Below the pieces are notes generated by a model. The model was not told the DNA's origin. It was given only the letters and a program-made list of their open reading frames with translations, and did not search any database. Of a stretch of DNA of 53,602 bases, positions 1-53,602 are shown piece after piece. A program made the translations under genes and the position numbers. Positions within the stretch are counted from its first letter, which is position 1. Each line of letters begins with the position of its first letter. Source of the DNA: a virus (Duplodnaviria > Caudoviricetes); IMG/VR virus record IMGVR_UViG_3300042923_001154, positions 1 to 53,602 of that record. One strand, given 5' to 3'.

Positions 1-475
1 TTCAAAGGTTAGGGAATACGTTGGGGAGACAAAGGACAAGAGAATCTTCGACCTATACAGCGGTACCGGTACGATCGCACAGCTCCTCGCACCCGTTGCC
101 GGTAAGATAACCGGAGTGGAGATTGTAGAGGAAGCAGTCGAGGCAGCGAAAGAAAATGCTACTCTGAACGAACTGAGTAATTGCGAGTTCATCGCAGGCG
201 ATGTGTTAAAGGTAATCGATTCATTAGAGGATAAGCCGGACATCATCGTACTGGATCCGCCGAGAGACGGAATTCATCCGAAGGCTCTGGACAAGATAAG
301 TGATTCCATTAGGGCGAAAAAGATAGTTTACATCTCATGCAAGCCTACTTCTCTGGTAAGAGACCTAGAAGTTCTTCAGGCAAAAGGATATAAAGTTAAT
401 AGAGTTTGCTGTGTTGATATGTTCCCAGAAACCGTTCATGTAGAAACGGTTGCCGAGTTAGTTCTTACTGAATGA
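1..475 (+). CDS. rlmD: 23S rRNA (uracil-5)-methyltransferase RlmD/RumA, 3' part (5' truncated by window); codons after ~297 are phage-supplied
   Basis: Frame is open from the window start: IFDLYSGTGTI (SAM motif), IVLDPPRDG, YISCKP (catalytic Cys), DMFPETVHVETV. Confidence 0.93.
   Translation, partial: SKVREYVGETKDKRIFDLYSGTGTIAQLLAPVAGKITGVEIVEEAVEAAKENATLNELSNCEFIAGDVLKVIDSLEDKPDIIVLDPPRDGIHPKALDKISDSIRAKKIVYISCKPTSLVRDLEVLQAKGYKVNRVCCVDMFPETVHVETVAELVLTE
281..313. other. Left attachment junction (host rlmD arm + AAGAT core + phage arm)
   Basis: rlmD protein departs from the displaced copy right after ...DKI; phage arm ATAAGTGATTCCATTAGG is an imperfect inverted repeat of the arm at 41735-41752. 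Confidence 0.85.
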
Positions 476-1915
476 CCAGTATATAGTAATATCATTATTT
501 AAAACAACGATTTTATCAATTAATCTATGTATTATGCGGTGGATTTCTTCAATGGATCCACTGCTTTTATTATTACTAAATGACTGCACTGTTTCCCATG
601 CATCCTCCACAGAGATAGCAGCCGGTGCATTATCATACTCTTCAATATACGATAGAAGTTTATCACGTTCATCGTTTAAGGGATCCACACGGTTTAATAC
701 TTCATCCATTTCAATAAGACCTTTTTGATAAAGGTTATATATACGAGTTATTTGCTTATCCAGTTCCTCAATTCGCTCACGGTATTGAACCATATCATCA
801 ATTACCGGAGCGGATTCGATTACAACGGAATCAAAATAGTTCCTATCAACTGACATCTTATCAATCTCGCTAATAATTATGGCATCCAATTCTTCAACCG
901 TGTATGGATGTAGTCTGTTTGAACAATTGTCTGATTTAATCATTGGTTTACTAGTACGAGCTACAGAATGGCATATATACTTCTTGGTTTTACCAGATAC
1001 CTTTCTTCCATACATTCTTGCTCCACAGTCACCGCAAAAGAGAAGACCGGTTAATAAATTATCCGCATTGAACTGTCCATTCGTAAAGCTATAATTTCTT
1101 TTATCCATTGCTTTGTTATGATGAAGGATATCTGAAGCCCTCTTGTACTGATCTAAAGGTATGATTGCTTCATGTAATCCATCAATAAGGCTTCCACCTA
1201 AAGATACTTTACCCATATAAACCGGATTTCTTAGAATGCGTCTAACTGAGGTGTTATTCCACTCAATAAGGTTAGAACTATACTTATCGATCATATGAGC
1301 TGCTATTCCATTAATACTCATTCCGGAAAGAAATAATTGATATACTTCTCTTACCAAACCAGATGAATATTCATCAACAATTAAATCATTTGATCCTTGT
1401 TTGAATTGGTATCCGATCGGAGCATGCGAGCCATGATAATACCCTTTTTTTATTCTTGCTTGTCTTCCTAGAGTTGTACGCTCTTTGATGTTCTCCCTTT
1501 CAAGCTGGGCAAAAGCAGCGAGGATACCTACTATTGCACGTCCAAATGGAGTTGATGTATCGAAGGATTCCATGAGTGATACAAAGTGACAGTTATTAGC
1601 GAGAAATATATCTTCAAGCAATACCATTGTATCTTTTTGAGATCTTGATAATCTATCAAGCTTCCATACGATTACTTTTCCGATTTTACCTGACTGTACA
1701 TCAGAAATTAACTTTTTTACTGCCGGTCTATTGATGGAAGCACCAGAGTATCCAGGGTCTATGTGAACATTAAATATGGTGTAATTCATAGCTATACAGT
1801 AAGCCCTAAGCTTAGTCTCCTGAGCTGCAACAGAGTAACCTTCTTCAGCCTGTTCTAAAGTAGAAACTCTTATGTATAGATCCACAATATTTTCTGTCGT
1901 TAAGTTGCTATCCAT
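458..1915 (-). CDS. Large serine recombinase (phage integrase)
   Basis: YIRVST catalytic Ser motif, DPGYSG, VWKLDRLSRS, recombinase domain (APIGY...ILRNPVYMG), Zn ribbon CGDCG...YIC, coiled coil. Confidence 0.95.
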   Translation of the reverse strand: MDSNLTTENIVDLYIRVSTLEQAEEGYSVAAQETKLRAYCIAMNYTIFNVHIDPGYSGASINRPAVKKLISDVQSGKIGKVIVWKLDRLSRSQKDTMVLLEDIFLANNCHFVSLMESFDTSTPFGRAIVGILAAFAQLERENIKERTTLGRQARIKKGYYHGSHAPIGYQFKQGSNDLIVDEYSSGLVREVYQLFLSGMSINGIAAHMIDKYSSNLIEWNNTSVRRILRNPVYMGKVSLGGSLIDGLHEAIIPLDQYKRASDILHHNKAMDKRNYSFTNGQFNADNLLTGLLFCGDCGARMYGRKVSGKTKKYICHSVARTSKPMIKSDNCSNRLHPYTVEELDAIIISEIDKMSVDRNYFDSVVIESAPVIDDMVQYRERIEELDKQITRIYNLYQKGLIEMDEVLNRVDPLNDERDKLLSYIEEYDNAPAAISVEDAWETVQSFSNNKSSGSIEEIHRIIHRLIDKIVVLNNDITIYWSFSKN

Positions 1916-2014
1916 AATTAAAGCTCCTTCAATACTTAACTTTTATATTTTTGTACATTTTACCTATAGCCATATATATAAAAAGGAATTATAATGTGGC
2001 TAAGGAGGTGTCAT

Positions 2015-2254
2015 ATGAACATGGCGATTAAGTTTATGAACAAACTGTACATACTTTTTATGTACTCAATTAGCTTTATGACCTTCTTATCAATATCCTT
2101 CAAAATAATTTCAATGACTAATCTGTACAACCTAATGATAAATAACTTTATTTATCAATGTATCATAATATTAATGTGTATTCTAATATCGTTATTTTTA
2201 TCTGTGAACCTTACTCATCTTCTTGCGAAGCTTCAGCGGGGACAAAGTAGATAA
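2015..2254 (+). CDS. Small two-TM membrane protein
   Basis: AGGAGG RBS before ATG 2015; two hydrophobic stretches. Confidence 0.55.
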   Translation: MNMAIKFMNKLYILFMYSISFMTFLSISFKIISMTNLYNLMINNFIYQCIIILMCILISLFLSVNLTHLLAKLQRGQSR

Positions 2255-3377
2255 CGTTGTTAACAGTCGTATTATCAACCTCTAACTCAGCGGAGGCTTC
2301 AATTACATAATCAATAGGCCTTACTAAAGCTGCTGGATCTATTCCGGTGGCTTTTATTCTTTCATGAATTTCTATTTTCTTCTGTATAACTTCCAATTCT
2401 TTTAATTCAGCTTCCAGTGCATGCTGTTTGGCATCTGCTTTTGTTTGCTTAATGTTATCTGGAAGAGTAAATATTTCGTGAATAATCTTAGGTAAACCTG
2501 GTAGTTTACAGGTCAGGAAACTTCCTCCTCCAACGAATACGAGTATAGCCACTATTGGTAAATAATTATCTTTAACCGTGTTAAATGCATCTACCAGAGA
2601 AAAATCGATAGGCCCAGGGGAATTTATGTTTATCTGAGTTGAGATCGAACGCTCATCAATAAAATGACATAAATAATCAGTGGTACCAAATAACAGGGTT
2701 GATAATGTTCTTGGACCAATTGGAGCTTCTTTTGTTACATTGTATATCAGATTGATATTATTGTTATATGAATACAAAGGGAATATAGCACCCAGAATAT
2801 ACCTATAGTAAGTGTCCAAATTACTTATTCCATGATAGTTAGAAATGGCACGTATTAAGTTATGATGAACTGCATTAATTGGAAGCGTTTTAATAAGATG
2901 TATATGTCTACGCTTCATATATGGGCATGAAACATCATCTCCTAAATGGATTTCATTGTTTTCTATGCTGCTAATCACTCTATTTTCTAGCTCAACCGTT
3001 TTATTATCCGCTTCAAAATAGGCTCCAGCATAAGCAAATGTAATAAGTGTACTGCCTGCACTTGGTATAATGATTATGTCGTTTTCATTCACTTCGTTGA
3101 TAAATGTTTTGCATTTATTTATTACAGTTGCAGGTCTCTGAATATTACGATAATTACGTCTAATACTATCGTTTAATAAATCAGATGATTGCTCTGAAAA
3201 ATCAGTCTGTTTAGAAATAAGGTTCCACGCAAGAGCCACATACCTTCCACTTATAAATTCATTGTAGAAATATCCCTTTTTCGTTCGTATCATCCAAAAT
3301 CTTGTCTGTTCAGAGATGTTAGGTATATTAAAGTTCAATATACTGTCAAGTACATATAATTCTTCCTCTGTGGTCAT
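2211..3377 (-). CDS. Hypothetical protein, candidate accessory/defence gene
   Basis: Long ORF; GGAGG RBS favours start at 3377; N-terminal FWMIRT..G..Y..F....YVALAW motif, one hydrophobic segment, C-terminal coiled coil. Confidence 0.75.
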   Translation of the reverse strand: MTTEEELYVLDSILNFNIPNISEQTRFWMIRTKKGYFYNEFISGRYVALAWNLISKQTDFSEQSSDLLNDSIRRNYRNIQRPATVINKCKTFINEVNENDIIIIPSAGSTLITFAYAGAYFEADNKTVELENRVISSIENNEIHLGDDVSCPYMKRRHIHLIKTLPINAVHHNLIRAISNYHGISNLDTYYRYILGAIFPLYSYNNNINLIYNVTKEAPIGPRTLSTLLFGTTDYLCHFIDERSISTQININSPGPIDFSLVDAFNTVKDNYLPIVAILVFVGGGSFLTCKLPGLPKIIHEIFTLPDNIKQTKADAKQHALEAELKELEVIQKKIEIHERIKATGIDPAALVRPIDYVIEASAELEVDNTTVNNVIYFVPAEASQEDE

Positions 3378-3596
3378 ATATATTACCTCCATATAAAATA
3401 ATTGGTAGATCCTATATTTAGAATATAATCCAGTTATCACCATAAAAATTTATTTTTCTGGATTTATATACGAAATCATATACTCACGATATATATTTTA
3501 GATCTTATCATGCATTCGAAATAAATTTTATGTTCATAGGTGCATAGACATACTATATACTGTATTCATTAACTATTACAGAAAATATAGGCAGAT

Positions 3597-3806
3597 ATGA
3601 AAATTACTATTGATTATAAATTATACAATATTCGAATGAATAAGCGATTGACTGTACGAGAACTAGAGGCTCTATCCGGTGTAAGTAAGTCTATGATAAA
3701 TAGTATCGAAAATAATAAAGCGAATCCTTCAGTCGTCACAATGTGTCAGCTTGCAGTCGCATTAGGTGTAGAACCAAAAGACTTGTATACATACATGGTC
3801 GAATAA
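3597..3806 (+). CDS. XRE-family HTH protein
   Basis: LTVRELEALSGVSKSMINSIENNKANPS HTH signature. Confidence 0.88.
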   Translation: MKITIDYKLYNIRMNKRLTVRELEALSGVSKSMINSIENNKANPSVVTMCQLAVALGVEPKDLYTYMVE

Positions 3807-3807
3807 T

Positions 3808-3829
3808 TTTGTCCATTATATTGGACAAA
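3808..3829. promoter_or_regulatory. Palindrome TTTGTCCA-N6-TGGACAAA, probable operator
   Basis: Perfect 8-bp inverted repeat directly after the HTH gene. Confidence 0.45.
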
Positions 3830-3952
3830 TTTTTAAAACTATGGAAAAATTAATTACAATATGTTACTTTAATGTAAGAAATAAACAAATATTATTTTGC
3901 TAAAAAGTTCATAGGATGACCGAAACAAATGTTATCATTTCTTCAAAGGAAG

Positions 3953-4003
3953 AGAACGCATGTTCGAAAAATAGTTGTAATATAGTTGTGATTGTTTTAT
4001 AAT
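3953..4003 (+). promoter_or_regulatory. LexA (SOS) box plus sigma-A promoter
   Basis: aGAACgcatGTTCg at 3953-3966 matches the Firmicutes GAAC-N4-GTTC box; TTGTAA(3975)-17-TATAAT(3998). Confidence 0.75.
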
Positions 4004-4045
4004 GATAACAGCTACCTAGGAGTGCGGAACATAGGGGGTATACAT

Positions 4046-4153
4046 ATGACAGAAAATGAGTATAAGAAACTCATATACGAATTAATTGACAACATAAGTA
4101 ACTTGGCAATCCTAAAAAAAATCTACATTTTTATTCATTCAATTATAGGCTAG
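4046..4153 (+). CDS. 35-aa small protein (MTENEYKKLIYELIDNISNLAILKKIYIFIHSIIG), not in ORF track
   Basis: AGGGGG RBS, downstream of the LexA-box promoter; stop overlaps the repressor stop. Confidence 0.65.
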   Translation: MTENEYKKLIYELIDNISNLAILKKIYIFIHSIIG

Positions 4154-4533
4154 GCATCTTGCCTAGCCTTATCATCATTCATATACGATACCATTTTCTC
4201 CAAAGCATTCCAGTCTTTCTCATCTAATCTACTTAACATATGTATAAATCTTTGCTGAAAACTTCCATCGTTAACAGGACGCAGTAGTTTTCCTATCCAT
4301 ATTGTCAGCTCATCAGATTGATCGATTGCTTGAATGTTTTGTCTACCAAGCAATTCATCAGAGCTAACATTAAAGTATTTACACAACATTGCTATTTTAT
4401 CAAAATCAGGCTGTTTTCCTTTTGTTTCGTATCCAGCTACTGTTGGTCTGCCAACTTTTAGTATGTCAGCAAGTTCCTGTTGTGTAATTCCCTTTTGTTT
4501 TCTAAGTTCTTTGAGTCTCTCACCAAAAGTCAT
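4150..4533 (-). CDS. CI-like phage repressor (XRE HTH, no S24 peptidase domain)
   Basis: MTFGERLKELRKQKGITQQELA...YETKGKQP; divergent from the cro-like gene. Confidence 0.88.
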   Translation of the reverse strand: MTFGERLKELRKQKGITQQELADILKVGRPTVAGYETKGKQPDFDKIAMLCKYFNVSSDELLGRQNIQAIDQSDELTIWIGKLLRPVNDGSFQQRFIHMLSRLDEKDWNALEKMVSYMNDDKARQDA

Positions 4534-4571
4534 AAAGTTATACTCCTTTCGGAAATATTATAATTGAAAAT

Positions 4572-4680
4572 GTGCCTAAAATAAACATTAGTGTCTATAA
4601 TGAACAAATATTAAAAAAATATATTGACAATGTTCCTTAACGGAACTATAATAGGTTTATCAAATGTTCCATAACAGCAC
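4572..4680. promoter_or_regulatory. Lysis/lysogeny switch: rightward promoter and four 15-bp operator-like sites
   Basis: TTGACA(4624)-17-TATAAT(4647); GTTCC-N5-GGAAC in the spacer (4632-4646); degenerate copies at 4572, 4591 and 4666, plus one more at 4893. Confidence 0.75.
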
Positions 4681-4699
4681 GCGATGGGAGGTGAGTATA

Positions 4700-4912
4700 A
4701 TGCGTACAAAGTTAATGGAGGTTAGATTACTAAAAAAAATGACTCAAAATGAGCTTGCTGAAAAGGTAGGTATCAGTAGGGCTTATTACACTAACATCGA
4801 ACTAGGAAATAAAAATCCCTCATTTGCTGTAGCTGTAAGAATAAAGGCTGCTCTTAATACCAGGGATGATAGAATTTTTTTTGACCAAAAATGTGTCGAA
4901 AGGGAACAATAA
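4700..4912 (+). CDS. Cro-like XRE HTH protein
   Basis: MTQNELAEKVGISRAYYTNIELGNKNPS; GGAGG RBS. Confidence 0.88.
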   Translation: MRTKLMEVRLLKKMTQNELAEKVGISRAYYTNIELGNKNPSFAVAVRIKAALNTRDDRIFFDQKCVEREQ

Positions 4913-4941
4913 GAGTATATAACATGGAGGTGAAATATAAA

Positions 4942-5430
4942 ATGGGGAACAATCCTACAAAAGCTTCAGAAAATATATATTTTCAAGCTAGAAAAGAAGC
5001 TGCGAAATATAATGAAAAACTAAATAGCAGAGAAGGCGCAGCCGAGCTTCTTGGTTTATCTGTTTCGAGTTTGTCTGATTATGAACTTGGATTAACCAAA
5101 GTGGTTCCGGTTGACAAAGTTATGCTCATGGCTGATCTGTATAATGCCCCAGAACTTAAAACCTATTACTGTAATGAATGCTGTCCGTTAGGATGCAAGA
5201 ATGCAAAAATTGTTCTTGAAGATCTTGACAGAGTTTCGCTCAAGGCCCTTGGTTCTTTTCGAAAGATAATGGGTGCTAAAGAAACATTACTTAATATTGT
5301 AGAAGATGGGGTTATCTCCGAAGATGAAAAGCCTGAGCTGGATCAATTATTAGATGTGATGGAAGAGATAGAGGTGGTTATTAAAACCTTCAAACTTTGG
5401 GCTGAGAAGAATAACTATAAACCGATGTGA
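4942..5430 (+). CDS. Phage XRE-type regulator (CII-like position)
   Basis: SREGAAELLGLSVSSLSDYELG HTH; GGAGG RBS before 4942. Confidence 0.75.
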   Translation: MGNNPTKASENIYFQARKEAAKYNEKLNSREGAAELLGLSVSSLSDYELGLTKVVPVDKVMLMADLYNAPELKTYYCNECCPLGCKNAKIVLEDLDRVSLKALGSFRKIMGAKETLLNIVEDGVISEDEKPELDQLLDVMEEIEVVIKTFKLWAEKNNYKPM

Positions 5431-5449
5431 TAACGTGGGAGGATATGGC

Positions 5450-5632
5450 ATGAGAAAGTACATAGAACCTAACATCCATCATGTTTTCCGATGCGGTACA
5501 AAAACAGACATAATTGAAGGCACTGTGATCCCGTTTACCAGTGAGACATCGGCTGTATATCAAATAATTGCTGATAGAGCAAAGCGTGAATTAGCTGAGA
5601 TAAAGAAGCAAAGACAGGTTATATCTGCTTAA
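5450..5632 (+). CDS. Hypothetical phage protein
   Basis: GGAGG RBS; in the early operon. Confidence 0.65.
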   Translation: MRKYIEPNIHHVFRCGTKTDIIEGTVIPFTSETSAVYQIIADRAKRELAEIKKQRQVISA

Positions 5633-5653
5633 AGATAGGAAGGAGATTACTAT

Positions 5654-6139
5654 ATGAAAGTACTTACTCTGTTTGGTAAAGCGTGGAGAGATTATTTATT
5701 TGCTAACTGTGATGGAATTCATAATGATGCAAAGGATTTCATGATCAGGATTGAATTAATCCGAGACAGCCAAGATCAGATTTTAGAAACAATGCTGGAG
5801 GATACTCCTAACATGGAACTTGTCGCAGAGTGTAAAGGAGAAATTGCTTTTCAAAGAGTTCAGTTGGAAGACATGATAAATGAATTTGTCAATTTTGAGG
5901 ATATACCTGCTGATGAAAAATTATCCGCTGATGAAATTCTTATGGATCTTTGTGATGCAGCTACTAATAGTTATCTTTATGAGATTGCATCAGAATGGAA
6001 GGTCTGGGGTGAGAAATCCCATAAAATTTGTGAAAAGCTAAATGAATTATATGGCTATGGTATTGGTTATATTCATGATGATCTTTGCAAATTGATTTTA
6101 TCTGAAATCATTAATAATGATAATGACAAGGTTATATAG
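5654..6139 (+). CDS. Hypothetical acidic phage protein
   Basis: AGGAG RBS; 161-aa ORF in the operon. Confidence 0.75.
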   Translation: MKVLTLFGKAWRDYLFANCDGIHNDAKDFMIRIELIRDSQDQILETMLEDTPNMELVAECKGEIAFQRVQLEDMINEFVNFEDIPADEKLSADEILMDLCDAATNSYLYEIASEWKVWGEKSHKICEKLNELYGYGIGYIHDDLCKLILSEIINNDNDKVI

Positions 6140-6143
6140 AAGC

Positions 6144-6246
6144 AAAAAAAGATTGTATCAAGCGACCAAACTCAGATACAACCTTTTGAAAAAAATATAG
6201 GAAATACTCTTTGTTTTATTGTATCAGATATTATTTGATATTTCAA
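6144..6246 (-). ncRNA. Candidate short antisense RNA unit (promoter plus terminator)
   Basis: Minus strand: TTGAAA-17-TACAAT with extended TG, then a GTTGTATC/GATACAAT hairpin followed by a U7 tract. Confidence 0.45.
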
Positions 6247-6258
6247 GGGGTGATAGTG

Positions 6259-6501
6259 ATGATCGCAAATAGTGTGTATATGGTAAAGACTTGGACCGGT
6301 GAAGAAAAGCCGGTAAAAAAAATTGTCTTGTTTCCAGAGCGTGATAGTTCTGGTGAGATATTTTATAAAATTGAGGGTCAGCTTAATACGGATTATTTTA
6401 TGATCAGTTACTTTTACGACCAAGAGCAAGCCAAAAAGGAATACTATCGTATATTAGATTCCTTTATGACTTTCCAAATTAACAATCTTCAATCCTACTA
6501 A
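6259..6501 (+). CDS. Hypothetical phage protein
   Basis: AGGGG RBS before 6259. Confidence 0.65.
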   Translation: MIANSVYMVKTWTGEEKPVKKIVLFPERDSSGEIFYKIEGQLNTDYFMISYFYDQEQAKKEYYRILDSFMTFQINNLQSY

Positions 6502-6583
6502 ATACGAATAAATCCATCAAAATACATACTAATCATAATTAATATGACTTAATCCATATAAATCAGAGTTAATTTGAATGAAT
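6491..6583. repeat. Ten AAT-initiated units at exact 10-bp period; candidate centromere (tubC-like)
   Basis: AAT starts at 6491, 6501, 6511, 6521, 6531, 6541, 6551, 6561, 6571 and 6581, directly upstream of the wHTH + tubulin genes. Confidence 0.75.
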
Positions 6584-6595
6584 GGGGGCGATTTA

Positions 6596-6853
6596 TTGAG
6601 CAAATTTGAATTTATGATTTTATCTATCCTATTGAGCAACAATGCCACAAATAATATGAGTGCAATGACAGCCAAGGATATTTGTGCAGCTGAAAACTTG
6701 GGATATGAAAGAAATACATACTATAAACGTTTGAAAGAATTTCTTGATCAAGGGTTTGTTGGTATTGGTGCACAGGAAAGAAGATCTATGACTTTTTATA
6801 TAACCAAATTAGGAATACAAAAATTGAAGGAGGAAAAGGAAGATGAAGAATAA
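6596..6853 (+). CDS. Small winged-helix DNA-binding protein, TubR-like adaptor candidate
   Basis: MTAKDI...RNTYYKRLKEFLDQGFV..G......FYITKLG wHTH pattern; overlaps the start of the tubulin gene; TTG start after GGGGG (ATG 6578 is the alternative). Confidence 0.7.
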   Translation: MSKFEFMILSILLSNNATNNMSAMTAKDICAAENLGYERNTYYKRLKEFLDQGFVGIGAQERRSMTFYITKLGIQKLKEEKEDEE

Positions 6854-7889
6854 GATCGGGTTTATTGCCATCGGACAAGCTGGGGGCAATATTGGAAGAT
6901 TACTTGAGGAGAAGGGATATAGTGTATTGTTTATAAATACATCGGAGGAAGATTTATCTACCCTTCAGGATGTCAAGTATAGATATCATATACCTGGTGG
7001 CGAGGGGTGCAATAAGGATAGAAGTAAAGCTAAAAAGCTTGTTGTCGACAACTATGAGAACTTGAGCAAAGAGATTGATGAGAAGATTAACAGAGACATG
7101 CTCTTTGTAATATTTTCATCCGGTGGTGGTACCGGATCCGGTATTGGCCCAATGCTGGTTGATCTACTGTGTGATGATAATAAAACTGTCGGAGCAATTA
7201 CCGTGTTGCCGGCTCAGTCAGAAAGTCTTAAATCACATATCAACTCATATGAGTGCTTCTGTGAGCTTACTGATATCTCCGGTATGGCATGCACTTTCAT
7301 TCTAGATAATGACAAGGGTGCTGATAAGATAAAGCTTAATTCTATCTTTGTGAATATGCTTACCAGATTCCTTGATATTCCCGACAAGTACAAGTCGGTA
7401 AAGGGGAATATTGATAAGGCTGAGGTAACTGAGACTTTGAAAAGTCATGGTATGGCTATTGTTTCTTCACTTGGTGAAGCCAAGGGTTCAGTATCAGCTC
7501 TTATTACATCCTTCAGTAAGAATATTTTTGCTCCGATCGAGGATGATCGTGTTATTAAATATATTGCTTTATCTGGTTCTGATGATATCAATATAGCAGA
7601 ACTTGAGAAAGCGGTTGGTACTCCTATCGATACATTCCGTACATACAGCGATTCATCAACACTATGTCTTCTTGCCGGCTTAAGCTATCCACAAAATAGA
7701 CTGGATATCATCCGGAAGAAGGTCATGGACAATAAAGAGCTCATCAAGAAGAACCTAAGTGTTCATTCACAGCAGAAAATGAAGAATGATATCAATTTTC
7801 TTGATGAACTTAGCAAGCCGGAGAAGGCTGCTAATAACAATTCTGCAAAGGGTAACTCGATAAGGGATAAAATGAGCAAATATCTATAA
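6843..7889 (+). CDS. tubZ: Tubulin/FtsZ-superfamily GTPase, TubZ-like
   Basis: GQAGGNI (T1), GGGTGSG tubulin signature (T4), GNIDKAE (T7-like), helical basic C-terminal tail. Confidence 0.88.
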   Translation: MKNKIGFIAIGQAGGNIGRLLEEKGYSVLFINTSEEDLSTLQDVKYRYHIPGGEGCNKDRSKAKKLVVDNYENLSKEIDEKINRDMLFVIFSSGGGTGSGIGPMLVDLLCDDNKTVGAITVLPAQSESLKSHINSYECFCELTDISGMACTFILDNDKGADKIKLNSIFVNMLTRFLDIPDKYKSVKGNIDKAEVTETLKSHGMAIVSSLGEAKGSVSALITSFSKNIFAPIEDDRVIKYIALSGSDDINIAELEKAVGTPIDTFRTYSDSSTLCLLAGLSYPQNRLDIIRKKVMDNKELIKKNLSVHSQQKMKNDINFLDELSKPEKAANNNSAKGNSIRDKMSKYL

Positions 7890-7903
7890 GGACCGGTGAA
7901 AAG

Positions 7904-8824
7904 ATGGCAGAGGTTAAATGGATCCAGATTGTTACGGACATATTCGACAATCGAAAAATCAAACAAATAGAGAGAATGCCTGAAGGTGATGCGATTATTG
8001 TCGTATGGTTTAAAATCTTATGCCTAGCTGGAAAATGTAATAAAAATGGAATGATGTTTTTTACGGATGAAATACCATACACCGAAGATATGTTAGCTAC
8101 AGAATTTGGAATGGAACAACCTCAACGGTTTAATGTCTTAAAGCTTGCCATACGAACATTTGAGCAGTTTAAGATGATTGAAATAATCGATGATATATTC
8201 TGTATTTCATCATGGGAAAGGTATCAAAACATTGCAGGGCTTGAAAAAATCAGAGAACAAAATCGCATAAGACAGGCTAGATTTAAAGGAAATAAAAAGC
8301 AATTACCAGATAACGTTAATAGTAACGTTACTGATAACGCTCAAGTAACGCATGGTAACGCAACAGATATAGATAAAGAAATAGATATAAATATATATAA
8401 TAAAAACATTGTGCAATCGGATTGCACTTCTCATCCTTCCAAAGCATCGAAAGCTGATATTGATTTGCTGTTTGATACTCTTTGGAAACTTTATCCGAAC
8501 AAGAAGGGTAAAGGTCAAGTATCGGATGCAAGAAAAAAGAAACTCTATGAAATCGGTGTTGATGAACTTACCAGAGCAATAGAGAGATATCAATCTGAGC
8601 TTGCTAAGGACAGTTGGAGGGTTGCTCAGAACGGTTCAACATTCTTTAACTCTGGCTATGTTGATTATCTGGATGCTAATTATTCACCAAGTAAACAGAC
8701 GAATATTCAACCCACTGCTAATAAAGCGGTAAGTCAGAATAAGTTCAACCAGTTTCCTCAGAGACATTATTCTGATCAGGATTATGCAGACCTTGAGAAG
8801 AAGTTGCTTAACAAAGGATTATAA
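7904..8824 (+). CDS. Phage replication initiator (replisome organizer N-terminal domain)
   Basis: MAEVKWI...DIFDNRKIKQI...GDAIIVVWFKILCLAGK; C-terminal FDTLWKLYPNKKGK...NGSTFFN domain. Confidence 0.9.
   Translation: MAEVKWIQIVTDIFDNRKIKQIERMPEGDAIIVVWFKILCLAGKCNKNGMMFFTDEIPYTEDMLATEFGMEQPQRFNVLKLAIRTFEQFKMIEIIDDIFCISSWERYQNIAGLEKIREQNRIRQARFKGNKKQLPDNVNSNVTDNAQVTHGNATDIDKEIDINIYNKNIVQSDCTSHPSKASKADIDLLFDTLWKLYPNKKGKGQVSDARKKKLYEIGVDELTRAIERYQSELAKDSWRVAQNGSTFFNSGYVDYLDANYSPSKQTNIQPTANKAVSQNKFNQFPQRHYSDQDYADLEKKLLNKGL
8309..8362. repeat. Five TAACG iteron-like repeats inside the initiator gene; probable replication origin
   Basis: GATAACGT, AGTAACGT, GATAACGC, AGTAACGC, GGTAACGC followed by a very AT-rich tract. 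Confidence 0.65.
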
Positions 8825-8847
8825 GAGCCTAAGGAGGATAATTAATT

Positions 8848-9021
8848 ATGGCAAATGATAATAGCATGGTAAACGTTGGTTTAATAAATCGTGATAATTC
8901 AGTTAGTATTTCCAAGGAGCTTGCTCCAGAGGTTAAGTTGGCAAGTATCAATAGCAGTGTAGTGCCTTTATTCCCTACGAAAAACGGATATGAGTATTTT
9001 GTATTCCGCACACGGAGGTAA
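8848..9021 (+). CDS. 57-aa hypothetical protein (not in ORF track)
   Basis: AAGGAGG RBS; fills the gap between rep and the methyltransferase. Confidence 0.6.
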   Translation: MANDNSMVNVGLINRDNSVSISKELAPEVKLASINSSVVPLFPTKNGYEYFVFRTRR

Positions 9022-9023
9022 CA

Positions 9024-10643
9024 ATGAATTATGACAATCTGTTAGTAGATGGATTTGCCGGAGGCGGAGGTGCGTCAACCGGAATAGAAATTGCATTAGG
9101 TCGACAAGTAGACATAGCAATTAATCATGATCCTGATGCGATACTAATGCACAAGACTAATCATCCAGACACAATACATCTTCAGGAAAGTATTTGGGAT
9201 GTAAAGCCTTTAGAAGCGACAAAAGGAAGGCATGTAGGATTACTCTGGATGTCACCTGATTGCAAGCATTTTAGCAAGGCAAAAGGTGGAAAGCCAAAGG
9301 ATAAAAACATCAGAGCGTTGCCTTGGGCGATTGTCATGTGGGCAAAGGAAGTTAGACCAGATGTTATTATAGCTGAGAATGTTGAAGAAATTCAGACATG
9401 GGGTCCACTTGATAAAGACGGATATCCAATACCGGAGAAGAAGGGGCAGACATTCAATCTGTTCATAGAAAATCTTCGAAGACTAGGGTATGAAGTACAG
9501 TGGAGAGAATTGATAGCTGCTGACTATGGAGCCCCAACTACCAGAAAAAGGTGGTATATGATCGCTAGATGTGATGGAAAGCCTATTGTATGGCCTGAGC
9601 CAACTCATTCAAAAACCGGTAAAAACGGATTAGAGAAATGGGTACCGGTTTCAACATGCTTAGACTTTAACGATTTAGGACAATCCATATTCGGTCGAAA
9701 GAAACCACTCGCAGAAAATACGATGAAAAGAATTGCCAGAGGTATTGATAAATTCGTATTCAATAATCCAGAACCTTTCATCGTACCAATAGGTTACGGT
9801 GAAAGAGAAGGTCAGAGTCCAAGAGTAAACAGCATCAATGATCCGGTCGGAACTATAGTATCAAGTGGAAAACATTATCTTTGTACTCCGGTAATGGCAC
9901 AAATCGGGCAAACGGGATTCTCGGAGGATAGATCAAGAAGTTTGGAGCAGCCTTTAAGCACAATAGTGACAAAACAAGAACATTGTCTTGTATCTCCTAT
10001 ACTCATTCAGTATCATTCCGAGACAGCGCACGATCATGTAAGAGGACAGTCAGTGGAAGAGCCTATTATGACGATTGATGCCTCTCCAAGATATGCAATA
10101 GCAAGTTCATTCCTCACTAAGTTCTATAAGACCGGAATAGGTCAAGTAGTGACGGAGCCTCTTCATACTATCACAACTTCGCCTGGACATTTCGGTGAGG
10201 TAAAAATCCTAATGGTTGAGAGGGAAGATGTTAGAAGTGAATTCCGTGAAAAATGTAACCAGGTAACATCATTCATAATTGAGTACTATGGACAAGGCGG
10301 TGCACATTCGATTGATGAACCATTACATACAGTTGTCACAAAGGACAGGTTCGCATTAGTTACAATACACGGAATTGATTATATCATCTGTGACATCACA
10401 TTAAGAATGTTGAGTCCGAGAGAGTTATATAAGGCGCAAGGCTTCCCGGATGATTATATTATCGATCACGATTATACCGGTAAAGCTTACCCAATAGCAA
10501 AACAGGTAGCACGATGCGGAAATAGCGTGGTACCAATAGTTGCAAAATCTTTGGTAGAAGTAAATTGCAGTTATCTTAAGGTCGGAGAGCGTATTGGAAA
10601 TATGCAAATTGATGATAGTAAGCAGCAACTGAGATTCGCATAG
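9024..10643 (+). CDS. Phage DNA (cytosine-5) methyltransferase
   Basis: FAGGGG (I), SPDC (IV), ENV (VI), TTRKR (VIII), AQGFP (IX), GNSV (X). Confidence 0.92.
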   Translation: MNYDNLLVDGFAGGGGASTGIEIALGRQVDIAINHDPDAILMHKTNHPDTIHLQESIWDVKPLEATKGRHVGLLWMSPDCKHFSKAKGGKPKDKNIRALPWAIVMWAKEVRPDVIIAENVEEIQTWGPLDKDGYPIPEKKGQTFNLFIENLRRLGYEVQWRELIAADYGAPTTRKRWYMIARCDGKPIVWPEPTHSKTGKNGLEKWVPVSTCLDFNDLGQSIFGRKKPLAENTMKRIARGIDKFVFNNPEPFIVPIGYGEREGQSPRVNSINDPVGTIVSSGKHYLCTPVMAQIGQTGFSEDRSRSLEQPLSTIVTKQEHCLVSPILIQYHSETAHDHVRGQSVEEPIMTIDASPRYAIASSFLTKFYKTGIGQVVTEPLHTITTSPGHFGEVKILMVEREDVRSEFREKCNQVTSFIIEYYGQGGAHSIDEPLHTVVTKDRFALVTIHGIDYIICDITLRMLSPRELYKAQGFPDDYIIDHDYTGKAYPIAKQVARCGNSVVPIVAKSLVEVNCSYLKVGERIGNMQIDDSKQQLRFA

Positions 10644-10703
10644 TTATTTATGTTTGAAAACGCAGTAAGCGATTCAATAAAAATCATGGAAAGGAGAATA
10701 TTC

Positions 10704-11105
10704 ATGGGTTCAAGAACAAAACTGGACTTAAACAAGTTCGCCGGTGGTGTCCTGCAGGAGAAGTTCAATGGAGCATTAACAGAAGTAATTAAGAATATGC
10801 AGGATCCTAACACAAGTTTTAAAAACAAGAGAGGTATCACAATCTCAATCGGATTTACTCAGAACGAGCAGAGAGATGATGCAAAGATCTCTGTTTCTGT
10901 TACCACTAAAACCTCACCTGTGCTTCCGATCGAGACAGCTCTTTACATGGGCAAGGATTTAGATACCGGAGATATTGAGATCAGAGAGTACGGCAAGCAG
11001 GTAGCCGGGCAAATGACATTTAGTGATATTCAGGAACCTGAGAAAGATGAACCAGTAGAACAGCCATCTAAGGTTAGAAACCTTAGAGAAGTTAAAGCAA
11101 ATTAA
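10704..11105 (+). CDS. Hypothetical phage protein
   Basis: AAGGAG RBS before 10704. Confidence 0.75.
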   Translation: MGSRTKLDLNKFAGGVLQEKFNGALTEVIKNMQDPNTSFKNKRGITISIGFTQNEQRDDAKISVSVTTKTSPVLPIETALYMGKDLDTGDIEIREYGKQVAGQMTFSDIQEPEKDEPVEQPSKVRNLREVKAN

Positions 11106-11120
11106 GAAGGGAGATCAACC

Positions 11121-11846
11121 ATGATCAAAGAAGCATTAGAGTATATCGTAGGATTAAAGCAGCCTAGACAGGAAGTAATTAATGGAGAAGTGTTTGCTAG
11201 CAAAAGAGACGATCTTTACCGTGTTGACACAAATTTGAGAGCTGAGACTCTGGAAATGTCTACATTAACCAGCCTTGTTGATTACATAAAGTCAGACCTT
11301 GATAAGATTTCCGAATATCAAGGTAAAATGATTGTACATGTTGTATCACCAACAAGGGTAAGATTGTTATCCTTTTTGGACAGCGACAGTAAGAGAGAAA
11401 ACCTTATTGAGGTAAATGCTAACTTACCTAAAATTCGTTTCAATGAATTTGTTGATCAGGAGTCCTTTATCATCATGATACAGTCGATGTTCGTGAATAA
11501 CGAGGACAAGGCAATTGTTCTCCAGGTAGCCGGTAATGTTGAAGATGGTACGATTGCAAACTATAAGGATGATGGGGTTACACAAAAGGCGACCATTAAG
11601 ACAGGCCTTGCTAGCAAGGATGATGTAGTAGTTCCAAATCCGGTTAGGCTGAAGCCATATAGAACATTTCATGAGATTGAGCAGCCCGAATGTAGCTTTG
11701 TGTTCCGAATGAACAACGGCAGAGGAGTCACATGCGCTCTCTATGAAGCCGATGGAGGAGCATGGAAGAATGAGACCATGGATGAGATTGCAGCTTATTT
11801 GAAAGAAGAGCTTAAGGACAACGAGCAAATCATTGTATTATCTTAA
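11121..11846 (+). CDS. Hypothetical phage protein
   Basis: 241-aa ORF with RBS; VPNPVRLKPYRTFHEIEQP...ALYEADGGAW resembles a Firmicutes phage family. Confidence 0.8.
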   Translation: MIKEALEYIVGLKQPRQEVINGEVFASKRDDLYRVDTNLRAETLEMSTLTSLVDYIKSDLDKISEYQGKMIVHVVSPTRVRLLSFLDSDSKRENLIEVNANLPKIRFNEFVDQESFIIMIQSMFVNNEDKAIVLQVAGNVEDGTIANYKDDGVTQKATIKTGLASKDDVVVPNPVRLKPYRTFHEIEQPECSFVFRMNNGRGVTCALYEADGGAWKNETMDEIAAYLKEELKDNEQIIVLS

Positions 11847-11974
11847 ATCAACTTTAATACTTTAGTACTACTCCTTTTCCTTATCCGAGTAATATAGCAT
11901 ATCACACAATCAGGCGGTGCATAACCGCCTGATATATAAAATTAATCAGGTATATCAAAAAGGCGGTGTTAGTA

Positions 11975-12178
11975 ATGAGTGTTGAAACTGGAGTACAGAT
12001 TGTCGCATCTATCAGCTTTTCAGCTGTAGCCTATGGTGACATTGAAAATGCAATGAGGGAAGGAAATAAAGAACTGGCTAAACAGTTAGCATTTGAGATT
12101 ATTATCGATAGATTAAATTGCGGTTACACAGCAGATATCAAAGTCGATGCTGTGGAAGTGAATTTTGTTGATACATAA
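11975..12178 (+). CDS. Hypothetical phage protein
   Basis: ORF with AGGCGG RBS. Confidence 0.6.
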   Translation: MSVETGVQIVASISFSAVAYGDIENAMREGNKELAKQLAFEIIIDRLNCGYTADIKVDAVEVNFVDT

Positions 12179-12264
12179 AAAGAAAAAGGGCTATTACAGC
12201 CCCCCCTCTTGGTAATTACTACCTCGCATTAGTAATTATATCATAAACAAAATGGAGTTTTCAA
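12177..12264 (-). ncRNA. Second candidate short antisense RNA unit
   Basis: Minus strand: TTGAAA-18-TATAAT with extended TG; GGGCT/AGCCC hairpin plus U tract about 40 nt downstream. Confidence 0.45.
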
Positions 12265-12277
12265 GGAGGGAATTTAT

Positions 12278-12772
12278 ATGTCTGCAACTTTAACTAATAT
12301 ATATCAAGATGGGAAAATATTTAAAGAAATTGATCTTCAGATTATGATTCGCAAGGATAAAATCAAAACTCATGAGATATCAATCGAGAAATCATATAAG
12401 TTAGCAGGTGTCAATGGTCCTAGAGGAATGAAAGGGCTTGGTCTTGATTATTCTAGAGTTACCTCATCAACTCCGACTGCTCATATCGGGCTTGAAGATG
12501 CTCTGAGGTTGATTGAGAGAGATAAGGTAAAAATTCTCTTATATGAGGCTGAGATCAGTGAATTGCGAAACAGGAAGAGAAATATTGTGAAAATACATAA
12601 ATCGCTTGATGGTTTAGAGAAGCAGACATTCTGGTACCGAGTGATAATGATGAACACTCAGGAAGAGGCAGCCGATAAGATCGGAGTCTCTAGGAGACAT
12701 CTTCAGAGGATTGAAAAGCTAATGAGAGAATCCTCAATTGCTTTTGAATTTTCGAATGCGGAAAGTAATTAG
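12278..12772 (+). CDS. ArpU/RinA-like (sigma70 region 4 HTH) late transcription regulator
   Basis: Coiled coil followed by TQEEAADKIGVSRRHLQRI. Confidence 0.7.
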   Translation: MSATLTNIYQDGKIFKEIDLQIMIRKDKIKTHEISIEKSYKLAGVNGPRGMKGLGLDYSRVTSSTPTAHIGLEDALRLIERDKVKILLYEAEISELRNRKRNIVKIHKSLDGLEKQTFWYRVIMMNTQEEAADKIGVSRRHLQRIEKLMRESSIAFEFSNAESN

Positions 12773-12785
12773 TAGCAAACTGGAC

Positions 12786-13067
12786 CTATCCTATATGCCA
12801 TTGATGCCTGGTAACATCATAAACAAGTATAATGTTATTTCTGAGGCCGTAGGCATTATAAGAACACTCAAAGGTCATGATGTAGTTAGACTCTTTACGC
12901 ATATAGGATGAATTTACCTTGAATGTAAATTTTTCAGAACGATCATCCTCAATCCGAAAGAAATCAACTCTCATTTTACCTTCAGTATTCGTAGTAGCAA
13001 TCACTTCCACTGAATGTCCGGAAGGATGCTTTATAGATGGCCGATGATCAGGCTGTAAGAATGGCAT
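12786..13067 (-). CDS. Small protein under a LexA-box promoter
   Basis: GAGG RBS before ATG 13067; opposite orientation to the surrounding operon. Confidence 0.7.
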   Translation of the reverse strand: MPFLQPDHRPSIKHPSGHSVEVIATTNTEGKMRVDFFRIEDDRSEKFTFKVNSSYMRKESNYIMTFECSYNAYGLRNNIILVYDVTRHQWHIG

Positions 13068-13104
13068 AGGAAACCTCGCTAAAAGTAAGTAATTTGTAAC
13101 TTGA

Positions 13105-13133
13105 TTATAGAACAATTGTTCGAAAAACGCAAG
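13105..13133 (-). promoter_or_regulatory. Sigma-A promoter with LexA box in the spacer
   Basis: Minus strand TTGCGT-17-TATAAT; the spacer contains CGAACAATTGTTC. Confidence 0.78.
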
Positions 13134-13152
13134 AAGGGAGAAAGAGTAATAT

Positions 13153-13452
13153 ATGGCATTAACAGTGGAAGAAATCAGACAGCAAGTAATTAGTAAATAT
13201 CATGAAGGACAAGAAATTACACTATGGCTTAATGAAGGTGAAAGAGGTGAACCGAAGCCGGTTAAGCTAAAGATACTCACATTTAATCCGAATGGAGTAT
13301 TAATGGAGCGAAGGGGAATCAAGCATACTTTTTCGTATTGGGAGGTCAAAACATTGTCTTCTAAGCCCACCAAGAACAAGGATGTTGTTATTCCTGATAT
13401 TATTAAACATACTGGAAGACCGAGAAGTTATAAAGTGGATCATGCATATTGA
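13153..13452 (+). CDS. Hypothetical phage protein
   Basis: ORF with GGGAG RBS. Confidence 0.7.
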   Translation: MALTVEEIRQQVISKYHEGQEITLWLNEGERGEPKPVKLKILTFNPNGVLMERRGIKHTFSYWEVKTLSSKPTKNKDVVIPDIIKHTGRPRSYKVDHAY

Positions 13453-13483
13453 TATTAAAACTGAGGTTTAGAGGGGGTTTATT

Positions 13484-13678
13484 ATGGTTGCATATAATGT
13501 ATCGAAATATTCAAATTTATCGGATACCGAGAAAATAGAGCGTATAAAAAGCTATGATACTGCTGATCTGCTAAAGGTTATTAGAAGTTTTGAAGAAAGT
13601 CCAAGAGATTATTCACCGGATATAATTAAATTAATAAGTAGTCGGCTTTATGAGAAAGGAATTATATTGATGTATTGA
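13484..13678 (+). CDS. Hypothetical phage protein
   Basis: GAGGGGG RBS. Confidence 0.65.
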   Translation: MVAYNVSKYSNLSDTEKIERIKSYDTADLLKVIRSFEESPRDYSPDIIKLISSRLYEKGIILMY

Positions 13679-13709
13679 TGTGAAATAAGATTTACCTCAC
13701 TAAGGAGGT

Positions 13710-14576
13710 GTGAAATTGGATTTAGAACATAAGGCTATTGAACGGTTAAAAATGGCAAGTGTGATGTCATTAAAATATTATGGTCAACCTCTATTAGTTA
13801 CATATTCCGGAGGTAAAGATAGTGATGTTTCTTTGGAATTAACAATAAGGAGTGGTATTCCGTTTGAAGTCCAGAATAGCCATACAACCGCAGATGCACC
13901 AGATACTGTTAGGCACATTAAAAGGAAGTTCTATGAACTTGAGTTGAAAGGTATTAAGTGTACGATTACAAAACCCTCATACCAAGGCAATCGGGTTTCC
14001 ATGTGGTCGCTTATTCCATTAAAGCTAATGCCACCAACTAGAATAGTCAGGTACTGCTGTCAAGTCCTCAAAGAGGGAGCTGGAGACGGTAGAATGATTA
14101 CAACCGGTGTTCGATGGGATGAAAGCAGTCAAAGGGCTACTAGGGGAGATATGGAGATTATAGGCTCTACTAAGAAAAATAAAATCATTCTGACTAACGA
14201 TAATGACGTCCAAAGAAGATTTTTTGAGAAATGCGAACTTAGAGCAAAATCAGTATGCAATCCTATCATAGAATGGACAAATTCCGATGTATGGGACTTT
14301 ATTCACTCAGAAAAAGTCATATGCAATCCGCTTTATTGTATGGGCTTTGACCGTGTTGGCTGTATTGGCTGTCCTATGGCTTCCAAGAAAAGATATTTTG
14401 AATTTTCTATTTATCCAAAATACAGAAATCTTTATATTCATGCATTTGACAGAATGATACAAGAGCGATTAAGAAGGGGTCTTGAGACTCAATGGAAATA
14501 TGGAGAAGAAGTATTTCAGTGGTGGATGAATGAGGATCCTTATCAAATAGAATTGGATTTAGAATTAATCAGTTAA
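13710..14576 (+). CDS. PAPS reductase-family protein
   Basis: YSGGKDS PP-loop, RYCC..LK, TGVRWDES..R, NPI..W, RVGCIGCP. Confidence 0.9.
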   Translation: MKLDLEHKAIERLKMASVMSLKYYGQPLLVTYSGGKDSDVSLELTIRSGIPFEVQNSHTTADAPDTVRHIKRKFYELELKGIKCTITKPSYQGNRVSMWSLIPLKLMPPTRIVRYCCQVLKEGAGDGRMITTGVRWDESSQRATRGDMEIIGSTKKNKIILTNDNDVQRRFFEKCELRAKSVCNPIIEWTNSDVWDFIHSEKVICNPLYCMGFDRVGCIGCPMASKKRYFEFSIYPKYRNLYIHAFDRMIQERLRRGLETQWKYGEEVFQWWMNEDPYQIELDLELIS

Positions 14577-14614
14577 GAAGGAATTAAGATTTACCTAAAG
14601 AAAGAAGGTGAGCT

Positions 14615-15550
14615 GTGAAAATAGGCTTAATTGATGTAGATGGTCATAATTATCCAAATCTTCCACTTATGAAATTAAGCGCCTGGCATAAATCGATTGG
14701 TGATCGTGTCCAGTGGTACACACCTTTTGATGGCTTGATAGAAGAATACGATATAGTCTACATGTCAAAGGTTTTTAGCTTCACTGCGGACTATACAGAT
14801 CCGGTATATGCAAAGGAAGTCAAGAAAGGTGGATCGGGTTACTGCATAGATTTGGTGAATGGTAAAGAGGAATACATTAAGGATAGAGACATTGACCTTT
14901 CATATGAGATAGAGCATGTTTATCCCGACTATTCGCTTTATACGGAAATGACAAGAGATACCGCATATGGCTTTTTAACCAGAGGTTGTCCGAGAGGCTG
15001 TGAATTCTGCCACGTAGGATGCAAAGAGGGTAAGAAAAGTTATAAGGTTGCTGATCTTTCGGAATTCTGGAGAGGGCAAAACGGCATTGTATTGTGTGAT
15101 CCTAATATTCTTGCTTATCCAGGACACTTGGAATTGCTTCAACAGCTTGCAGATAGCAAGGCAAAGGTGAATTTCAATCAAGGATTAGATATAAGATTTA
15201 TAAATGATAAAAACCTTGAATTGATAAAACAGATCAGACTTGACGGAATACACTTTGCTTATGATCGCTACGAGGATAAGCATATTATTGAGCCGAAGAT
15301 GCGAGCATTCAAGGAAGCAACCGGGTACGATAAGGACAAAGGAAGGGTAATGGTTTATATCCTTACTAACTTCAACACATCTATAGATCAGGATATTGAG
15401 CGAATACAGTTCTGCAGATCATTAAGGTTTTCGCCTTATCCCATGATCTATGACAAGGAACATTGCAAGCCAATATATAAGAAAATCCAAAGATGGTGTA
15501 ATAATTTTATATTCTGGAATACACCAACTTTTGAGGATTATGTTGGTTAG
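14615..15550 (+). CDS. Radical SAM protein
   Basis: TRGCPRGCEFC (CxxxCxxC); N-terminal PNLPLMKLSAWHK; FNQGLDIR. Confidence 0.9.
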   Translation: MKIGLIDVDGHNYPNLPLMKLSAWHKSIGDRVQWYTPFDGLIEEYDIVYMSKVFSFTADYTDPVYAKEVKKGGSGYCIDLVNGKEEYIKDRDIDLSYEIEHVYPDYSLYTEMTRDTAYGFLTRGCPRGCEFCHVGCKEGKKSYKVADLSEFWRGQNGIVLCDPNILAYPGHLELLQQLADSKAKVNFNQGLDIRFINDKNLELIKQIRLDGIHFAYDRYEDKHIIEPKMRAFKEATGYDKDKGRVMVYILTNFNTSIDQDIERIQFCRSLRFSPYPMIYDKEHCKPIYKKIQRWCNNFIFWNTPTFEDYVG

Positions 15551-15587
15551 GTAAACTGAAATTTAGTTGAACCAAGTAGGAGGTACC

Positions 15588-15791
15588 ATGATAAATGCAA
15601 GAAATGTATCAGGATGGTCATTAAGCCCAAGTATTTTATTAGGACAATCTCCAAAGATCACATATAAGTGTGGATCATGTGGACATGTGAATAGCACAAG
15701 AATATCAATGGAGGCTATTAAGCGTAAAAAATCATATGTAGTATGTGCGAAATGTGGAGAGGTTAATGATACAAAGCTAAGATACAATTAG
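15588..15791 (+). CDS. Small Zn-ribbon protein
   Basis: CGSC...CAKC; AGGAGG RBS. Confidence 0.7.
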   Translation: MINARNVSGWSLSPSILLGQSPKITYKCGSCGHVNSTRISMEAIKRKKSYVVCAKCGEVNDTKLRYN

Positions 15792-15826
15792 ACATAATTT
15801 GGCTGATAAGCGGAAAGGAAAATATC

Positions 15827-16093
15827 ATGAATACAGTTCAACAATACATAGTTGAAAGAGTCATCGAAGAAAGAAATCACCAAGATGCTAAATGGGGCGA
15901 GCAAAATCATCATGCGGACAAATGGGGAATGATAATCGCTGAAGAATTTGGTGAGATGTGCCAGCAAATTAATGAGTTTGGTTTTCATCCAAGTATGGTA
16001 ACTGAGGATAAAATCATTGATGAGGCTGTTCAGACAATTGCTTCATGTATGGCAATGATTGAATGTATACTGCGAAGCCGTGGATTAATTTGA
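15827..16093 (+). CDS. MazG-like nucleotide pyrophosphohydrolase
   Basis: ERNHQDAKWGEQ...AEEFGEM...DEAVQ (EExxE...ExxQ/D pattern). Confidence 0.7.
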   Translation: MNTVQQYIVERVIEERNHQDAKWGEQNHHADKWGMIIAEEFGEMCQQINEFGFHPSMVTEDKIIDEAVQTIASCMAMIECILRSRGLI

Positions 16094-16117
16094 TTTGTCA
16101 AGAATGGAGATAAAGCC

Positions 16118-16666
16118 GTGAATGAACCGAAAATTGTAACAATAGGATATGGGGGACAAGGTAGAACATTAGCTGAAACCATATTGTCAAAGGCAATCCA
16201 AAATAGTGAAGAAATGAAATTATTACAATCCTATCTCGATACCAAATTAACACCAGAAGAAATAATTAAACAGCAAAAAAGCATGGATTTAAAAAGTAAT
16301 TGCTTTAATCAAATCAAAGCAAAATTTGAGCAATTACTAAAAATGTACGAAGCGGGATGCGATGGTTATGTTGGATTATGGAGAGAACTGATTGAATATC
16401 AAGAAGCAGAGGAACATGGATTATTGATTAAGCTACCGTGTAAGGTGGGAGATGAGATTTATGAGGCAAATATACCTAGAAAGATTATTTCAACCTATAA
16501 AGTGACATCGATCGTTATCATGACAGGAAGTAGAAATTATGGGTGGGAACTTTTAGATGGTATATACAGTAATATCAATGGATTTAATGAATATGCACTA
16601 GGGCGTTCAGTATTTCTAACAAGAGAAGAAGCCGAGAAAGTCTTGAAGGGCGGTGTAAAAAATTGA
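16118..16666 (+). CDS. Hypothetical phage protein
   Basis: LIKLPCKVGD...VFLTREEAEK motif, recurrent in clostridial phages. Confidence 0.75.
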   Translation: MNEPKIVTIGYGGQGRTLAETILSKAIQNSEEMKLLQSYLDTKLTPEEIIKQQKSMDLKSNCFNQIKAKFEQLLKMYEAGCDGYVGLWRELIEYQEAEEHGLLIKLPCKVGDEIYEANIPRKIISTYKVTSIVIMTGSRNYGWELLDGIYSNINGFNEYALGRSVFLTREEAEKVLKGGVKN

Positions 16667-17073
16667 TAAATCATTACATAAAAGAAAATGATAATGGTGT
16701 AATATCATTTAATATTCTCAGGATAGAACATAATAAGCAAAAGATATGCTCTTGTATTAATCCATCGTATGAAATTGATGAGATCAATCGGATTGTTGTC
16801 TGCACAGGATGTGGAGCTGTGGTGGATCCATTGGATGCACTGCTGGCAGTGGCTCAGAGAATGGACCAATATTCTGACTATCAGAATAAAGCAATAGCAC
16901 AGATTAAGACATTCAATGAATTGGCTGACAAAGCTATAAAGAAAAAATGTAAGAATTCCGCTTTTAAGGACATGGAAAAGCACTATTTGGTTGATAATTG
17001 CTATCCTCATTGTCCTAAGTGTGGAGAACAAATAGACCCTTCAGAAATTAACAGGTGGTCAAGAAAGATTTAA
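16663..17073 (+). CDS. Cys-rich hypothetical phage protein
   Basis: CSC...CTGC and CPKC motifs; 4-bp overlap with the upstream gene. Confidence 0.7.
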   Translation: MINHYIKENDNGVISFNILRIEHNKQKICSCINPSYEIDEINRIVVCTGCGAVVDPLDALLAVAQRMDQYSDYQNKAIAQIKTFNELADKAIKKKCKNSAFKDMEKHYLVDNCYPHCPKCGEQIDPSEINRWSRKI

Positions 17074-17188
17074 AAAATAAATTTTTATTTGATGATAAAA
17101 ATCATATATTTTTCCTGTATAAAATTCTTTTAATTATGTGGTTCAAAGCCATGAAAAATAAGAATTTATACATTTCGAGTATATTACC

Positions 17189-17263
17189 TTTTATGTCGCA
17201 TTTTATGTCGCTTTTCATGTCGCTTTTTATGTCGTTGTTTTTGGTGATTTCATGTGATATAAT
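17189..17263 (+). promoter_or_regulatory. Four 12-bp tandem repeats (ATGTCG core) upstream of an extended -10; candidate activator-dependent late promoter
   Basis: ATGTCG at 17193, 17205, 17217 and 17229; TGATATAAT ending at 17263; no canonical -35. Confidence 0.65.
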
Positions 17264-17355
17264 CATATCAGTGAAAAGTATATTTTGACAGGGCTATATT
17301 TCAATCATGAGGTTGAAGCATAGTCCTGTTTTGTTTATGTTGAGGCGGTGATGAT

Positions 17356-17922
17356 ATGAATACAGTGGAACCTATAAGAGATATGAATCTAGTACTTGAT
17401 ATTGCAGACTATCTGAGAGTAAGAAATGAGCGTGATTATGTGATGTTCATGTTCGGTATCTATTCAGGTCTTAGAATTTCAGATATCTTATTGTTCAGGG
17501 TTAGAGATGTGAGGGATAAAGACTCTATCTGGATCCGTGAGATGAAGACAAATAAGGAAAAAAGGTTTGCTATAAATAATGAGCTCAAGCATATTATCCG
17601 TGACTATATATCTGATAAAAAAGATTACGAATATCTCTTCAAATCCAAGAAAGGGAAAAACAGTCCGATTTCAAGACAACAGGCCTACAATGTTATTAAT
17701 GGAGCTGCCAATACATTTGGGCTAGAGTCTATTGGTACCCATACCCTTAGAAAGACATTTGGTTATCATTCTTATCAGCAAAATAAAGATGCAGTCACTC
17801 TGATGAAGATATTTAATCATTCGGACATATCTGTTACATTGAGATATATTGGTATTAATCAGGATACGATGGATGCTGTTATTAAAAAATTGTCGTTCAA
17901 GCCGGGTAGAAAAACGGAATGA
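17356..17922 (+). CDS. Short tyrosine recombinase (catalytic domain only)
   Basis: SGLRISDIL, K, HTLRKT, FNHS, TLRYIG (R-K-H-R-H-Y). Confidence 0.93.
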   Translation: MNTVEPIRDMNLVLDIADYLRVRNERDYVMFMFGIYSGLRISDILLFRVRDVRDKDSIWIREMKTNKEKRFAINNELKHIIRDYISDKKDYEYLFKSKKGKNSPISRQQAYNVINGAANTFGLESIGTHTLRKTFGYHSYQQNKDAVTLMKIFNHSDISVTLRYIGINQDTMDAVIKKLSFKPGRKTE

Positions 17923-17941
17923 TTATTCTTTTATGCGTTCT

Positions 17942-18050
17942 ATTTGACATAATGAGTAAATGTAAAATGATATTGGATTAATTTTTTCGGACTTAATAGA
18001 AGAAAAGGCTCTAAATCATATTTGACACAATTATAAGATATGTCAAATAT
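17942..18050. repeat. Two related inverted repeats (ATTTGACA arms), candidate recombinase sites
   Basis: ATTTGACAT-N9-ATGTAAAAT (17942-17968); ATATTTGACA-N13-TGTCAAATAT (18018-18050). Confidence 0.55.
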
Positions 18051-18149
18051 AAAGCTATATTTTCTATGACTAAATATTCAATCTTAAACCGACAAACTAT
18101 TGCCAACATATGTAAAATATGATACCCTCTCTTTAAGGGAGGCGATAAT

Positions 18150-18482
18150 ATGAATAGAGATTTTTATGAAATAAAATTAATGCTGGCAATCGATATTTTA
18201 TGTGAAGGTTCAAAGAAGGTTGATAATCTCAAGTGTCAATATAGTAATGGTGTATTTAGCATGGAGTTCAACAATGGAAATGAAAAAAGATCAGTACAGT
18301 ATACATTTGATGAACTGAAAAGCTCCATAGATCTTTCCAGTGGAGATGCGTACAAAATTAAGGATGAGATTATAACGTTCGCCGGTAGTAATTTAAGATC
18401 TGAATATATCGAAGAGAAATCTTCTGAAATAGCAGATAAGTTGAACTTAGCAAAGAAACTTTTAGAAAGTCTTGGAGATTAA
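18150..18482 (+). CDS. Hypothetical protein (moron-like)
   Basis: GGGAGG RBS and its own terminator. Confidence 0.7.
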   Translation: MNRDFYEIKLMLAIDILCEGSKKVDNLKCQYSNGVFSMEFNNGNEKRSVQYTFDELKSSIDLSSGDAYKIKDEIITFAGSNLRSEYIEEKSSEIADKLNLAKKLLESLGD

Positions 18483-18495
18483 TATTATTTATAAT

Positions 18496-18519
18496 AAGCA
18501 TCCTTCGGGGTGCTTTTAT
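18496..18519 (+). terminator. Intrinsic terminator
   Basis: AAGCATCC-TTCG-GGGTGCTT followed by T-rich sequence. Confidence 0.7.
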
Positions 18520-18569
18520 AATACAAAAATTTATCTATCAATATAGAAAATAAGAGAGGAGGGGAATAA

Positions 18570-18788
18570 ATGAATATACTATTCGATCCGTTATTTGGTA
18601 TCAGTTTTACGAGTCTGATAAGTATAATAGTATTTGGATTAATTAATACCGCTCTGATAACCTATAATATCTCCGCAAATCACATATTTTGCATGCGTAT
18701 TAAATCCATACATCCAGTCCGAATTAAGCCTGTTAGGATGAAGATATTCAGTGATAATGAAAAACTCGTACAGACTGAATATGATTAG
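18570..18788 (+). CDS. Small membrane protein
   Basis: GGAGG RBS; N-terminal hydrophobic helix. Confidence 0.55.
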   Translation: MNILFDPLFGISFTSLISIIVFGLINTALITYNISANHIFCMRIKSIHPVRIKPVRMKIFSDNEKLVQTEYD

Positions 18789-18860
18789 TTCTAACAGGCT
18801 TATTAAATATAATACGAATATATGATAAAGCTGCATCGATAAAGGATGTAGCTTTTTTAA

Positions 18861-18933
18861 TGGCATATAGCTCAATGGTTTAGAGCGTCGGCCTTATAAG
18901 CCGGTGACCATGGTTCGACTCCGTGTATGCCAA
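18861..18933 (+). tRNA. tRNA-Ile (anticodon UAU), CCA not encoded
   Basis: Acceptor TGGCATA/TATGCCA + A; D stem GCTC/GAGC; anticodon stem TCGGC/GCCGG with loop CT-TAT-AA; T arm CATGG-TTCGACT-CCGTG. Confidence 0.9.
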
Positions 18934-18977
18934 TTGTAACAATGATAAATCAATATATATTTTAGGATGGTGAGCCT

Positions 18978-19157
18978 ATGAAGATATACAAAGTGGTCGC
19001 AGATAAAAAGCCTAAGAATTGCATCGAGTGTCCATTGCTTGGTAAGCGTGAGTGTGGAGCAGATCATAAGGTACAAGCCACAAGTGGCAGTGCATATCAT
19101 GAGATATTACCAGATCATAGATGTGTAATAAGAGAATCTGGTACCCAGCATCAATAA
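18978..19157 (+). CDS. 59-aa Cys-containing protein (not in ORF track)
   Basis: MKIYKVVADKKPKNCIECPLL...; preceded by AGGATGGTG. Confidence 0.5.
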   Translation: MKIYKVVADKKPKNCIECPLLGKRECGADHKVQATSGSAYHEILPDHRCVIRESGTQHQ

Positions 19158-19180
19158 CACATACATAGCTATCAATTCAT

Positions 19181-19225
19181 AGGTTCTTCCAGAGACCTAA
19201 AAAGCCTTGCGGTTCTGTCGAGCCC
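19181..19225 (+). other. Putative cos packaging site
   Basis: AGGTTCTTCC...TTGCGGTTCTGTCGAGCCC resembles the lambda cosQ/cosN layout and sits just upstream of terS. Confidence 0.45.
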
Positions 19226-19298
19226 AAAGTATGGCTAGGGACTAAATTATAAATTTTTAAATTGCCGTTTCCGTTTTTTCGATTGTGAGGTGAATCAG

Positions 19299-19901
19299 AT
19301 GGCAGCAGAAACTGAGAAGGTTGACGATATATCAAGAATAACCGTATCAGCCGGGGTGTTAGGTAAGATTATCGGTGTGTCAGACAGAAGAATAAGGCAG
19401 TTGGCTGATGAAGGAATACTCACTAAGGTTTCCTCTGGCCGGTATAGCCTGCAGGAGAGTCTTCATAGTTATATTCTTAATCTAAGGGTGGCTAACGATG
19501 CTGACAGAGGTCAGAAAGAGTTAGAGGATAAACTAGATTATGCATTAGAAAAGGCTATGCATGAGAGAGTTAAGAGGCATATGTCTGAACTACAGTATGC
19601 GCTTATGAAAGGAAACGTTCATAGAGCTGAGGATGTTGAGGCAGTAATGACCAATATGCTTACTAACTTTAAGACGAAGATACTGAACTTACCTTCAAAA
19701 CTTACACCATTACTTGTCAACCGGAGTGATAAAAAGTATATCCTTGAACTACTTACGGATGAATTTGGTGAAGCCCTTGAGGAGTTAAGTATATATAACG
19801 CAAGTGATTTCTATTCGGATGAATATATCGACATAGAAGAAGACGAAGGCAATGAAGATGATGCCTTTGATACTTTTGAGGATGATGAAGAAGATGAATA
19901 G
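19299..19901 (+). CDS. Terminase small subunit (Nu1-like)
   Basis: N-terminal wHTH (GVSDRRIRQLADEG), coiled coil, upstream of TerL. Confidence 0.85.
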   Translation: MAAETEKVDDISRITVSAGVLGKIIGVSDRRIRQLADEGILTKVSSGRYSLQESLHSYILNLRVANDADRGQKELEDKLDYALEKAMHERVKRHMSELQYALMKGNVHRAEDVEAVMTNMLTNFKTKILNLPSKLTPLLVNRSDKKYILELLTDEFGEALEELSIYNASDFYSDEYIDIEEDEGNEDDAFDTFEDDEEDE

Positions 19902-21780
19902 CAATAAAGTTACTGCCGAAAGGTACAGAACAATTTCATTATTTCACAATATTGCGAAGATACTTGCACCGCCTCCGAAGCTACTTGTTAGTGATTGGGC
20001 TGATCGGTACCGTAAGTTATCTCCTGAAGCATCGGCTGAGCCCGGACAGTGGCACACCGACAGAGCAGAATTCCAAAGAGAGATCATGAACTCAATCAAT
20101 GATCCATTAATACAGGACATTGTTATTAAATCTTCCGCTCAGGTGGGTAAAACAGAAGTTGTACTAAACATCTGTGGATATTTTATGGATTATGAACCTG
20201 CTTCAATCATGGTTATTCAACCAACCATTGAAATGGGTGAGACCTTCAGTAAGGACCGACTGGCTCCTATGATAAGAGACACCGATGTTCTTAAGGCTAA
20301 AGTGAAAGAGCCAAGGACAAAGGATTCAGATAATACAATACTTCATAAGAAGTTCCCGGGTGGACATATCACAATAGCCGGTGCAAATTCTCCGGCTAGT
20401 TTAGCTTCTAGACCTATACGTATCTTACTTTGTGATGAGATTGATAGATACCCGGCTAGTGCCGGTTCCGAAGGTGATCCGGTTAAGCTTGGAGAAAAGA
20501 GAACAACAACCTTCTGGAACCGCAAGAGAGTGAAAGTATCCACTCCTACTATTGCAGGGTTTTCGAAAATTGATAAAGAATACATGCTTGGTACGCAAGA
20601 GGAATGGAATGTGCAATGTCCATCCTGTGGTAAATATCAACCTTATGTATTTAAGCGGATAGAGTTTGAGTCCGTAGAAATGAAATGTTTGTATTGTACC
20701 GAAGGCTTCCCTGAAAGAGAATGGAAAGCACAACCTCATAAATGGATTGCTGCGAATCCAAATGCCAAACGTATCAGATCATTTCATCTTAACGAGTTAT
20801 GTTCACCATGGAAGACATGGGAAGAGATAATAGAAGACTTTAAAAATGCCAATGATGATTTTAAGAAAACAGGTTCCACAGAATCTCTTAAGGTATTCAT
20901 CAATACTTCTCTAGGTGAGACATGGGAAGAGAAGGGAGAGGGTGGAGCTGATGAAAATGACCTACTCAAAAGAAGAGAAGTATATACAGCTGATATCCCA
21001 GATGGAGTTCTACTATTAACAGCTGGAGTCGATGTTCAGGATAACCGGCTTGAAGTTGAGATAGTTGGATGGGGAAGGGATTATGAGAGTTGGGGACTAT
21101 ATAAGAAAGTAATTAATAAGGATCCTCAGCTTGAGACCACATGGTTAGAGCTTGAAGAGCTTTATGATACTGAGATGTATTTCCATAATAGATCAGGGCT
21201 AATGATAGCTGCCATGTGTATTGATACTGGTGGACATCATACAAACATGGTATATAAGTTTGTTAAGGCAATGGCTAAGAAAAGTAAAAACATCTATGGT
21301 ATAAAAGGATATTCTAATACACCTGGTATTCCTTTAATATATAAGAAATCCAAGGTTGATATCAAAAACATTAGGGGTGCTGTCATTGATCATACGGATA
21401 TTTGGATACTAGGAGTCGATGCTGGTAAGGAAGATGTAGTTGCAAGATTAAAGATTGTCGAACCTGGTCCGGGGTATTGCCATTTCCCGAGCAATAGAGA
21501 TAGGGGATATGATCAGACATATATGCAGGGCATAACTTCAGAAGAAAAAGTTCAGAAGCTTGTAAAAAATAAGATGAAAATCGTCTGGGTTAAGAAAGCT
21601 GGAGTTAGAAACGAACCTCTAGACTTAAGAAATTACGCTTATGCAGCAGTGGAAATTCTCAATCCAAATTGGGCTAACCTAGAGAAAAAGGTTGAGAATG
21701 GTATCAACTATATGAAAAGATCATCTACTCCGGCTAAAAAACGTGTATCTGGAGTTAGAAATAAAGGAATCGAGGTATAA
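19894..21780 (+). CDS. Terminase large subunit (lambda GpA family)
   Basis: SAQVGKT Walker A, LLCDEIDRY Walker B, STPT, AGVDVQ, IDTGG, RNEPLD. Confidence 0.95.
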   Translation: MNSNKVTAERYRTISLFHNIAKILAPPPKLLVSDWADRYRKLSPEASAEPGQWHTDRAEFQREIMNSINDPLIQDIVIKSSAQVGKTEVVLNICGYFMDYEPASIMVIQPTIEMGETFSKDRLAPMIRDTDVLKAKVKEPRTKDSDNTILHKKFPGGHITIAGANSPASLASRPIRILLCDEIDRYPASAGSEGDPVKLGEKRTTTFWNRKRVKVSTPTIAGFSKIDKEYMLGTQEEWNVQCPSCGKYQPYVFKRIEFESVEMKCLYCTEGFPEREWKAQPHKWIAANPNAKRIRSFHLNELCSPWKTWEEIIEDFKNANDDFKKTGSTESLKVFINTSLGETWEEKGEGGADENDLLKRREVYTADIPDGVLLLTAGVDVQDNRLEVEIVGWGRDYESWGLYKKVINKDPQLETTWLELEELYDTEMYFHNRSGLMIAAMCIDTGGHHTNMVYKFVKAMAKKSKNIYGIKGYSNTPGIPLIYKKSKVDIKNIRGAVIDHTDIWILGVDAGKEDVVARLKIVEPGPGYCHFPSNRDRGYDQTYMQGITSEEKVQKLVKNKMKIVWVKKAGVRNEPLDLRNYAYAAVEILNPNWANLEKKVENGINYMKRSSTPAKKRVSGVRNKGIEV

Positions 21781-21783
21781 ATC

Positions 21784-22023
21784 ATGAATAGTTCAGATAA
21801 AATTAGGCTTGATACGTATAAGACTCGCATAGCGCAATATTATGCGGCTGAGGAGAAGATATTAGAGGGGCAAGCCTACTCAATCGGTTCGAGAAGCATG
21901 ACCAGAGCTAATCTGGCAGAGGTAAGAGCAGCAATAAAGGAATTGGAAGGGAAAATAAAAGCTCTCGAGACCAGAGGAACAACGAAAAGAAAAGTCGCAA
22001 GAGTTATTCCAAGAGACTTCTAG
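21784..22023 (+). CDS. Head-to-tail joining protein (gpW-like)
   Basis: GQAYSIGSRSMTRANL; between TerL and portal. Confidence 0.75.
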   Translation: MNSSDKIRLDTYKTRIAQYYAAEEKILEGQAYSIGSRSMTRANLAEVRAAIKELEGKIKALETRGTTKRKVARVIPRDF

Positions 22024-22034
22024 GAGGATGAGAA

Positions 22035-23615
22035 ATGAACTTAATAGATAATGTTTATATGCAACTGAATCCTGAGAAAGCCCTTAAAAGAGAAGTGGCA
22101 CGTCAGAGAGTTAATATGCTCCGAAGCCTGTCAAGTCCAGATGTAAGGAACAGTGGCTATGATGAGGGAGGAGCAAGTCGAAGAAAGAATAGTATGAAAG
22201 GTTGGAATGCACGAAGCTCATCTCCTCAGAAAGATATTGATCTTAATCTGAACTTACTCAGGCAGAGATCAAGAAGTTTATTTATGACGGCTCCTATAGC
22301 CACATCTGCTATTAAGACTAACCGCACCAATGTTATAGGATCCGGTTTGGTTTTGAAATCAAGAATTGATTATGAAGTATTAGGAATAACACATGAAGCA
22401 GCTGATCAACTTGAGAAGAAGATTGAAAAAGAATGGGCTTTGTGGTCTGAGTCAAAGTTCTGTGACAATAATCAGCAACACAATTTTCTGGAACTTCAGC
22501 AGATTGCAATTATATCTTGGTTCATGAACGGTGACTGTTTTGGGCTTATGAAATATAAAGACAAAACGAAATACATGCCATATCAGTTAAGAGTTAAGCT
22601 GATAGAAGGTGATAAGGTATCTACACCGGATTCCTATGGCGACAATATTGACCTATCTTTTAAATCAAAGAATGGTAATCGGATTATCAATGGAATTGAG
22701 ATTGATCCAGAAGGAGCAGTAGTTGCTTACTATATTGCGAATGCTTATTCAGATGATTATGAGACTGAGAAGAAATGGCAAAGGGTTATTGCATATGGTG
22801 AACTGACAGGAAATCCAAACATTGTACACATCTTTGAAGCCGAGAGGTGCGAGCAATACCGTGGAGTTCCGTACTTAGCTCCGGTTATAGAGTCGCTTAA
22901 GCAATTAACAAGATATACAGAAGCCGAGATTATGGCAGCAGTTATTAATGGTTTATTTTCTGTATTTATAAAAACACAGGATGGAGAAGAAGTCGATTTT
23001 AATGGTGTTGATGAAGATGGTGGTAAAGCTGATGGTGAGAATGCACCCTCTTATGAACTAGGTAATGGATTAATCAATTACCTTCAGCCGGGAGAAAGCA
23101 TAGAGATTGCTGATGCAAAAAGACCGAATGTAAATTTTGATGGATTTGTATCCTCTATGACGAAGTATATTGGCGCAGCTCTAGAAATTCCTGTTGAATT
23201 ATTGACTAAGAATTTTACTGCTTCATATTCTGCTTCAAGAGCAGCATTACTCGAAGCATGGAAAGCTTTCCGAATGAGAAGAACATGGTTTGCTAATGAT
23301 TTTTGTCAACCAATATTTGAATTGTGGTTATCTGAAGCGGTTAGTAAAGGAAGAATTAATGCCCCAGGTTTTTTCAATGATCCGATCATAAAAAAAGCTT
23401 ATTGTCGTGCTGAATGGAATGGTCCGGCGCAAGGACAACTTAATCCGACTGTTGAAGTAGAAGCTGCAAAGCTGAAGGTTGAGAATGGTTTCTCCACAAG
23501 AGAAAAGGAAACCATTGAGATGAATGGTGGTAATTTCGATAGCAATGTAGAGCAACTGCTATTAGAAAATCAGAAAATGAATAAGATAAATATGAACGGA
23601 GAAGGAGGTAAATAA
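22035..23615 (+). CDS. Portal protein, lambda family
   Basis: LRQRSR, QYRGVP.LAPVI, SYSASRAALLE. Confidence 0.93.
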   Translation: MNLIDNVYMQLNPEKALKREVARQRVNMLRSLSSPDVRNSGYDEGGASRRKNSMKGWNARSSSPQKDIDLNLNLLRQRSRSLFMTAPIATSAIKTNRTNVIGSGLVLKSRIDYEVLGITHEAADQLEKKIEKEWALWSESKFCDNNQQHNFLELQQIAIISWFMNGDCFGLMKYKDKTKYMPYQLRVKLIEGDKVSTPDSYGDNIDLSFKSKNGNRIINGIEIDPEGAVVAYYIANAYSDDYETEKKWQRVIAYGELTGNPNIVHIFEAERCEQYRGVPYLAPVIESLKQLTRYTEAEIMAAVINGLFSVFIKTQDGEEVDFNGVDEDGGKADGENAPSYELGNGLINYLQPGESIEIADAKRPNVNFDGFVSSMTKYIGAALEIPVELLTKNFTASYSASRAALLEAWKAFRMRRTWFANDFCQPIFELWLSEAVSKGRINAPGFFNDPIIKKAYCRAEWNGPAQGQLNPTVEVEAAKLKVENGFSTREKETIEMNGGNFDSNVEQLLLENQKMNKINMNGEGGK

Positions 23616-23617
23616 AT

Positions 23618-24775
23618 TTGGCTAAAAAAATCAATGTAAAAGGCAATATCGTTGGTAACGGCGATAAGTGGATTTACAATTGGCTTGGTATCGAGGCTAC
23701 ATCTCCTAAAGATGTTACTCAGATACTGGATGAAGTAAGTGGTACCGAGGAAATCATTATAGAAATCAATAGCGGTGGAGGAAGTGTTGTTGCTGCACAC
23801 GAAATTTATACAGCATTAGTATCATATACTGGAGATTTTGAGATACATGTTGTTGGATTAGCTGGAAGTGCTGCTTCTGAGATACTCGTTGCAGGTAAAA
23901 GCAAGATATCGCCAGTTGGTCTTGTTATGATACATAATTGCTCCACAAACTATGTTAGTGGTGATTATCGAGACATGGATAGTGCATCAAGAATGCTTCA
24001 GACAGTAAACAAAAGCATTCGTAATGCATATAAGGCAAAAACGAAGTTGTCTGATGATGAATTAAAGGTACTAATGGATCAGGAAACATGGCTTAGTGCT
24101 GAAGAAGCTGTTGAGCGAGGTTTTGTTGATGCGGTTATGTTTGCTGAGGAAGAGGATGAGGATCCCGATGACAATAAGATTACTAACCGTATTATGAATA
24201 ATCGACAGGTTGCAATTTATAACTCAACAGGAAGTATTAATTCAGATGTAATTGATAGACTTAAATGTCTTATCAAGCAAGAGGAAATTAATAATTTAAT
24301 ACCTGAAAATAATGAGCCTACTATTCATCCAACCATAGATGAACAGCAGGCTCATATTTTAGATAATAACAATCCAAAAGGAGGAAACAACATGACATTA
24401 GACGAGTTATTTAAAGAGCATCCTGAGGTAAAGGATGAAGTGGAAACTCTAAAGGTCACTGCTAAGCAGGAAGGAGTAACAGAAGAAAGGGGCAGGTTAC
24501 AGGCTATTGATAATATAGCTGCATCCGTTCCCAAGGATATGCTGGATAAGGCTAAGTATACAGAGGTAATGAATGCTTCTGAATTGGCTTTAAAGCTTGT
24601 ATCTGAGACAGCAGCAAGTGGTCAAAACTACTTTGCCAGCGCATTGAAAGATAGTGTTGCTTCTGGTGCGGATGGTGTTCAAACACCCCCGGCTGATGCT
24701 GAAGCCGATGCTGAGGATGCATTAATCAATTTTGCTGTGAAGGCAGCAAACGCAAAGAGAAAGGAGCGTAAGTAA
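23618..24775 (+). CDS. Head maturation protease, ClpP-like, with scaffold-like C-terminus
   Basis: INSGGGSV, LAGSAAS, MIHN, ETWLSAEEAVERGFVD. Confidence 0.93.
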   Translation: MAKKINVKGNIVGNGDKWIYNWLGIEATSPKDVTQILDEVSGTEEIIIEINSGGGSVVAAHEIYTALVSYTGDFEIHVVGLAGSAASEILVAGKSKISPVGLVMIHNCSTNYVSGDYRDMDSASRMLQTVNKSIRNAYKAKTKLSDDELKVLMDQETWLSAEEAVERGFVDAVMFAEEEDEDPDDNKITNRIMNNRQVAIYNSTGSINSDVIDRLKCLIKQEEINNLIPENNEPTIHPTIDEQQAHILDNNNPKGGNNMTLDELFKEHPEVKDEVETLKVTAKQEGVTEERGRLQAIDNIAASVPKDMLDKAKYTEVMNASELALKLVSETAASGQNYFASALKDSVASGADGVQTPPADAEADAEDALINFAVKAANAKRKERK

Positions 24776-24777
24776 TT

Positions 24778-25161
24778 ATGGAATTAATGAATAAGCCTAG
24801 TTATGAAGTGACACCCGATAAACTGATCATTGATTTCAGACATCCGTTAGATATAAAGACGGTTCAATTGGCAGCTAATCAGGGAACGGTAAAAAGAGGT
24901 ACCGTTATTTCAATCGTAGACCCAACACATGATTATGTGGTTTACGGCTCTGTTCTTGCAGAGGGTCAGACAGCGAATGCAAATTGCATTATAGCTGATG
25001 ATGTGGATACCACATCAACGGAGGCTAAAGTTACTGTTGTTGTTTACATTTCCGGTAACTTCAATAAGAATGAACTCATCATAAAAGATGGCAGTACACT
25101 GGATGCTACGAACATTGAGCATCTAAGAAATGCCGGAATTTATGTATCTAGTTCAATTTAA
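24778..25161 (+). CDS. Head decoration protein (gpD-like)
   Basis: Position; KRGTV...YISGNFN...LRNAGIY. Confidence 0.8.
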   Translation: MELMNKPSYEVTPDKLIIDFRHPLDIKTVQLAANQGTVKRGTVISIVDPTHDYVVYGSVLAEGQTANANCIIADDVDTTSTEAKVTVVVYISGNFNKNELIIKDGSTLDATNIEHLRNAGIYVSSSI

Positions 25162-25173
25162 TTTAAGGAGGAT

Positions 25174-26247
25174 ATGAATATGCCTATTTATGATACAAGA
25201 TCATTAATCAAGACAGCAAAGAAAATCTACCCGGTGCTTAACTGGTTCCGTAACCGTTACTTCCCTACCACTGATCAGGATATGTTCCCAACGAATAAAG
25301 TCCTGATTGAATATAAGGAAGGCAATCGGAAGATGGCTCCTTTTGTTATTCCACGTAAGGGTGGAATTACGATGGATAGAGAAGGATATACTGCACAGGA
25401 ATTTGAACCTCCGTACATTGCTCCACAGAGACCACTTACTATTGATGATCTCAATAAGAAAGGGTTCGGAGAGGATCTGTTTTCCGAAATGACACCGGAG
25501 CAGAGACAGGCACAGGTGCTTGGCGAAGATCTCGCTGATTTAAGTGCTATGATTGATCGTAGAGAAGAGTGGATGTGTGGAGAGGTAATCTTCAAAGGCG
25601 AGGTTATCATGAAGCACTATGCAGAGGCCTATGGAGTTGGAACACCTGTAGAAAAGGTTCTTCGTTATTATGACACTGCTGAAGGTTTCCAGAATATCTA
25701 TACTCCTCAGGTGTTGTGGGATGGGGTTAGCCCGAAAATTTACAATGATCTTGATGCTATGGTTTCAGTTTTGACCTCTGCTGGATGCCAAGTAACTGAT
25801 TTGAATATGGCATCAGATGTATATTCCGTATTCATTAATGATCCCGGTGTTCAGAAGTTACTGGATAACAGATCAATGAATATAGGTAACATAACACCTG
25901 TTGAGACTCCCGAAGGTGTAGCACATGTAGGAAATATCATTGTAAGAGGTAAGAAGCTTGACATTTTCGTTTATGATGAGACTCTTGAAGACGAAGAAGG
26001 CAATATTGTACCGTTCATGCCTTCAGGGAAGCTCTTCTTAGCAGCACCCGGCATGGGAAGACTCCTATATGGTGCGATCACTCAGATTGAGCAAGAAGAC
26101 AATCAATTCCATACATACCGTGGAAAGAGAATCCCGAAATATCTTGCAGATGCAAAGCATGAAGTAAGAGAAATCAGAGTTTCTTCAGCTCCGGTACCGG
26201 TTCCTAATGACAAGAGAGGCTGGGTTGTAGCCGATGTATTAAACTAG
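25174..26247 (+). CDS. Major capsid protein (lambda E family)
   Basis: RKMAPFV, FEPPYI, IDRREEWM, SAPVPVP. Confidence 0.92.
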   Translation: MNMPIYDTRSLIKTAKKIYPVLNWFRNRYFPTTDQDMFPTNKVLIEYKEGNRKMAPFVIPRKGGITMDREGYTAQEFEPPYIAPQRPLTIDDLNKKGFGEDLFSEMTPEQRQAQVLGEDLADLSAMIDRREEWMCGEVIFKGEVIMKHYAEAYGVGTPVEKVLRYYDTAEGFQNIYTPQVLWDGVSPKIYNDLDAMVSVLTSAGCQVTDLNMASDVYSVFINDPGVQKLLDNRSMNIGNITPVETPEGVAHVGNIIVRGKKLDIFVYDETLEDEEGNIVPFMPSGKLFLAAPGMGRLLYGAITQIEQEDNQFHTYRGKRIPKYLADAKHEVREIRVSSAPVPVPNDKRGWVVADVLN

Positions 26248-26260
26248 GAGGTAACATTTT

Positions 26261-26581
26261 ATGATTAAATTAGTTAGAGGACGCTTCGGACCTAAGTTAT
26301 TAGGTCCGGGCTCTATTCTTAATCTGGATAAATCCACTGAACAGAGATTGGTAAGCAGTAAGGTTGCAGTATTTGTTGGTGAAGATGATTCGGAAGACCA
26401 TAACGCAGATAGTGAACCAGGAATTAAAACAGCTGACCAGATCAAGAAAATAAGGTCTAAAAAAGGACTTGTTGATTATGCAGCGAGCATAGGTCTTCAT
26501 ACCTTAGATGAAGCCTCCTCCAAAGAGTCATTAATCGATGCTATCATCAATTACCAGGAAGAACATTTAGGCGAGGAGTAG
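26261..26581 (+). CDS. Hypothetical head-associated protein (FI-like position)
   Basis: RBS; directly follows the capsid gene. Confidence 0.6.
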   Translation: MIKLVRGRFGPKLLGPGSILNLDKSTEQRLVSSKVAVFVGEDDSEDHNADSEPGIKTADQIKKIRSKKGLVDYAASIGLHTLDEASSKESLIDAIINYQEEHLGEE

Positions 26582-26586
26582 ATTTT

Positions 26587-26898
26587 ATGAGCTTTAAGGA
26601 TTCAGCAATCAATGATTTAAATATTTTCTTTAATACAGATGAATTCGCAGAAGAATGCACATGGAATAAGCTGAGCATTAAAGCTATTATCGATGATGAT
26701 TCACTCATTAGAAAATATTCTGCTGAATTCTCCTCATTATCTCAGGGATCTCATCTGATATATGTTACAGAAAGTCAGTTTGTTAAGATACCATATGTAA
26801 GTGAAGTTGTTGTATTCAACAATAACACCTATACAATTGATGAGATTAAGCGTGAGCTTGGTATGTTAGTCATTTTTCTGGATTGTGGGCGTGGTTAA
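26587..26898 (+). CDS. Head-tail joining protein (FII-like)
   Basis: MSFKD....DL..FFN.DEFAE; position. Confidence 0.65.
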   Translation: MSFKDSAINDLNIFFNTDEFAEECTWNKLSIKAIIDDDSLIRKYSAEFSSLSQGSHLIYVTESQFVKIPYVSEVVVFNNNTYTIDEIKRELGMLVIFLDCGRG

Positions 26899-27504
26899 AT
26901 GGTAAAAATCAATACGAAGATAGACACTCCTTTCTTTGATCAGCTTAAAACGGTATCAACTCTAGGAGGTAAGAAAGCTATGAGTATGGCAATTAATGAC
27001 TCCTTGAAGACTGGTAAGACAGCTCTTAAGAGAGAAATTTCCCAAAAATATAATATTAAGCAGTCGGATGTTGATAAGAACTCCAAAGTAGTAAGATCAT
27101 CGATTGCCAAGGTTAATGATGGGAAAATTGTTGTTGCCAGTAGGCTTCTTACGGTTGGTACCAGTACTCATTTTAGCATTACACCAAAGCAATATGCCTC
27201 ACAGAAAGGTGTTAAGGTCAGGAAGAGGAAAATTGTTACCGCTACAATTAAGAAGCAACAGAAAAAGCAAGTCAAAGGTGCATTCATAGCTAATCCGGCA
27301 TCTGTCAAAGGTGGAAACACTATGCTATGGCTTCGTATGGGTGGGAAAAACAGAGGAATAAAACCGCTTAAGACCATATCTATACCGCAGATGGCATCGA
27401 AAAAGGAAGTATATAAGCCGGTTCAAAAGAGTATGGTGGACAAATATAATAATCGCTTTGATCACTATATGAGCAGAAATCTGGATAAGGTGAAAGGAAG
27501 TTAA
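26899..27504 (+). CDS. Minor tail/neck protein (gpZ-like)
   Basis: Highly basic, SIPQM motif; position. Confidence 0.65.
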   Translation: MVKINTKIDTPFFDQLKTVSTLGGKKAMSMAINDSLKTGKTALKREISQKYNIKQSDVDKNSKVVRSSIAKVNDGKIVVASRLLTVGTSTHFSITPKQYASQKGVKVRKRKIVTATIKKQQKKQVKGAFIANPASVKGGNTMLWLRMGGKNRGIKPLKTISIPQMASKKEVYKPVQKSMVDKYNNRFDHYMSRNLDKVKGS

Positions 27505-27506
27505 TC

Positions 27507-28073
27507 ATGGCATCTACAACATTGAAAATATTACATGAATATCAGGAGTTTATAGAAAAGAAGCTTCAAGATGATGACTATAAGTTAGTTAAGGCTCCTC
27601 CTATTGATAAACAGGGTGTGGTAAAACCAGAATTTGTGATACCTCCTGTTATTATTGGATGTCTTCCACATGCTAACTTTTCGTTATATGGAGCAGAGAA
27701 TATGTTTTTCCAAGCTCCATATATCATGATTGGATTTGATGAGAGTACGATAGGTGATGATGAAACAAGTATTCAACTACTTATTCAAGCATGTTGTTAT
27801 TCGTCTGCTTCATATGTAACAGATGAAAGCAATGCACTGTATGATCTAGATATTCCGGATAATAAATCCTTTGAGGATTGTGTGAATTTGCTGGAGTGGA
27901 TTAAGCAGAAACTGTTAGATGAAGCGGTTATAGCTGGATCAGCTATTGAAAAGCCGGTAAGACTGGGAACTTATAATTCAAAGGAATTGACATATCCTTA
28001 TTCTTTTGGATATTTAAGTTTCCAGGTTAATTCAGTAAGACACGAGATAAACAGAAATAAATTTTATAATTAG
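27507..28073 (+). CDS. Tail completion/terminator-like protein
   Basis: Acidic protein immediately before the sheath gene. Confidence 0.55.
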   Translation: MASTTLKILHEYQEFIEKKLQDDDYKLVKAPPIDKQGVVKPEFVIPPVIIGCLPHANFSLYGAENMFFQAPYIMIGFDESTIGDDETSIQLLIQACCYSSASYVTDESNALYDLDIPDNKSFEDCVNLLEWIKQKLLDEAVIAGSAIEKPVRLGTYNSKELTYPYSFGYLSFQVNSVRHEINRNKFYN

Positions 28074-28084
28074 GAGGTAAGAAA

Positions 28085-29536
28085 ATGTCAAGAGGTATTA
28101 ATGCGGTTCAACAAGACAGCGAATTACTTGACCTTGAAAAAGGTTCATTAATTCCTTGTTATATCGGATCAGCTCCATATTGGCAGGTCGACAATCCGAA
28201 CTGGGCAGATATCAAAGGGAAAGCTTTTGTAATCTCCAGCTTATCAGATGCTAAGGCTAAGATAGGCTTTTATAAACCTTCATCAGGTAAGTGGAATAAG
28301 GAATTCTCACTAGATGAGGCGGTATATGCTCACTTTGGTAATAAGAATAATGCTGTCGGACCTATCATAGTCCTTGTGAATGCAGCTTCAATTAGCTTAG
28401 CAGTAGAAGCATCTTCAGAAAACGTTGCTATATCTAATGGTGTTGGTTTACTAGATGTTAGTGGTAAAGCAGTACTTAACACGGTTGCAATTGCAGGTAA
28501 AACAAAGGGAGTGGATTATACAGCGGTTTACGATGCCAACGGTCAATCTATCTTGATTACGGATATCGGTAATACACTTGGTGGGAGTGCTACTGTTACA
28601 TACAAGGAAGTAACCGGTTTGGATGAATTGGTAATGGCATCTACAACATTTGATGCAATTGATTACTTCGAGCAGACGATTGGCAATGTACCGGCTGTCT
28701 TTGCAGCTCCTTGGTGGGAGGATGAATTTGTTAATGGAATAGCTGGTTCAACTGTAGGTGATAAGCTGAAAGAATTGGCTGAAGGGCAGATTAATGGTCA
28801 TTGGTATACTCAGGCATATGCTCAATTATCATCAAGTGCAAGAACTGATGTTGCCAGTGAGAAAGCCACGAAGGGTTATGATAGCCCTAAATTAAAAATC
28901 TGCTGGCCTTATGTAAGAAAGAATGGTCTAATCTATTCCTTAGTCACTAGATTTATTGTGGCGAAGATGAAGGTTGATATCAGCAATGATAATATTCCCT
29001 ATGAATCAGCTTCAAATGAGATAATCGACATTGAAGGTCTTTGCGATTCATCCGGTACGATTATTCTTCAGAGTGAAAAGGCTGCAAATTCTTTGAATGA
29101 AATTGGTGTGGCGACGTGTAATTTTGCATCCGGCTCCTGGCGCACTTGGGGTGTATGTATGTCTAATTATCTTGAGAGCAACAAGGACAACATTCTTCCT
29201 GAGAATTTGAACGATGTTGCTGTACAGATGAGAGATTATGTGTGCAATGACTTCCAGGTAGCTAATTTTGAGCATATTGATAAACCAATTCCAACGAGGA
29301 AGGCAAAAGAAATCGTCGATGATTACCAAGTGATTTTGAATACATTGGTGAATGCAGGGGCATTGCTGTTCGGAAGTATTTCGTTTAAGGCTTCTGAAAA
29401 TCTCATCAGCGCACTTGCCAACGGTGAATTCGTTTTCAATATTGCTGAGACCAACACTCCTCCCGGTAAGAGTATTACAGGAAAAGTGCAATATACTCCA
29501 ACCGGGCTGGACAGCTATTTTAATGAGGAGGTATAA
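28085..29536 (+). CDS. Contractile tail sheath protein
   Basis: YIGSAP N-terminus, PYESASN, ANSLNEIGV...WRTWG, TPPGKSI. Confidence 0.85.
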   Translation: MSRGINAVQQDSELLDLEKGSLIPCYIGSAPYWQVDNPNWADIKGKAFVISSLSDAKAKIGFYKPSSGKWNKEFSLDEAVYAHFGNKNNAVGPIIVLVNAASISLAVEASSENVAISNGVGLLDVSGKAVLNTVAIAGKTKGVDYTAVYDANGQSILITDIGNTLGGSATVTYKEVTGLDELVMASTTFDAIDYFEQTIGNVPAVFAAPWWEDEFVNGIAGSTVGDKLKELAEGQINGHWYTQAYAQLSSSARTDVASEKATKGYDSPKLKICWPYVRKNGLIYSLVTRFIVAKMKVDISNDNIPYESASNEIIDIEGLCDSSGTIILQSEKAANSLNEIGVATCNFASGSWRTWGVCMSNYLESNKDNILPENLNDVAVQMRDYVCNDFQVANFEHIDKPIPTRKAKEIVDDYQVILNTLVNAGALLFGSISFKASENLISALANGEFVFNIAETNTPPGKSITGKVQYTPTGLDSYFNEEV

Positions 29537-29541
29537 GGCGA

Positions 29542-30069
29542 ATGAAGCAGTATGCTAATAAGGTTGTCGATCTTTATCCCACGATAAAGAAGAACGGTAA
29601 GTATATTGAAATTGAGGATGTAACGAGCTTTTCTACACCGGAGGTTGCGTTTGCAGACGGAGAGGTAGCCGGAGCAGGTATATTGGGTACCGTTAATATC
29701 CCGGACATCTATAATATTGATGCAATGGAATCGTCCATCACCGCTAAATCTTTTAGTAATGGTGTGATAGCTGCTATTAATCCAGATGGTATTGATCTAA
29801 GACTTAATTGGGCAGTTGATAATGTAAGCGGTTCCGGGGCATCCTCTTTCACTGCCTATACGGCTACCATTAAGGGAAGACCCAAGAACATTCCTGCAGC
29901 TGAGGCAACCAAGGGCGAGGGGATGGAGGTCACAGTTAATATTGCTACCAGCTATTATAAGCTTGTAAAAGACGGTCAAGTAATACATGAGATTGATCCT
30001 CTGAATAATAAGCTGGTGATCAACGGAGTTGATTATGCAAAGAAATTAAACTCCGCTCTTAATAAATAA
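29542..30069 (+). CDS. Tail tube protein (P2 FII-like)
   Basis: GAGILG...YYKL..DG...EIDPLN....NGVD. Confidence 0.88.
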   Translation: MKQYANKVVDLYPTIKKNGKYIEIEDVTSFSTPEVAFADGEVAGAGILGTVNIPDIYNIDAMESSITAKSFSNGVIAAINPDGIDLRLNWAVDNVSGSGASSFTAYTATIKGRPKNIPAAEATKGEGMEVTVNIATSYYKLVKDGQVIHEIDPLNNKLVINGVDYAKKLNSALNK

Positions 30070-30093
30070 TACACGATAAAATGGAGGTTAGTT

Positions 30094-30477
30094 ATGAAAG
30101 ACGATAATGAGTTATTAGAACCGGTAGAGGATGAGAATGATACCACCATAGTTACTGATGATGAGAAGGTATCCGGCATCCTTAAGCTCTCAAAGCCATT
30201 CGATGTAAATGGTGAGAAGATCTCTCAGATTGAGTTTGATCTTGACTCGGTAAAGCCAATTCAATATATCAATCTGATCGCTAGATTGAGCAAAAAAGAA
30301 GAAATATCCGTTCCTGAACTTAACATTAATGTTCAGATCGGGTATTTTTCTTTAGCTTGTGGGATCCCTGTATCTGATCTTAAGAGAATGCCTAGCACTA
30401 AGGATTTCTCTGTTGCATGTTCAAAGGTACGAAGTTTTTTGCTAGGAGCATCGGATACGGAGAACACGGAGGAGTAA
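30094..30477 (+). CDS. Tail assembly chaperone (gpE/G-like)
   Basis: Between tube and tape measure genes; ends at a slippery TTTTTTG. Confidence 0.8.
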   Translation: MKDDNELLEPVEDENDTTIVTDDEKVSGILKLSKPFDVNGEKISQIEFDLDSVKPIQYINLIARLSKKEEISVPELNINVQIGYFSLACGIPVSDLKRMPSTKDFSVACSKVRSFLLGASDTENTEE

Positions 30478-30653
30478 ATTTTGTTAAGACCGTAGCTGGT
30501 ACAATCACTATGGACACATCAACCGATTATATGACTGCACTTGATATGCCGATTGGCTTGTTTTTAGATTGCTATAACACATTGGCTATGATATCTGAAA
30601 AGCGAGATGAGGAGCTTAAGAGAAGTATTGAAGCAGTCAAAAACAAGAAATAA
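30435..30653 (+). CDS. -1 frameshift extension of the tail chaperone (E+E'/GT-like)
   Basis: T-TTT-TTG at 30435-30441; the -1 frame is open to 30653. Confidence 0.72.
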   Translation, partial: FFARSIGYGEHGGVNFVKTVAGTITMDTSTDYMTALDMPIGLFLDCYNTLAMISEKRDEELKRSIEAVKNKK

Positions 30654-30665
30654 GGTGGTGTAAAT

Positions 30666-32930
30666 TTGGCTAAAGGAAAAGAACTCAGTACGAATATAAC
30701 TCTACGTGGTAAAGTTGATCCTAGTCTTAACAAAGCACTCAGTGATACAAAGTCTAAAGCCAGTAATGCTGCAAGGGCAATGAGCAAGAGTCTTTCTAAG
30801 AATATGACTGATGGCACCAGAATAGCTACGAAAGCAATGACAAAATCATTGAAATCAGTGGCTATAGGTGCTGTTAAGATATTCGGAGCTATAAAGGCTT
30901 TGGCAGGGCTCAAGAATTATGCATCGGAGACTATTACTGCAGCAAAGGCTCAGCTGGAAGTCCAAACGAAGTTATCTTCCGTACTTGAGAATGTTAAATC
31001 AATTCAGATCAGGGGACCTAATGCAGCTGCTGAAGCAGCAAAAGAGTTACAGAATGTCGCAGACGCTCTTGAGAAGACAGGTGTTATCGGATCTGATGTT
31101 ACTATGGCCGGTATGCAGCAATTAGCTACATATCAATTATCAGAGAAAGAAATATCAGTGTTATCCGGCGGAATGGCAGATTTATTAGCTCAGCAAAAGG
31201 GGTTGAATGCTTCTCAAAGTGATGCGGTATCTATCGGTAATTTGATTGGCAAAGCAATGAGCGGAAATGTTGGAGCTTTATCTAAGGTTGGTATTTCTTT
31301 CTCAGAAGCTCAGGCAAAAGCAATTAAGACCGGCGATGCTACACTTAGAGCAGCTACAATAGCCGAAGTATTAAAGGACAATGTTGGAGGGGTTAATAAG
31401 GCTTTAGGAGAAACAGATCAAGGGCAATTACTGCAATCTAAAAATACTTTTGATGAAATAAAAGAGGAACTTGGGTATTTTCTTCTTCCTCTTATGAATC
31501 AATTTGTCAAGGGTGTTTTGCCTTATGTAAAGACCGGTCTCGAAAAGCTGAAGGGAGTATTAGATAAACTTAGTCCGATTATCGGTAAGATATTAACAAA
31601 TGGATTTGAACGTTTTTCAACTGTTTTACCAGTGATCATGGATGTTATCTCGGATATTTTACCTATAATAACTCAATTTATTACACCAATGGGCGGATTA
31701 AAGCAACTGCTTCCAGTAATTATAAGTGCTATTCAGATGTTGCTCCCGGTAATAAAATCCCTTCTTCCGACAATTATCAACCTGGTTCAAAAAGTGTTAC
31801 CTGTTCTAGTTACAATTTTTCAGAATTTCATACCTTTAATTGCAAATATCGTGAAAGAAATTGCTCCTTTGGTTGTAACATTGATGGATGCACTTATTCC
31901 AGCATTTGAAACACTGATTCCGCCGGTCATTGATATTATATCGAATATCATGCCTGTGCTTATTTCGTTGTTTAAAATGTTAATTCCATTTATTACTAAG
32001 CTTGTATCACAGATTGCTCCTTTAGTTATGGTTATCGCAGGAGCTCTAATGCCGGCATTTCAAGCCTTATTGCCACCTATCATGACTTTGATTGAGTCAC
32101 TACTACCTGTGTTGATGACTTTATTTGAATCTGTATTCTCAGTGATTCAATCGTTGGCACCTGTTATTTCAGTCGTAGCACAAGTATTATCAGCTCTATT
32201 AGGTGCAGCAATAAAAACGCTCATTCCAATAATACAAGGTATCATAGGATATTTTACAAATTTAATTGATACTTGGAAATCTATGATAGACTTTGTGGTA
32301 AATATTTTCACAGGCAATTGGTCAGCTGCATGGCAGAATGTAAAAGATATTTTCTCTGGTATATTTAGTGGATTTGTGGATATTGCAAAGGCACCACTTA
32401 ATCTGATTATTGGATTAATCAACTCAGCTATCAATAACATTAATGGACTTACAGGTATTATTAACAAGATCCCTGGAGTGGAGATTGGTCAAATACCTCA
32501 AATACCTTATCTTGCAAAAGGTGCAACGGTAACAGCTCCTACACTTGCCATGATAGGCGAAGGTAAAGTGCCTGAGACAGTGGTACCTCATAATAATACC
32601 AAGAGATCTAGAGCATTACTAGCCGAGGCTGCAAGGGGTGTTGGTATGAAAACCAATGAAACTCCAATGCTATCAATCGTCAATAGTATAAATAGCTCTC
32701 TTTCTTATTTTGCGAACTATATCAGCAGCATGAATAAGAAAAAACCGGCTCCTGGTGATGGCGATACGACAAATAATAGTAATAGCAAAGTATATCATTT
32801 CTATTATTCTCCTGTTGTCACTGCGAAAGATGCATCCGGTGTTAAAGAAGTACTTGAGGATGAATTTGAGAAGTTCAAAGCCTTCGTTAAGCAGCTGAAG
32901 GATGAAGAAGGAAGAGAGGTGTTTGCTTAA
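30666..32930 (+). CDS. Tail tape measure protein
   Basis: 754 aa, helical, Pro-punctuated amphipathic repeats, FTGNWSAAW, LAKGA...GEG..PE.VVP. Confidence 0.92.
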   Translation: MAKGKELSTNITLRGKVDPSLNKALSDTKSKASNAARAMSKSLSKNMTDGTRIATKAMTKSLKSVAIGAVKIFGAIKALAGLKNYASETITAAKAQLEVQTKLSSVLENVKSIQIRGPNAAAEAAKELQNVADALEKTGVIGSDVTMAGMQQLATYQLSEKEISVLSGGMADLLAQQKGLNASQSDAVSIGNLIGKAMSGNVGALSKVGISFSEAQAKAIKTGDATLRAATIAEVLKDNVGGVNKALGETDQGQLLQSKNTFDEIKEELGYFLLPLMNQFVKGVLPYVKTGLEKLKGVLDKLSPIIGKILTNGFERFSTVLPVIMDVISDILPIITQFITPMGGLKQLLPVIISAIQMLLPVIKSLLPTIINLVQKVLPVLVTIFQNFIPLIANIVKEIAPLVVTLMDALIPAFETLIPPVIDIISNIMPVLISLFKMLIPFITKLVSQIAPLVMVIAGALMPAFQALLPPIMTLIESLLPVLMTLFESVFSVIQSLAPVISVVAQVLSALLGAAIKTLIPIIQGIIGYFTNLIDTWKSMIDFVVNIFTGNWSAAWQNVKDIFSGIFSGFVDIAKAPLNLIIGLINSAINNINGLTGIINKIPGVEIGQIPQIPYLAKGATVTAPTLAMIGEGKVPETVVPHNNTKRSRALLAEAARGVGMKTNETPMLSIVNSINSSLSYFANYISSMNKKKPAPGDGDTTNNSNSKVYHFYYSPVVTAKDASGVKEVLEDEFEKFKAFVKQLKDEEGREVFA

Positions 32931-33130
32931 TGAGTGAGTATGTAGCAGTTCAAGGCGATACATGGGACCTGATCTCATTCAAATACTATGGTAGCGAATA
33001 TCATATATCTGAGTTAATGCTTAAAAATCCTGATCATGTGGATGTTGTAGTATTTGACGGTGGCGAGAAACTGAAAATACCTGCGTTAAGTATTACGGAT
33101 ACATCATTACTTGCTCCATGGAGGCGATAA
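32930..33130 (+). CDS. Tail protein X (LysM-like)
   Basis: QGDTWDLISFKYYGSE...LAPWRR. Confidence 0.88.
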   Translation: MSEYVAVQGDTWDLISFKYYGSEYHISELMLKNPDHVDVVVFDGGEKLKIPALSITDTSLLAPWRR

Positions 33131-33131
33131 T

Positions 33132-34061
33132 ATGGCTCATAAATTAATTATTAAGGATGTAGATATCTCTTTATCAAATCAATCCATTCGAACAAGTAAA
33201 TATACCGATTATGCTGGAGGACATGCAGATGTCCTCCAGATTGTTTTTAATGACACTTTTGATCAATGGCGAAAATGGGATCTTGCGAAAAACGATAAGA
33301 TTCGAATTATAACCGATAAAATTGATACCGGAGATATGTACGCAAGCAGTATCAAGCTTGATTTTGGAATGTATACCATAAGAGCCTTATCTACACCAGC
33401 GAAGTCATTAAATGAATTATCCAGCATACGTGAGAATATCAATTTATCTGAGGTTTTAAGTGAAATCAGCAGGGAATTAGGCTTTGAATTGGTCACTTAT
33501 AACATTACAGATTACCGATACTTGTATTTGGAGAGAGTTAATCTCAATCCATTCACATATTTAGAAGAGATACTTCAGAAAGAAGGATATCTTCAGAAAA
33601 TATATAATAATAAGTTAATCGTGTATTCTGAAAAGATACTCGAAAAAATAGAACCTTTGGTCAAAGTTGCTTACGAGGATTTTATTAACCCTCCAAGCCT
33701 TAACACATCGGATGCGGAATTATTGGCATCAGTTGAAAATATCTATCAAAGTCGAGATGGGGTTATTAAAAGCAAAGTATTGTCTGGGCTTAACGGTAGA
33801 AATAGAACATTTCACTTTCCTGTGGATAGCATTGGTGAAGGAGAGCGGTTTTGTACAAATATCATGAGATATATTAATAAGAATGAGTACAACGGCTCCG
33901 GCACCATATCTGGAAGTAGTATCACTGCAGGAATAACAATAGATTTGAATGGTGATTTCTCTGAGTGGCAGGGTAAGAACTTTGTATATGAAGTTATCCA
34001 TGATCTCATTTATGATCGACAAACAATCAAATTCAGAAAGCCAATTATGGGTGATTATTAA
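33132..34061 (+). CDS. Baseplate hub / late control D-like protein
   Basis: Position and size; YTD...GHAD.L.I motif. Confidence 0.75.
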   Translation: MAHKLIIKDVDISLSNQSIRTSKYTDYAGGHADVLQIVFNDTFDQWRKWDLAKNDKIRIITDKIDTGDMYASSIKLDFGMYTIRALSTPAKSLNELSSIRENINLSEVLSEISRELGFELVTYNITDYRYLYLERVNLNPFTYLEEILQKEGYLQKIYNNKLIVYSEKILEKIEPLVKVAYEDFINPPSLNTSDAELLASVENIYQSRDGVIKSKVLSGLNGRNRTFHFPVDSIGEGERFCTNIMRYINKNEYNGSGTISGSSITAGITIDLNGDFSEWQGKNFVYEVIHDLIYDRQTIKFRKPIMGDY

Positions 34062-34255
34062 TGGTGAAGCTTGGTAAGGTTGCTGTAATTGAAGGAAGTA
34101 AAGCGAAAATTGTATTTGAAGATATTAATCAAATGACGCCTTTGATAGACATAGCATCACATGTAGTAGGATTACAGGTAGATAAAACTGTAGTAGTAGC
34201 TATTTTTGATGATAATAATCTACGAAATGGTGTAGTGATAGGAGTGATAGAATAA
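34061..34255 (+). CDS. Short baseplate spike (gpV-like OB fold)
   Basis: G.V......AKIVFED...GVVIG. Confidence 0.6.
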   Translation: MVKLGKVAVIEGSKAKIVFEDINQMTPLIDIASHVVGLQVDKTVVVAIFDDNNLRNGVVIGVIE

Positions 34256-34686
34256 TGAAAATTGGAACCTTTGGACCCAAAGTATTTACTGTAACCGATA
34301 AGATTATTAATACCTTTAAAAATCTGGCCAGATCTTCAGGCTATAATGTCGAGGAAGAGGACAACGGAACTGGTAAGCCAAAACTAAAAAAGAAATCACC
34401 ATCTTTAGAAGCACTTTCTTTTGATATAGAATTAAGATCTGATTCCGCTGATGTAAGAAAAGAGATTGAGAGCTGGATTGGTCTTCAAGGTGAATCATAT
34501 TACTTTTTGGTTGGCAGAGAGAAAGTTGGATCAAATCAATGGATGCTAACTAATGTTGATACATCCAATATTGAATTCCTTCCTGGTGGAAAGATAAAGA
34601 AGGCATCATTAAGTCTAAGTCTCAAAGAGAATCCCATTACTACTAAGAATAGTACAGCAAAATCCACAAGAAATGCAAAGGGATAG
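34255..34686 (+). CDS. Tail protein (P2 gpU-like)
   Basis: IGTFG..VF.V...LSLKE. Confidence 0.72.
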   Translation: MKIGTFGPKVFTVTDKIINTFKNLARSSGYNVEEEDNGTGKPKLKKKSPSLEALSFDIELRSDSADVRKEIESWIGLQGESYYFLVGREKVGSNQWMLTNVDTSNIEFLPGGKIKKASLSLSLKENPITTKNSTAKSTRNAKG

Positions 34687-34694
34687 GTGATGAT

Positions 34695-34976
34695 ATGTTT
34701 CAGTGGGGTAATACATCTACAGAGCAGGAACGCATTGCTAAAAACGTTGCTAATCTATTGAATATTAGAAAGAATGAAGTATGTTTTGACAGAGGGTTAG
34801 GAGTTAACATAAATCTCCTTGATAAGACACAAAGTACGATTAATTCAAAGTTAATTACCGGTATTGTTGACATGATTTCTGAGAGAGAGCCAAGGGCTGA
34901 TTTAAATTTTGATGATCTTATTGATCTAAATGAGAACGGTGAATATGCATATAAGGCGGTGATTGGTATTGTATGA
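34695..34976 (+). CDS. Baseplate wedge protein (gpW/gp25-like)
   Basis: EVCFDRGLG...EREPRA. Confidence 0.75.
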   Translation: MFQWGNTSTEQERIAKNVANLLNIRKNEVCFDRGLGVNINLLDKTQSTINSKLITGIVDMISEREPRADLNFDDLIDLNENGEYAYKAVIGIV

Positions 34977-36072
34977 TTTTATTAAATTCGATGAAAGTGC
35001 AGTTTTGGAAGAGGCGATTGTGAAATATGAAGAGGCAACAAATACGATGCTTTTTGCCGGTGATGAGCGAAGAATTCTGCTTAATTCATTCATGTATATA
35101 GCTGCCGTGATCGCTGCTAAAGGAAATTATTTGGCGAATCAGTATTTTGCTCAGACAGCTGTTTTACCTTATCTCAGATATATTGGTGAGGGTAGATCAG
35201 TATTTCAGTTGGGAGCTGGTAAATCTCTTGTAACGATGAGGTTTAGCGTGCCCTCTGCAAAAGCATTTGATATAGAAGTACCTTCTGGAACGAGAGTTAC
35301 ACCAGATGGTACTCATTTTTTTGCCACTAAAGTAAATTATACACTTATGCAGGGTACATTGAGTATTGATATTCCATGTGAAGCAACCGTTCCCGGTAAA
35401 GCTCACGATGGTTTCACCCCTGGTTCAATAAATACTTTGGTGGATAATATTCCATACATCTCAAATGTTACAAATATTGATACAAGCTCCGGTGGATCAG
35501 AAGTTGAGGATATTGAAGATTATCGGGAAAGAATTATGTTGAAGCCTTATGGTTATAATACAGCAGGTGCTGAGGCAGCCTATATCTATCTAGTGAAAAC
35601 AGCTGACAGTTCAATAGGAAGCGTTACAGTAAAGAACGAACCATCTAGCTTACTAATCACTATTTTACATAAGGATGGCACTATACCGAGTGATCTTGTA
35701 GTTCAGAGGGTGTCAGATGCTCTCAATGCTAAAACGGTTCGACCACTCGCCGATCAGGTAACTGTTCAGAAGCCAACGATAGTTCCTTATAGCATATCAC
35801 TTTCTTATACAATCAGTGAAGATGATGCACCAAATATGGTTGAAATCAACTCCAAAATTATAGCAGCCGTAAGCGAATATGTAGCATATCAAGGAACTGA
35901 GATCGGTCGATCGATTAATCCGGATCTTCTGAAGAAATTCGTCTTAAATGCTGGAGCATATACAGTGAATATTACGAGCCCTGTGTTTACTGAAGTTAAT
36001 AAACAATCTGTTGCTCAGATCAATGGGAATCCGGTTATCACGTATGATGGGATTTATCAGGAGGCATTATGA
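34963..36072 (+). CDS. Baseplate J-like protein
   Basis: GGSEVED..DYRERI...TAG...AY...VRPLADQVTV. Confidence 0.9.
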   Translation: MVLYDFIKFDESAVLEEAIVKYEEATNTMLFAGDERRILLNSFMYIAAVIAAKGNYLANQYFAQTAVLPYLRYIGEGRSVFQLGAGKSLVTMRFSVPSAKAFDIEVPSGTRVTPDGTHFFATKVNYTLMQGTLSIDIPCEATVPGKAHDGFTPGSINTLVDNIPYISNVTNIDTSSGGSEVEDIEDYRERIMLKPYGYNTAGAEAAYIYLVKTADSSIGSVTVKNEPSSLLITILHKDGTIPSDLVVQRVSDALNAKTVRPLADQVTVQKPTIVPYSISLSYTISEDDAPNMVEINSKIIAAVSEYVAYQGTEIGRSINPDLLKKFVLNAGAYTVNITSPVFTEVNKQSVAQINGNPVITYDGIYQEAL

Positions 36073-36629
36073 AGCTAAATAATATTAGTATGATAGATGT
36101 CGTTCCTCCTTATATGCAAGAGGATACTACGGTTATAGGTCTCTGTGCAGCAGCCAATCACATTTTCAAAAGATTATATGAAGCCATGCAGAAAATTGAC
36201 TTTTATCAAAACCTAAATCTGCTTAATGAGGCTGACTTAGATTATATTGCTAAGATCAGAAACATTATCTGGTATGACAAAAGCAGTACGAAGGATGTAA
36301 AGATAAGTGTTATCAAAAATGCTGAGAAAGTATTCTGGAGCCTTGGAACTGTATCCGCAGTGGAGAGTGTAGTAGAGGACATAATTGGTGAATGCGATAT
36401 CATGGAATGGTTTCAATATGGTGGCGATCCATATCATTTCAAGATTGTTACTGATAATCCTCTGATATCTGGTGATGCAGTAAGTGCATTCAACTCAATA
36501 ATTCAGCATGTTAAAAGAAAGAGCGCAATTCTTGATGGAGTGGAGATATCGTTGGCTGCATCAATGATCTTCAATTTAGGTGCAGTTCTACATACTGGTG
36601 AAATTATAGAATTACGACAGGAGGGATGA
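36069..36629 (+). CDS. Tail protein I-like (baseplate)
   Basis: LD..A...GT..AVE...EWFQYGGDPYHF. Confidence 0.85.
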   Translation: MKLNNISMIDVVPPYMQEDTTVIGLCAAANHIFKRLYEAMQKIDFYQNLNLLNEADLDYIAKIRNIIWYDKSSTKDVKISVIKNAEKVFWSLGTVSAVESVVEDIIGECDIMEWFQYGGDPYHFKIVTDNPLISGDAVSAFNSIIQHVKRKSAILDGVEISLAASMIFNLGAVLHTGEIIELRQEG

Positions 36630-36632
36630 TAA

Positions 36633-38297
36633 ATGAGTTTTAGTACTATATTGTTTACCGATAGAGGACGTGCATTACAATCAAAGGCTCTGGCTGGTTC
36701 CAATTTGAATTTTACTAAGATTGTTATGGGTTCCGGTAACTTAGGCGGTCAATCACAAATCACTTTATCAGCAGTGATTGAACCTAAAGTAAATTTAAGT
36801 ATTACCTCCTTACAGCATAAATCCAATTATGCAACTGTTAAGGGGGTATTTTCAAATTCAGATATCAGTGAAGGATTTTATTGGAGGGAGCTTGGAGTAT
36901 ATGCACAGGATCCTGATCTTGGTGAAATTCTTTACTGCTATGGCAATGCTGGGGCTTTGGCTGAATACATACCTTCACAGACATCGGAAATTATTGAGAA
37001 GGTTGTCAGCGTTTCATTGATAGTAGGAAATGTTACTTCTGTATCAGCTACTATAGATGAATCCCTTGTGTATGTCAGCAAGGAAGATTTAGTGGCTGTA
37101 GAGTCTGACTTAAGAGCCAAGGTTGCCGGAGGTAATGGTACAGCTATAACTGTTAATATGGACAGTGCTACAGCTTACATAGCTGGTATGGTTGTACGAA
37201 TTATAGCTACTGCTGACAATAACAGTGAAGCAACCACTCTTAAGATTAATGATCTTATCGCAAAGCCAGTGTACAAGGTTAATACTCAGGCTGCACCTAA
37301 GATTGTTACCGGAAAGCCATATACATTCATCCTAAGTGCTGATTTATCACATTTTTTCCTGGAAGCTAGTGCGAGCGGAACTGCAAGTGCTGAGCATGTA
37401 CTAGCACCTTATACAGTCAGCACTGATGAAGGTACGGATATAGTGGGAACAATGCAAAACAATGGTCCGGATATAGCTGAAACAATTAATCTAACTACGG
37501 AAGGCGCAGAGTACTTAATTCCAAAGGGTTATCAAAGCGGTCTTAGAAAAATAAAAGCGGTAATAACTGGACTAATTGCATCGGTAATAAAAGCTGGGGC
37601 TACTGTAGGTGGAATACTAGGGACGTTTACTGCTGATGCTACAGCTACAGCCTCTAAAATCCTTACTGGAGATAGTGCATACGTTAATGGTATAAAGATT
37701 AATGGCAGTATGAATAATTATAACGGTGTAGTTATGCCTAACGACTTAAAAGCTTATTCAATGACAAGGGCACCTATTAGAAGAGAGTCTACTCCAGTAA
37801 CTGATTGGTATTTTAAACTAAATGCAAGTGGTAAGATAGACCAACAAACGGAATGTAGCATTGGACTTACAAACCTAGTACCAGAGAATATTAAGAGCGG
37901 TATTACTATAGGGGATGGAGTAGGCACATTACTTGGTACTGCATCAAGTGGTAAGAAGTTTGCAACAGGCAATGTTACGTCCTCAGCTAATACTGTACAG
38001 TTTAAATACTATGATAATTCTGGTAATCCATCGTTATGCAGTGTTACAGTTTCGGGACTAACTTTCCTTCCATCTTTAATTGTTCTTAGGTGGCAGGGTG
38101 GAAATACAAACTATGTATCAATTTATACAGGTGACAACCAACGATGCAATGTTGGTGTCTTTGGTGGAAACACAGGAAATAGTATTGATTACGCTATAGC
38201 TGCTAATGGTTCTGTAGTTGCGTATGTAAATGCGACTGGTTTCTGCTTACCAGTACAGGGAGCAAATACAATATTTACATGGTGGGCCTATGAATAA
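36633..38297 (+). CDS. Tail fibre protein
   Basis: N-terminal T..G..L...GFYWRELGVYAQDPD collar region; ATATA..IL.G..AYVNG repeats; variable C-terminus. Confidence 0.88.
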   Translation: MSFSTILFTDRGRALQSKALAGSNLNFTKIVMGSGNLGGQSQITLSAVIEPKVNLSITSLQHKSNYATVKGVFSNSDISEGFYWRELGVYAQDPDLGEILYCYGNAGALAEYIPSQTSEIIEKVVSVSLIVGNVTSVSATIDESLVYVSKEDLVAVESDLRAKVAGGNGTAITVNMDSATAYIAGMVVRIIATADNNSEATTLKINDLIAKPVYKVNTQAAPKIVTGKPYTFILSADLSHFFLEASASGTASAEHVLAPYTVSTDEGTDIVGTMQNNGPDIAETINLTTEGAEYLIPKGYQSGLRKIKAVITGLIASVIKAGATVGGILGTFTADATATASKILTGDSAYVNGIKINGSMNNYNGVVMPNDLKAYSMTRAPIRRESTPVTDWYFKLNASGKIDQQTECSIGLTNLVPENIKSGITIGDGVGTLLGTASSGKKFATGNVTSSANTVQFKYYDNSGNPSLCSVTVSGLTFLPSLIVLRWQGGNTNYVSIYTGDNQRCNVGVFGGNTGNSIDYAIAANGSVVAYVNATGFCLPVQGANTIFTWWAYE

Positions 38298-38313
38298 ATA
38301 AAGGAGGGTATTA

Positions 38314-38562
38314 ATGAAAACATTAATTATTTATGATAACTCTGGCAGGATATGGTTGAATATGTCTGGCGATTATGCGTTACCGGATGGGATAAATTAT
38401 CTAGAAGTAGAAATACCTGAAGGGAAAATGGTTGTAAGTGTTGATATATCTGTCACACCAAATGTACCAATTTTTGTAGATTTACCAGTTCCTGCTGTCA
38501 AGACATTAGAGGAGCGAATAGTGCTTGTCGAAAATGTCTTAAATGAATTATTACTTTCATAA
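38314..38562 (+). CDS. Tail-fibre-associated small protein
   Basis: MKTLIIYD..G; follows the fibre gene. Confidence 0.65.
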   Translation: MKTLIIYDNSGRIWLNMSGDYALPDGINYLEVEIPEGKMVVSVDISVTPNVPIFVDLPVPAVKTLEERIVLVENVLNELLLS

Positions 38563-38580
38563 GGAATGGAGGTGAACATC

Positions 38581-38730
38581 ATGTATTCAGCAAAAGTAGT
38601 CTATTTAGTAAATCAGATTGTTATTGGCAAGCTTACATACTTAGAGGTAGTGACAGCTAAGCCAGAGCTTAAAGACCAGATCGATGCATACATTACTGAA
38701 AAGGAATTAAACATCGACAAAACAAAGTAG
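38581..38730 (+). CDS. 49-aa phage protein (XkdX-like position; not in ORF track)
   Basis: GGAGGTG RBS; MYSAKVVYLVNQIVIGKLTY... Confidence 0.65.
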   Translation: MYSAKVVYLVNQIVIGKLTYLEVVTAKPELKDQIDAYITEKELNIDKTK

Positions 38731-38755
38731 TACAAGTCATTCACCATACAGCAAG

Positions 38756-38801
38756 GAACCCCTTACATTGAGCTCAATTGAGTTCATAAGGGGTTCTTTT
38801 T
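38756..38801 (+). terminator. Intrinsic terminator between tail and lysis modules
   Basis: GAACCCCTTA...TAAGGGGTTC-TTTTT. Confidence 0.7.
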
Positions 38802-38834
38802 GTATGCATCTATCTGATCGGGGGAAAACAGCTT

Positions 38835-39119
38835 ATGAATAGCGAAGAAATTGCTGTTGAATTGAAAGGACACGAAAAAGAGATTGGTTCGCTGAAGCAC
38901 AGAGTGAAAGACTTGGAAGAAGCGACAAAATTAATTCAGGAACTGGTCATATCAGTGAAGGAATTAGCACTGAATATGAAGAATATGATTGAAGAACAGA
39001 AAAATCAAGGCGAGAGACTACTCGTATTAGAAACAAAACCGGCTAGAAGATGGGACTCTGTCGTTACAGCATTGATAAGTGCAGGTGTAGGAGCATATAT
39101 TGCAAACCTTCTGAAATAG
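38835..39119 (+). CDS. XhlA-like coiled-coil/TM lysis protein
   Basis: Coiled coil plus C-terminal TM; start of the lysis module. Confidence 0.65.
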   Translation: MNSEEIAVELKGHEKEIGSLKHRVKDLEEATKLIQELVISVKELALNMKNMIEEQKNQGERLLVLETKPARRWDSVVTALISAGVGAYIANLLK

Positions 39120-39128
39120 GGGATTCTT

Positions 39129-39344
39129 ATGATTAAGAAAAAAGGTCAATATTCAAAATTTATAGTAGCAGCCGTGATAATATTAAACATAATTTTCACG
39201 GCTTCTGTTCTTTATGTTTTTACAAAGACCGGAAGTGAGCCGTCATCATTAATTGCTGCATGGTTTACATTCACAACCGGGGAGTTATTTATGCTAACGA
39301 GCATCAAAAAAAATAAGGTTAAGAAAGAGAAGAAGGAGGAATAG
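39129..39344 (+). CDS. Small two-TM protein (holin-like)
   Basis: Two TM segments around GSEP; basic tail. Confidence 0.65.
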   Translation: MIKKKGQYSKFIVAAVIILNIIFTASVLYVFTKTGSEPSSLIAAWFTFTTGELFMLTSIKKNKVKKEKKEE

Positions 39345-39347
39345 GTT

Positions 39348-39665
39348 ATGAGTATTTTTAACGAGTTTTTTAATTTAATTCCGCTGATCGTCGCTGTTTT
39401 ATGTGCTATGGCTTTTATCGTATCAGTAATTGTTCAGGTAACTAAGGAAGTATGGGTAATACAGAAGGTACCCACAAAAACATGGACACTAATTGTATCC
39501 ATCGTAATATGTCCTATTGCTTATCTAGTTTACATTGCATATATCAATATGCAATTCACATGGTACTGCTTGATTGCAATTATTATTAGTGGGTTCCCTG
39601 TATCTTATATTGCTACATACGGATGGGATTCCTTTAATGACTTGTGGAAGAGGTTTAAGAGGTAG
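39348..39665 (+). CDS. Holin
   Basis: Three TM segments directly upstream of the endolysin. Confidence 0.75.
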   Translation: MSIFNEFFNLIPLIVAVLCAMAFIVSVIVQVTKEVWVIQKVPTKTWTLIVSIVICPIAYLVYIAYINMQFTWYCLIAIIISGFPVSYIATYGWDSFNDLWKRFKR

Positions 39666-39676
39666 GAGGTTACTTT

Positions 39677-40480
39677 ATGGACATAAGGATAGGACATGCT
39701 TCTATCGATGAAAATGGAACGATTGCTGGGGGTAAGGAAGGCGACCAAACTAAGAAAGAGATATGTACGAGAGCTTGGTATGATAAAGACTGGGATGTAT
39801 GTATCGAATGCTTAGATAATGAAATGGCTGCCAAGGCTGCTAGAATAATGGAACAGATTTGTAAGGATGATAATTATGGTTATGACCAGACACAGAGATG
39901 GACAGGTTATCATTCGATAAGGAAGCTGGGTAGAATAACCGGTGGTAAGGGTGAATTCGATTGTGCAACTGCTGTTATGTCTTCTTATATCTTAGCAGGC
40001 TTAAGATTAAAGAAAGGTATGATTGAGACACCGGAGAAATTCACCATTTATACCGGATCTTTAGAGAAGATACTTATTGATACTGGCATGTTCAGAGCGC
40101 ACATCGAAGATGCTTATGTTAAGACGAGTAAGTATGCTAAGCCAGGAACAATATACCTTAAAAAAGGATCTCATGTTGTCATGGCCTTAGAGGATGGAGT
40201 AGGTGAGAATCCTTACCCGGTGCCCAATACCACTATTTATTATGATGTTGTGAATAGTAAAATAGTTTGTAAGGGTGATACCGTGAAGTGGGTACAGTAC
40301 GAATTAATTAATGATGGTATAACTGTGGCAGAGGTAGACGGAGTAATAAAAAAACTCTCTATTGATGGTGAATGTGGAAAGATTACCGATGCTGCTATCA
40401 GAGTGTATCAGGATAAACATGGTTTACTTGTTGACGGTAAAGTAGGACCTAGTACACGTAAATCGTTTATTCAGCATTAA
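39677..40480 (+). CDS. Endolysin (Cys/His peptidase-like domain plus peptidoglycan-binding domain)
   Basis: GYDQ..R, FDCA, HVVM; C-terminal G..VKWVQ...IDG.CG..T..AI..YQ...GL.VDG.VG..T. Confidence 0.88.
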   Translation: MDIRIGHASIDENGTIAGGKEGDQTKKEICTRAWYDKDWDVCIECLDNEMAAKAARIMEQICKDDNYGYDQTQRWTGYHSIRKLGRITGGKGEFDCATAVMSSYILAGLRLKKGMIETPEKFTIYTGSLEKILIDTGMFRAHIEDAYVKTSKYAKPGTIYLKKGSHVVMALEDGVGENPYPVPNTTIYYDVVNSKIVCKGDTVKWVQYELINDGITVAEVDGVIKKLSIDGECGKITDAAIRVYQDKHGLLVDGKVGPSTRKSFIQH

Positions 40481-40586
40481 ACCATCATCAGTACTGTCTC
40501 ATTTAAGCATAATCACGCTAAAATTAATAATTTGATTATTTATTCTCTATTACGGAAATTTGTCTTAAATGGCAAAATACGAGGTT

Positions 40587-40616
40587 AAAAATCCCCCGGT
40601 TGTTATACCGGGGGAT
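40587..40616 (-). terminator. Intrinsic terminator (probably bidirectional)
   Basis: ATCCCCCGGT-N6-ACCGGGGGAT with an A tract on the left. Confidence 0.75.
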
Positions 40617-40620
40617 GTAT

Positions 40621-41337
40621 CTATTCAACTATCTTTGCACTTGTTATTTTTAAATACTGACCATCAGATACCGTGATATAAGTATTCCCTTCAAAGTTCT
40701 CATTAGCAACGATGCTTTCTAAATCATGTGAGGAGTCTGAATCTACCTCATAATACCCAAGACCTATAGTATCATCTGTGCACTCAAGTTTGTATTCACC
40801 TGCTGTTAAATGAACACCAACTTTAAACATTCCACTTCCGGTAGTATCTAAATATTCCACTTCTTCAATTGGTACTGCATAACTTCCCTGCATCTTAAAG
40901 TATTCACCATCGTTTAGAGTAATGATTGTATTATAATCGAAATTATCATTTGCAATTATACTATCTAACTCTCCTGAGCTATCAGATGATACTTCCATAT
41001 ATCCCATTAAGAAATCGTCACAGAACACCACATATTCTCCAGCTGGTATATCTGAACCAACTTTATATGTACCGGCATCATAGATGGTCATTTTAGGTCC
41101 TTCAGTTGGTGTCGGTGGAGCTACGGTTGGAGTGGATGTTGGTTCTTCGGCTTCTTGCTCACCAACTTCAGCTTTTTCAGTAGGAGTAGCTGGATTTTCA
41201 GAAGTCGGGGCTATTGTTGGATTAGTACTACTAGTTTCTTCGGTATCACCCCCAAGTAGATTACCTATAATACCCAAGACAAATAACACTGCAATTACGA
41301 TTAGAACGATTTTTAATTTACTTTTTTTCTTTGGCAT
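40621..41337 (-). CDS. Membrane-anchored surface protein with duplicated acidic domain (lysogenic conversion candidate)
   Basis: Basic N-terminus plus TM, P/T/E linker, two repeats G.YKVG....AGEY...SIIAN.NF. Confidence 0.8.
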   Translation of the reverse strand: MPKKKSKLKIVLIVIAVLFVLGIIGNLLGGDTEETSSTNPTIAPTSENPATPTEKAEVGEQEAEEPTSTPTVAPPTPTEGPKMTIYDAGTYKVGSDIPAGEYVVFCDDFLMGYMEVSSDSSGELDSIIANDNFDYNTIITLNDGEYFKMQGSYAVPIEEVEYLDTTGSGMFKVGVHLTAGEYKLECTDDTIGLGYYEVDSDSSHDLESIVANENFEGNTYITVSDGQYLKITSAKIVE

Positions 41338-41439
41338 TTCTTTTCCTCCCTGTAAATGTTTTGGTAATTCTCTGCTATATTATTACATAATTAAACAAAT
41401 ATGTAAATAATAAGATATTTTATTTGTTATAAATCAAAA

Positions 41440-41664
41440 TCATACATCAAGCAAATCTGATACATTACAACCCAAAGCAGAGGCTAAACGGAATACAACT
41501 ATTGCATGAGCATTATTTATATCTCTGCGAAGTTGCTCATAATTTCCTATGCTTTTAATTGGAACACCTGTTACCTCTGATAATTGTTGTTGACTTAATC
41601 CCTTTTTTATTCTCTCTTTCTTCAGTGTACTTATCTTTGTTTGCGTTTTTACAGTGTATGGCAC
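41440..41664 (-). CDS. XRE-family HTH protein
   Basis: GLSQQQLSEVTGVPIKSIGNYEQ. Confidence 0.85.
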   Translation of the reverse strand: MPYTVKTQTKISTLKKERIKKGLSQQQLSEVTGVPIKSIGNYEQLRRDINNAHAIVVFRLASALGCNVSDLLDV

Positions 41665-41734
41665 TATACGATTCTCCTTTCAAAAATCTATTAATATGAT
41701 ATAATATCTTTACTCATATCATTATGAATAACCA

Positions 41735-41775
41735 CCTAATAGAAACACTGATTAAGATTATTAACTTCGGAGTGG
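41735..41775. other. Right attachment junction (phage arm + AAGAT core + host rlmD arm)
   Basis: CCTAATAGAAACACTGATT-AAGAT-TATTAACTTCGG; rlmD-like coding resumes here. Confidence 0.85.
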
Positions 41776-41936
41776 ACAAGATTGTCTACATCTCCTGTAA
41801 GCCCACCTCTTTGGTCAGGGACTTAGAGGTGCTTCAAGCGAAGGGATATAAAGTAGAAAAGGTATGCGCCGTGGATATGTTCCCCGAGACGGTGCATGTT
41901 GAGACGGTTGTCTTGATGTCACGTAAAGATAAGTAA
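41754..41936 (+). pseudogene. rlmD: Displaced 3' end of rlmD
   Basis: KIINFGVDKIVYISCKPTSLVRDL...HVETVVLMSRKDK duplicates the C-terminus encoded at 298-475. Confidence 0.88.
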
Positions 41937-42053
41937 ATAAGCTCTAAAGGGCTTGAAAACAAAGGTTTCCATACTTTCGGTAAGAATTGCCGACGGATGG
42001 GAACCTTGTTTTTTATCCTTCGAGTATGACTTGGAACATAAAATGTAAGTTAG

Positions 42054-42133
42054 GGTTGAGACTACAGAACTGCTTTTTGCCTTGCGAGACAAGGGAACTG
42101 TTGTTTTTAGGATAGGTTGAGACTATAGAACTG
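42054..42133. repeat. Three ~30-bp-spaced repeats GGTTGAGACTAYAGAACTG
   Basis: Copies at 42054 and 42115 (18/19 identical); degenerate copy at ~42083. Confidence 0.7.
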
Positions 42134-42136
42134 TTG

Positions 42137-42430
42137 TCAACACATGACTCTTTCTTTAATAGTTTTCCTTCCGTTTAGCTGAAAGTCATCATGGGCTTTG
42201 ATATGCTCGATGGCTACCGAAAGGTTCCGAGCGTCTCTGTGCCTGTGATATTCGTCATGACTGTTGTGCTTATGATATATTTTGAAATGTCTAAAGGTAG
42301 GGTATTCCTCTAAATGGATACCCCAGTAGTGTTTTGTGTTTTTTGACTGCACATAGATTGTAAAACACCCCAACTGCAGTATATTAAAATACCGGGTGTC
42401 AATGGATTTTAATTCAGTTTTACTAATCAT
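42137..42430 (-). CDS. Hypothetical His-rich protein
   Basis: AGGAG RBS before 42430; YHKHN...YHRH...HD. Confidence 0.65.
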   Translation of the reverse strand: MISKTELKSIDTRYFNILQLGCFTIYVQSKNTKHYWGIHLEEYPTFRHFKIYHKHNSHDEYHRHRDARNLSVAIEHIKAHDDFQLNGRKTIKERVMC

Positions 42431-42782
42431 TTGTTCTCCTTGATTTTTATTATTATGGGGTGGAAGTATGCCCAGAAACAGGCTGCGGAAGGTCAAGAGA
42501 CCAATAAGGATATGGGTTAAGAATAACAGAAATCATTTTTACAGACAAGTGTCTTATTCACTAAATATTTTTGAATTTTTTATATAAAGTACTAGAATAG
42601 AAAAGAAATATAATAAGGCGATTGCAGTGATTTTATCGTATGTAGTAATGGCATAATCACGCAATTTTGGCTTTTTTAATTATATTATAGGTTTAATTGG
42701 AAAAATTATGTTTCTAGATCTTGTGGAAATTTACTAAAAAGCTTATAATTATAAATAATATGATGTGAGCGGGGTAAGATTC

Positions 42783-43682
42783 ATGGGTAGGGTAAAGAAG
42801 ATCAAGTGTCCAACATATACAGAATTAATAATACCAACTTTTGAAGCTTTAAAAGAACTTGGTGGTTCTGGAACGAACGATGAGATATGTACAACGGTTA
42901 TTAATAACTTAAAACTATCAGATGAAGCTGTAGATGAGGCCCATTTAGGTAGTAATAATCAAAGCGAGCTGCAGTATCAATTGGCATGGGCACGTACATA
43001 CATGAAAAATTTTGGAGTAATACTAAATAGTGCTAGAAGTGTATGGTCTATCTCATCTAAGTTTACTAGTGTTGATAAATTAAATGTAAAAGAAATAATT
43101 GCTTTCACAGCAAACAAAAGTTTGAATAAACATAAAAATAATAATGAAGATATTAATTTTAAACAGCCACAGTCACCAGAAGATAATAATCCGGAAAACA
43201 ATAATATTGAGTTCCCAGATGAAATCAAACCATGGAGAAAGCAGCTTGCTGAAGTATTACATAATATGAATCCTTTTGCATTTGAGAGATTAGCTCAAAG
43301 GCTCTTAAGAGAATGTGGTTTTACCCAAGTTGTGGTGACTAAAAAAACCAATGATGGTGGTATTGATGGAACTGGAAAGCTGAGAATTAATGGTATTTTT
43401 AGTTTTAATGTAGCCTTCCAATGTAAAAGATATAATAGTGCAGTGTCAGCAGGAGATATTAGAGATTTTAGAGGTTCATTAACTACAGATATTGAAAAAG
43501 GGGTATTTATAACCACTGGAACGTTCACAAAGTCTGCAAAAGAAGAAGCTTCAAATGCAGGAAAGCAACAAATAGATCTTATAGATGGGGAAGATTTCAT
43601 TAATAAAATAGCTGAATATGAAATAGGTGTTAAAGAAATAAAGGATTATGAAATAGATGAAGACTTTTTTAAAAATATATAA
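42783..43682 (+). CDS. mrr: Mrr-family restriction endonuclease
   Basis: Mrr_N (PTY...LKELGGS...LAWARTY); catalytic FERL...DGGIDG...QCKRY...GVFITT..F...A...LIDG. Confidence 0.92.
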   Translation: MGRVKKIKCPTYTELIIPTFEALKELGGSGTNDEICTTVINNLKLSDEAVDEAHLGSNNQSELQYQLAWARTYMKNFGVILNSARSVWSISSKFTSVDKLNVKEIIAFTANKSLNKHKNNNEDINFKQPQSPEDNNPENNNIEFPDEIKPWRKQLAEVLHNMNPFAFERLAQRLLRECGFTQVVVTKKTNDGGIDGTGKLRINGIFSFNVAFQCKRYNSAVSAGDIRDFRGSLTTDIEKGVFITTGTFTKSAKEEASNAGKQQIDLIDGEDFINKIAEYEIGVKEIKDYEIDEDFFKNI

Positions 43683-43884
43683 TAAATTAGAGCTGGAGTT
43701 TCTTCGGCTTATATTATTTGTAATTTTACTATAAAGACATAATATGACTGAAATCTTTTATTTATTGCTACTATAACATATTCTGATACAACAACTCAAA
43801 TACCATCATATTATCACTATGAATATATTTAACTTAGAAGTTGATTACATAAAACTATAATTGGGTAAGGAGCATTATGCAAGT

Positions 43885-44943
43885 ATGTTCGAAAATATAG
43901 AAGAGGCAAAAGTACAAATAAGGACACGAACGAGTAAAATTATCGGCGGTTATGTTACTGAAAATATGTTTTTACATGAATATAGAACCCTTTTTCCTGA
44001 TAGAGCATATTCAAAAGGCTGGTGGGGAGGAATTGAAAAATCAAAAGATAGGTTACTTACTTTTTTTGTTGTAAAGGATGAACTCAATGACCTTGACTAT
44101 AGAGTAATAGAGAGGCTGCAAAGGCATGGACATTATTGGAAACAATTAACTTGTGAGAATAATTGTTGGTTTGTTAAGGACTTTTCTTCATCTTTAAAAA
44201 TTGAAGAATATGTTCGAGCAAGGGGACTCGAACAAAATCATGACCCAAACATGATACATCCTCAAGTTACGGATGACCCTTGTCTTGATGAATGTATAGA
44301 AGAGTATGAGCGAGTTGAAATGTTACAGGAAATTGCATCAAGTATTTATATTGAGGATCATTTTTTAAATGTTTATTTTACTATATCTAATATTGACCTT
44401 ATTTGTGAGAATTCACAAGGTGTTCCTATCTATGTTGAGATTAAATTTAAGAATGAATTTTCTAAAGAATATTCAAATGGCAAAAGTAGACTTGTGTTTG
44501 GCATTGATGAATTTCAGTATGATAATCTATTTAAATCATTTATTAATTCTGGAATGCAAGTTCTTAATGCTGTGTTGTATAATGATGTGAAAGTCAAACA
44601 GAATACTTCCAGAACTATTATTTTTGAATTTTTAAGGAAAAAAAATAATCAAGGGTTGATTTGGAAGTCTACATTGATAAGCCTAAGTGCAGGATATGAA
44701 AAGCATTCTGTTGATTATGATCATACGAGTTGGAACGGAAAAGGTGGAAGAACAGTTTACTGTATTCCATTACAGAATTACTTGGAGTTTGGAACAAATT
44801 CTTTTGAAGAAGACTTAAAGCAATGTTATCCAGAAAGCACTTGGGGAATATGTGATAAATGCAGTGAGGCTAAAGTTATTAGAATTAATAGAAGTAATGG
44901 TAACGAATTTATGGGGTGTCTAGGATACAGTAAGCACCTATAA
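43885..44943 (+). CDS. PD-(D/E)XK-type nuclease with C-terminal topoisomerase-like Zn ribbon
   Basis: NIDL...YVEIKFK; CDKC...R.....EFMGC.GY. Start codon uncertain (43861-43885). Confidence 0.65.
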   Translation: MFENIEEAKVQIRTRTSKIIGGYVTENMFLHEYRTLFPDRAYSKGWWGGIEKSKDRLLTFFVVKDELNDLDYRVIERLQRHGHYWKQLTCENNCWFVKDFSSSLKIEEYVRARGLEQNHDPNMIHPQVTDDPCLDECIEEYERVEMLQEIASSIYIEDHFLNVYFTISNIDLICENSQGVPIYVEIKFKNEFSKEYSNGKSRLVFGIDEFQYDNLFKSFINSGMQVLNAVLYNDVKVKQNTSRTIIFEFLRKKNNQGLIWKSTLISLSAGYEKHSVDYDHTSWNGKGGRTVYCIPLQNYLEFGTNSFEEDLKQCYPESTWGICDKCSEAKVIRINRSNGNEFMGCLGYSKHL

Positions 44944-44963
44944 TCTGAATAGCAAGAATTAAC

Positions 44964-44994
44964 ATAATCGGAGGCACTTTGCCTCCGATTATTT
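44964..44994 (+). terminator. Intrinsic terminator
   Basis: ATAATCGGAGGCA-CTT-TGCCTCCGATTAT. Confidence 0.75.
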
Positions 44995-45123
44995 CGTAGT
45001 CCTTTTCCTCTGTTATAGAAAGGGATATTTTTGTTTTATCATGTTGCTTATTGGCTTTAATTATGGTATATTAATTTAGACCCTGATATAAACATTACAT
45101 AAATGGGTATAAAAGGAGAAACA

Positions 45124-45315
45124 ATGGAGAAACAATCAAATTGCGGAAGACCGCCAGGAAGAAAAAAAACTTCAAAAATAGAAGTTAGTATTGAACCCGA
45201 TGTGAAAGCAGAATTTATGGATTTGCTCTATAAAGATGGAAAAACAGCCTCTGTTGAGATTGGTCATTGGATAAGAAATTACATCAAGGAGTACAAGGAG
45301 GATACAAACCGATGA
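45124..45315 (+). CDS. Small ribbon-helix-helix-like regulator
   Basis: GRPP..., KIEVSIEPDVKAEF...S..I...IR.YI; overlaps the methyltransferase start. Confidence 0.65.
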   Translation: MEKQSNCGRPPGRKKTSKIEVSIEPDVKAEFMDLLYKDGKTASVEIGHWIRNYIKEYKEDTNR

Positions 45316-46262
45316 ACGTTGTATCGTTATTTTGCGGTATAGGGGGCCTAGACAAAGGATTTATTGATGCTGGTTATAATGTAATTTGGGCTAATGATTT
45401 TGATAGGTATGCCGTACAGACATATGAAGCTAATTATACGCATCAAGTTGTATTAGGAGATATCAATGAAATAGAACTCGAAGACATACCTGCTCATGAC
45501 ATTTTAATTGGTGGTTTTCCATGTCAGCCATTTAGTATGATGGGCGGGCAAAGAGGATTTGATGATGCTAGAGGTACATTATTTTTTAGAATTGCGGAAA
45601 TAATCAGATATCAGATTGAGCATGACAGGAAGCCAAGAGCTGTTATTTTAGAAAATGTTAGAGCATTAAGAACTCATGACAACGGGAATACATTAAGGAC
45701 TATTAAAAGGATTCTTCATGAGGACTTGGGGTACCAGGTATTTGATATTGTTCTAAATTCTGCAGAGCATGGTGTGCCACAAACAAGAAACCGTATGTAC
45801 CTCATTTGCTTTGCAAATGAAAATGTTACTGAATTTACAGCACCAGAAACGGTTGAATTAAATTATACATTGCAAGATTTATTGGAGCATGGAGTAGATG
45901 AAAAATATTTCCTATCAGAAAGAATACTACCAACTATTCTTTCAAATGGAACAGGTGGATATGTTGGGAAGTCGGAAATTGACTTGGAGATAGCGAGACC
46001 ATTGTGTGCAACTATGGCGAAAATGCATAGAGCATGCCAGGACAATTATGTAACACAAGAAGGAAGAGTTAGAAGGCTTACACCTAGAGAGTGTGCAAGG
46101 CTACAGGGATTTGACCAATATGACACATCAGACTTCATTATTCCAGTATCGGATAGTCAAGCCTACAAGCAGTTTGGTAATGCTGTAACTGTAAATGTAG
46201 CACGAGCAGTAGCACATAAAGTAAGAAGAAAACTTGAAGATATTGGAGAGTGGGTTGATTAA
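45312..46262 (+). CDS. DNA (cytosine-5) methyltransferase 1
   Basis: LFCGIGG, GGFPCQPFS, ENV, PQTRNR, RLQGF, QFGNAV. Confidence 0.95.
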   Translation: MNVVSLFCGIGGLDKGFIDAGYNVIWANDFDRYAVQTYEANYTHQVVLGDINEIELEDIPAHDILIGGFPCQPFSMMGGQRGFDDARGTLFFRIAEIIRYQIEHDRKPRAVILENVRALRTHDNGNTLRTIKRILHEDLGYQVFDIVLNSAEHGVPQTRNRMYLICFANENVTEFTAPETVELNYTLQDLLEHGVDEKYFLSERILPTILSNGTGGYVGKSEIDLEIARPLCATMAKMHRACQDNYVTQEGRVRRLTPRECARLQGFDQYDTSDFIIPVSDSQAYKQFGNAVTVNVARAVAHKVRRKLEDIGEWVD

Positions 46263-46263
46263 G

Positions 46264-47685
46264 ATGATAAAAAGCAATGAAGTACAAGAGATGGTAGCTT
46301 TTATTGAATCGTTCCAATTACAAGAAAGTGGTGTATCTGAAAAAATCTGTGTCAATAGATTAACGTATGATATTAACGAGAGTTTCTTACGACAGAGAGC
46401 TGCTGAAGTCATAGAGGAATATCAAGAGAGTGCAGAAGCACAAGAAGCATTTAGAAAACTAGCTACATTATGCAATGAAAGTGTAAGACTGTGTGAACAG
46501 TGCCCTGTTAAGAAATACTGTAACACACACATTAAAGAAGTACGTGAAAAAGTAAATGAAGAGTCATTGACAATGGTAGACTTGTTCTGCGGAGCAGGTG
46601 GCCTTTCACTCGGGTTTACACAGGAAGGCTTTATAACTAGTTTGGCTAATGATATCCAAGAGTGTTGTGTAGACACTTATGCACATAACCATCCAGAAAC
46701 ACCAAGAGATCATATTGTATTGGGCGATATAAAGCAAGTTGTTGATGGTATTGAAGATTATCTTCGTTACAAAAGTGTTGATATAGTTGTTGGAGGACCA
46801 CCATGTCAAGGATTTAGTATGGCAAATCGGCAAAGATTAATTGATGATCCAAGAAATCAATTATATAAAAATTTTGTTCAAGTTGTACAAAAAGTGAATC
46901 CACCATTCTTTGTTATGGAAAATGTAAAAGGAATGTTATCTGTAGTAGACCAGGTCATTGAGGATTTTGAGAACATCGGGTATAATGTGAAAGCACATAT
47001 TCTTAATGCAAGAAACTTCGGTGTTCCGCAGAATCGCGAAAGATTGATTTATATTGGAAACCGAATTGGTGTAGATAATGAAATGATATTTCAAGAAATA
47101 ATTGATTATGGTAATACTATTCCAGATATGAATTTGGAAGATGCATTATATGGATTGCGTGAATTACATGCTTCAAGAATTAAGAATTCTACAAATCTTG
47201 ATACCGAAGAATCCGGAAGACTGATAGAGGCCAGCAGAAACCAGGTAAGAAATTCATATCTAAATTTAATAAATCAAGGGTGTTCTTATCCTGCGGTGTG
47301 CAACCACAAGGCTAGATATAATAATGATAGAGATATAGAAATCTTTGGTAGAATGAATCCAGGTGACAAATCTGATGATCCCAAAATTGCAGATATAATG
47401 CCTTATGCAAGTAGAAATGATATTTTTAAGGATAAGTATTTCAAACTTGAGCCGGATAAAGTATGTAAGACAATTACAGCACATATGAAGTTCGATTGTA
47501 ACATGTATATCCATCCTTGGCAGGCAAGAGGATTAACACCTAGAGAGGCAGCAAGAGTTCAGTCATATCCTGATGATTATTTCTTCAGAGGGGCATATAC
47601 GAAAACTTATATGCAGATTGGTAATAGTGTTCCGCCTTTGTTAGGTAGGGCAATTGCAAAGGCTGTAAAAAAATATTTGAGATAA
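46264..47685 (+). CDS. DNA (cytosine-5) methyltransferase 2 with N-terminal extension
   Basis: LFCGAGG, GGPPCQGFS, ENV, PQNRER, QIGNSVPP; N-terminal C-x6-CxxC-x5-C. Confidence 0.95.
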   Translation: MIKSNEVQEMVAFIESFQLQESGVSEKICVNRLTYDINESFLRQRAAEVIEEYQESAEAQEAFRKLATLCNESVRLCEQCPVKKYCNTHIKEVREKVNEESLTMVDLFCGAGGLSLGFTQEGFITSLANDIQECCVDTYAHNHPETPRDHIVLGDIKQVVDGIEDYLRYKSVDIVVGGPPCQGFSMANRQRLIDDPRNQLYKNFVQVVQKVNPPFFVMENVKGMLSVVDQVIEDFENIGYNVKAHILNARNFGVPQNRERLIYIGNRIGVDNEMIFQEIIDYGNTIPDMNLEDALYGLRELHASRIKNSTNLDTEESGRLIEASRNQVRNSYLNLINQGCSYPAVCNHKARYNNDRDIEIFGRMNPGDKSDDPKIADIMPYASRNDIFKDKYFKLEPDKVCKTITAHMKFDCNMYIHPWQARGLTPREAARVQSYPDDYFFRGAYTKTYMQIGNSVPPLLGRAIAKAVKKYLR

Positions 47686-47686
47686 T

Positions 47687-47726
47687 AAAAGCTGGCAGAT
47701 TACAAGAATCTGCCAGCTACTTTTTT
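47687..47726. terminator. Bidirectional terminator
   Basis: AGCTGGCAGATT-N5-AATCTGCCAGCT between convergent genes. Confidence 0.8.
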
Positions 47727-48906
47727 AGTAGAATGATTTCAAAAGATCTTCTGTAAGAGGAGTGCCATTGTTCGTTTTATCAAGTCCGCTTTGAATCAGA
47801 AGAGATGAACGTTCAGCGAAGAGTTTCGCTAGAAGCATATCTACATCGGACTTCTTTCCGTGGTGTAATTTCCTGTGACACAAAGGACATACAGGAACCA
47901 GGTTCGCTTTAGTATCTAGCTTGTTGATAAAGTTTGACTGCTGACCAACAGGGATCAAGTGATGGATTTCCATATATGGCGTATTATCTGGTTTCATAAA
48001 TGTATGGTGGGGATCAGTATCTGATGCGAAAATACATTTGAAGCCATTGTGTTTAATAGCGCTCTTACCTAATCTTGGGTTAGTAGAAGGTCTATTAGAG
48101 GATATCGCTTTGCCGTCAGAATTACCTTCATATTTTTCAGCAGTGTATACACCATCATCGTCATCTGCTTCAGCGTTATCCACTAACTCTTGATATATAG
48201 AATCTTCAATGTCATCTGCCTTATCAATCATTAATCCTACTCCAATTGATTCACTTATTTCTTTAAGTGCTGTTTTAACAGAAACATTACCTTGACCTTC
48301 AATATGTTTTAAATGATTTGTTGGAATATAATATTTACTGGTATAAAATTCAGAGGGAATTCCAAGTGCAAAAAGACGATATCCATTATTGCCGGGTGTA
48401 GCATATTTCAAGAAAATTAGCAAATCATCTACGTAGAGATTATTACGAAGCTTCATAAAATCTGCTCCATCTTGAGATGTCTTACTTACTTGTACTTGAG
48501 GGTTTTCATTTTGGCGATATGCAACTTTTGTAAGGGTAGAAGACGTTTTAATATCTAATCCAGCAAAAGTCTGTGAGTTATCAATTAAATCGTTAATATT
48601 TGATATGGATACATCAACATGAACTCGCCTGTCTGACGAATTTGACTGATTCTGGATTTCAGCTTCGCTATAAAAGAAATAACGATTATCTCCTGTAACA
48701 TGAATGTGTGTTTGTTTTCCCGTGCTGCCAGAAATTTTGTTTTTTAGAACAACGCATGAGTTTGATAAAGGTTGAACAAGTGCAGCAGAAAAATTTTTGC
48801 TTGTAAATAATGTAAGGGCTTCATTGTAGGTATCTGGACCTAATGTTTGACTGTAGTCTAAGATAAGATTAAGAATGTTCTTTTGTGTAAGTGCAATTTT
48901 TTCCAT
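47725..48906 (-). CDS. HNH endonuclease (probable cognate restriction enzyme)
   Basis: YMEIHHLIP...NLVPVCPLCHRKLHHG; GGAGG RBS favours start at 48906. Confidence 0.85.
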   Translation of the reverse strand: MEKIALTQKNILNLILDYSQTLGPDTYNEALTLFTSKNFSAALVQPLSNSCVVLKNKISGSTGKQTHIHVTGDNRYFFYSEAEIQNQSNSSDRRVHVDVSISNINDLIDNSQTFAGLDIKTSSTLTKVAYRQNENPQVQVSKTSQDGADFMKLRNNLYVDDLLIFLKYATPGNNGYRLFALGIPSEFYTSKYYIPTNHLKHIEGQGNVSVKTALKEISESIGVGLMIDKADDIEDSIYQELVDNAEADDDDGVYTAEKYEGNSDGKAISSNRPSTNPRLGKSAIKHNGFKCIFASDTDPHHTFMKPDNTPYMEIHHLIPVGQQSNFINKLDTKANLVPVCPLCHRKLHHGKKSDVDMLLAKLFAERSSLLIQSGLDKTNNGTPLTEDLLKSFY

Positions 48907-48936
48907 GAATTTATCCTCCATATAATATGATTTTGT

Positions 48937-49013
48937 TACTGATTTTTATATACTGATTAACAGGATTAAAAAATCAGTACTTGTTATCCATAATATACCA
49001 CTTGGTACTGATT
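48937..49013. repeat. Four TACTGATT boxes upstream of the HNH gene
   Basis: 48937, 48951 and 49006 direct; 48972 inverted. Confidence 0.55.
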
Positions 49014-49148
49014 TTGTATATAGAAAAATCAAGGAAATATGCAATTCATCATTTTGCATAAAAATGGATTAACTAAATGTACATAATGTACAAAAGCTAT
49101 TAAGACCTAGTTTATATGTTAAGATATAAATATAAGACATGTAAAATA

Positions 49149-49197
49149 TTGACAAGTATACCGTGTAATGATACAATGTAAGCACGAAAGCTTACAT
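49149..49197 (+). promoter_or_regulatory. Sigma-A promoter plus palindromic operator
   Basis: TTGACA-17-TACAAT with extended TG; ATGTAAGC-N6-GCTTACAT over the start site. Confidence 0.7.
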
Positions 49198-49223
49198 ATT
49201 ATGGTAAAGGTGGATTGGAATAC

Positions 49224-49616
49224 ATGATGACTAAATTGATTTCCAACGAATGTTATGATTCGTTTGGAGAGTATATTAAGGCACGCAGAGAAGTGCTAGG
49301 AAAGTCCATTCGTGGGCTTGCTCAAGAACTAGGTATGACACCGGTTTATCTAAGTGATATTGAAAAAGGGAATCGTTATGCACCTGAAAAGTATCTTGGA
49401 AGAATGATTGAGGTGCTAAAGATATCGAGAGATGACATTAATTGCTTCTATGAACTAGCTGGAAAAAGCAGAAATGATAACTTCCCTGATTTAACAGATT
49501 ATATAGGAAAAATGGACATAGTTCGCATTGCTCTGCGCACAGCTCGTGACCTTAATATCTCCAATTCACAGTGGCAGGATTTCATTGACGAAATTAGTGG
49601 TACGAAGAAAATATAG
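49224..49616 (+). CDS. XRE-family HTH regulator
   Basis: FGEYIKARR...SIRGLAQELGMTPVYLSDIEKGNRYAP. Confidence 0.88.
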   Translation: MMTKLISNECYDSFGEYIKARREVLGKSIRGLAQELGMTPVYLSDIEKGNRYAPEKYLGRMIEVLKISRDDINCFYELAGKSRNDNFPDLTDYIGKMDIVRIALRTARDLNISNSQWQDFIDEISGTKKI

Positions 49617-49694
49617 GACTAGGGATGCCATTGAATTAACAACAATGACTATCTTATCAACTAAATACCATACAGAGACCAAGGAGGTAGTGTT

Positions 49695-51557
49695 TTGGCA
49701 GGTAATCGTTCATTTACAGATTATGTGGCAGAAAGATTTGAAAATGAGTTGTTTGATGCCATACAAAGTTACACTGCAGATAATTATGTTAGTTTAGATT
49801 TACAGCTATATAAAATTCGAAACATTGGTGGCATAGAATTGTCAGAAATAAAAGTTAAAACTGTATCTATTAATGATATGTCTGATATGAAAATAGAATT
49901 CGATGTTGCTGTAGAAGCTGAATTAGAAGTCCGAGAGTCAGATTATCATTATGATGAGACGGAAAACTGTCCCCAGTGGTTTATGCTAAAATGCTCCGGA
50001 GATTTAGATTGCAATTTAGATGACTTTATAATCTCAAGTATTACCGAGTATTCCAGTAAAAATAAGCAGCCAAAACCTATGTCAGACTCTCTTGTTCCTA
50101 TTATTTATAAGGAACAACTAGAAACGGTTGCTAAAGACTTCCTACGCAGACATTATCCAGAAGTATTAATAACCCCAATGGCAGTTGAACCTCAAGTGTT
50201 GGTAGAAAAAATGGGTCTAACTATAGAAATGAGAGAGATTACTAAAGATTTCTCTGTATTTGGACAAATATACTTTCATGGTTGTGATGCAGAGTTTTAT
50301 GATAAAGTCAGCGATAAAATGGTACAGACTCAAGTGGATGCACGTACTATCATAGTAGATCCTAAAGCATATTTCCTTCGCAATCTCGGATCAGTTAATA
50401 ATACAATTGTTCATGAATGCGTACATTGGGATTTACATAGAAAAGCATTTGAACTAGAACGATTATATAATAGTAATGCAACACAAATAAAATGCCAGGT
50501 AGTTGGTGGTATTAAAGACAACGAAAGAGATGCAACCGGATGGATGGAATGGCAGGCAAATGCTCTTACTCCCAAGATCCAAATGCCTGCAGAACCGTTC
50601 AAGGCAAAGGCGAAGCAATATATAGCGAGATTTATGCGTGAAACCAATGCCAGCCATACTATTGAGGTTATGGAACAGGTCATCACAGCATTGGAGACTG
50701 CATTTGGAGTATCCAGGCAGGCCACGAAGATTCGACTTGTGGAACTTGGATTCGATGAGGCAATCGGAACATACACATATCTGGACGGACACTATATAAA
50801 ACCTCACGGATTCCGCAAAGGGTCTATAAAGCTCAATCAGACATTCTCCCTATCTGCCCAGGATGCAGCAATCGAACGTTTCATTAACTTGGAACTTCGT
50901 GCTTTAACTGACAGCGGTGACTATCTGTTTATTGATAATCACTACGTATATAATGCTCCACTTTATGTTCAGCCAGGCGAAAACGGTAAGCTTGATCTAA
51001 CCGATTATGCTCGCTCTCACATGGACGAATGTGGCCTTGTATTTGACATGACGGTTACTAGCAAGGTTGCATACCAATACCATACGGAGTGTTTTTTGAA
51101 CCGTGAGCCGAGTGATATCACATTCGAAATTAAATATCATAACGGTTATCAAAATGCTCCACAGGAGCGTCAGGTAGCTATGAGGAAAAAGCAACAGGAA
51201 GAGGCTTTGGAAATCCGTAGACAGATGACAGATGATCCAGAACAATGTATGGAGCTGCTTTTGAAGTGGCGGAATATGAATTATACCGATCTCGGTTTTG
51301 AAATCGACCGTGATCCGAAAACAATAAGCCGAACTGTAAAGGGTGAAACGACCCCGAAGGTGGAAACGGCGGCTCTTATCTGCTTTGGACTCAGCCTTCC
51401 TCCTGTAATTAGCGAGAAACTAATGGCTGTCTTGCAGTGTCCACTGAAACCGATGAATCCGAATCACCAATGGATCAATGAGGCTCTTCACATTAAATAT
51501 CCGGAGCCGTTATGGGCAGTTAAAGAGTATCTTGCACAATACGGAGTAGAAATTTAG
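49695..51557 (+). CDS. ImmA/IrrE-family metallopeptidase with C-terminal HTH
   Basis: TIVHECVH (HExxH), EWQAN, FGVSRQA..IRL; C-terminal YTDLG...KTISR. Confidence 0.85.
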   Translation: MAGNRSFTDYVAERFENELFDAIQSYTADNYVSLDLQLYKIRNIGGIELSEIKVKTVSINDMSDMKIEFDVAVEAELEVRESDYHYDETENCPQWFMLKCSGDLDCNLDDFIISSITEYSSKNKQPKPMSDSLVPIIYKEQLETVAKDFLRRHYPEVLITPMAVEPQVLVEKMGLTIEMREITKDFSVFGQIYFHGCDAEFYDKVSDKMVQTQVDARTIIVDPKAYFLRNLGSVNNTIVHECVHWDLHRKAFELERLYNSNATQIKCQVVGGIKDNERDATGWMEWQANALTPKIQMPAEPFKAKAKQYIARFMRETNASHTIEVMEQVITALETAFGVSRQATKIRLVELGFDEAIGTYTYLDGHYIKPHGFRKGSIKLNQTFSLSAQDAAIERFINLELRALTDSGDYLFIDNHYVYNAPLYVQPGENGKLDLTDYARSHMDECGLVFDMTVTSKVAYQYHTECFLNREPSDITFEIKYHNGYQNAPQERQVAMRKKQQEEALEIRRQMTDDPEQCMELLLKWRNMNYTDLGFEIDRDPKTISRTVKGETTPKVETAALICFGLSLPPVISEKLMAVLQCPLKPMNPNHQWINEALHIKYPEPLWAVKEYLAQYGVEI

Positions 51558-51609
51558 ATAATTTATAAGAATAAACGGACATGACTTGTCCGGTCAAATC
51601 AGAATCTTT

Positions 51610-51641
51610 AGGCCTATGCTATTGTTGCATGGGTCTTTTTT
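51610..51641 (+). terminator. Intrinsic terminator
   Basis: AGGCCTATGC...GCATGGGTCT-TTTTT. Confidence 0.6.
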
Positions 51642-51672
51642 GTAGGTTCAAAAATATCTGTAAATATTGTGT

Positions 51673-51711
51673 ATTTGAACCATTGACAACCTATGGTTCA
51701 AATGGTAAAAT
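51673..51711 (+). promoter_or_regulatory. Promoter overlapped by an 11-bp inverted repeat
   Basis: ATTTGAACCAT-N9-ATGGTTCAAAT; TTGACA(51683)-17-TAAAAT(51706). Confidence 0.72.
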
Positions 51712-51744
51712 AATGTTAAAGAAATTTGAACGGAGGTAGTATAT

Positions 51745-52692
51745 ATGTCACGTCAATATGACGAATCAATACAAGGAAAATTTGATTATAACGGAGAGCT
51801 GTATTCTCTTGTTGAAGATATTAATTCTCTGGAGGACGTAGTTGAAGCCATGCGTATTAGGGAAGTCCTTGTTCAGTGCGAAAATAATTTCGAACCTGAC
51901 AGTGGACATCCTTGTTTTTGGATGCTCCGTCAGCAGGAGGAATACATTAAAGAATATCTTGAAAAATTCGGTGACTTTGATAAGACTATCCTCCTTAATA
52001 ACATCGCATTCCTTTTGAAAAAATACGATATGCGTATGGGTGAGCTGGAGCAGCTTCTAAATATCAGCAGTGGCTATATTTCGCGAACGGCTAAACCTAG
52101 TTCCGATAAGAGACTTAGTATCGATGTTGTTTGGAAGATAGCCAAAATCTTTGATATTAGCCTATCTGACTTGCTTGAAAATGAATTGTCCATTCCAAAG
52201 AGTAACACTGATATGGTAGCGAAGTTCCTCATAAAATTGTGTGAGCAGACAAAGGAAAACATTATCGAGTGGGAGTCTGAAGGTGGGGTTATGATAGTAC
52301 TCAATGATAAATATAGCGAAATGGGACTTATATCTGAAGAGAACGATGATAAAGTGGTATATCATCCACAGCACTTAAACCCAGACTACAAATGGATTCT
52401 AGCTGATGATATCTTTGTTTGCAAAAATATTGACGCAAAGAAAGGATTAGCTATCATTCCATACACGGACGCTGAAAAGGGAAAATATCAGGGTTATGAC
52501 TTTATATTCGTTTGGTCTGATGAAGACGGCCATCATTGGGAGAAGGCATTCTACACCTCTGATGACCCGCTTGGAACCCTAATAAAACACGCTGCCCACC
52601 TGTATAAGAGTATTCAGGAGACGGAACTCGATGCAAAGGTTACACCAACGGTTCGAAGTCTCATTACCGACTACCTGAAGGGAGGGTTTTAA
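51745..52692 (+). CDS. Protein with central XRE HTH domain
   Basis: MGELEQLLNISSGYISR...SIDVVWKIAKIFDISLSDL. Confidence 0.8.
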   Translation: MSRQYDESIQGKFDYNGELYSLVEDINSLEDVVEAMRIREVLVQCENNFEPDSGHPCFWMLRQQEEYIKEYLEKFGDFDKTILLNNIAFLLKKYDMRMGELEQLLNISSGYISRTAKPSSDKRLSIDVVWKIAKIFDISLSDLLENELSIPKSNTDMVAKFLIKLCEQTKENIIEWESEGGVMIVLNDKYSEMGLISEENDDKVVYHPQHLNPDYKWILADDIFVCKNIDAKKGLAIIPYTDAEKGKYQGYDFIFVWSDEDGHHWEKAFYTSDDPLGTLIKHAAHLYKSIQETELDAKVTPTVRSLITDYLKGGF

Positions 52693-52875
52693 ATGGTAAA
52701 ACGCCCTATCCTTTGTTTTAGTAACGAGAAACCAACACCGCAAAGAGTATTCGATGTTGTGGTCGAAGGAAATAAAATCGATTTGGAAATCAAAAGCGAT
52801 AAGAAGAAAATAATAAAAATTCCCTGGAACGAAGTGGTGTCCCAGGTTGAAGCTGCAAAAGCAGCAAGTAATTAA
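52693..52875 (+). CDS. Small hypothetical protein
   Basis: GGAGG RBS; abuts the upstream stop codon. Confidence 0.65.
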   Translation: MVKRPILCFSNEKPTPQRVFDVVVEGNKIDLEIKSDKKKIIKIPWNEVVSQVEAAKAASN

Positions 52876-52921
52876 ACAGAAGCTACCGCAATCTGCCCCG
52901 TAACCAATCGAGGAGCAAACC

Positions 52922-52976
52922 GCCGGAGTTATCTATGAAAGCCGTTAAAGGCTAAATAGGTAACTCCGGCTTTTTT
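52922..52976 (+). terminator. Long-stem intrinsic terminator
   Basis: GCCGGAGTTATCTAT...ATAGGTAACTCCGGC-TTTTTT. Confidence 0.75.
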
Positions 52977-53084
52977 ATTTTTCACGGATTTTGAACGGAC
53001 ATTACATGTCCATTTTCAATAAAAATTCCGTGCTAGATTATAGATAGTAAGGCATGTACAGCCTTGCGAATATATTAAATCTCA

Positions 53085-53270
53085 ATGTCCGAGATGCGCA
53101 TCAGGACGGAGGGATGCATAAGAGTTCAGAACACAGTGATAAAGACTGTGTTTGGAATGAAGATGCACCCACCGTGATTTCGTGCACTCATTTTTAGGCA
53201 AGCGGAGTCTGTGGTCATCTTCACCATAGGCTCTTTTTGTGTCCCACCGTCAAGCCACGGACGGAAAGGA
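53085..53270 (+). ncRNA. Candidate structured cis-regulatory leader RNA
   Basis: Nested complementary segments: 53105-53124/53231-53251, AACACAGT/ACTGTGTT, TGAAGATG/CATCTTCA. Confidence 0.5.
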
Positions 53271-53276
53271 CAATCA

Positions 53277-53602
53277 ATGAAAAAAGAAACACAGGAAATC
53301 AGAGTAAACGAAGTAAAAGTAGATGAGGTATTAATCCCAATGATTATTGATAGGGATTCTATTGAAGAACATGGGATTATTGCAGGTGTAAAGAAATCTC
53401 AAATAAGAAAATGGAGAGTAGGTAATAGGTTAGTAGATGTGGTACTAATTCCAGGCACTAAGGCACAGTATGATGCCGTAATGAGCTCTTATTCAGCAGA
53501 GTTTAAAGCTGAAGATCGTGATAAACGTTGTGAGATAAGTAATGGGAACGGTAAACTGATTCGCTGTCCAGAAACAAATAAGTGCAGTCATTGCCCATAT
53601 GC
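53277..53602 (+). CDS. Partial CDS running off the window, Cys-cluster protein (possibly sigma70-region-4-type regulator of mobile elements)
   Basis: AAAGGA RBS; MKKETQEIRV...RCEISNGNGKLIRCPETNKCSHCPY; open to the window end. Confidence 0.6.
   Translation, partial: MKKETQEIRVNEVKVDEVLIPMIIDRDSIEEHGIIAGVKKSQIRKWRVGNRLVDVVLIPGTKAQYDAVMSSYSAEFKAEDRDKRCEISNGNGKLIRCPETNKCSHCPY

Follow-up and report, generated by a model that had tools for sequence, protein, structure and literature searches.

Tubulins that move DNA in bacteria have been described in two settings. TubZ partitions large low-copy plasmids and plasmid-prophages, and PhuZ centres the phage nucleus of the jumbo phages. In the TubZRC systems of the first setting, direct repeats stand directly 5′ of tubR in every tubC described in PMC6009700 and PMC5016525. 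In characterised systems the C-terminal tail of TubZ binds TubR, and TubZ binds only the assembled TubR-tubC filament, as described in PMC5016525. The TubZRC locus of Clostridium botulinum phage c-st, a 186-kb plasmid-like prophage, has a tubC of ~350 bp with two sites and two iteron types and a predicted promoter just 5′ of tubR (PMC6009700); TubY (CST188) is encoded 3′ of tubZ. Large low-copy Bacillus plasmids (pBtoxis, pXO1-like plasmids, pBM400, pBsph) likewise combine upstream direct repeats with a winged-helix adaptor and a tubulin motor. Their tubC is reported to consist of two or three blocks (PMC5016525), their TubR to be dimeric with extra helices (PMC6009700) and TubY to be required (PMC7762940). 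In the Pseudomonas phage TubZs, according to PMC3678025, the C-terminal tail serves polymerisation. PhuZ is a phage-encoded tubulin associated with lytic growth, as is predicted for the tubulin studied here; PhuZ belongs to phages of >200 kb, and no adaptor or centromere is described for it.

A cytoskeletal system of a different kind is found in Corynebacterium glutamicum, where the large cryptic prophage CGP3 combines a filament-forming protein (AlpC) with an adaptor (AlpA) and upstream repeats (alpS). All three are induced early, and the excised phage circle depends on them to replicate fully and efficiently, as reported in PMC4446434. AlpC is an actin-like, ParM-type motor without sequence relationship to TubZ, and AlpA is unrelated to TubR.

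Here we describe a third setting for tubulin: in Lachnospiraceae and other Clostridia, many integrating prophages of 30-55 kb carry a compact TubZRC cassette beside their replication initiator. In the literature we found no paper describing a tubulin cassette of this kind in an integrating phage. The analysis is centred on one viral record of 53,602 nt, the whole of which is referred to as the window.

Results

An initial annotation of the window had proposed a TubZRC-like module containing a 348-aa gene of the tubulin/FtsZ family that overlaps a winged-helix gene. The tubulin gene lies at 6843-7889 on the plus strand, has the expected length and overlaps tubR by 11 nt. The motifs GQAGGN (T1), GGGTGSG (the T4 signature) and GNIDKAE (T7) are present and invariant in an alignment of 20 relatives. 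Pfam assigned the protein to TubZ_C_3 (PF22340, 8e-18) and Tubulin (PF00091, 3e-15). The best solved relative by sequence in the PDB is c-st TubZ (E 1.5e-37, 29% identity), and matches to other proteins were weaker (CetZ 1e-11, FtsZ 1e-10 or weaker). Foldseek also placed c-st TubZ best, with E 9e-19 against 5e-13, using a query model whose C-terminal domain has a mean pLDDT of 69. The plasmid TubZs are more remote: pBtoxis TubZ gave a Foldseek E of 4e-11 and sits on a long unresolved tree branch, and similarity to Bacillus plasmid TubZ is too low for tblastn.

Phylogenetic analysis grouped the window protein with c-st TubZ in one supported clade (97 SH-aLRT), in which c-st TubZ is nested. Two Anaerocolumna genomes each encode exactly one FtsZ and one prophage TubZ, and their host FtsZs are set apart by branches of 2.9 substitutions per site. 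A grouping with chromosomal FtsZ was thus absent, and together with the lack of a Pfam FtsZ_C match in the protein this leads us to reject an FtsZ identity. A PhuZ identity was rejected as well: the phage measures 41 kb and has both an adaptor and an array, the tree puts phiKZ TubZ outside the clade, on a separate and very long branch, and the weak match to the PhuZ PHROG (2.4e-15) covers the N-terminal part only. Over its full length the protein matches phrog_17961 (5.7e-36), which PHROGs labels 'unknown function'. Its tail consists of a variable linker followed by a conserved peptide, ...RDxMSKYL, the counterpart of which in c-st is ...FFSKYM; both proteins thus end in SKY(L/M). Values of dN/dS of 0.036 and 0.063 indicate that TubZ is under strong purifying selection, and on these values and the conserved motifs a decaying relic was rejected.

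Immediately upstream, the tubR ORF read from its ATG spans 6578-6853 and encodes 91 aa. The true start is likely the TTG at 6596, because a GGGGG ribosome site precedes it and homologues share TTG or GTG starts and lengths. The resulting gene (6596..6853, plus strand) encodes 85 aa, in agreement with the ~85-aa winged-helix protein first proposed, and the product is a putative centromere-binding protein of TubR type. Its best solved relatives are TubRs (phmmer E 6.9e-8 to PDB 6tey). It also matches phrog_17403 (E 9.7e-9), a family labelled 'transcriptional regulator', so that neither protein of the cassette, although present in the phage databases, carries a TubZ or TubR label there. An AF2 model with a pLDDT of 88.8 retrieved TubR of C. 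botulinum and TubR of pBM400 at Foldseek ranks 1 and 2, the latter with a TM of 0.74. The protein shares with c-st TubR the small size of ~80 aa and 34% identity in the fold alignment. Its dN/dS is about 0.10-0.12. In a complex prediction, two TubR copies with TubZ residues 296-348 scored 0.28 against a mark of 0.32, a value that speaks neither for nor against the complex; as TubZ is described as binding only the assembled TubR-tubC filament (PMC5016525), a design with two TubRs may be unsuitable.

A tubC-like array of ten 10-bp direct repeats with the core T-n-A-A-T (6491..6583, plus strand) takes up all the space that separates the preceding ORF from the ribosome site of tubR. A scan for phased AAT found ten consecutive cores at exact 10-bp spacing, while the longest other run in the window is 4 (periods 7-14, both strands) and the maximum across 200 second-order Markov simulations of the window is 5. 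The repeat array noted in the initial annotation is thereby confirmed. It is degenerate, only T-n-A-A-T being conserved, and its generic lag-10 self-match score of 34 equals the null 99th percentile, the threshold being 35. Tandem Repeats Finder did not report it at 6491-6583, and a general repeat search picked up no more than a pair of 33-nt copies spaced 40 nt apart. Standard repeat tools thus largely miss the array, and a phase-specific test is needed.

Relatives carry a cleaner version. Among 121 close loci (TubZ at least 44% identical, at least 400 nt of upstream sequence), 109 have a homologous 10-bp array with the consensus T-W-A-A-T-C-A-G-A-G in the equivalent position, with a score that exceeds the null 99th percentile; the scoring window ends a median of 19 nt 5′ of tubR. 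A TubR homologue is present in 106 of the loci and both elements in 96. Judged by this co-occurrence, array, tubR and tubZ are one unit. The family iteron is much cleaner, and what the window contains is a degenerate copy of it. Given that degeneracy and a lag-10 score below threshold, TubR binding to the window array is more doubtful than in, for example, the related locus L002. Lineages with the iteron cores AATCCGAG, AnTAAGAG, AATACGAG or GTAATCCGnT also have divergent TubRs, a pairing that lends indirect support to TubR binding to the repeats. The array is a single continuous block of ~93 bp, in contrast to the two sites of c-st tubC, and a tubC split into two or three separated blocks was not seen in the window or in the relatives inspected.

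The replication initiator annotated 14 bp after the tubulin gene is a replisome organiser/DnaD-like helicase loader (7904..8824, plus strand; Pfam Phage_rep_org_N 4e-39; PHROGs replisome organizer, DnaD-like helicase loader), and its start lies 14 nt past the tubulin stop. The first ORF 3′ of tubZ clusters with this organiser in 95/125 loci; three further loci have a D5-type primase-helicase instead, 10-11 nt downstream. In a collection of phage records the organiser family occurs in 165 and TubZ matches in only 5 (from 3 phages), so that the cassette is dispensable for that mode of replication. Within the gene, five copies of TAACG followed by a stretch of 92% A+T (8291..8405, plus strand) mark a probable replication origin. 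Clusters of at least 4 copies of a 5-mer were found in 63/68 homologous rep ORFs versus 16/68 TubZ ORFs. The sequence of these origin-like iterons and of the AT-rich block is unlike that of the tubC iterons.

The array, both cassette genes and the replication gene recur together in >100 related prophages of Lachnospiraceae and other Clostridia, and in the window all of them lie in a rightward operon downstream of the lysis-lysogeny switch, in line with the early lytic placement initially assigned. A CI-like HTH protein, by its position probably the repressor, is encoded divergently (4150..4533, minus strand; assigned from ORF and sequence), and homologues occupy the same position in related loci. 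The predicted early rightward promoter (4624..4652, plus strand) has a perfect sigma-70-type consensus, TTGACA-17-TATAAT, and in a consensus scan is the sole site with 12/12 matches in 3900-9100. In the same simple scan, applied to this one phage, no good sigma-70 site was found near 6490-6600, whereas a promoter is predicted just 5′ of tubR in c-st. A sole strong promoter at the switch, with none at the array, makes expression in the lytic phase the likelier case, with expression in lysogens a lesser possibility. A search of RNA runs for 5600-9000 found none that contains the locus.

The statement that no TubY-like gene adjoins the module also held. With c-st TubY as the sole query, tblastn gave no match at E<=1, either in the window or in any of 147 loci, and no MerR family matched above its own cut-off in the window. 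The one weak MerR match (12 bits, cut-off 28.2), in the ORF that precedes the large terminase, was rejected as a TubY candidate. Repeats, tubR and tubZ follow one another in the order known from c-st; the position that TubY holds 3′ of tubZ in c-st is taken here by the replisome organiser.

The element that carries the cassette is a prophage of ~41.4 kb, as the proposed ~41-kb phage with a serine integrase implied. The large serine recombinase is encoded at 458..1915 on the minus strand (Pfam Resolvase 1e-38, Recombinase, Zn_ribbon_recom), and the target is the 3′ end of a tRNA methyltransferase gene, the last ~44 codons of which are present twice, once per prophage end (tblastn and DNA alignment). 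On the attL side lies the 3′ end of a tRNA (uracil-5)-methyltransferase gene (320..475, plus strand; Pfam tRNA_U5-meth_tr on 2-472). Residues 107-150 of this protein are repeated at 41778..41909 (plus strand), the displaced 3′ end on the attR side that forms the right prophage boundary, with 93% amino acid identity over 44 aa (tblastn) and 81% nucleotide identity. Identical stretches in the duplicated segments are all <=11 nt long, so the crossover point is not fixed. The left junction is spanned by a contig of run X1, which covers 253-4046 with zero differences from the window. A second, catalytic-domain-only tyrosine recombinase is encoded at 17356-17922 (PF00589 2e-27); it is kept in 26/27 close viral records and in 55/90 loci with enough downstream sequence.

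Signs of excision or of an empty site were sought in contigs from four soil-metagenome runs, compared with positions 1-12000. Loose ends of contigs were found at 412 and 446. The 30-nt consensus of neither occurs in the window with <=3 mismatches allowed, which rules both out as attP or attB junctions of the prophage; they probably come from methyltransferase genes of other organisms. No excised-circle junction was seen in these contigs over 1-12000, contigs being weak evidence on this point.

Integration is common among the relatives. A survey of how often the cassette co-occurs with integrases found a large serine or full-length tyrosine recombinase in 26/27 close viral records of at least 30 kb, and 17 of the 27 are classed as provirus by IMG/VR. 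Some relatives sit in complete chromosomes of 6.4 and 6.8 Mb. Within 10 kb upstream, no integrase was found in 23/75 loci. For one record, that of locus L049, assembly gave not a provirus but a 30.5-kb genome with direct repeats at its termini. Among 72,556 plasmid records there was no close relative: identity is <=32.4% for all 22 matches and <=30.5% for the 16 with query coverage of at least 80%. Cultured relatives include strains of Anaerocolumna, Blautia, Laedolimicola and Lachnospira.

Discussion

TubZ_C_3, the c-st TubZ clade, the TubR fold and repeats directly 5′ of tubR together bear out the TubZRC-like reading of the module. A plasmid-style partition system has no obvious purpose in such lysogens: the cassette belongs to an integrated prophage and, unlike type III partition systems of plasmids, not to a low-copy extrachromosomal replicon, so that partition is not needed while the prophage is integrated. 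We are inclined to think, with somewhat more than even confidence, that the locus is a complete but minimal TubZRC cassette of c-st type, expressed with the early lytic operon, whose role once the phage is induced or has infected a cell is to move replicating phage DNA or keep it spaced.

Homology and the anatomy of the locus, combined with what is established for characterised TubZRC systems, suggest the following mechanism. Once the phage is induced or infects a cell, transcription from the early promoter at 4624 would run through tubR, tubZ and rep. By coating the one-turn-phased iterons, TubR would build a nucleoprotein structure, either a filament or a ring, at a distance of ~1.7 kb from the origin. 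TubZ would polymerise with GTP, its conserved C-terminal peptide docking on the TubR-tubC complex, and the dynamic filament would move or space circular replicating phage genomes. It could part sister circles or bring circles to a favourable site, with more replication and packaging as the outcome, comparable to AlpAC of CGP3. As long as the prophage is integrated, we predict that the cassette is not expressed and has no task. Against a positioning role stands the high copy number that 30-55 kb phages reach on replication, which makes a need for an active positioning machine hard to explain, and so do the organiser-bearing phages that lack TubZ and the 23/75 loci in which no integrase was found within 10 kb upstream. 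AlpAC is the best functional analogue, with the tubulin cassette as its counterpart, and this precedent in an integrated prophage somewhat reduces the surprise of finding the cassette here.

Episomal maintenance, a second and plasmid-like mode of persistence, is the main alternative, to which we give clearly less weight. As in c-st, daughter cells or spores would receive an unintegrated circle segregated by the TubZRC cassette, during a carrier state or pseudolysogeny, during a period before integration or in forespore delivery. This is the function assigned to TubZRC of c-st, the nearest characterised relative, in PMC6009700 and PMC3678025. The short tyrosine recombinase at 17356-17922 could resolve circle dimers and so act as a classic partition partner, and the terminally repeated 30.5-kb genome of L049 fits an unintegrated form. 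Many Lachnospiraceae form spores, which speaks for forespore delivery. However, the window copy and most relatives are integrated and encode an integrase, and the plasmid records yielded no close relative. The consensus scan found no promoter able to express the cassette under repression, no TubY was found in the window or the 147 loci, and the contigs over 1-12000, weak evidence as they are, lack an excised-circle junction. In a broader form, for which our confidence is equally tentative, ordinary-sized integrating temperate phages of Clostridia would carry a plasmid-style kit for their circular phase, in which a one-block tubC, TubR, TubZ and the short tyrosine recombinase as dimer resolvase are tied to the origin and segregate or deliver unintegrated genomes. 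If so, the phages could also be inherited as episomes or in a carrier state, or enter forespores, and would be able to persist as circles as well as in integrated form.

It is improbable, in our estimate, that TubR and TubZ serve origin firing or replisome assembly instead of DNA movement. Such a role would recall the pXO1 TubZ homologue and the pBtoxis minireplicon; Tinsley and Khan 2006 and Tang et al. 2006, judging by their titles as cited in PMC7762940, give plasmid homologues a replication role. It would suit the position of tubZ 14 nt 5′ of the initiator, the recurrence of this adjacency in 95 loci and the non-homologous primase-helicase that takes the same place in three more. Yet in the phage collection the organiser family mostly occurs without TubZ, the phage encodes an initiator itself, its origin-like site is distinct from the tubC iterons, and later work on plasmid TubZ, as covered in PMC6009700, PMC7762940 and PMC5016525, supports partition.

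That the array is merely an operator, the winged-helix protein a regulator of the early operon and the tubulin a separate factor acting, for example, on host FtsZ or cell division is very unlikely: plasmid TubR also represses its own operon (PMC6009700), PHROGs labels the family accordingly and the array lies within the transcribed path of the early operon, but ten one-turn-phased sites far exceed the needs of an operator, tubR and tubZ overlap and co-occur in 106/121 close loci, the tail peptide is common to c-st TubZ, and characterised tails bind TubR (PMC5016525), while the great distance of TubZ from host FtsZ makes copolymerisation unlikely. Of the functions first listed for the module, interference with host FtsZ has the lowest probability.

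With one block of 10-bp iterons, an 85-aa adaptor, a 348-aa motor, no TubY and relatives in culture, the cassette is attractive for experiments. If it organises lytic replication, small phages, too, use a cytoskeleton of their own, and AlpAC of CGP3 would no longer stand alone as an oddity. Should the cassette support an episomal phase, many such prophages would persist by a route that has gone unrecognised.

The cassette lies in the early operon of an integrated prophage

The window is a 53.6-kb IMG/VR virus record. Its left edge (2-475, plus strand) codes for the C-terminal portion of a tRNA (uracil-5)-methyltransferase, a gene that converges with that of a large serine recombinase (458-1915, minus strand). 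Methyltransferase residues 107-150 are encoded again at 41778-41909 with 93% amino acid identity, and the duplicated segments share 81% nucleotide identity over ~155 nt. Because this segment is duplicated at both ends, we place the phage in the 3' end of the methyltransferase gene, for which it supplies a substitute end. The prophage is integrated and ~41.4 kb long; serine recombinase and duplicated target ends thus bear out the initial annotation, which had described an integrating phage of ~41 kb with a serine integrase. A contig of the best-matching public run spanned 253-4046 with zero differences. The genes to the right of the prophage (42765-48921), encoding an Mrr-family nuclease, two C5 cytosine methylases and an HNH protein, together with HTH proteins also found on this side, were read as host flank. 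This flank resembles a restriction-modification or defence island.

A CI-like gene (4150-4533, minus strand) lies opposite a perfect early promoter (TTGACA-17-TATAAT, 4624-4652, plus strand), beyond which lies a Cro-like gene. In a consensus scan of 3900-9100 this was the single site with a 12/12 match, and no promoter was detected near the array. The rightward operon contains, in this order, HTH and unknown genes, the repeat array, tubR, tubZ, the replisome organiser gene (rep) and a C5 methylase gene (9024-10643, 539 aa), separate from the two flank C5 methylases. The module is located downstream of the CI/Cro switch within this same operon, and its proposed early lytic placement stands. To the right of the early operon, a gpA-type large terminase, a lambda-type portal and an endolysin are encoded. 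Among the early genes, PAPS reductase-like (phrog_424) and radical SAM-like (phrog_9298) genes at 13710-15550 may form a DNA-modification module; ORFs with a PAPS_reduct domain also occurred in relatives (5 of 102 ORFs scanned).

Homology of the two proteins to TubR and TubZ

From the sequence alone, a repeat array, a winged-helix gene of ~85 codons, an overlapping tubulin/FtsZ-family gene and, 14 bp further on, a replication initiator had been proposed, and all four were recovered. For the tubR-like gene (ORF 6578-6853, plus strand), the probable start codon is TTG 6596, preceded by GGGGG, so that the product has 85 aa. Homologues range from 79 to 91 aa, and most of them likewise use TTG or GTG after a comparable ribosome site; the use of these codons instead of ATG may hold translation of the adaptor low relative to TubZ. 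The 85-aa protein matched PDB entry 6tey, "DNA-binding protein TubR", at 6.9e-8 (runner-up only 0.095) and phrog_17403 at 9.7e-9. A structural model built from an alignment of 31 rows, out of 99 distinct upstream ORFs, reached a pLDDT of 88.8 and has three helices, a two-strand wing and one helix. Its best folds were the TubRs of C. botulinum (TM 0.73/0.76) and pBM400 (TM 0.74/0.70), followed by generic PadR, MarR and ArsR winged helices. Sequence matches and model identify the protein as a TubR by homology.

The tubZ gene (6843-7889, plus strand) overlaps tubR by 11 nt and encodes 348 aa with the motifs GQAGGN, GGGTGSG and GNIDKAE. Pfam searches yielded TubZ_C_3 (8e-18) and Tubulin (3e-15). 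Over its full length the protein matched phrog_17961 (unknown function, 5.7e-36), and the match to the PhuZ PHROG family (2.4e-15) was confined to the N-terminal part. Against all PDB sequences, both TubZ entries of the C. botulinum phage c-st ranked first (1.5e-37 and 5.3e-37), followed by CetZ (1.4e-11) and FtsZs (4.7e-10 and weaker). The AlphaFold model, based on 20 alignment rows from the 120 matches listed, had a mean pLDDT of 69, with ~90 in the GTPase domain and poor values in the C-terminal domain. Its best fold was again c-st TubZ (E 9e-19, TM 0.67/0.76), ahead of CetZ, Bacillus thuringiensis TubZ, FtsZ and PhuZ.

A quick maximum-likelihood tree of 39 rows was calculated from the window, 32 of 147 related loci picked for spread, c-st TubZ, phage G gp138, phiKZ TubZ, pBtoxis TubZ and two host FtsZs. 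The window protein fell inside a 33-row clade that included c-st TubZ (SH-aLRT 97); grouping with chromosomal FtsZ was not seen, the FtsZs being set apart by branches of 2.9 substitutions per site. The phiKZ, pBtoxis and phage G proteins were on long unresolved branches, and their exact placement is unsafe. Homology, structure and phylogeny all point to c-st TubZ as the nearest characterised relative, far from host FtsZ, and we assign the 348-aa protein to TubZ by homology.

The GTPase motifs were without variation in the 20-row alignment. At the C-terminus, a low-complexity variable linker precedes a conserved terminal peptide, which reads IRDKMSKYL in the window, KRDIMSKYL in most relatives and NDFFSKYM in c-st. 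As described in PMC5016525, the C-terminal tail of TubZ binds TubR only after TubR has assembled on tubC. The dN/dS ratio of tubZ was 0.036 against the nearest relative, L002, and 0.063 against a second related locus, L070; for tubR it was ~0.10-0.12, with dS close to saturation.

A continuous array of 10-bp iterons precedes tubR

The tubC-like array (6491-6583, plus strand) fills the gap between the stop of a 96-aa ORF (6501) and the ribosome site ahead of tubR, in a window of ~36% G+C. In exact 10-bp register it reads CAATCCTACT AAATACGAAT AAATCCATCA AAATACATAC TAATCATAAT TAATATGACT TAATCCATAT AAATCAGAGT TAATTTGAAT GAATGG, with ten consecutive AAT at 10-bp spacing. The second-longest phased AAT run in the window had a length of 4 (periods 7-14, both strands), and 200 second-order Markov simulations of the window gave a maximum of 5. 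The array is degenerate, the conserved part being T-n-A-A-T only. Tandem Repeats Finder did not report it in the window, and a general repeat search saw it only as a pair offset by 40 nt. Its lag-10 self-match score was 34, compared to a threshold of 35 and a 99th percentile of also 34 (maximum 40) among 1212 segments elsewhere in the same loci.

In related loci the consensus iteron is T-W-A-A-T-C-A-G-A-G, with lineage variants AATCCGAG, AnTAAGAG, AATACGAG and GTAATCCGnT. The nearest relative, L002, shares 93% identity in TubZ and only 68% in TubR, and its array is clean (TTAATCAGAG and variants) whereas that of the window is degenerate. Locus L098 is another relative with a clean array. Iterons of one helical turn, each with an A-tract, would place all TubRs on the same face of the DNA and favour curvature, which would be consistent with the ring-like segrosomes of c-st.

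The cassette is conserved as a unit

A protein search with TubZ returned 657 clusters at E<=1e-5, with names including Herbinix, Anaerocolumna, Eubacterium and an Izemoplasmatales metagenome-assembled genome. From these relatives 68 viral and 79 genome loci were fetched, the latter mostly from Lachnospiraceae or unclassified Clostridia and Bacillota. Two genome loci lie in complete chromosomes (6.8 and 6.4 Mb), each with a total of two genes of the tubulin family, one for FtsZ and one for the prophage TubZ. Hosts that can be cultivated are Anaerocolumna sp. (L098, L107), A. xylanovorans DSM 12503 (L147), Blautia glucerasea (L077), B. schinkii DSM 10518 (L113), Laedolimicola ammoniilytica (L127) and Lachnospira intestinalis (L143).

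TubZ was at least 44% identical to that of the window in 125 close loci, 121 of which had at least 400 nt upstream. Among these 121, a TubR homologue was found in 106 (tblastn, window or c-st TubR as query, E<=1e-3), a 10-bp array scoring at least 35 in 109 and both together in 96. The median gap from the end of the array scoring window to the TubR match was 19 nt. Several loci without a TubR match had an ORF of 80-93 aa at the same spot and a different iteron. In 95 of 125 loci with sufficient sequence past tubZ, the first downstream ORF clustered with the replisome organiser of the window, usually at a distance of 14-25 nt, and 66 of these 95 were also direct tblastn matches. The remaining 30 fell into 19 small clusters, one of which (3 loci) encodes a D5_N/DUF5906 primase-helicase starting 10-11 nt past tubZ.

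The distant group comprised 22 loci with TubZ below 44% identity, some on contigs of 109-173 kb. TubR was kept in 16 of 20 with enough upstream sequence and the 10-bp array in 2 of 20; the organiser was never found downstream of tubZ in the 22 loci. In loci L056-L069, TubR-TubZ is 31-35% identical and sits on much larger viral contigs, the longest of 172,719 bp; these loci may represent plasmid-prophages of the c-st kind or else large phages. A TTGACA-type promoter-like region takes the position of the 10-bp array in the distant examples L058, L060 and L064, and a serine recombinase gene lies just past tubZ in L056, L059, L061, L063, L066 and L069.

In a subset of relatives an extra ORF of 126-167 aa with a hydrophobic, membrane-anchor-like N-terminus was present between tubR and tubZ (L008:7628-8128, L012:4555-4932, L022:9514-10008, L105:9511-10008; also L009, L014, L082, L110 and L113). 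The two copies scanned, from L008 and L022, had no Pfam match. By analogy to the membrane link proposed for the amphipathic tail of TubY, this protein could tie the cassette to the membrane.

The replication gene and its putative origin

The rep gene starts at 7904 (plus strand), 14 nt past tubZ, and the cassette is located directly beside this initiator. The 306-aa product matched Phage_rep_org_N (4e-39) and the replisome-organiser and DnaD-like helicase-loader PHROGs. Inside the gene, five TAACG copies within ~70 nt (from 8291) are followed by a stretch of 92% A+T (8365-8405). Clusters of 5-mers at similar depth were found in 63 of 68 homologous rep ORFs and in 16 of 68 tubZ ORFs, which served as control. 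Origins lie within the initiator gene in lambda O and SPP1 gene 38, and because of these precedents the block was read as the replication origin. It differs in sequence from the tubC array and is ~1.7 kb away. Contigs of three soil runs diverge or end at 8336-8395 within this block, which is suggestive of a breakpoint of recombination or assembly where the two domains of the Rep protein meet.

The cassette most likely acts on replicating phage genomes

According to published TubZRC behaviour (PMC6009700, PMC7762940, PMC5016525), TubR would coat the iterons, TubZ would polymerise in a GTP-dependent manner, the TubZ tail would dock onto the TubR-tubC complex and the filament would move the DNA. 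Since the lysogen is integrated and no separate promoter was found, the cassette is most likely active after induction or infection, on circular replicating genomes. Organisers of the rep family occurred in 165 records of a collection of cultured phages, in which just 5 of 50,697 records matched TubZ, all at <=31% identity; these records belong to phage G and to c-st and D-1873, two phages of C. botulinum. These numbers argue for an add-on that would improve replication, and not for an obligatory part of initiation.

Alternatively, the cassette might serve to keep the phage as an episome or in a carrier state, or to deliver it into spores, which we consider possible though clearly less probable. 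Phage c-st provides a precedent, and one of the 27 close viral records of at least 30 kb was assembled with direct terminal repeats (30.5 kb); 17 of the others are classed as provirus and 9 as linear in IMG/VR. A conserved short tyrosine recombinase might, as one possibility, resolve circle dimers. It consists of the catalytic domain only (17356-17922, plus strand, 188 aa; PF00589 2e-27; phrog_216) and sits between early genes and terminase, as a second recombinase besides the serine integrase of the phage. Among 90 related loci that extend far enough downstream, 55 encode it at 70-98% identity, a stronger conservation than that of TubZ, and a short frame with this domain (184-249 aa) was present in 26 of the 27 records. 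Against episomal maintenance stands the distribution of integrases, for which a survey had been suggested. Large serine recombinases were found in 15 of the 27 records and tyrosine-recombinase frames of 342-434 aa in 11 of the other 12; the sole record without a full-length recombinase is merely 64% complete. Of 75 close loci that extend 9 kb or more upstream, 41 had a serine-integrase homologue in this region, encoded on the opposite strand, and 102 ORFs of at least 250 aa from the other 34 yielded 9 tyrosine integrases and 2 further serine recombinases. The lack of a detected cassette promoter also argues against it, as does the absence of close relatives on plasmids: 22 of 72,556 plasmid records matched TubZ, all at <=32.4% identity, and these are large plasmids from Clostridium, Bacillus, Paenibacillus and similar hosts. 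That TubR and TubZ are accessories of replication initiation appears unlikely, and an array acting as operator for a winged-helix regulator, with an independent tubulin that might act on host FtsZ, is the least probable reading.

Comparison with known systems

Described type III loci belong to large episomes, have a centromere in split blocks and include TubY. In contrast, the cassette resides in an integrated prophage of ~41 kb, has one continuous block of 10-bp repeats and is fused to the phage replication module with no promoter of its own detected. TubY, which the initial annotation had likewise not seen next to the module, was absent from the window in a tblastn search with c-st TubY and a MerR-family scan. 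Full-text searches, with subscription journals outside their scope, did not retrieve any account of TubZRC from integrating phages of small size, nor any paper combining TubZ with Lachnospiraceae, or tubulin with "temperate phage" and "replisome organizer". A 2013 paper refers to only two phage tubulin subgroups then known (PMC3678025). A 2020 paper, citing Oliva 2012, mentions chromosomal TubZ with TubY and without TubR in some Clostridia (PMC7762940); some of the chromosomal homologues may already appear in Oliva 2012 or in its supplements.

The cassette of small integrating phages is real and conserved, and apparently undescribed in the literature. An actin-based analogue already exists in the AlpA/AlpC/alpS system of the Corynebacterium glutamicum prophage CGP3. 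As reported in PMC4446434, it belongs likewise to an integrated prophage, is induced early, binds repeats upstream of its operon and is required for full amplification of the phage DNA, whereas the cassette described here is tubulin-based.
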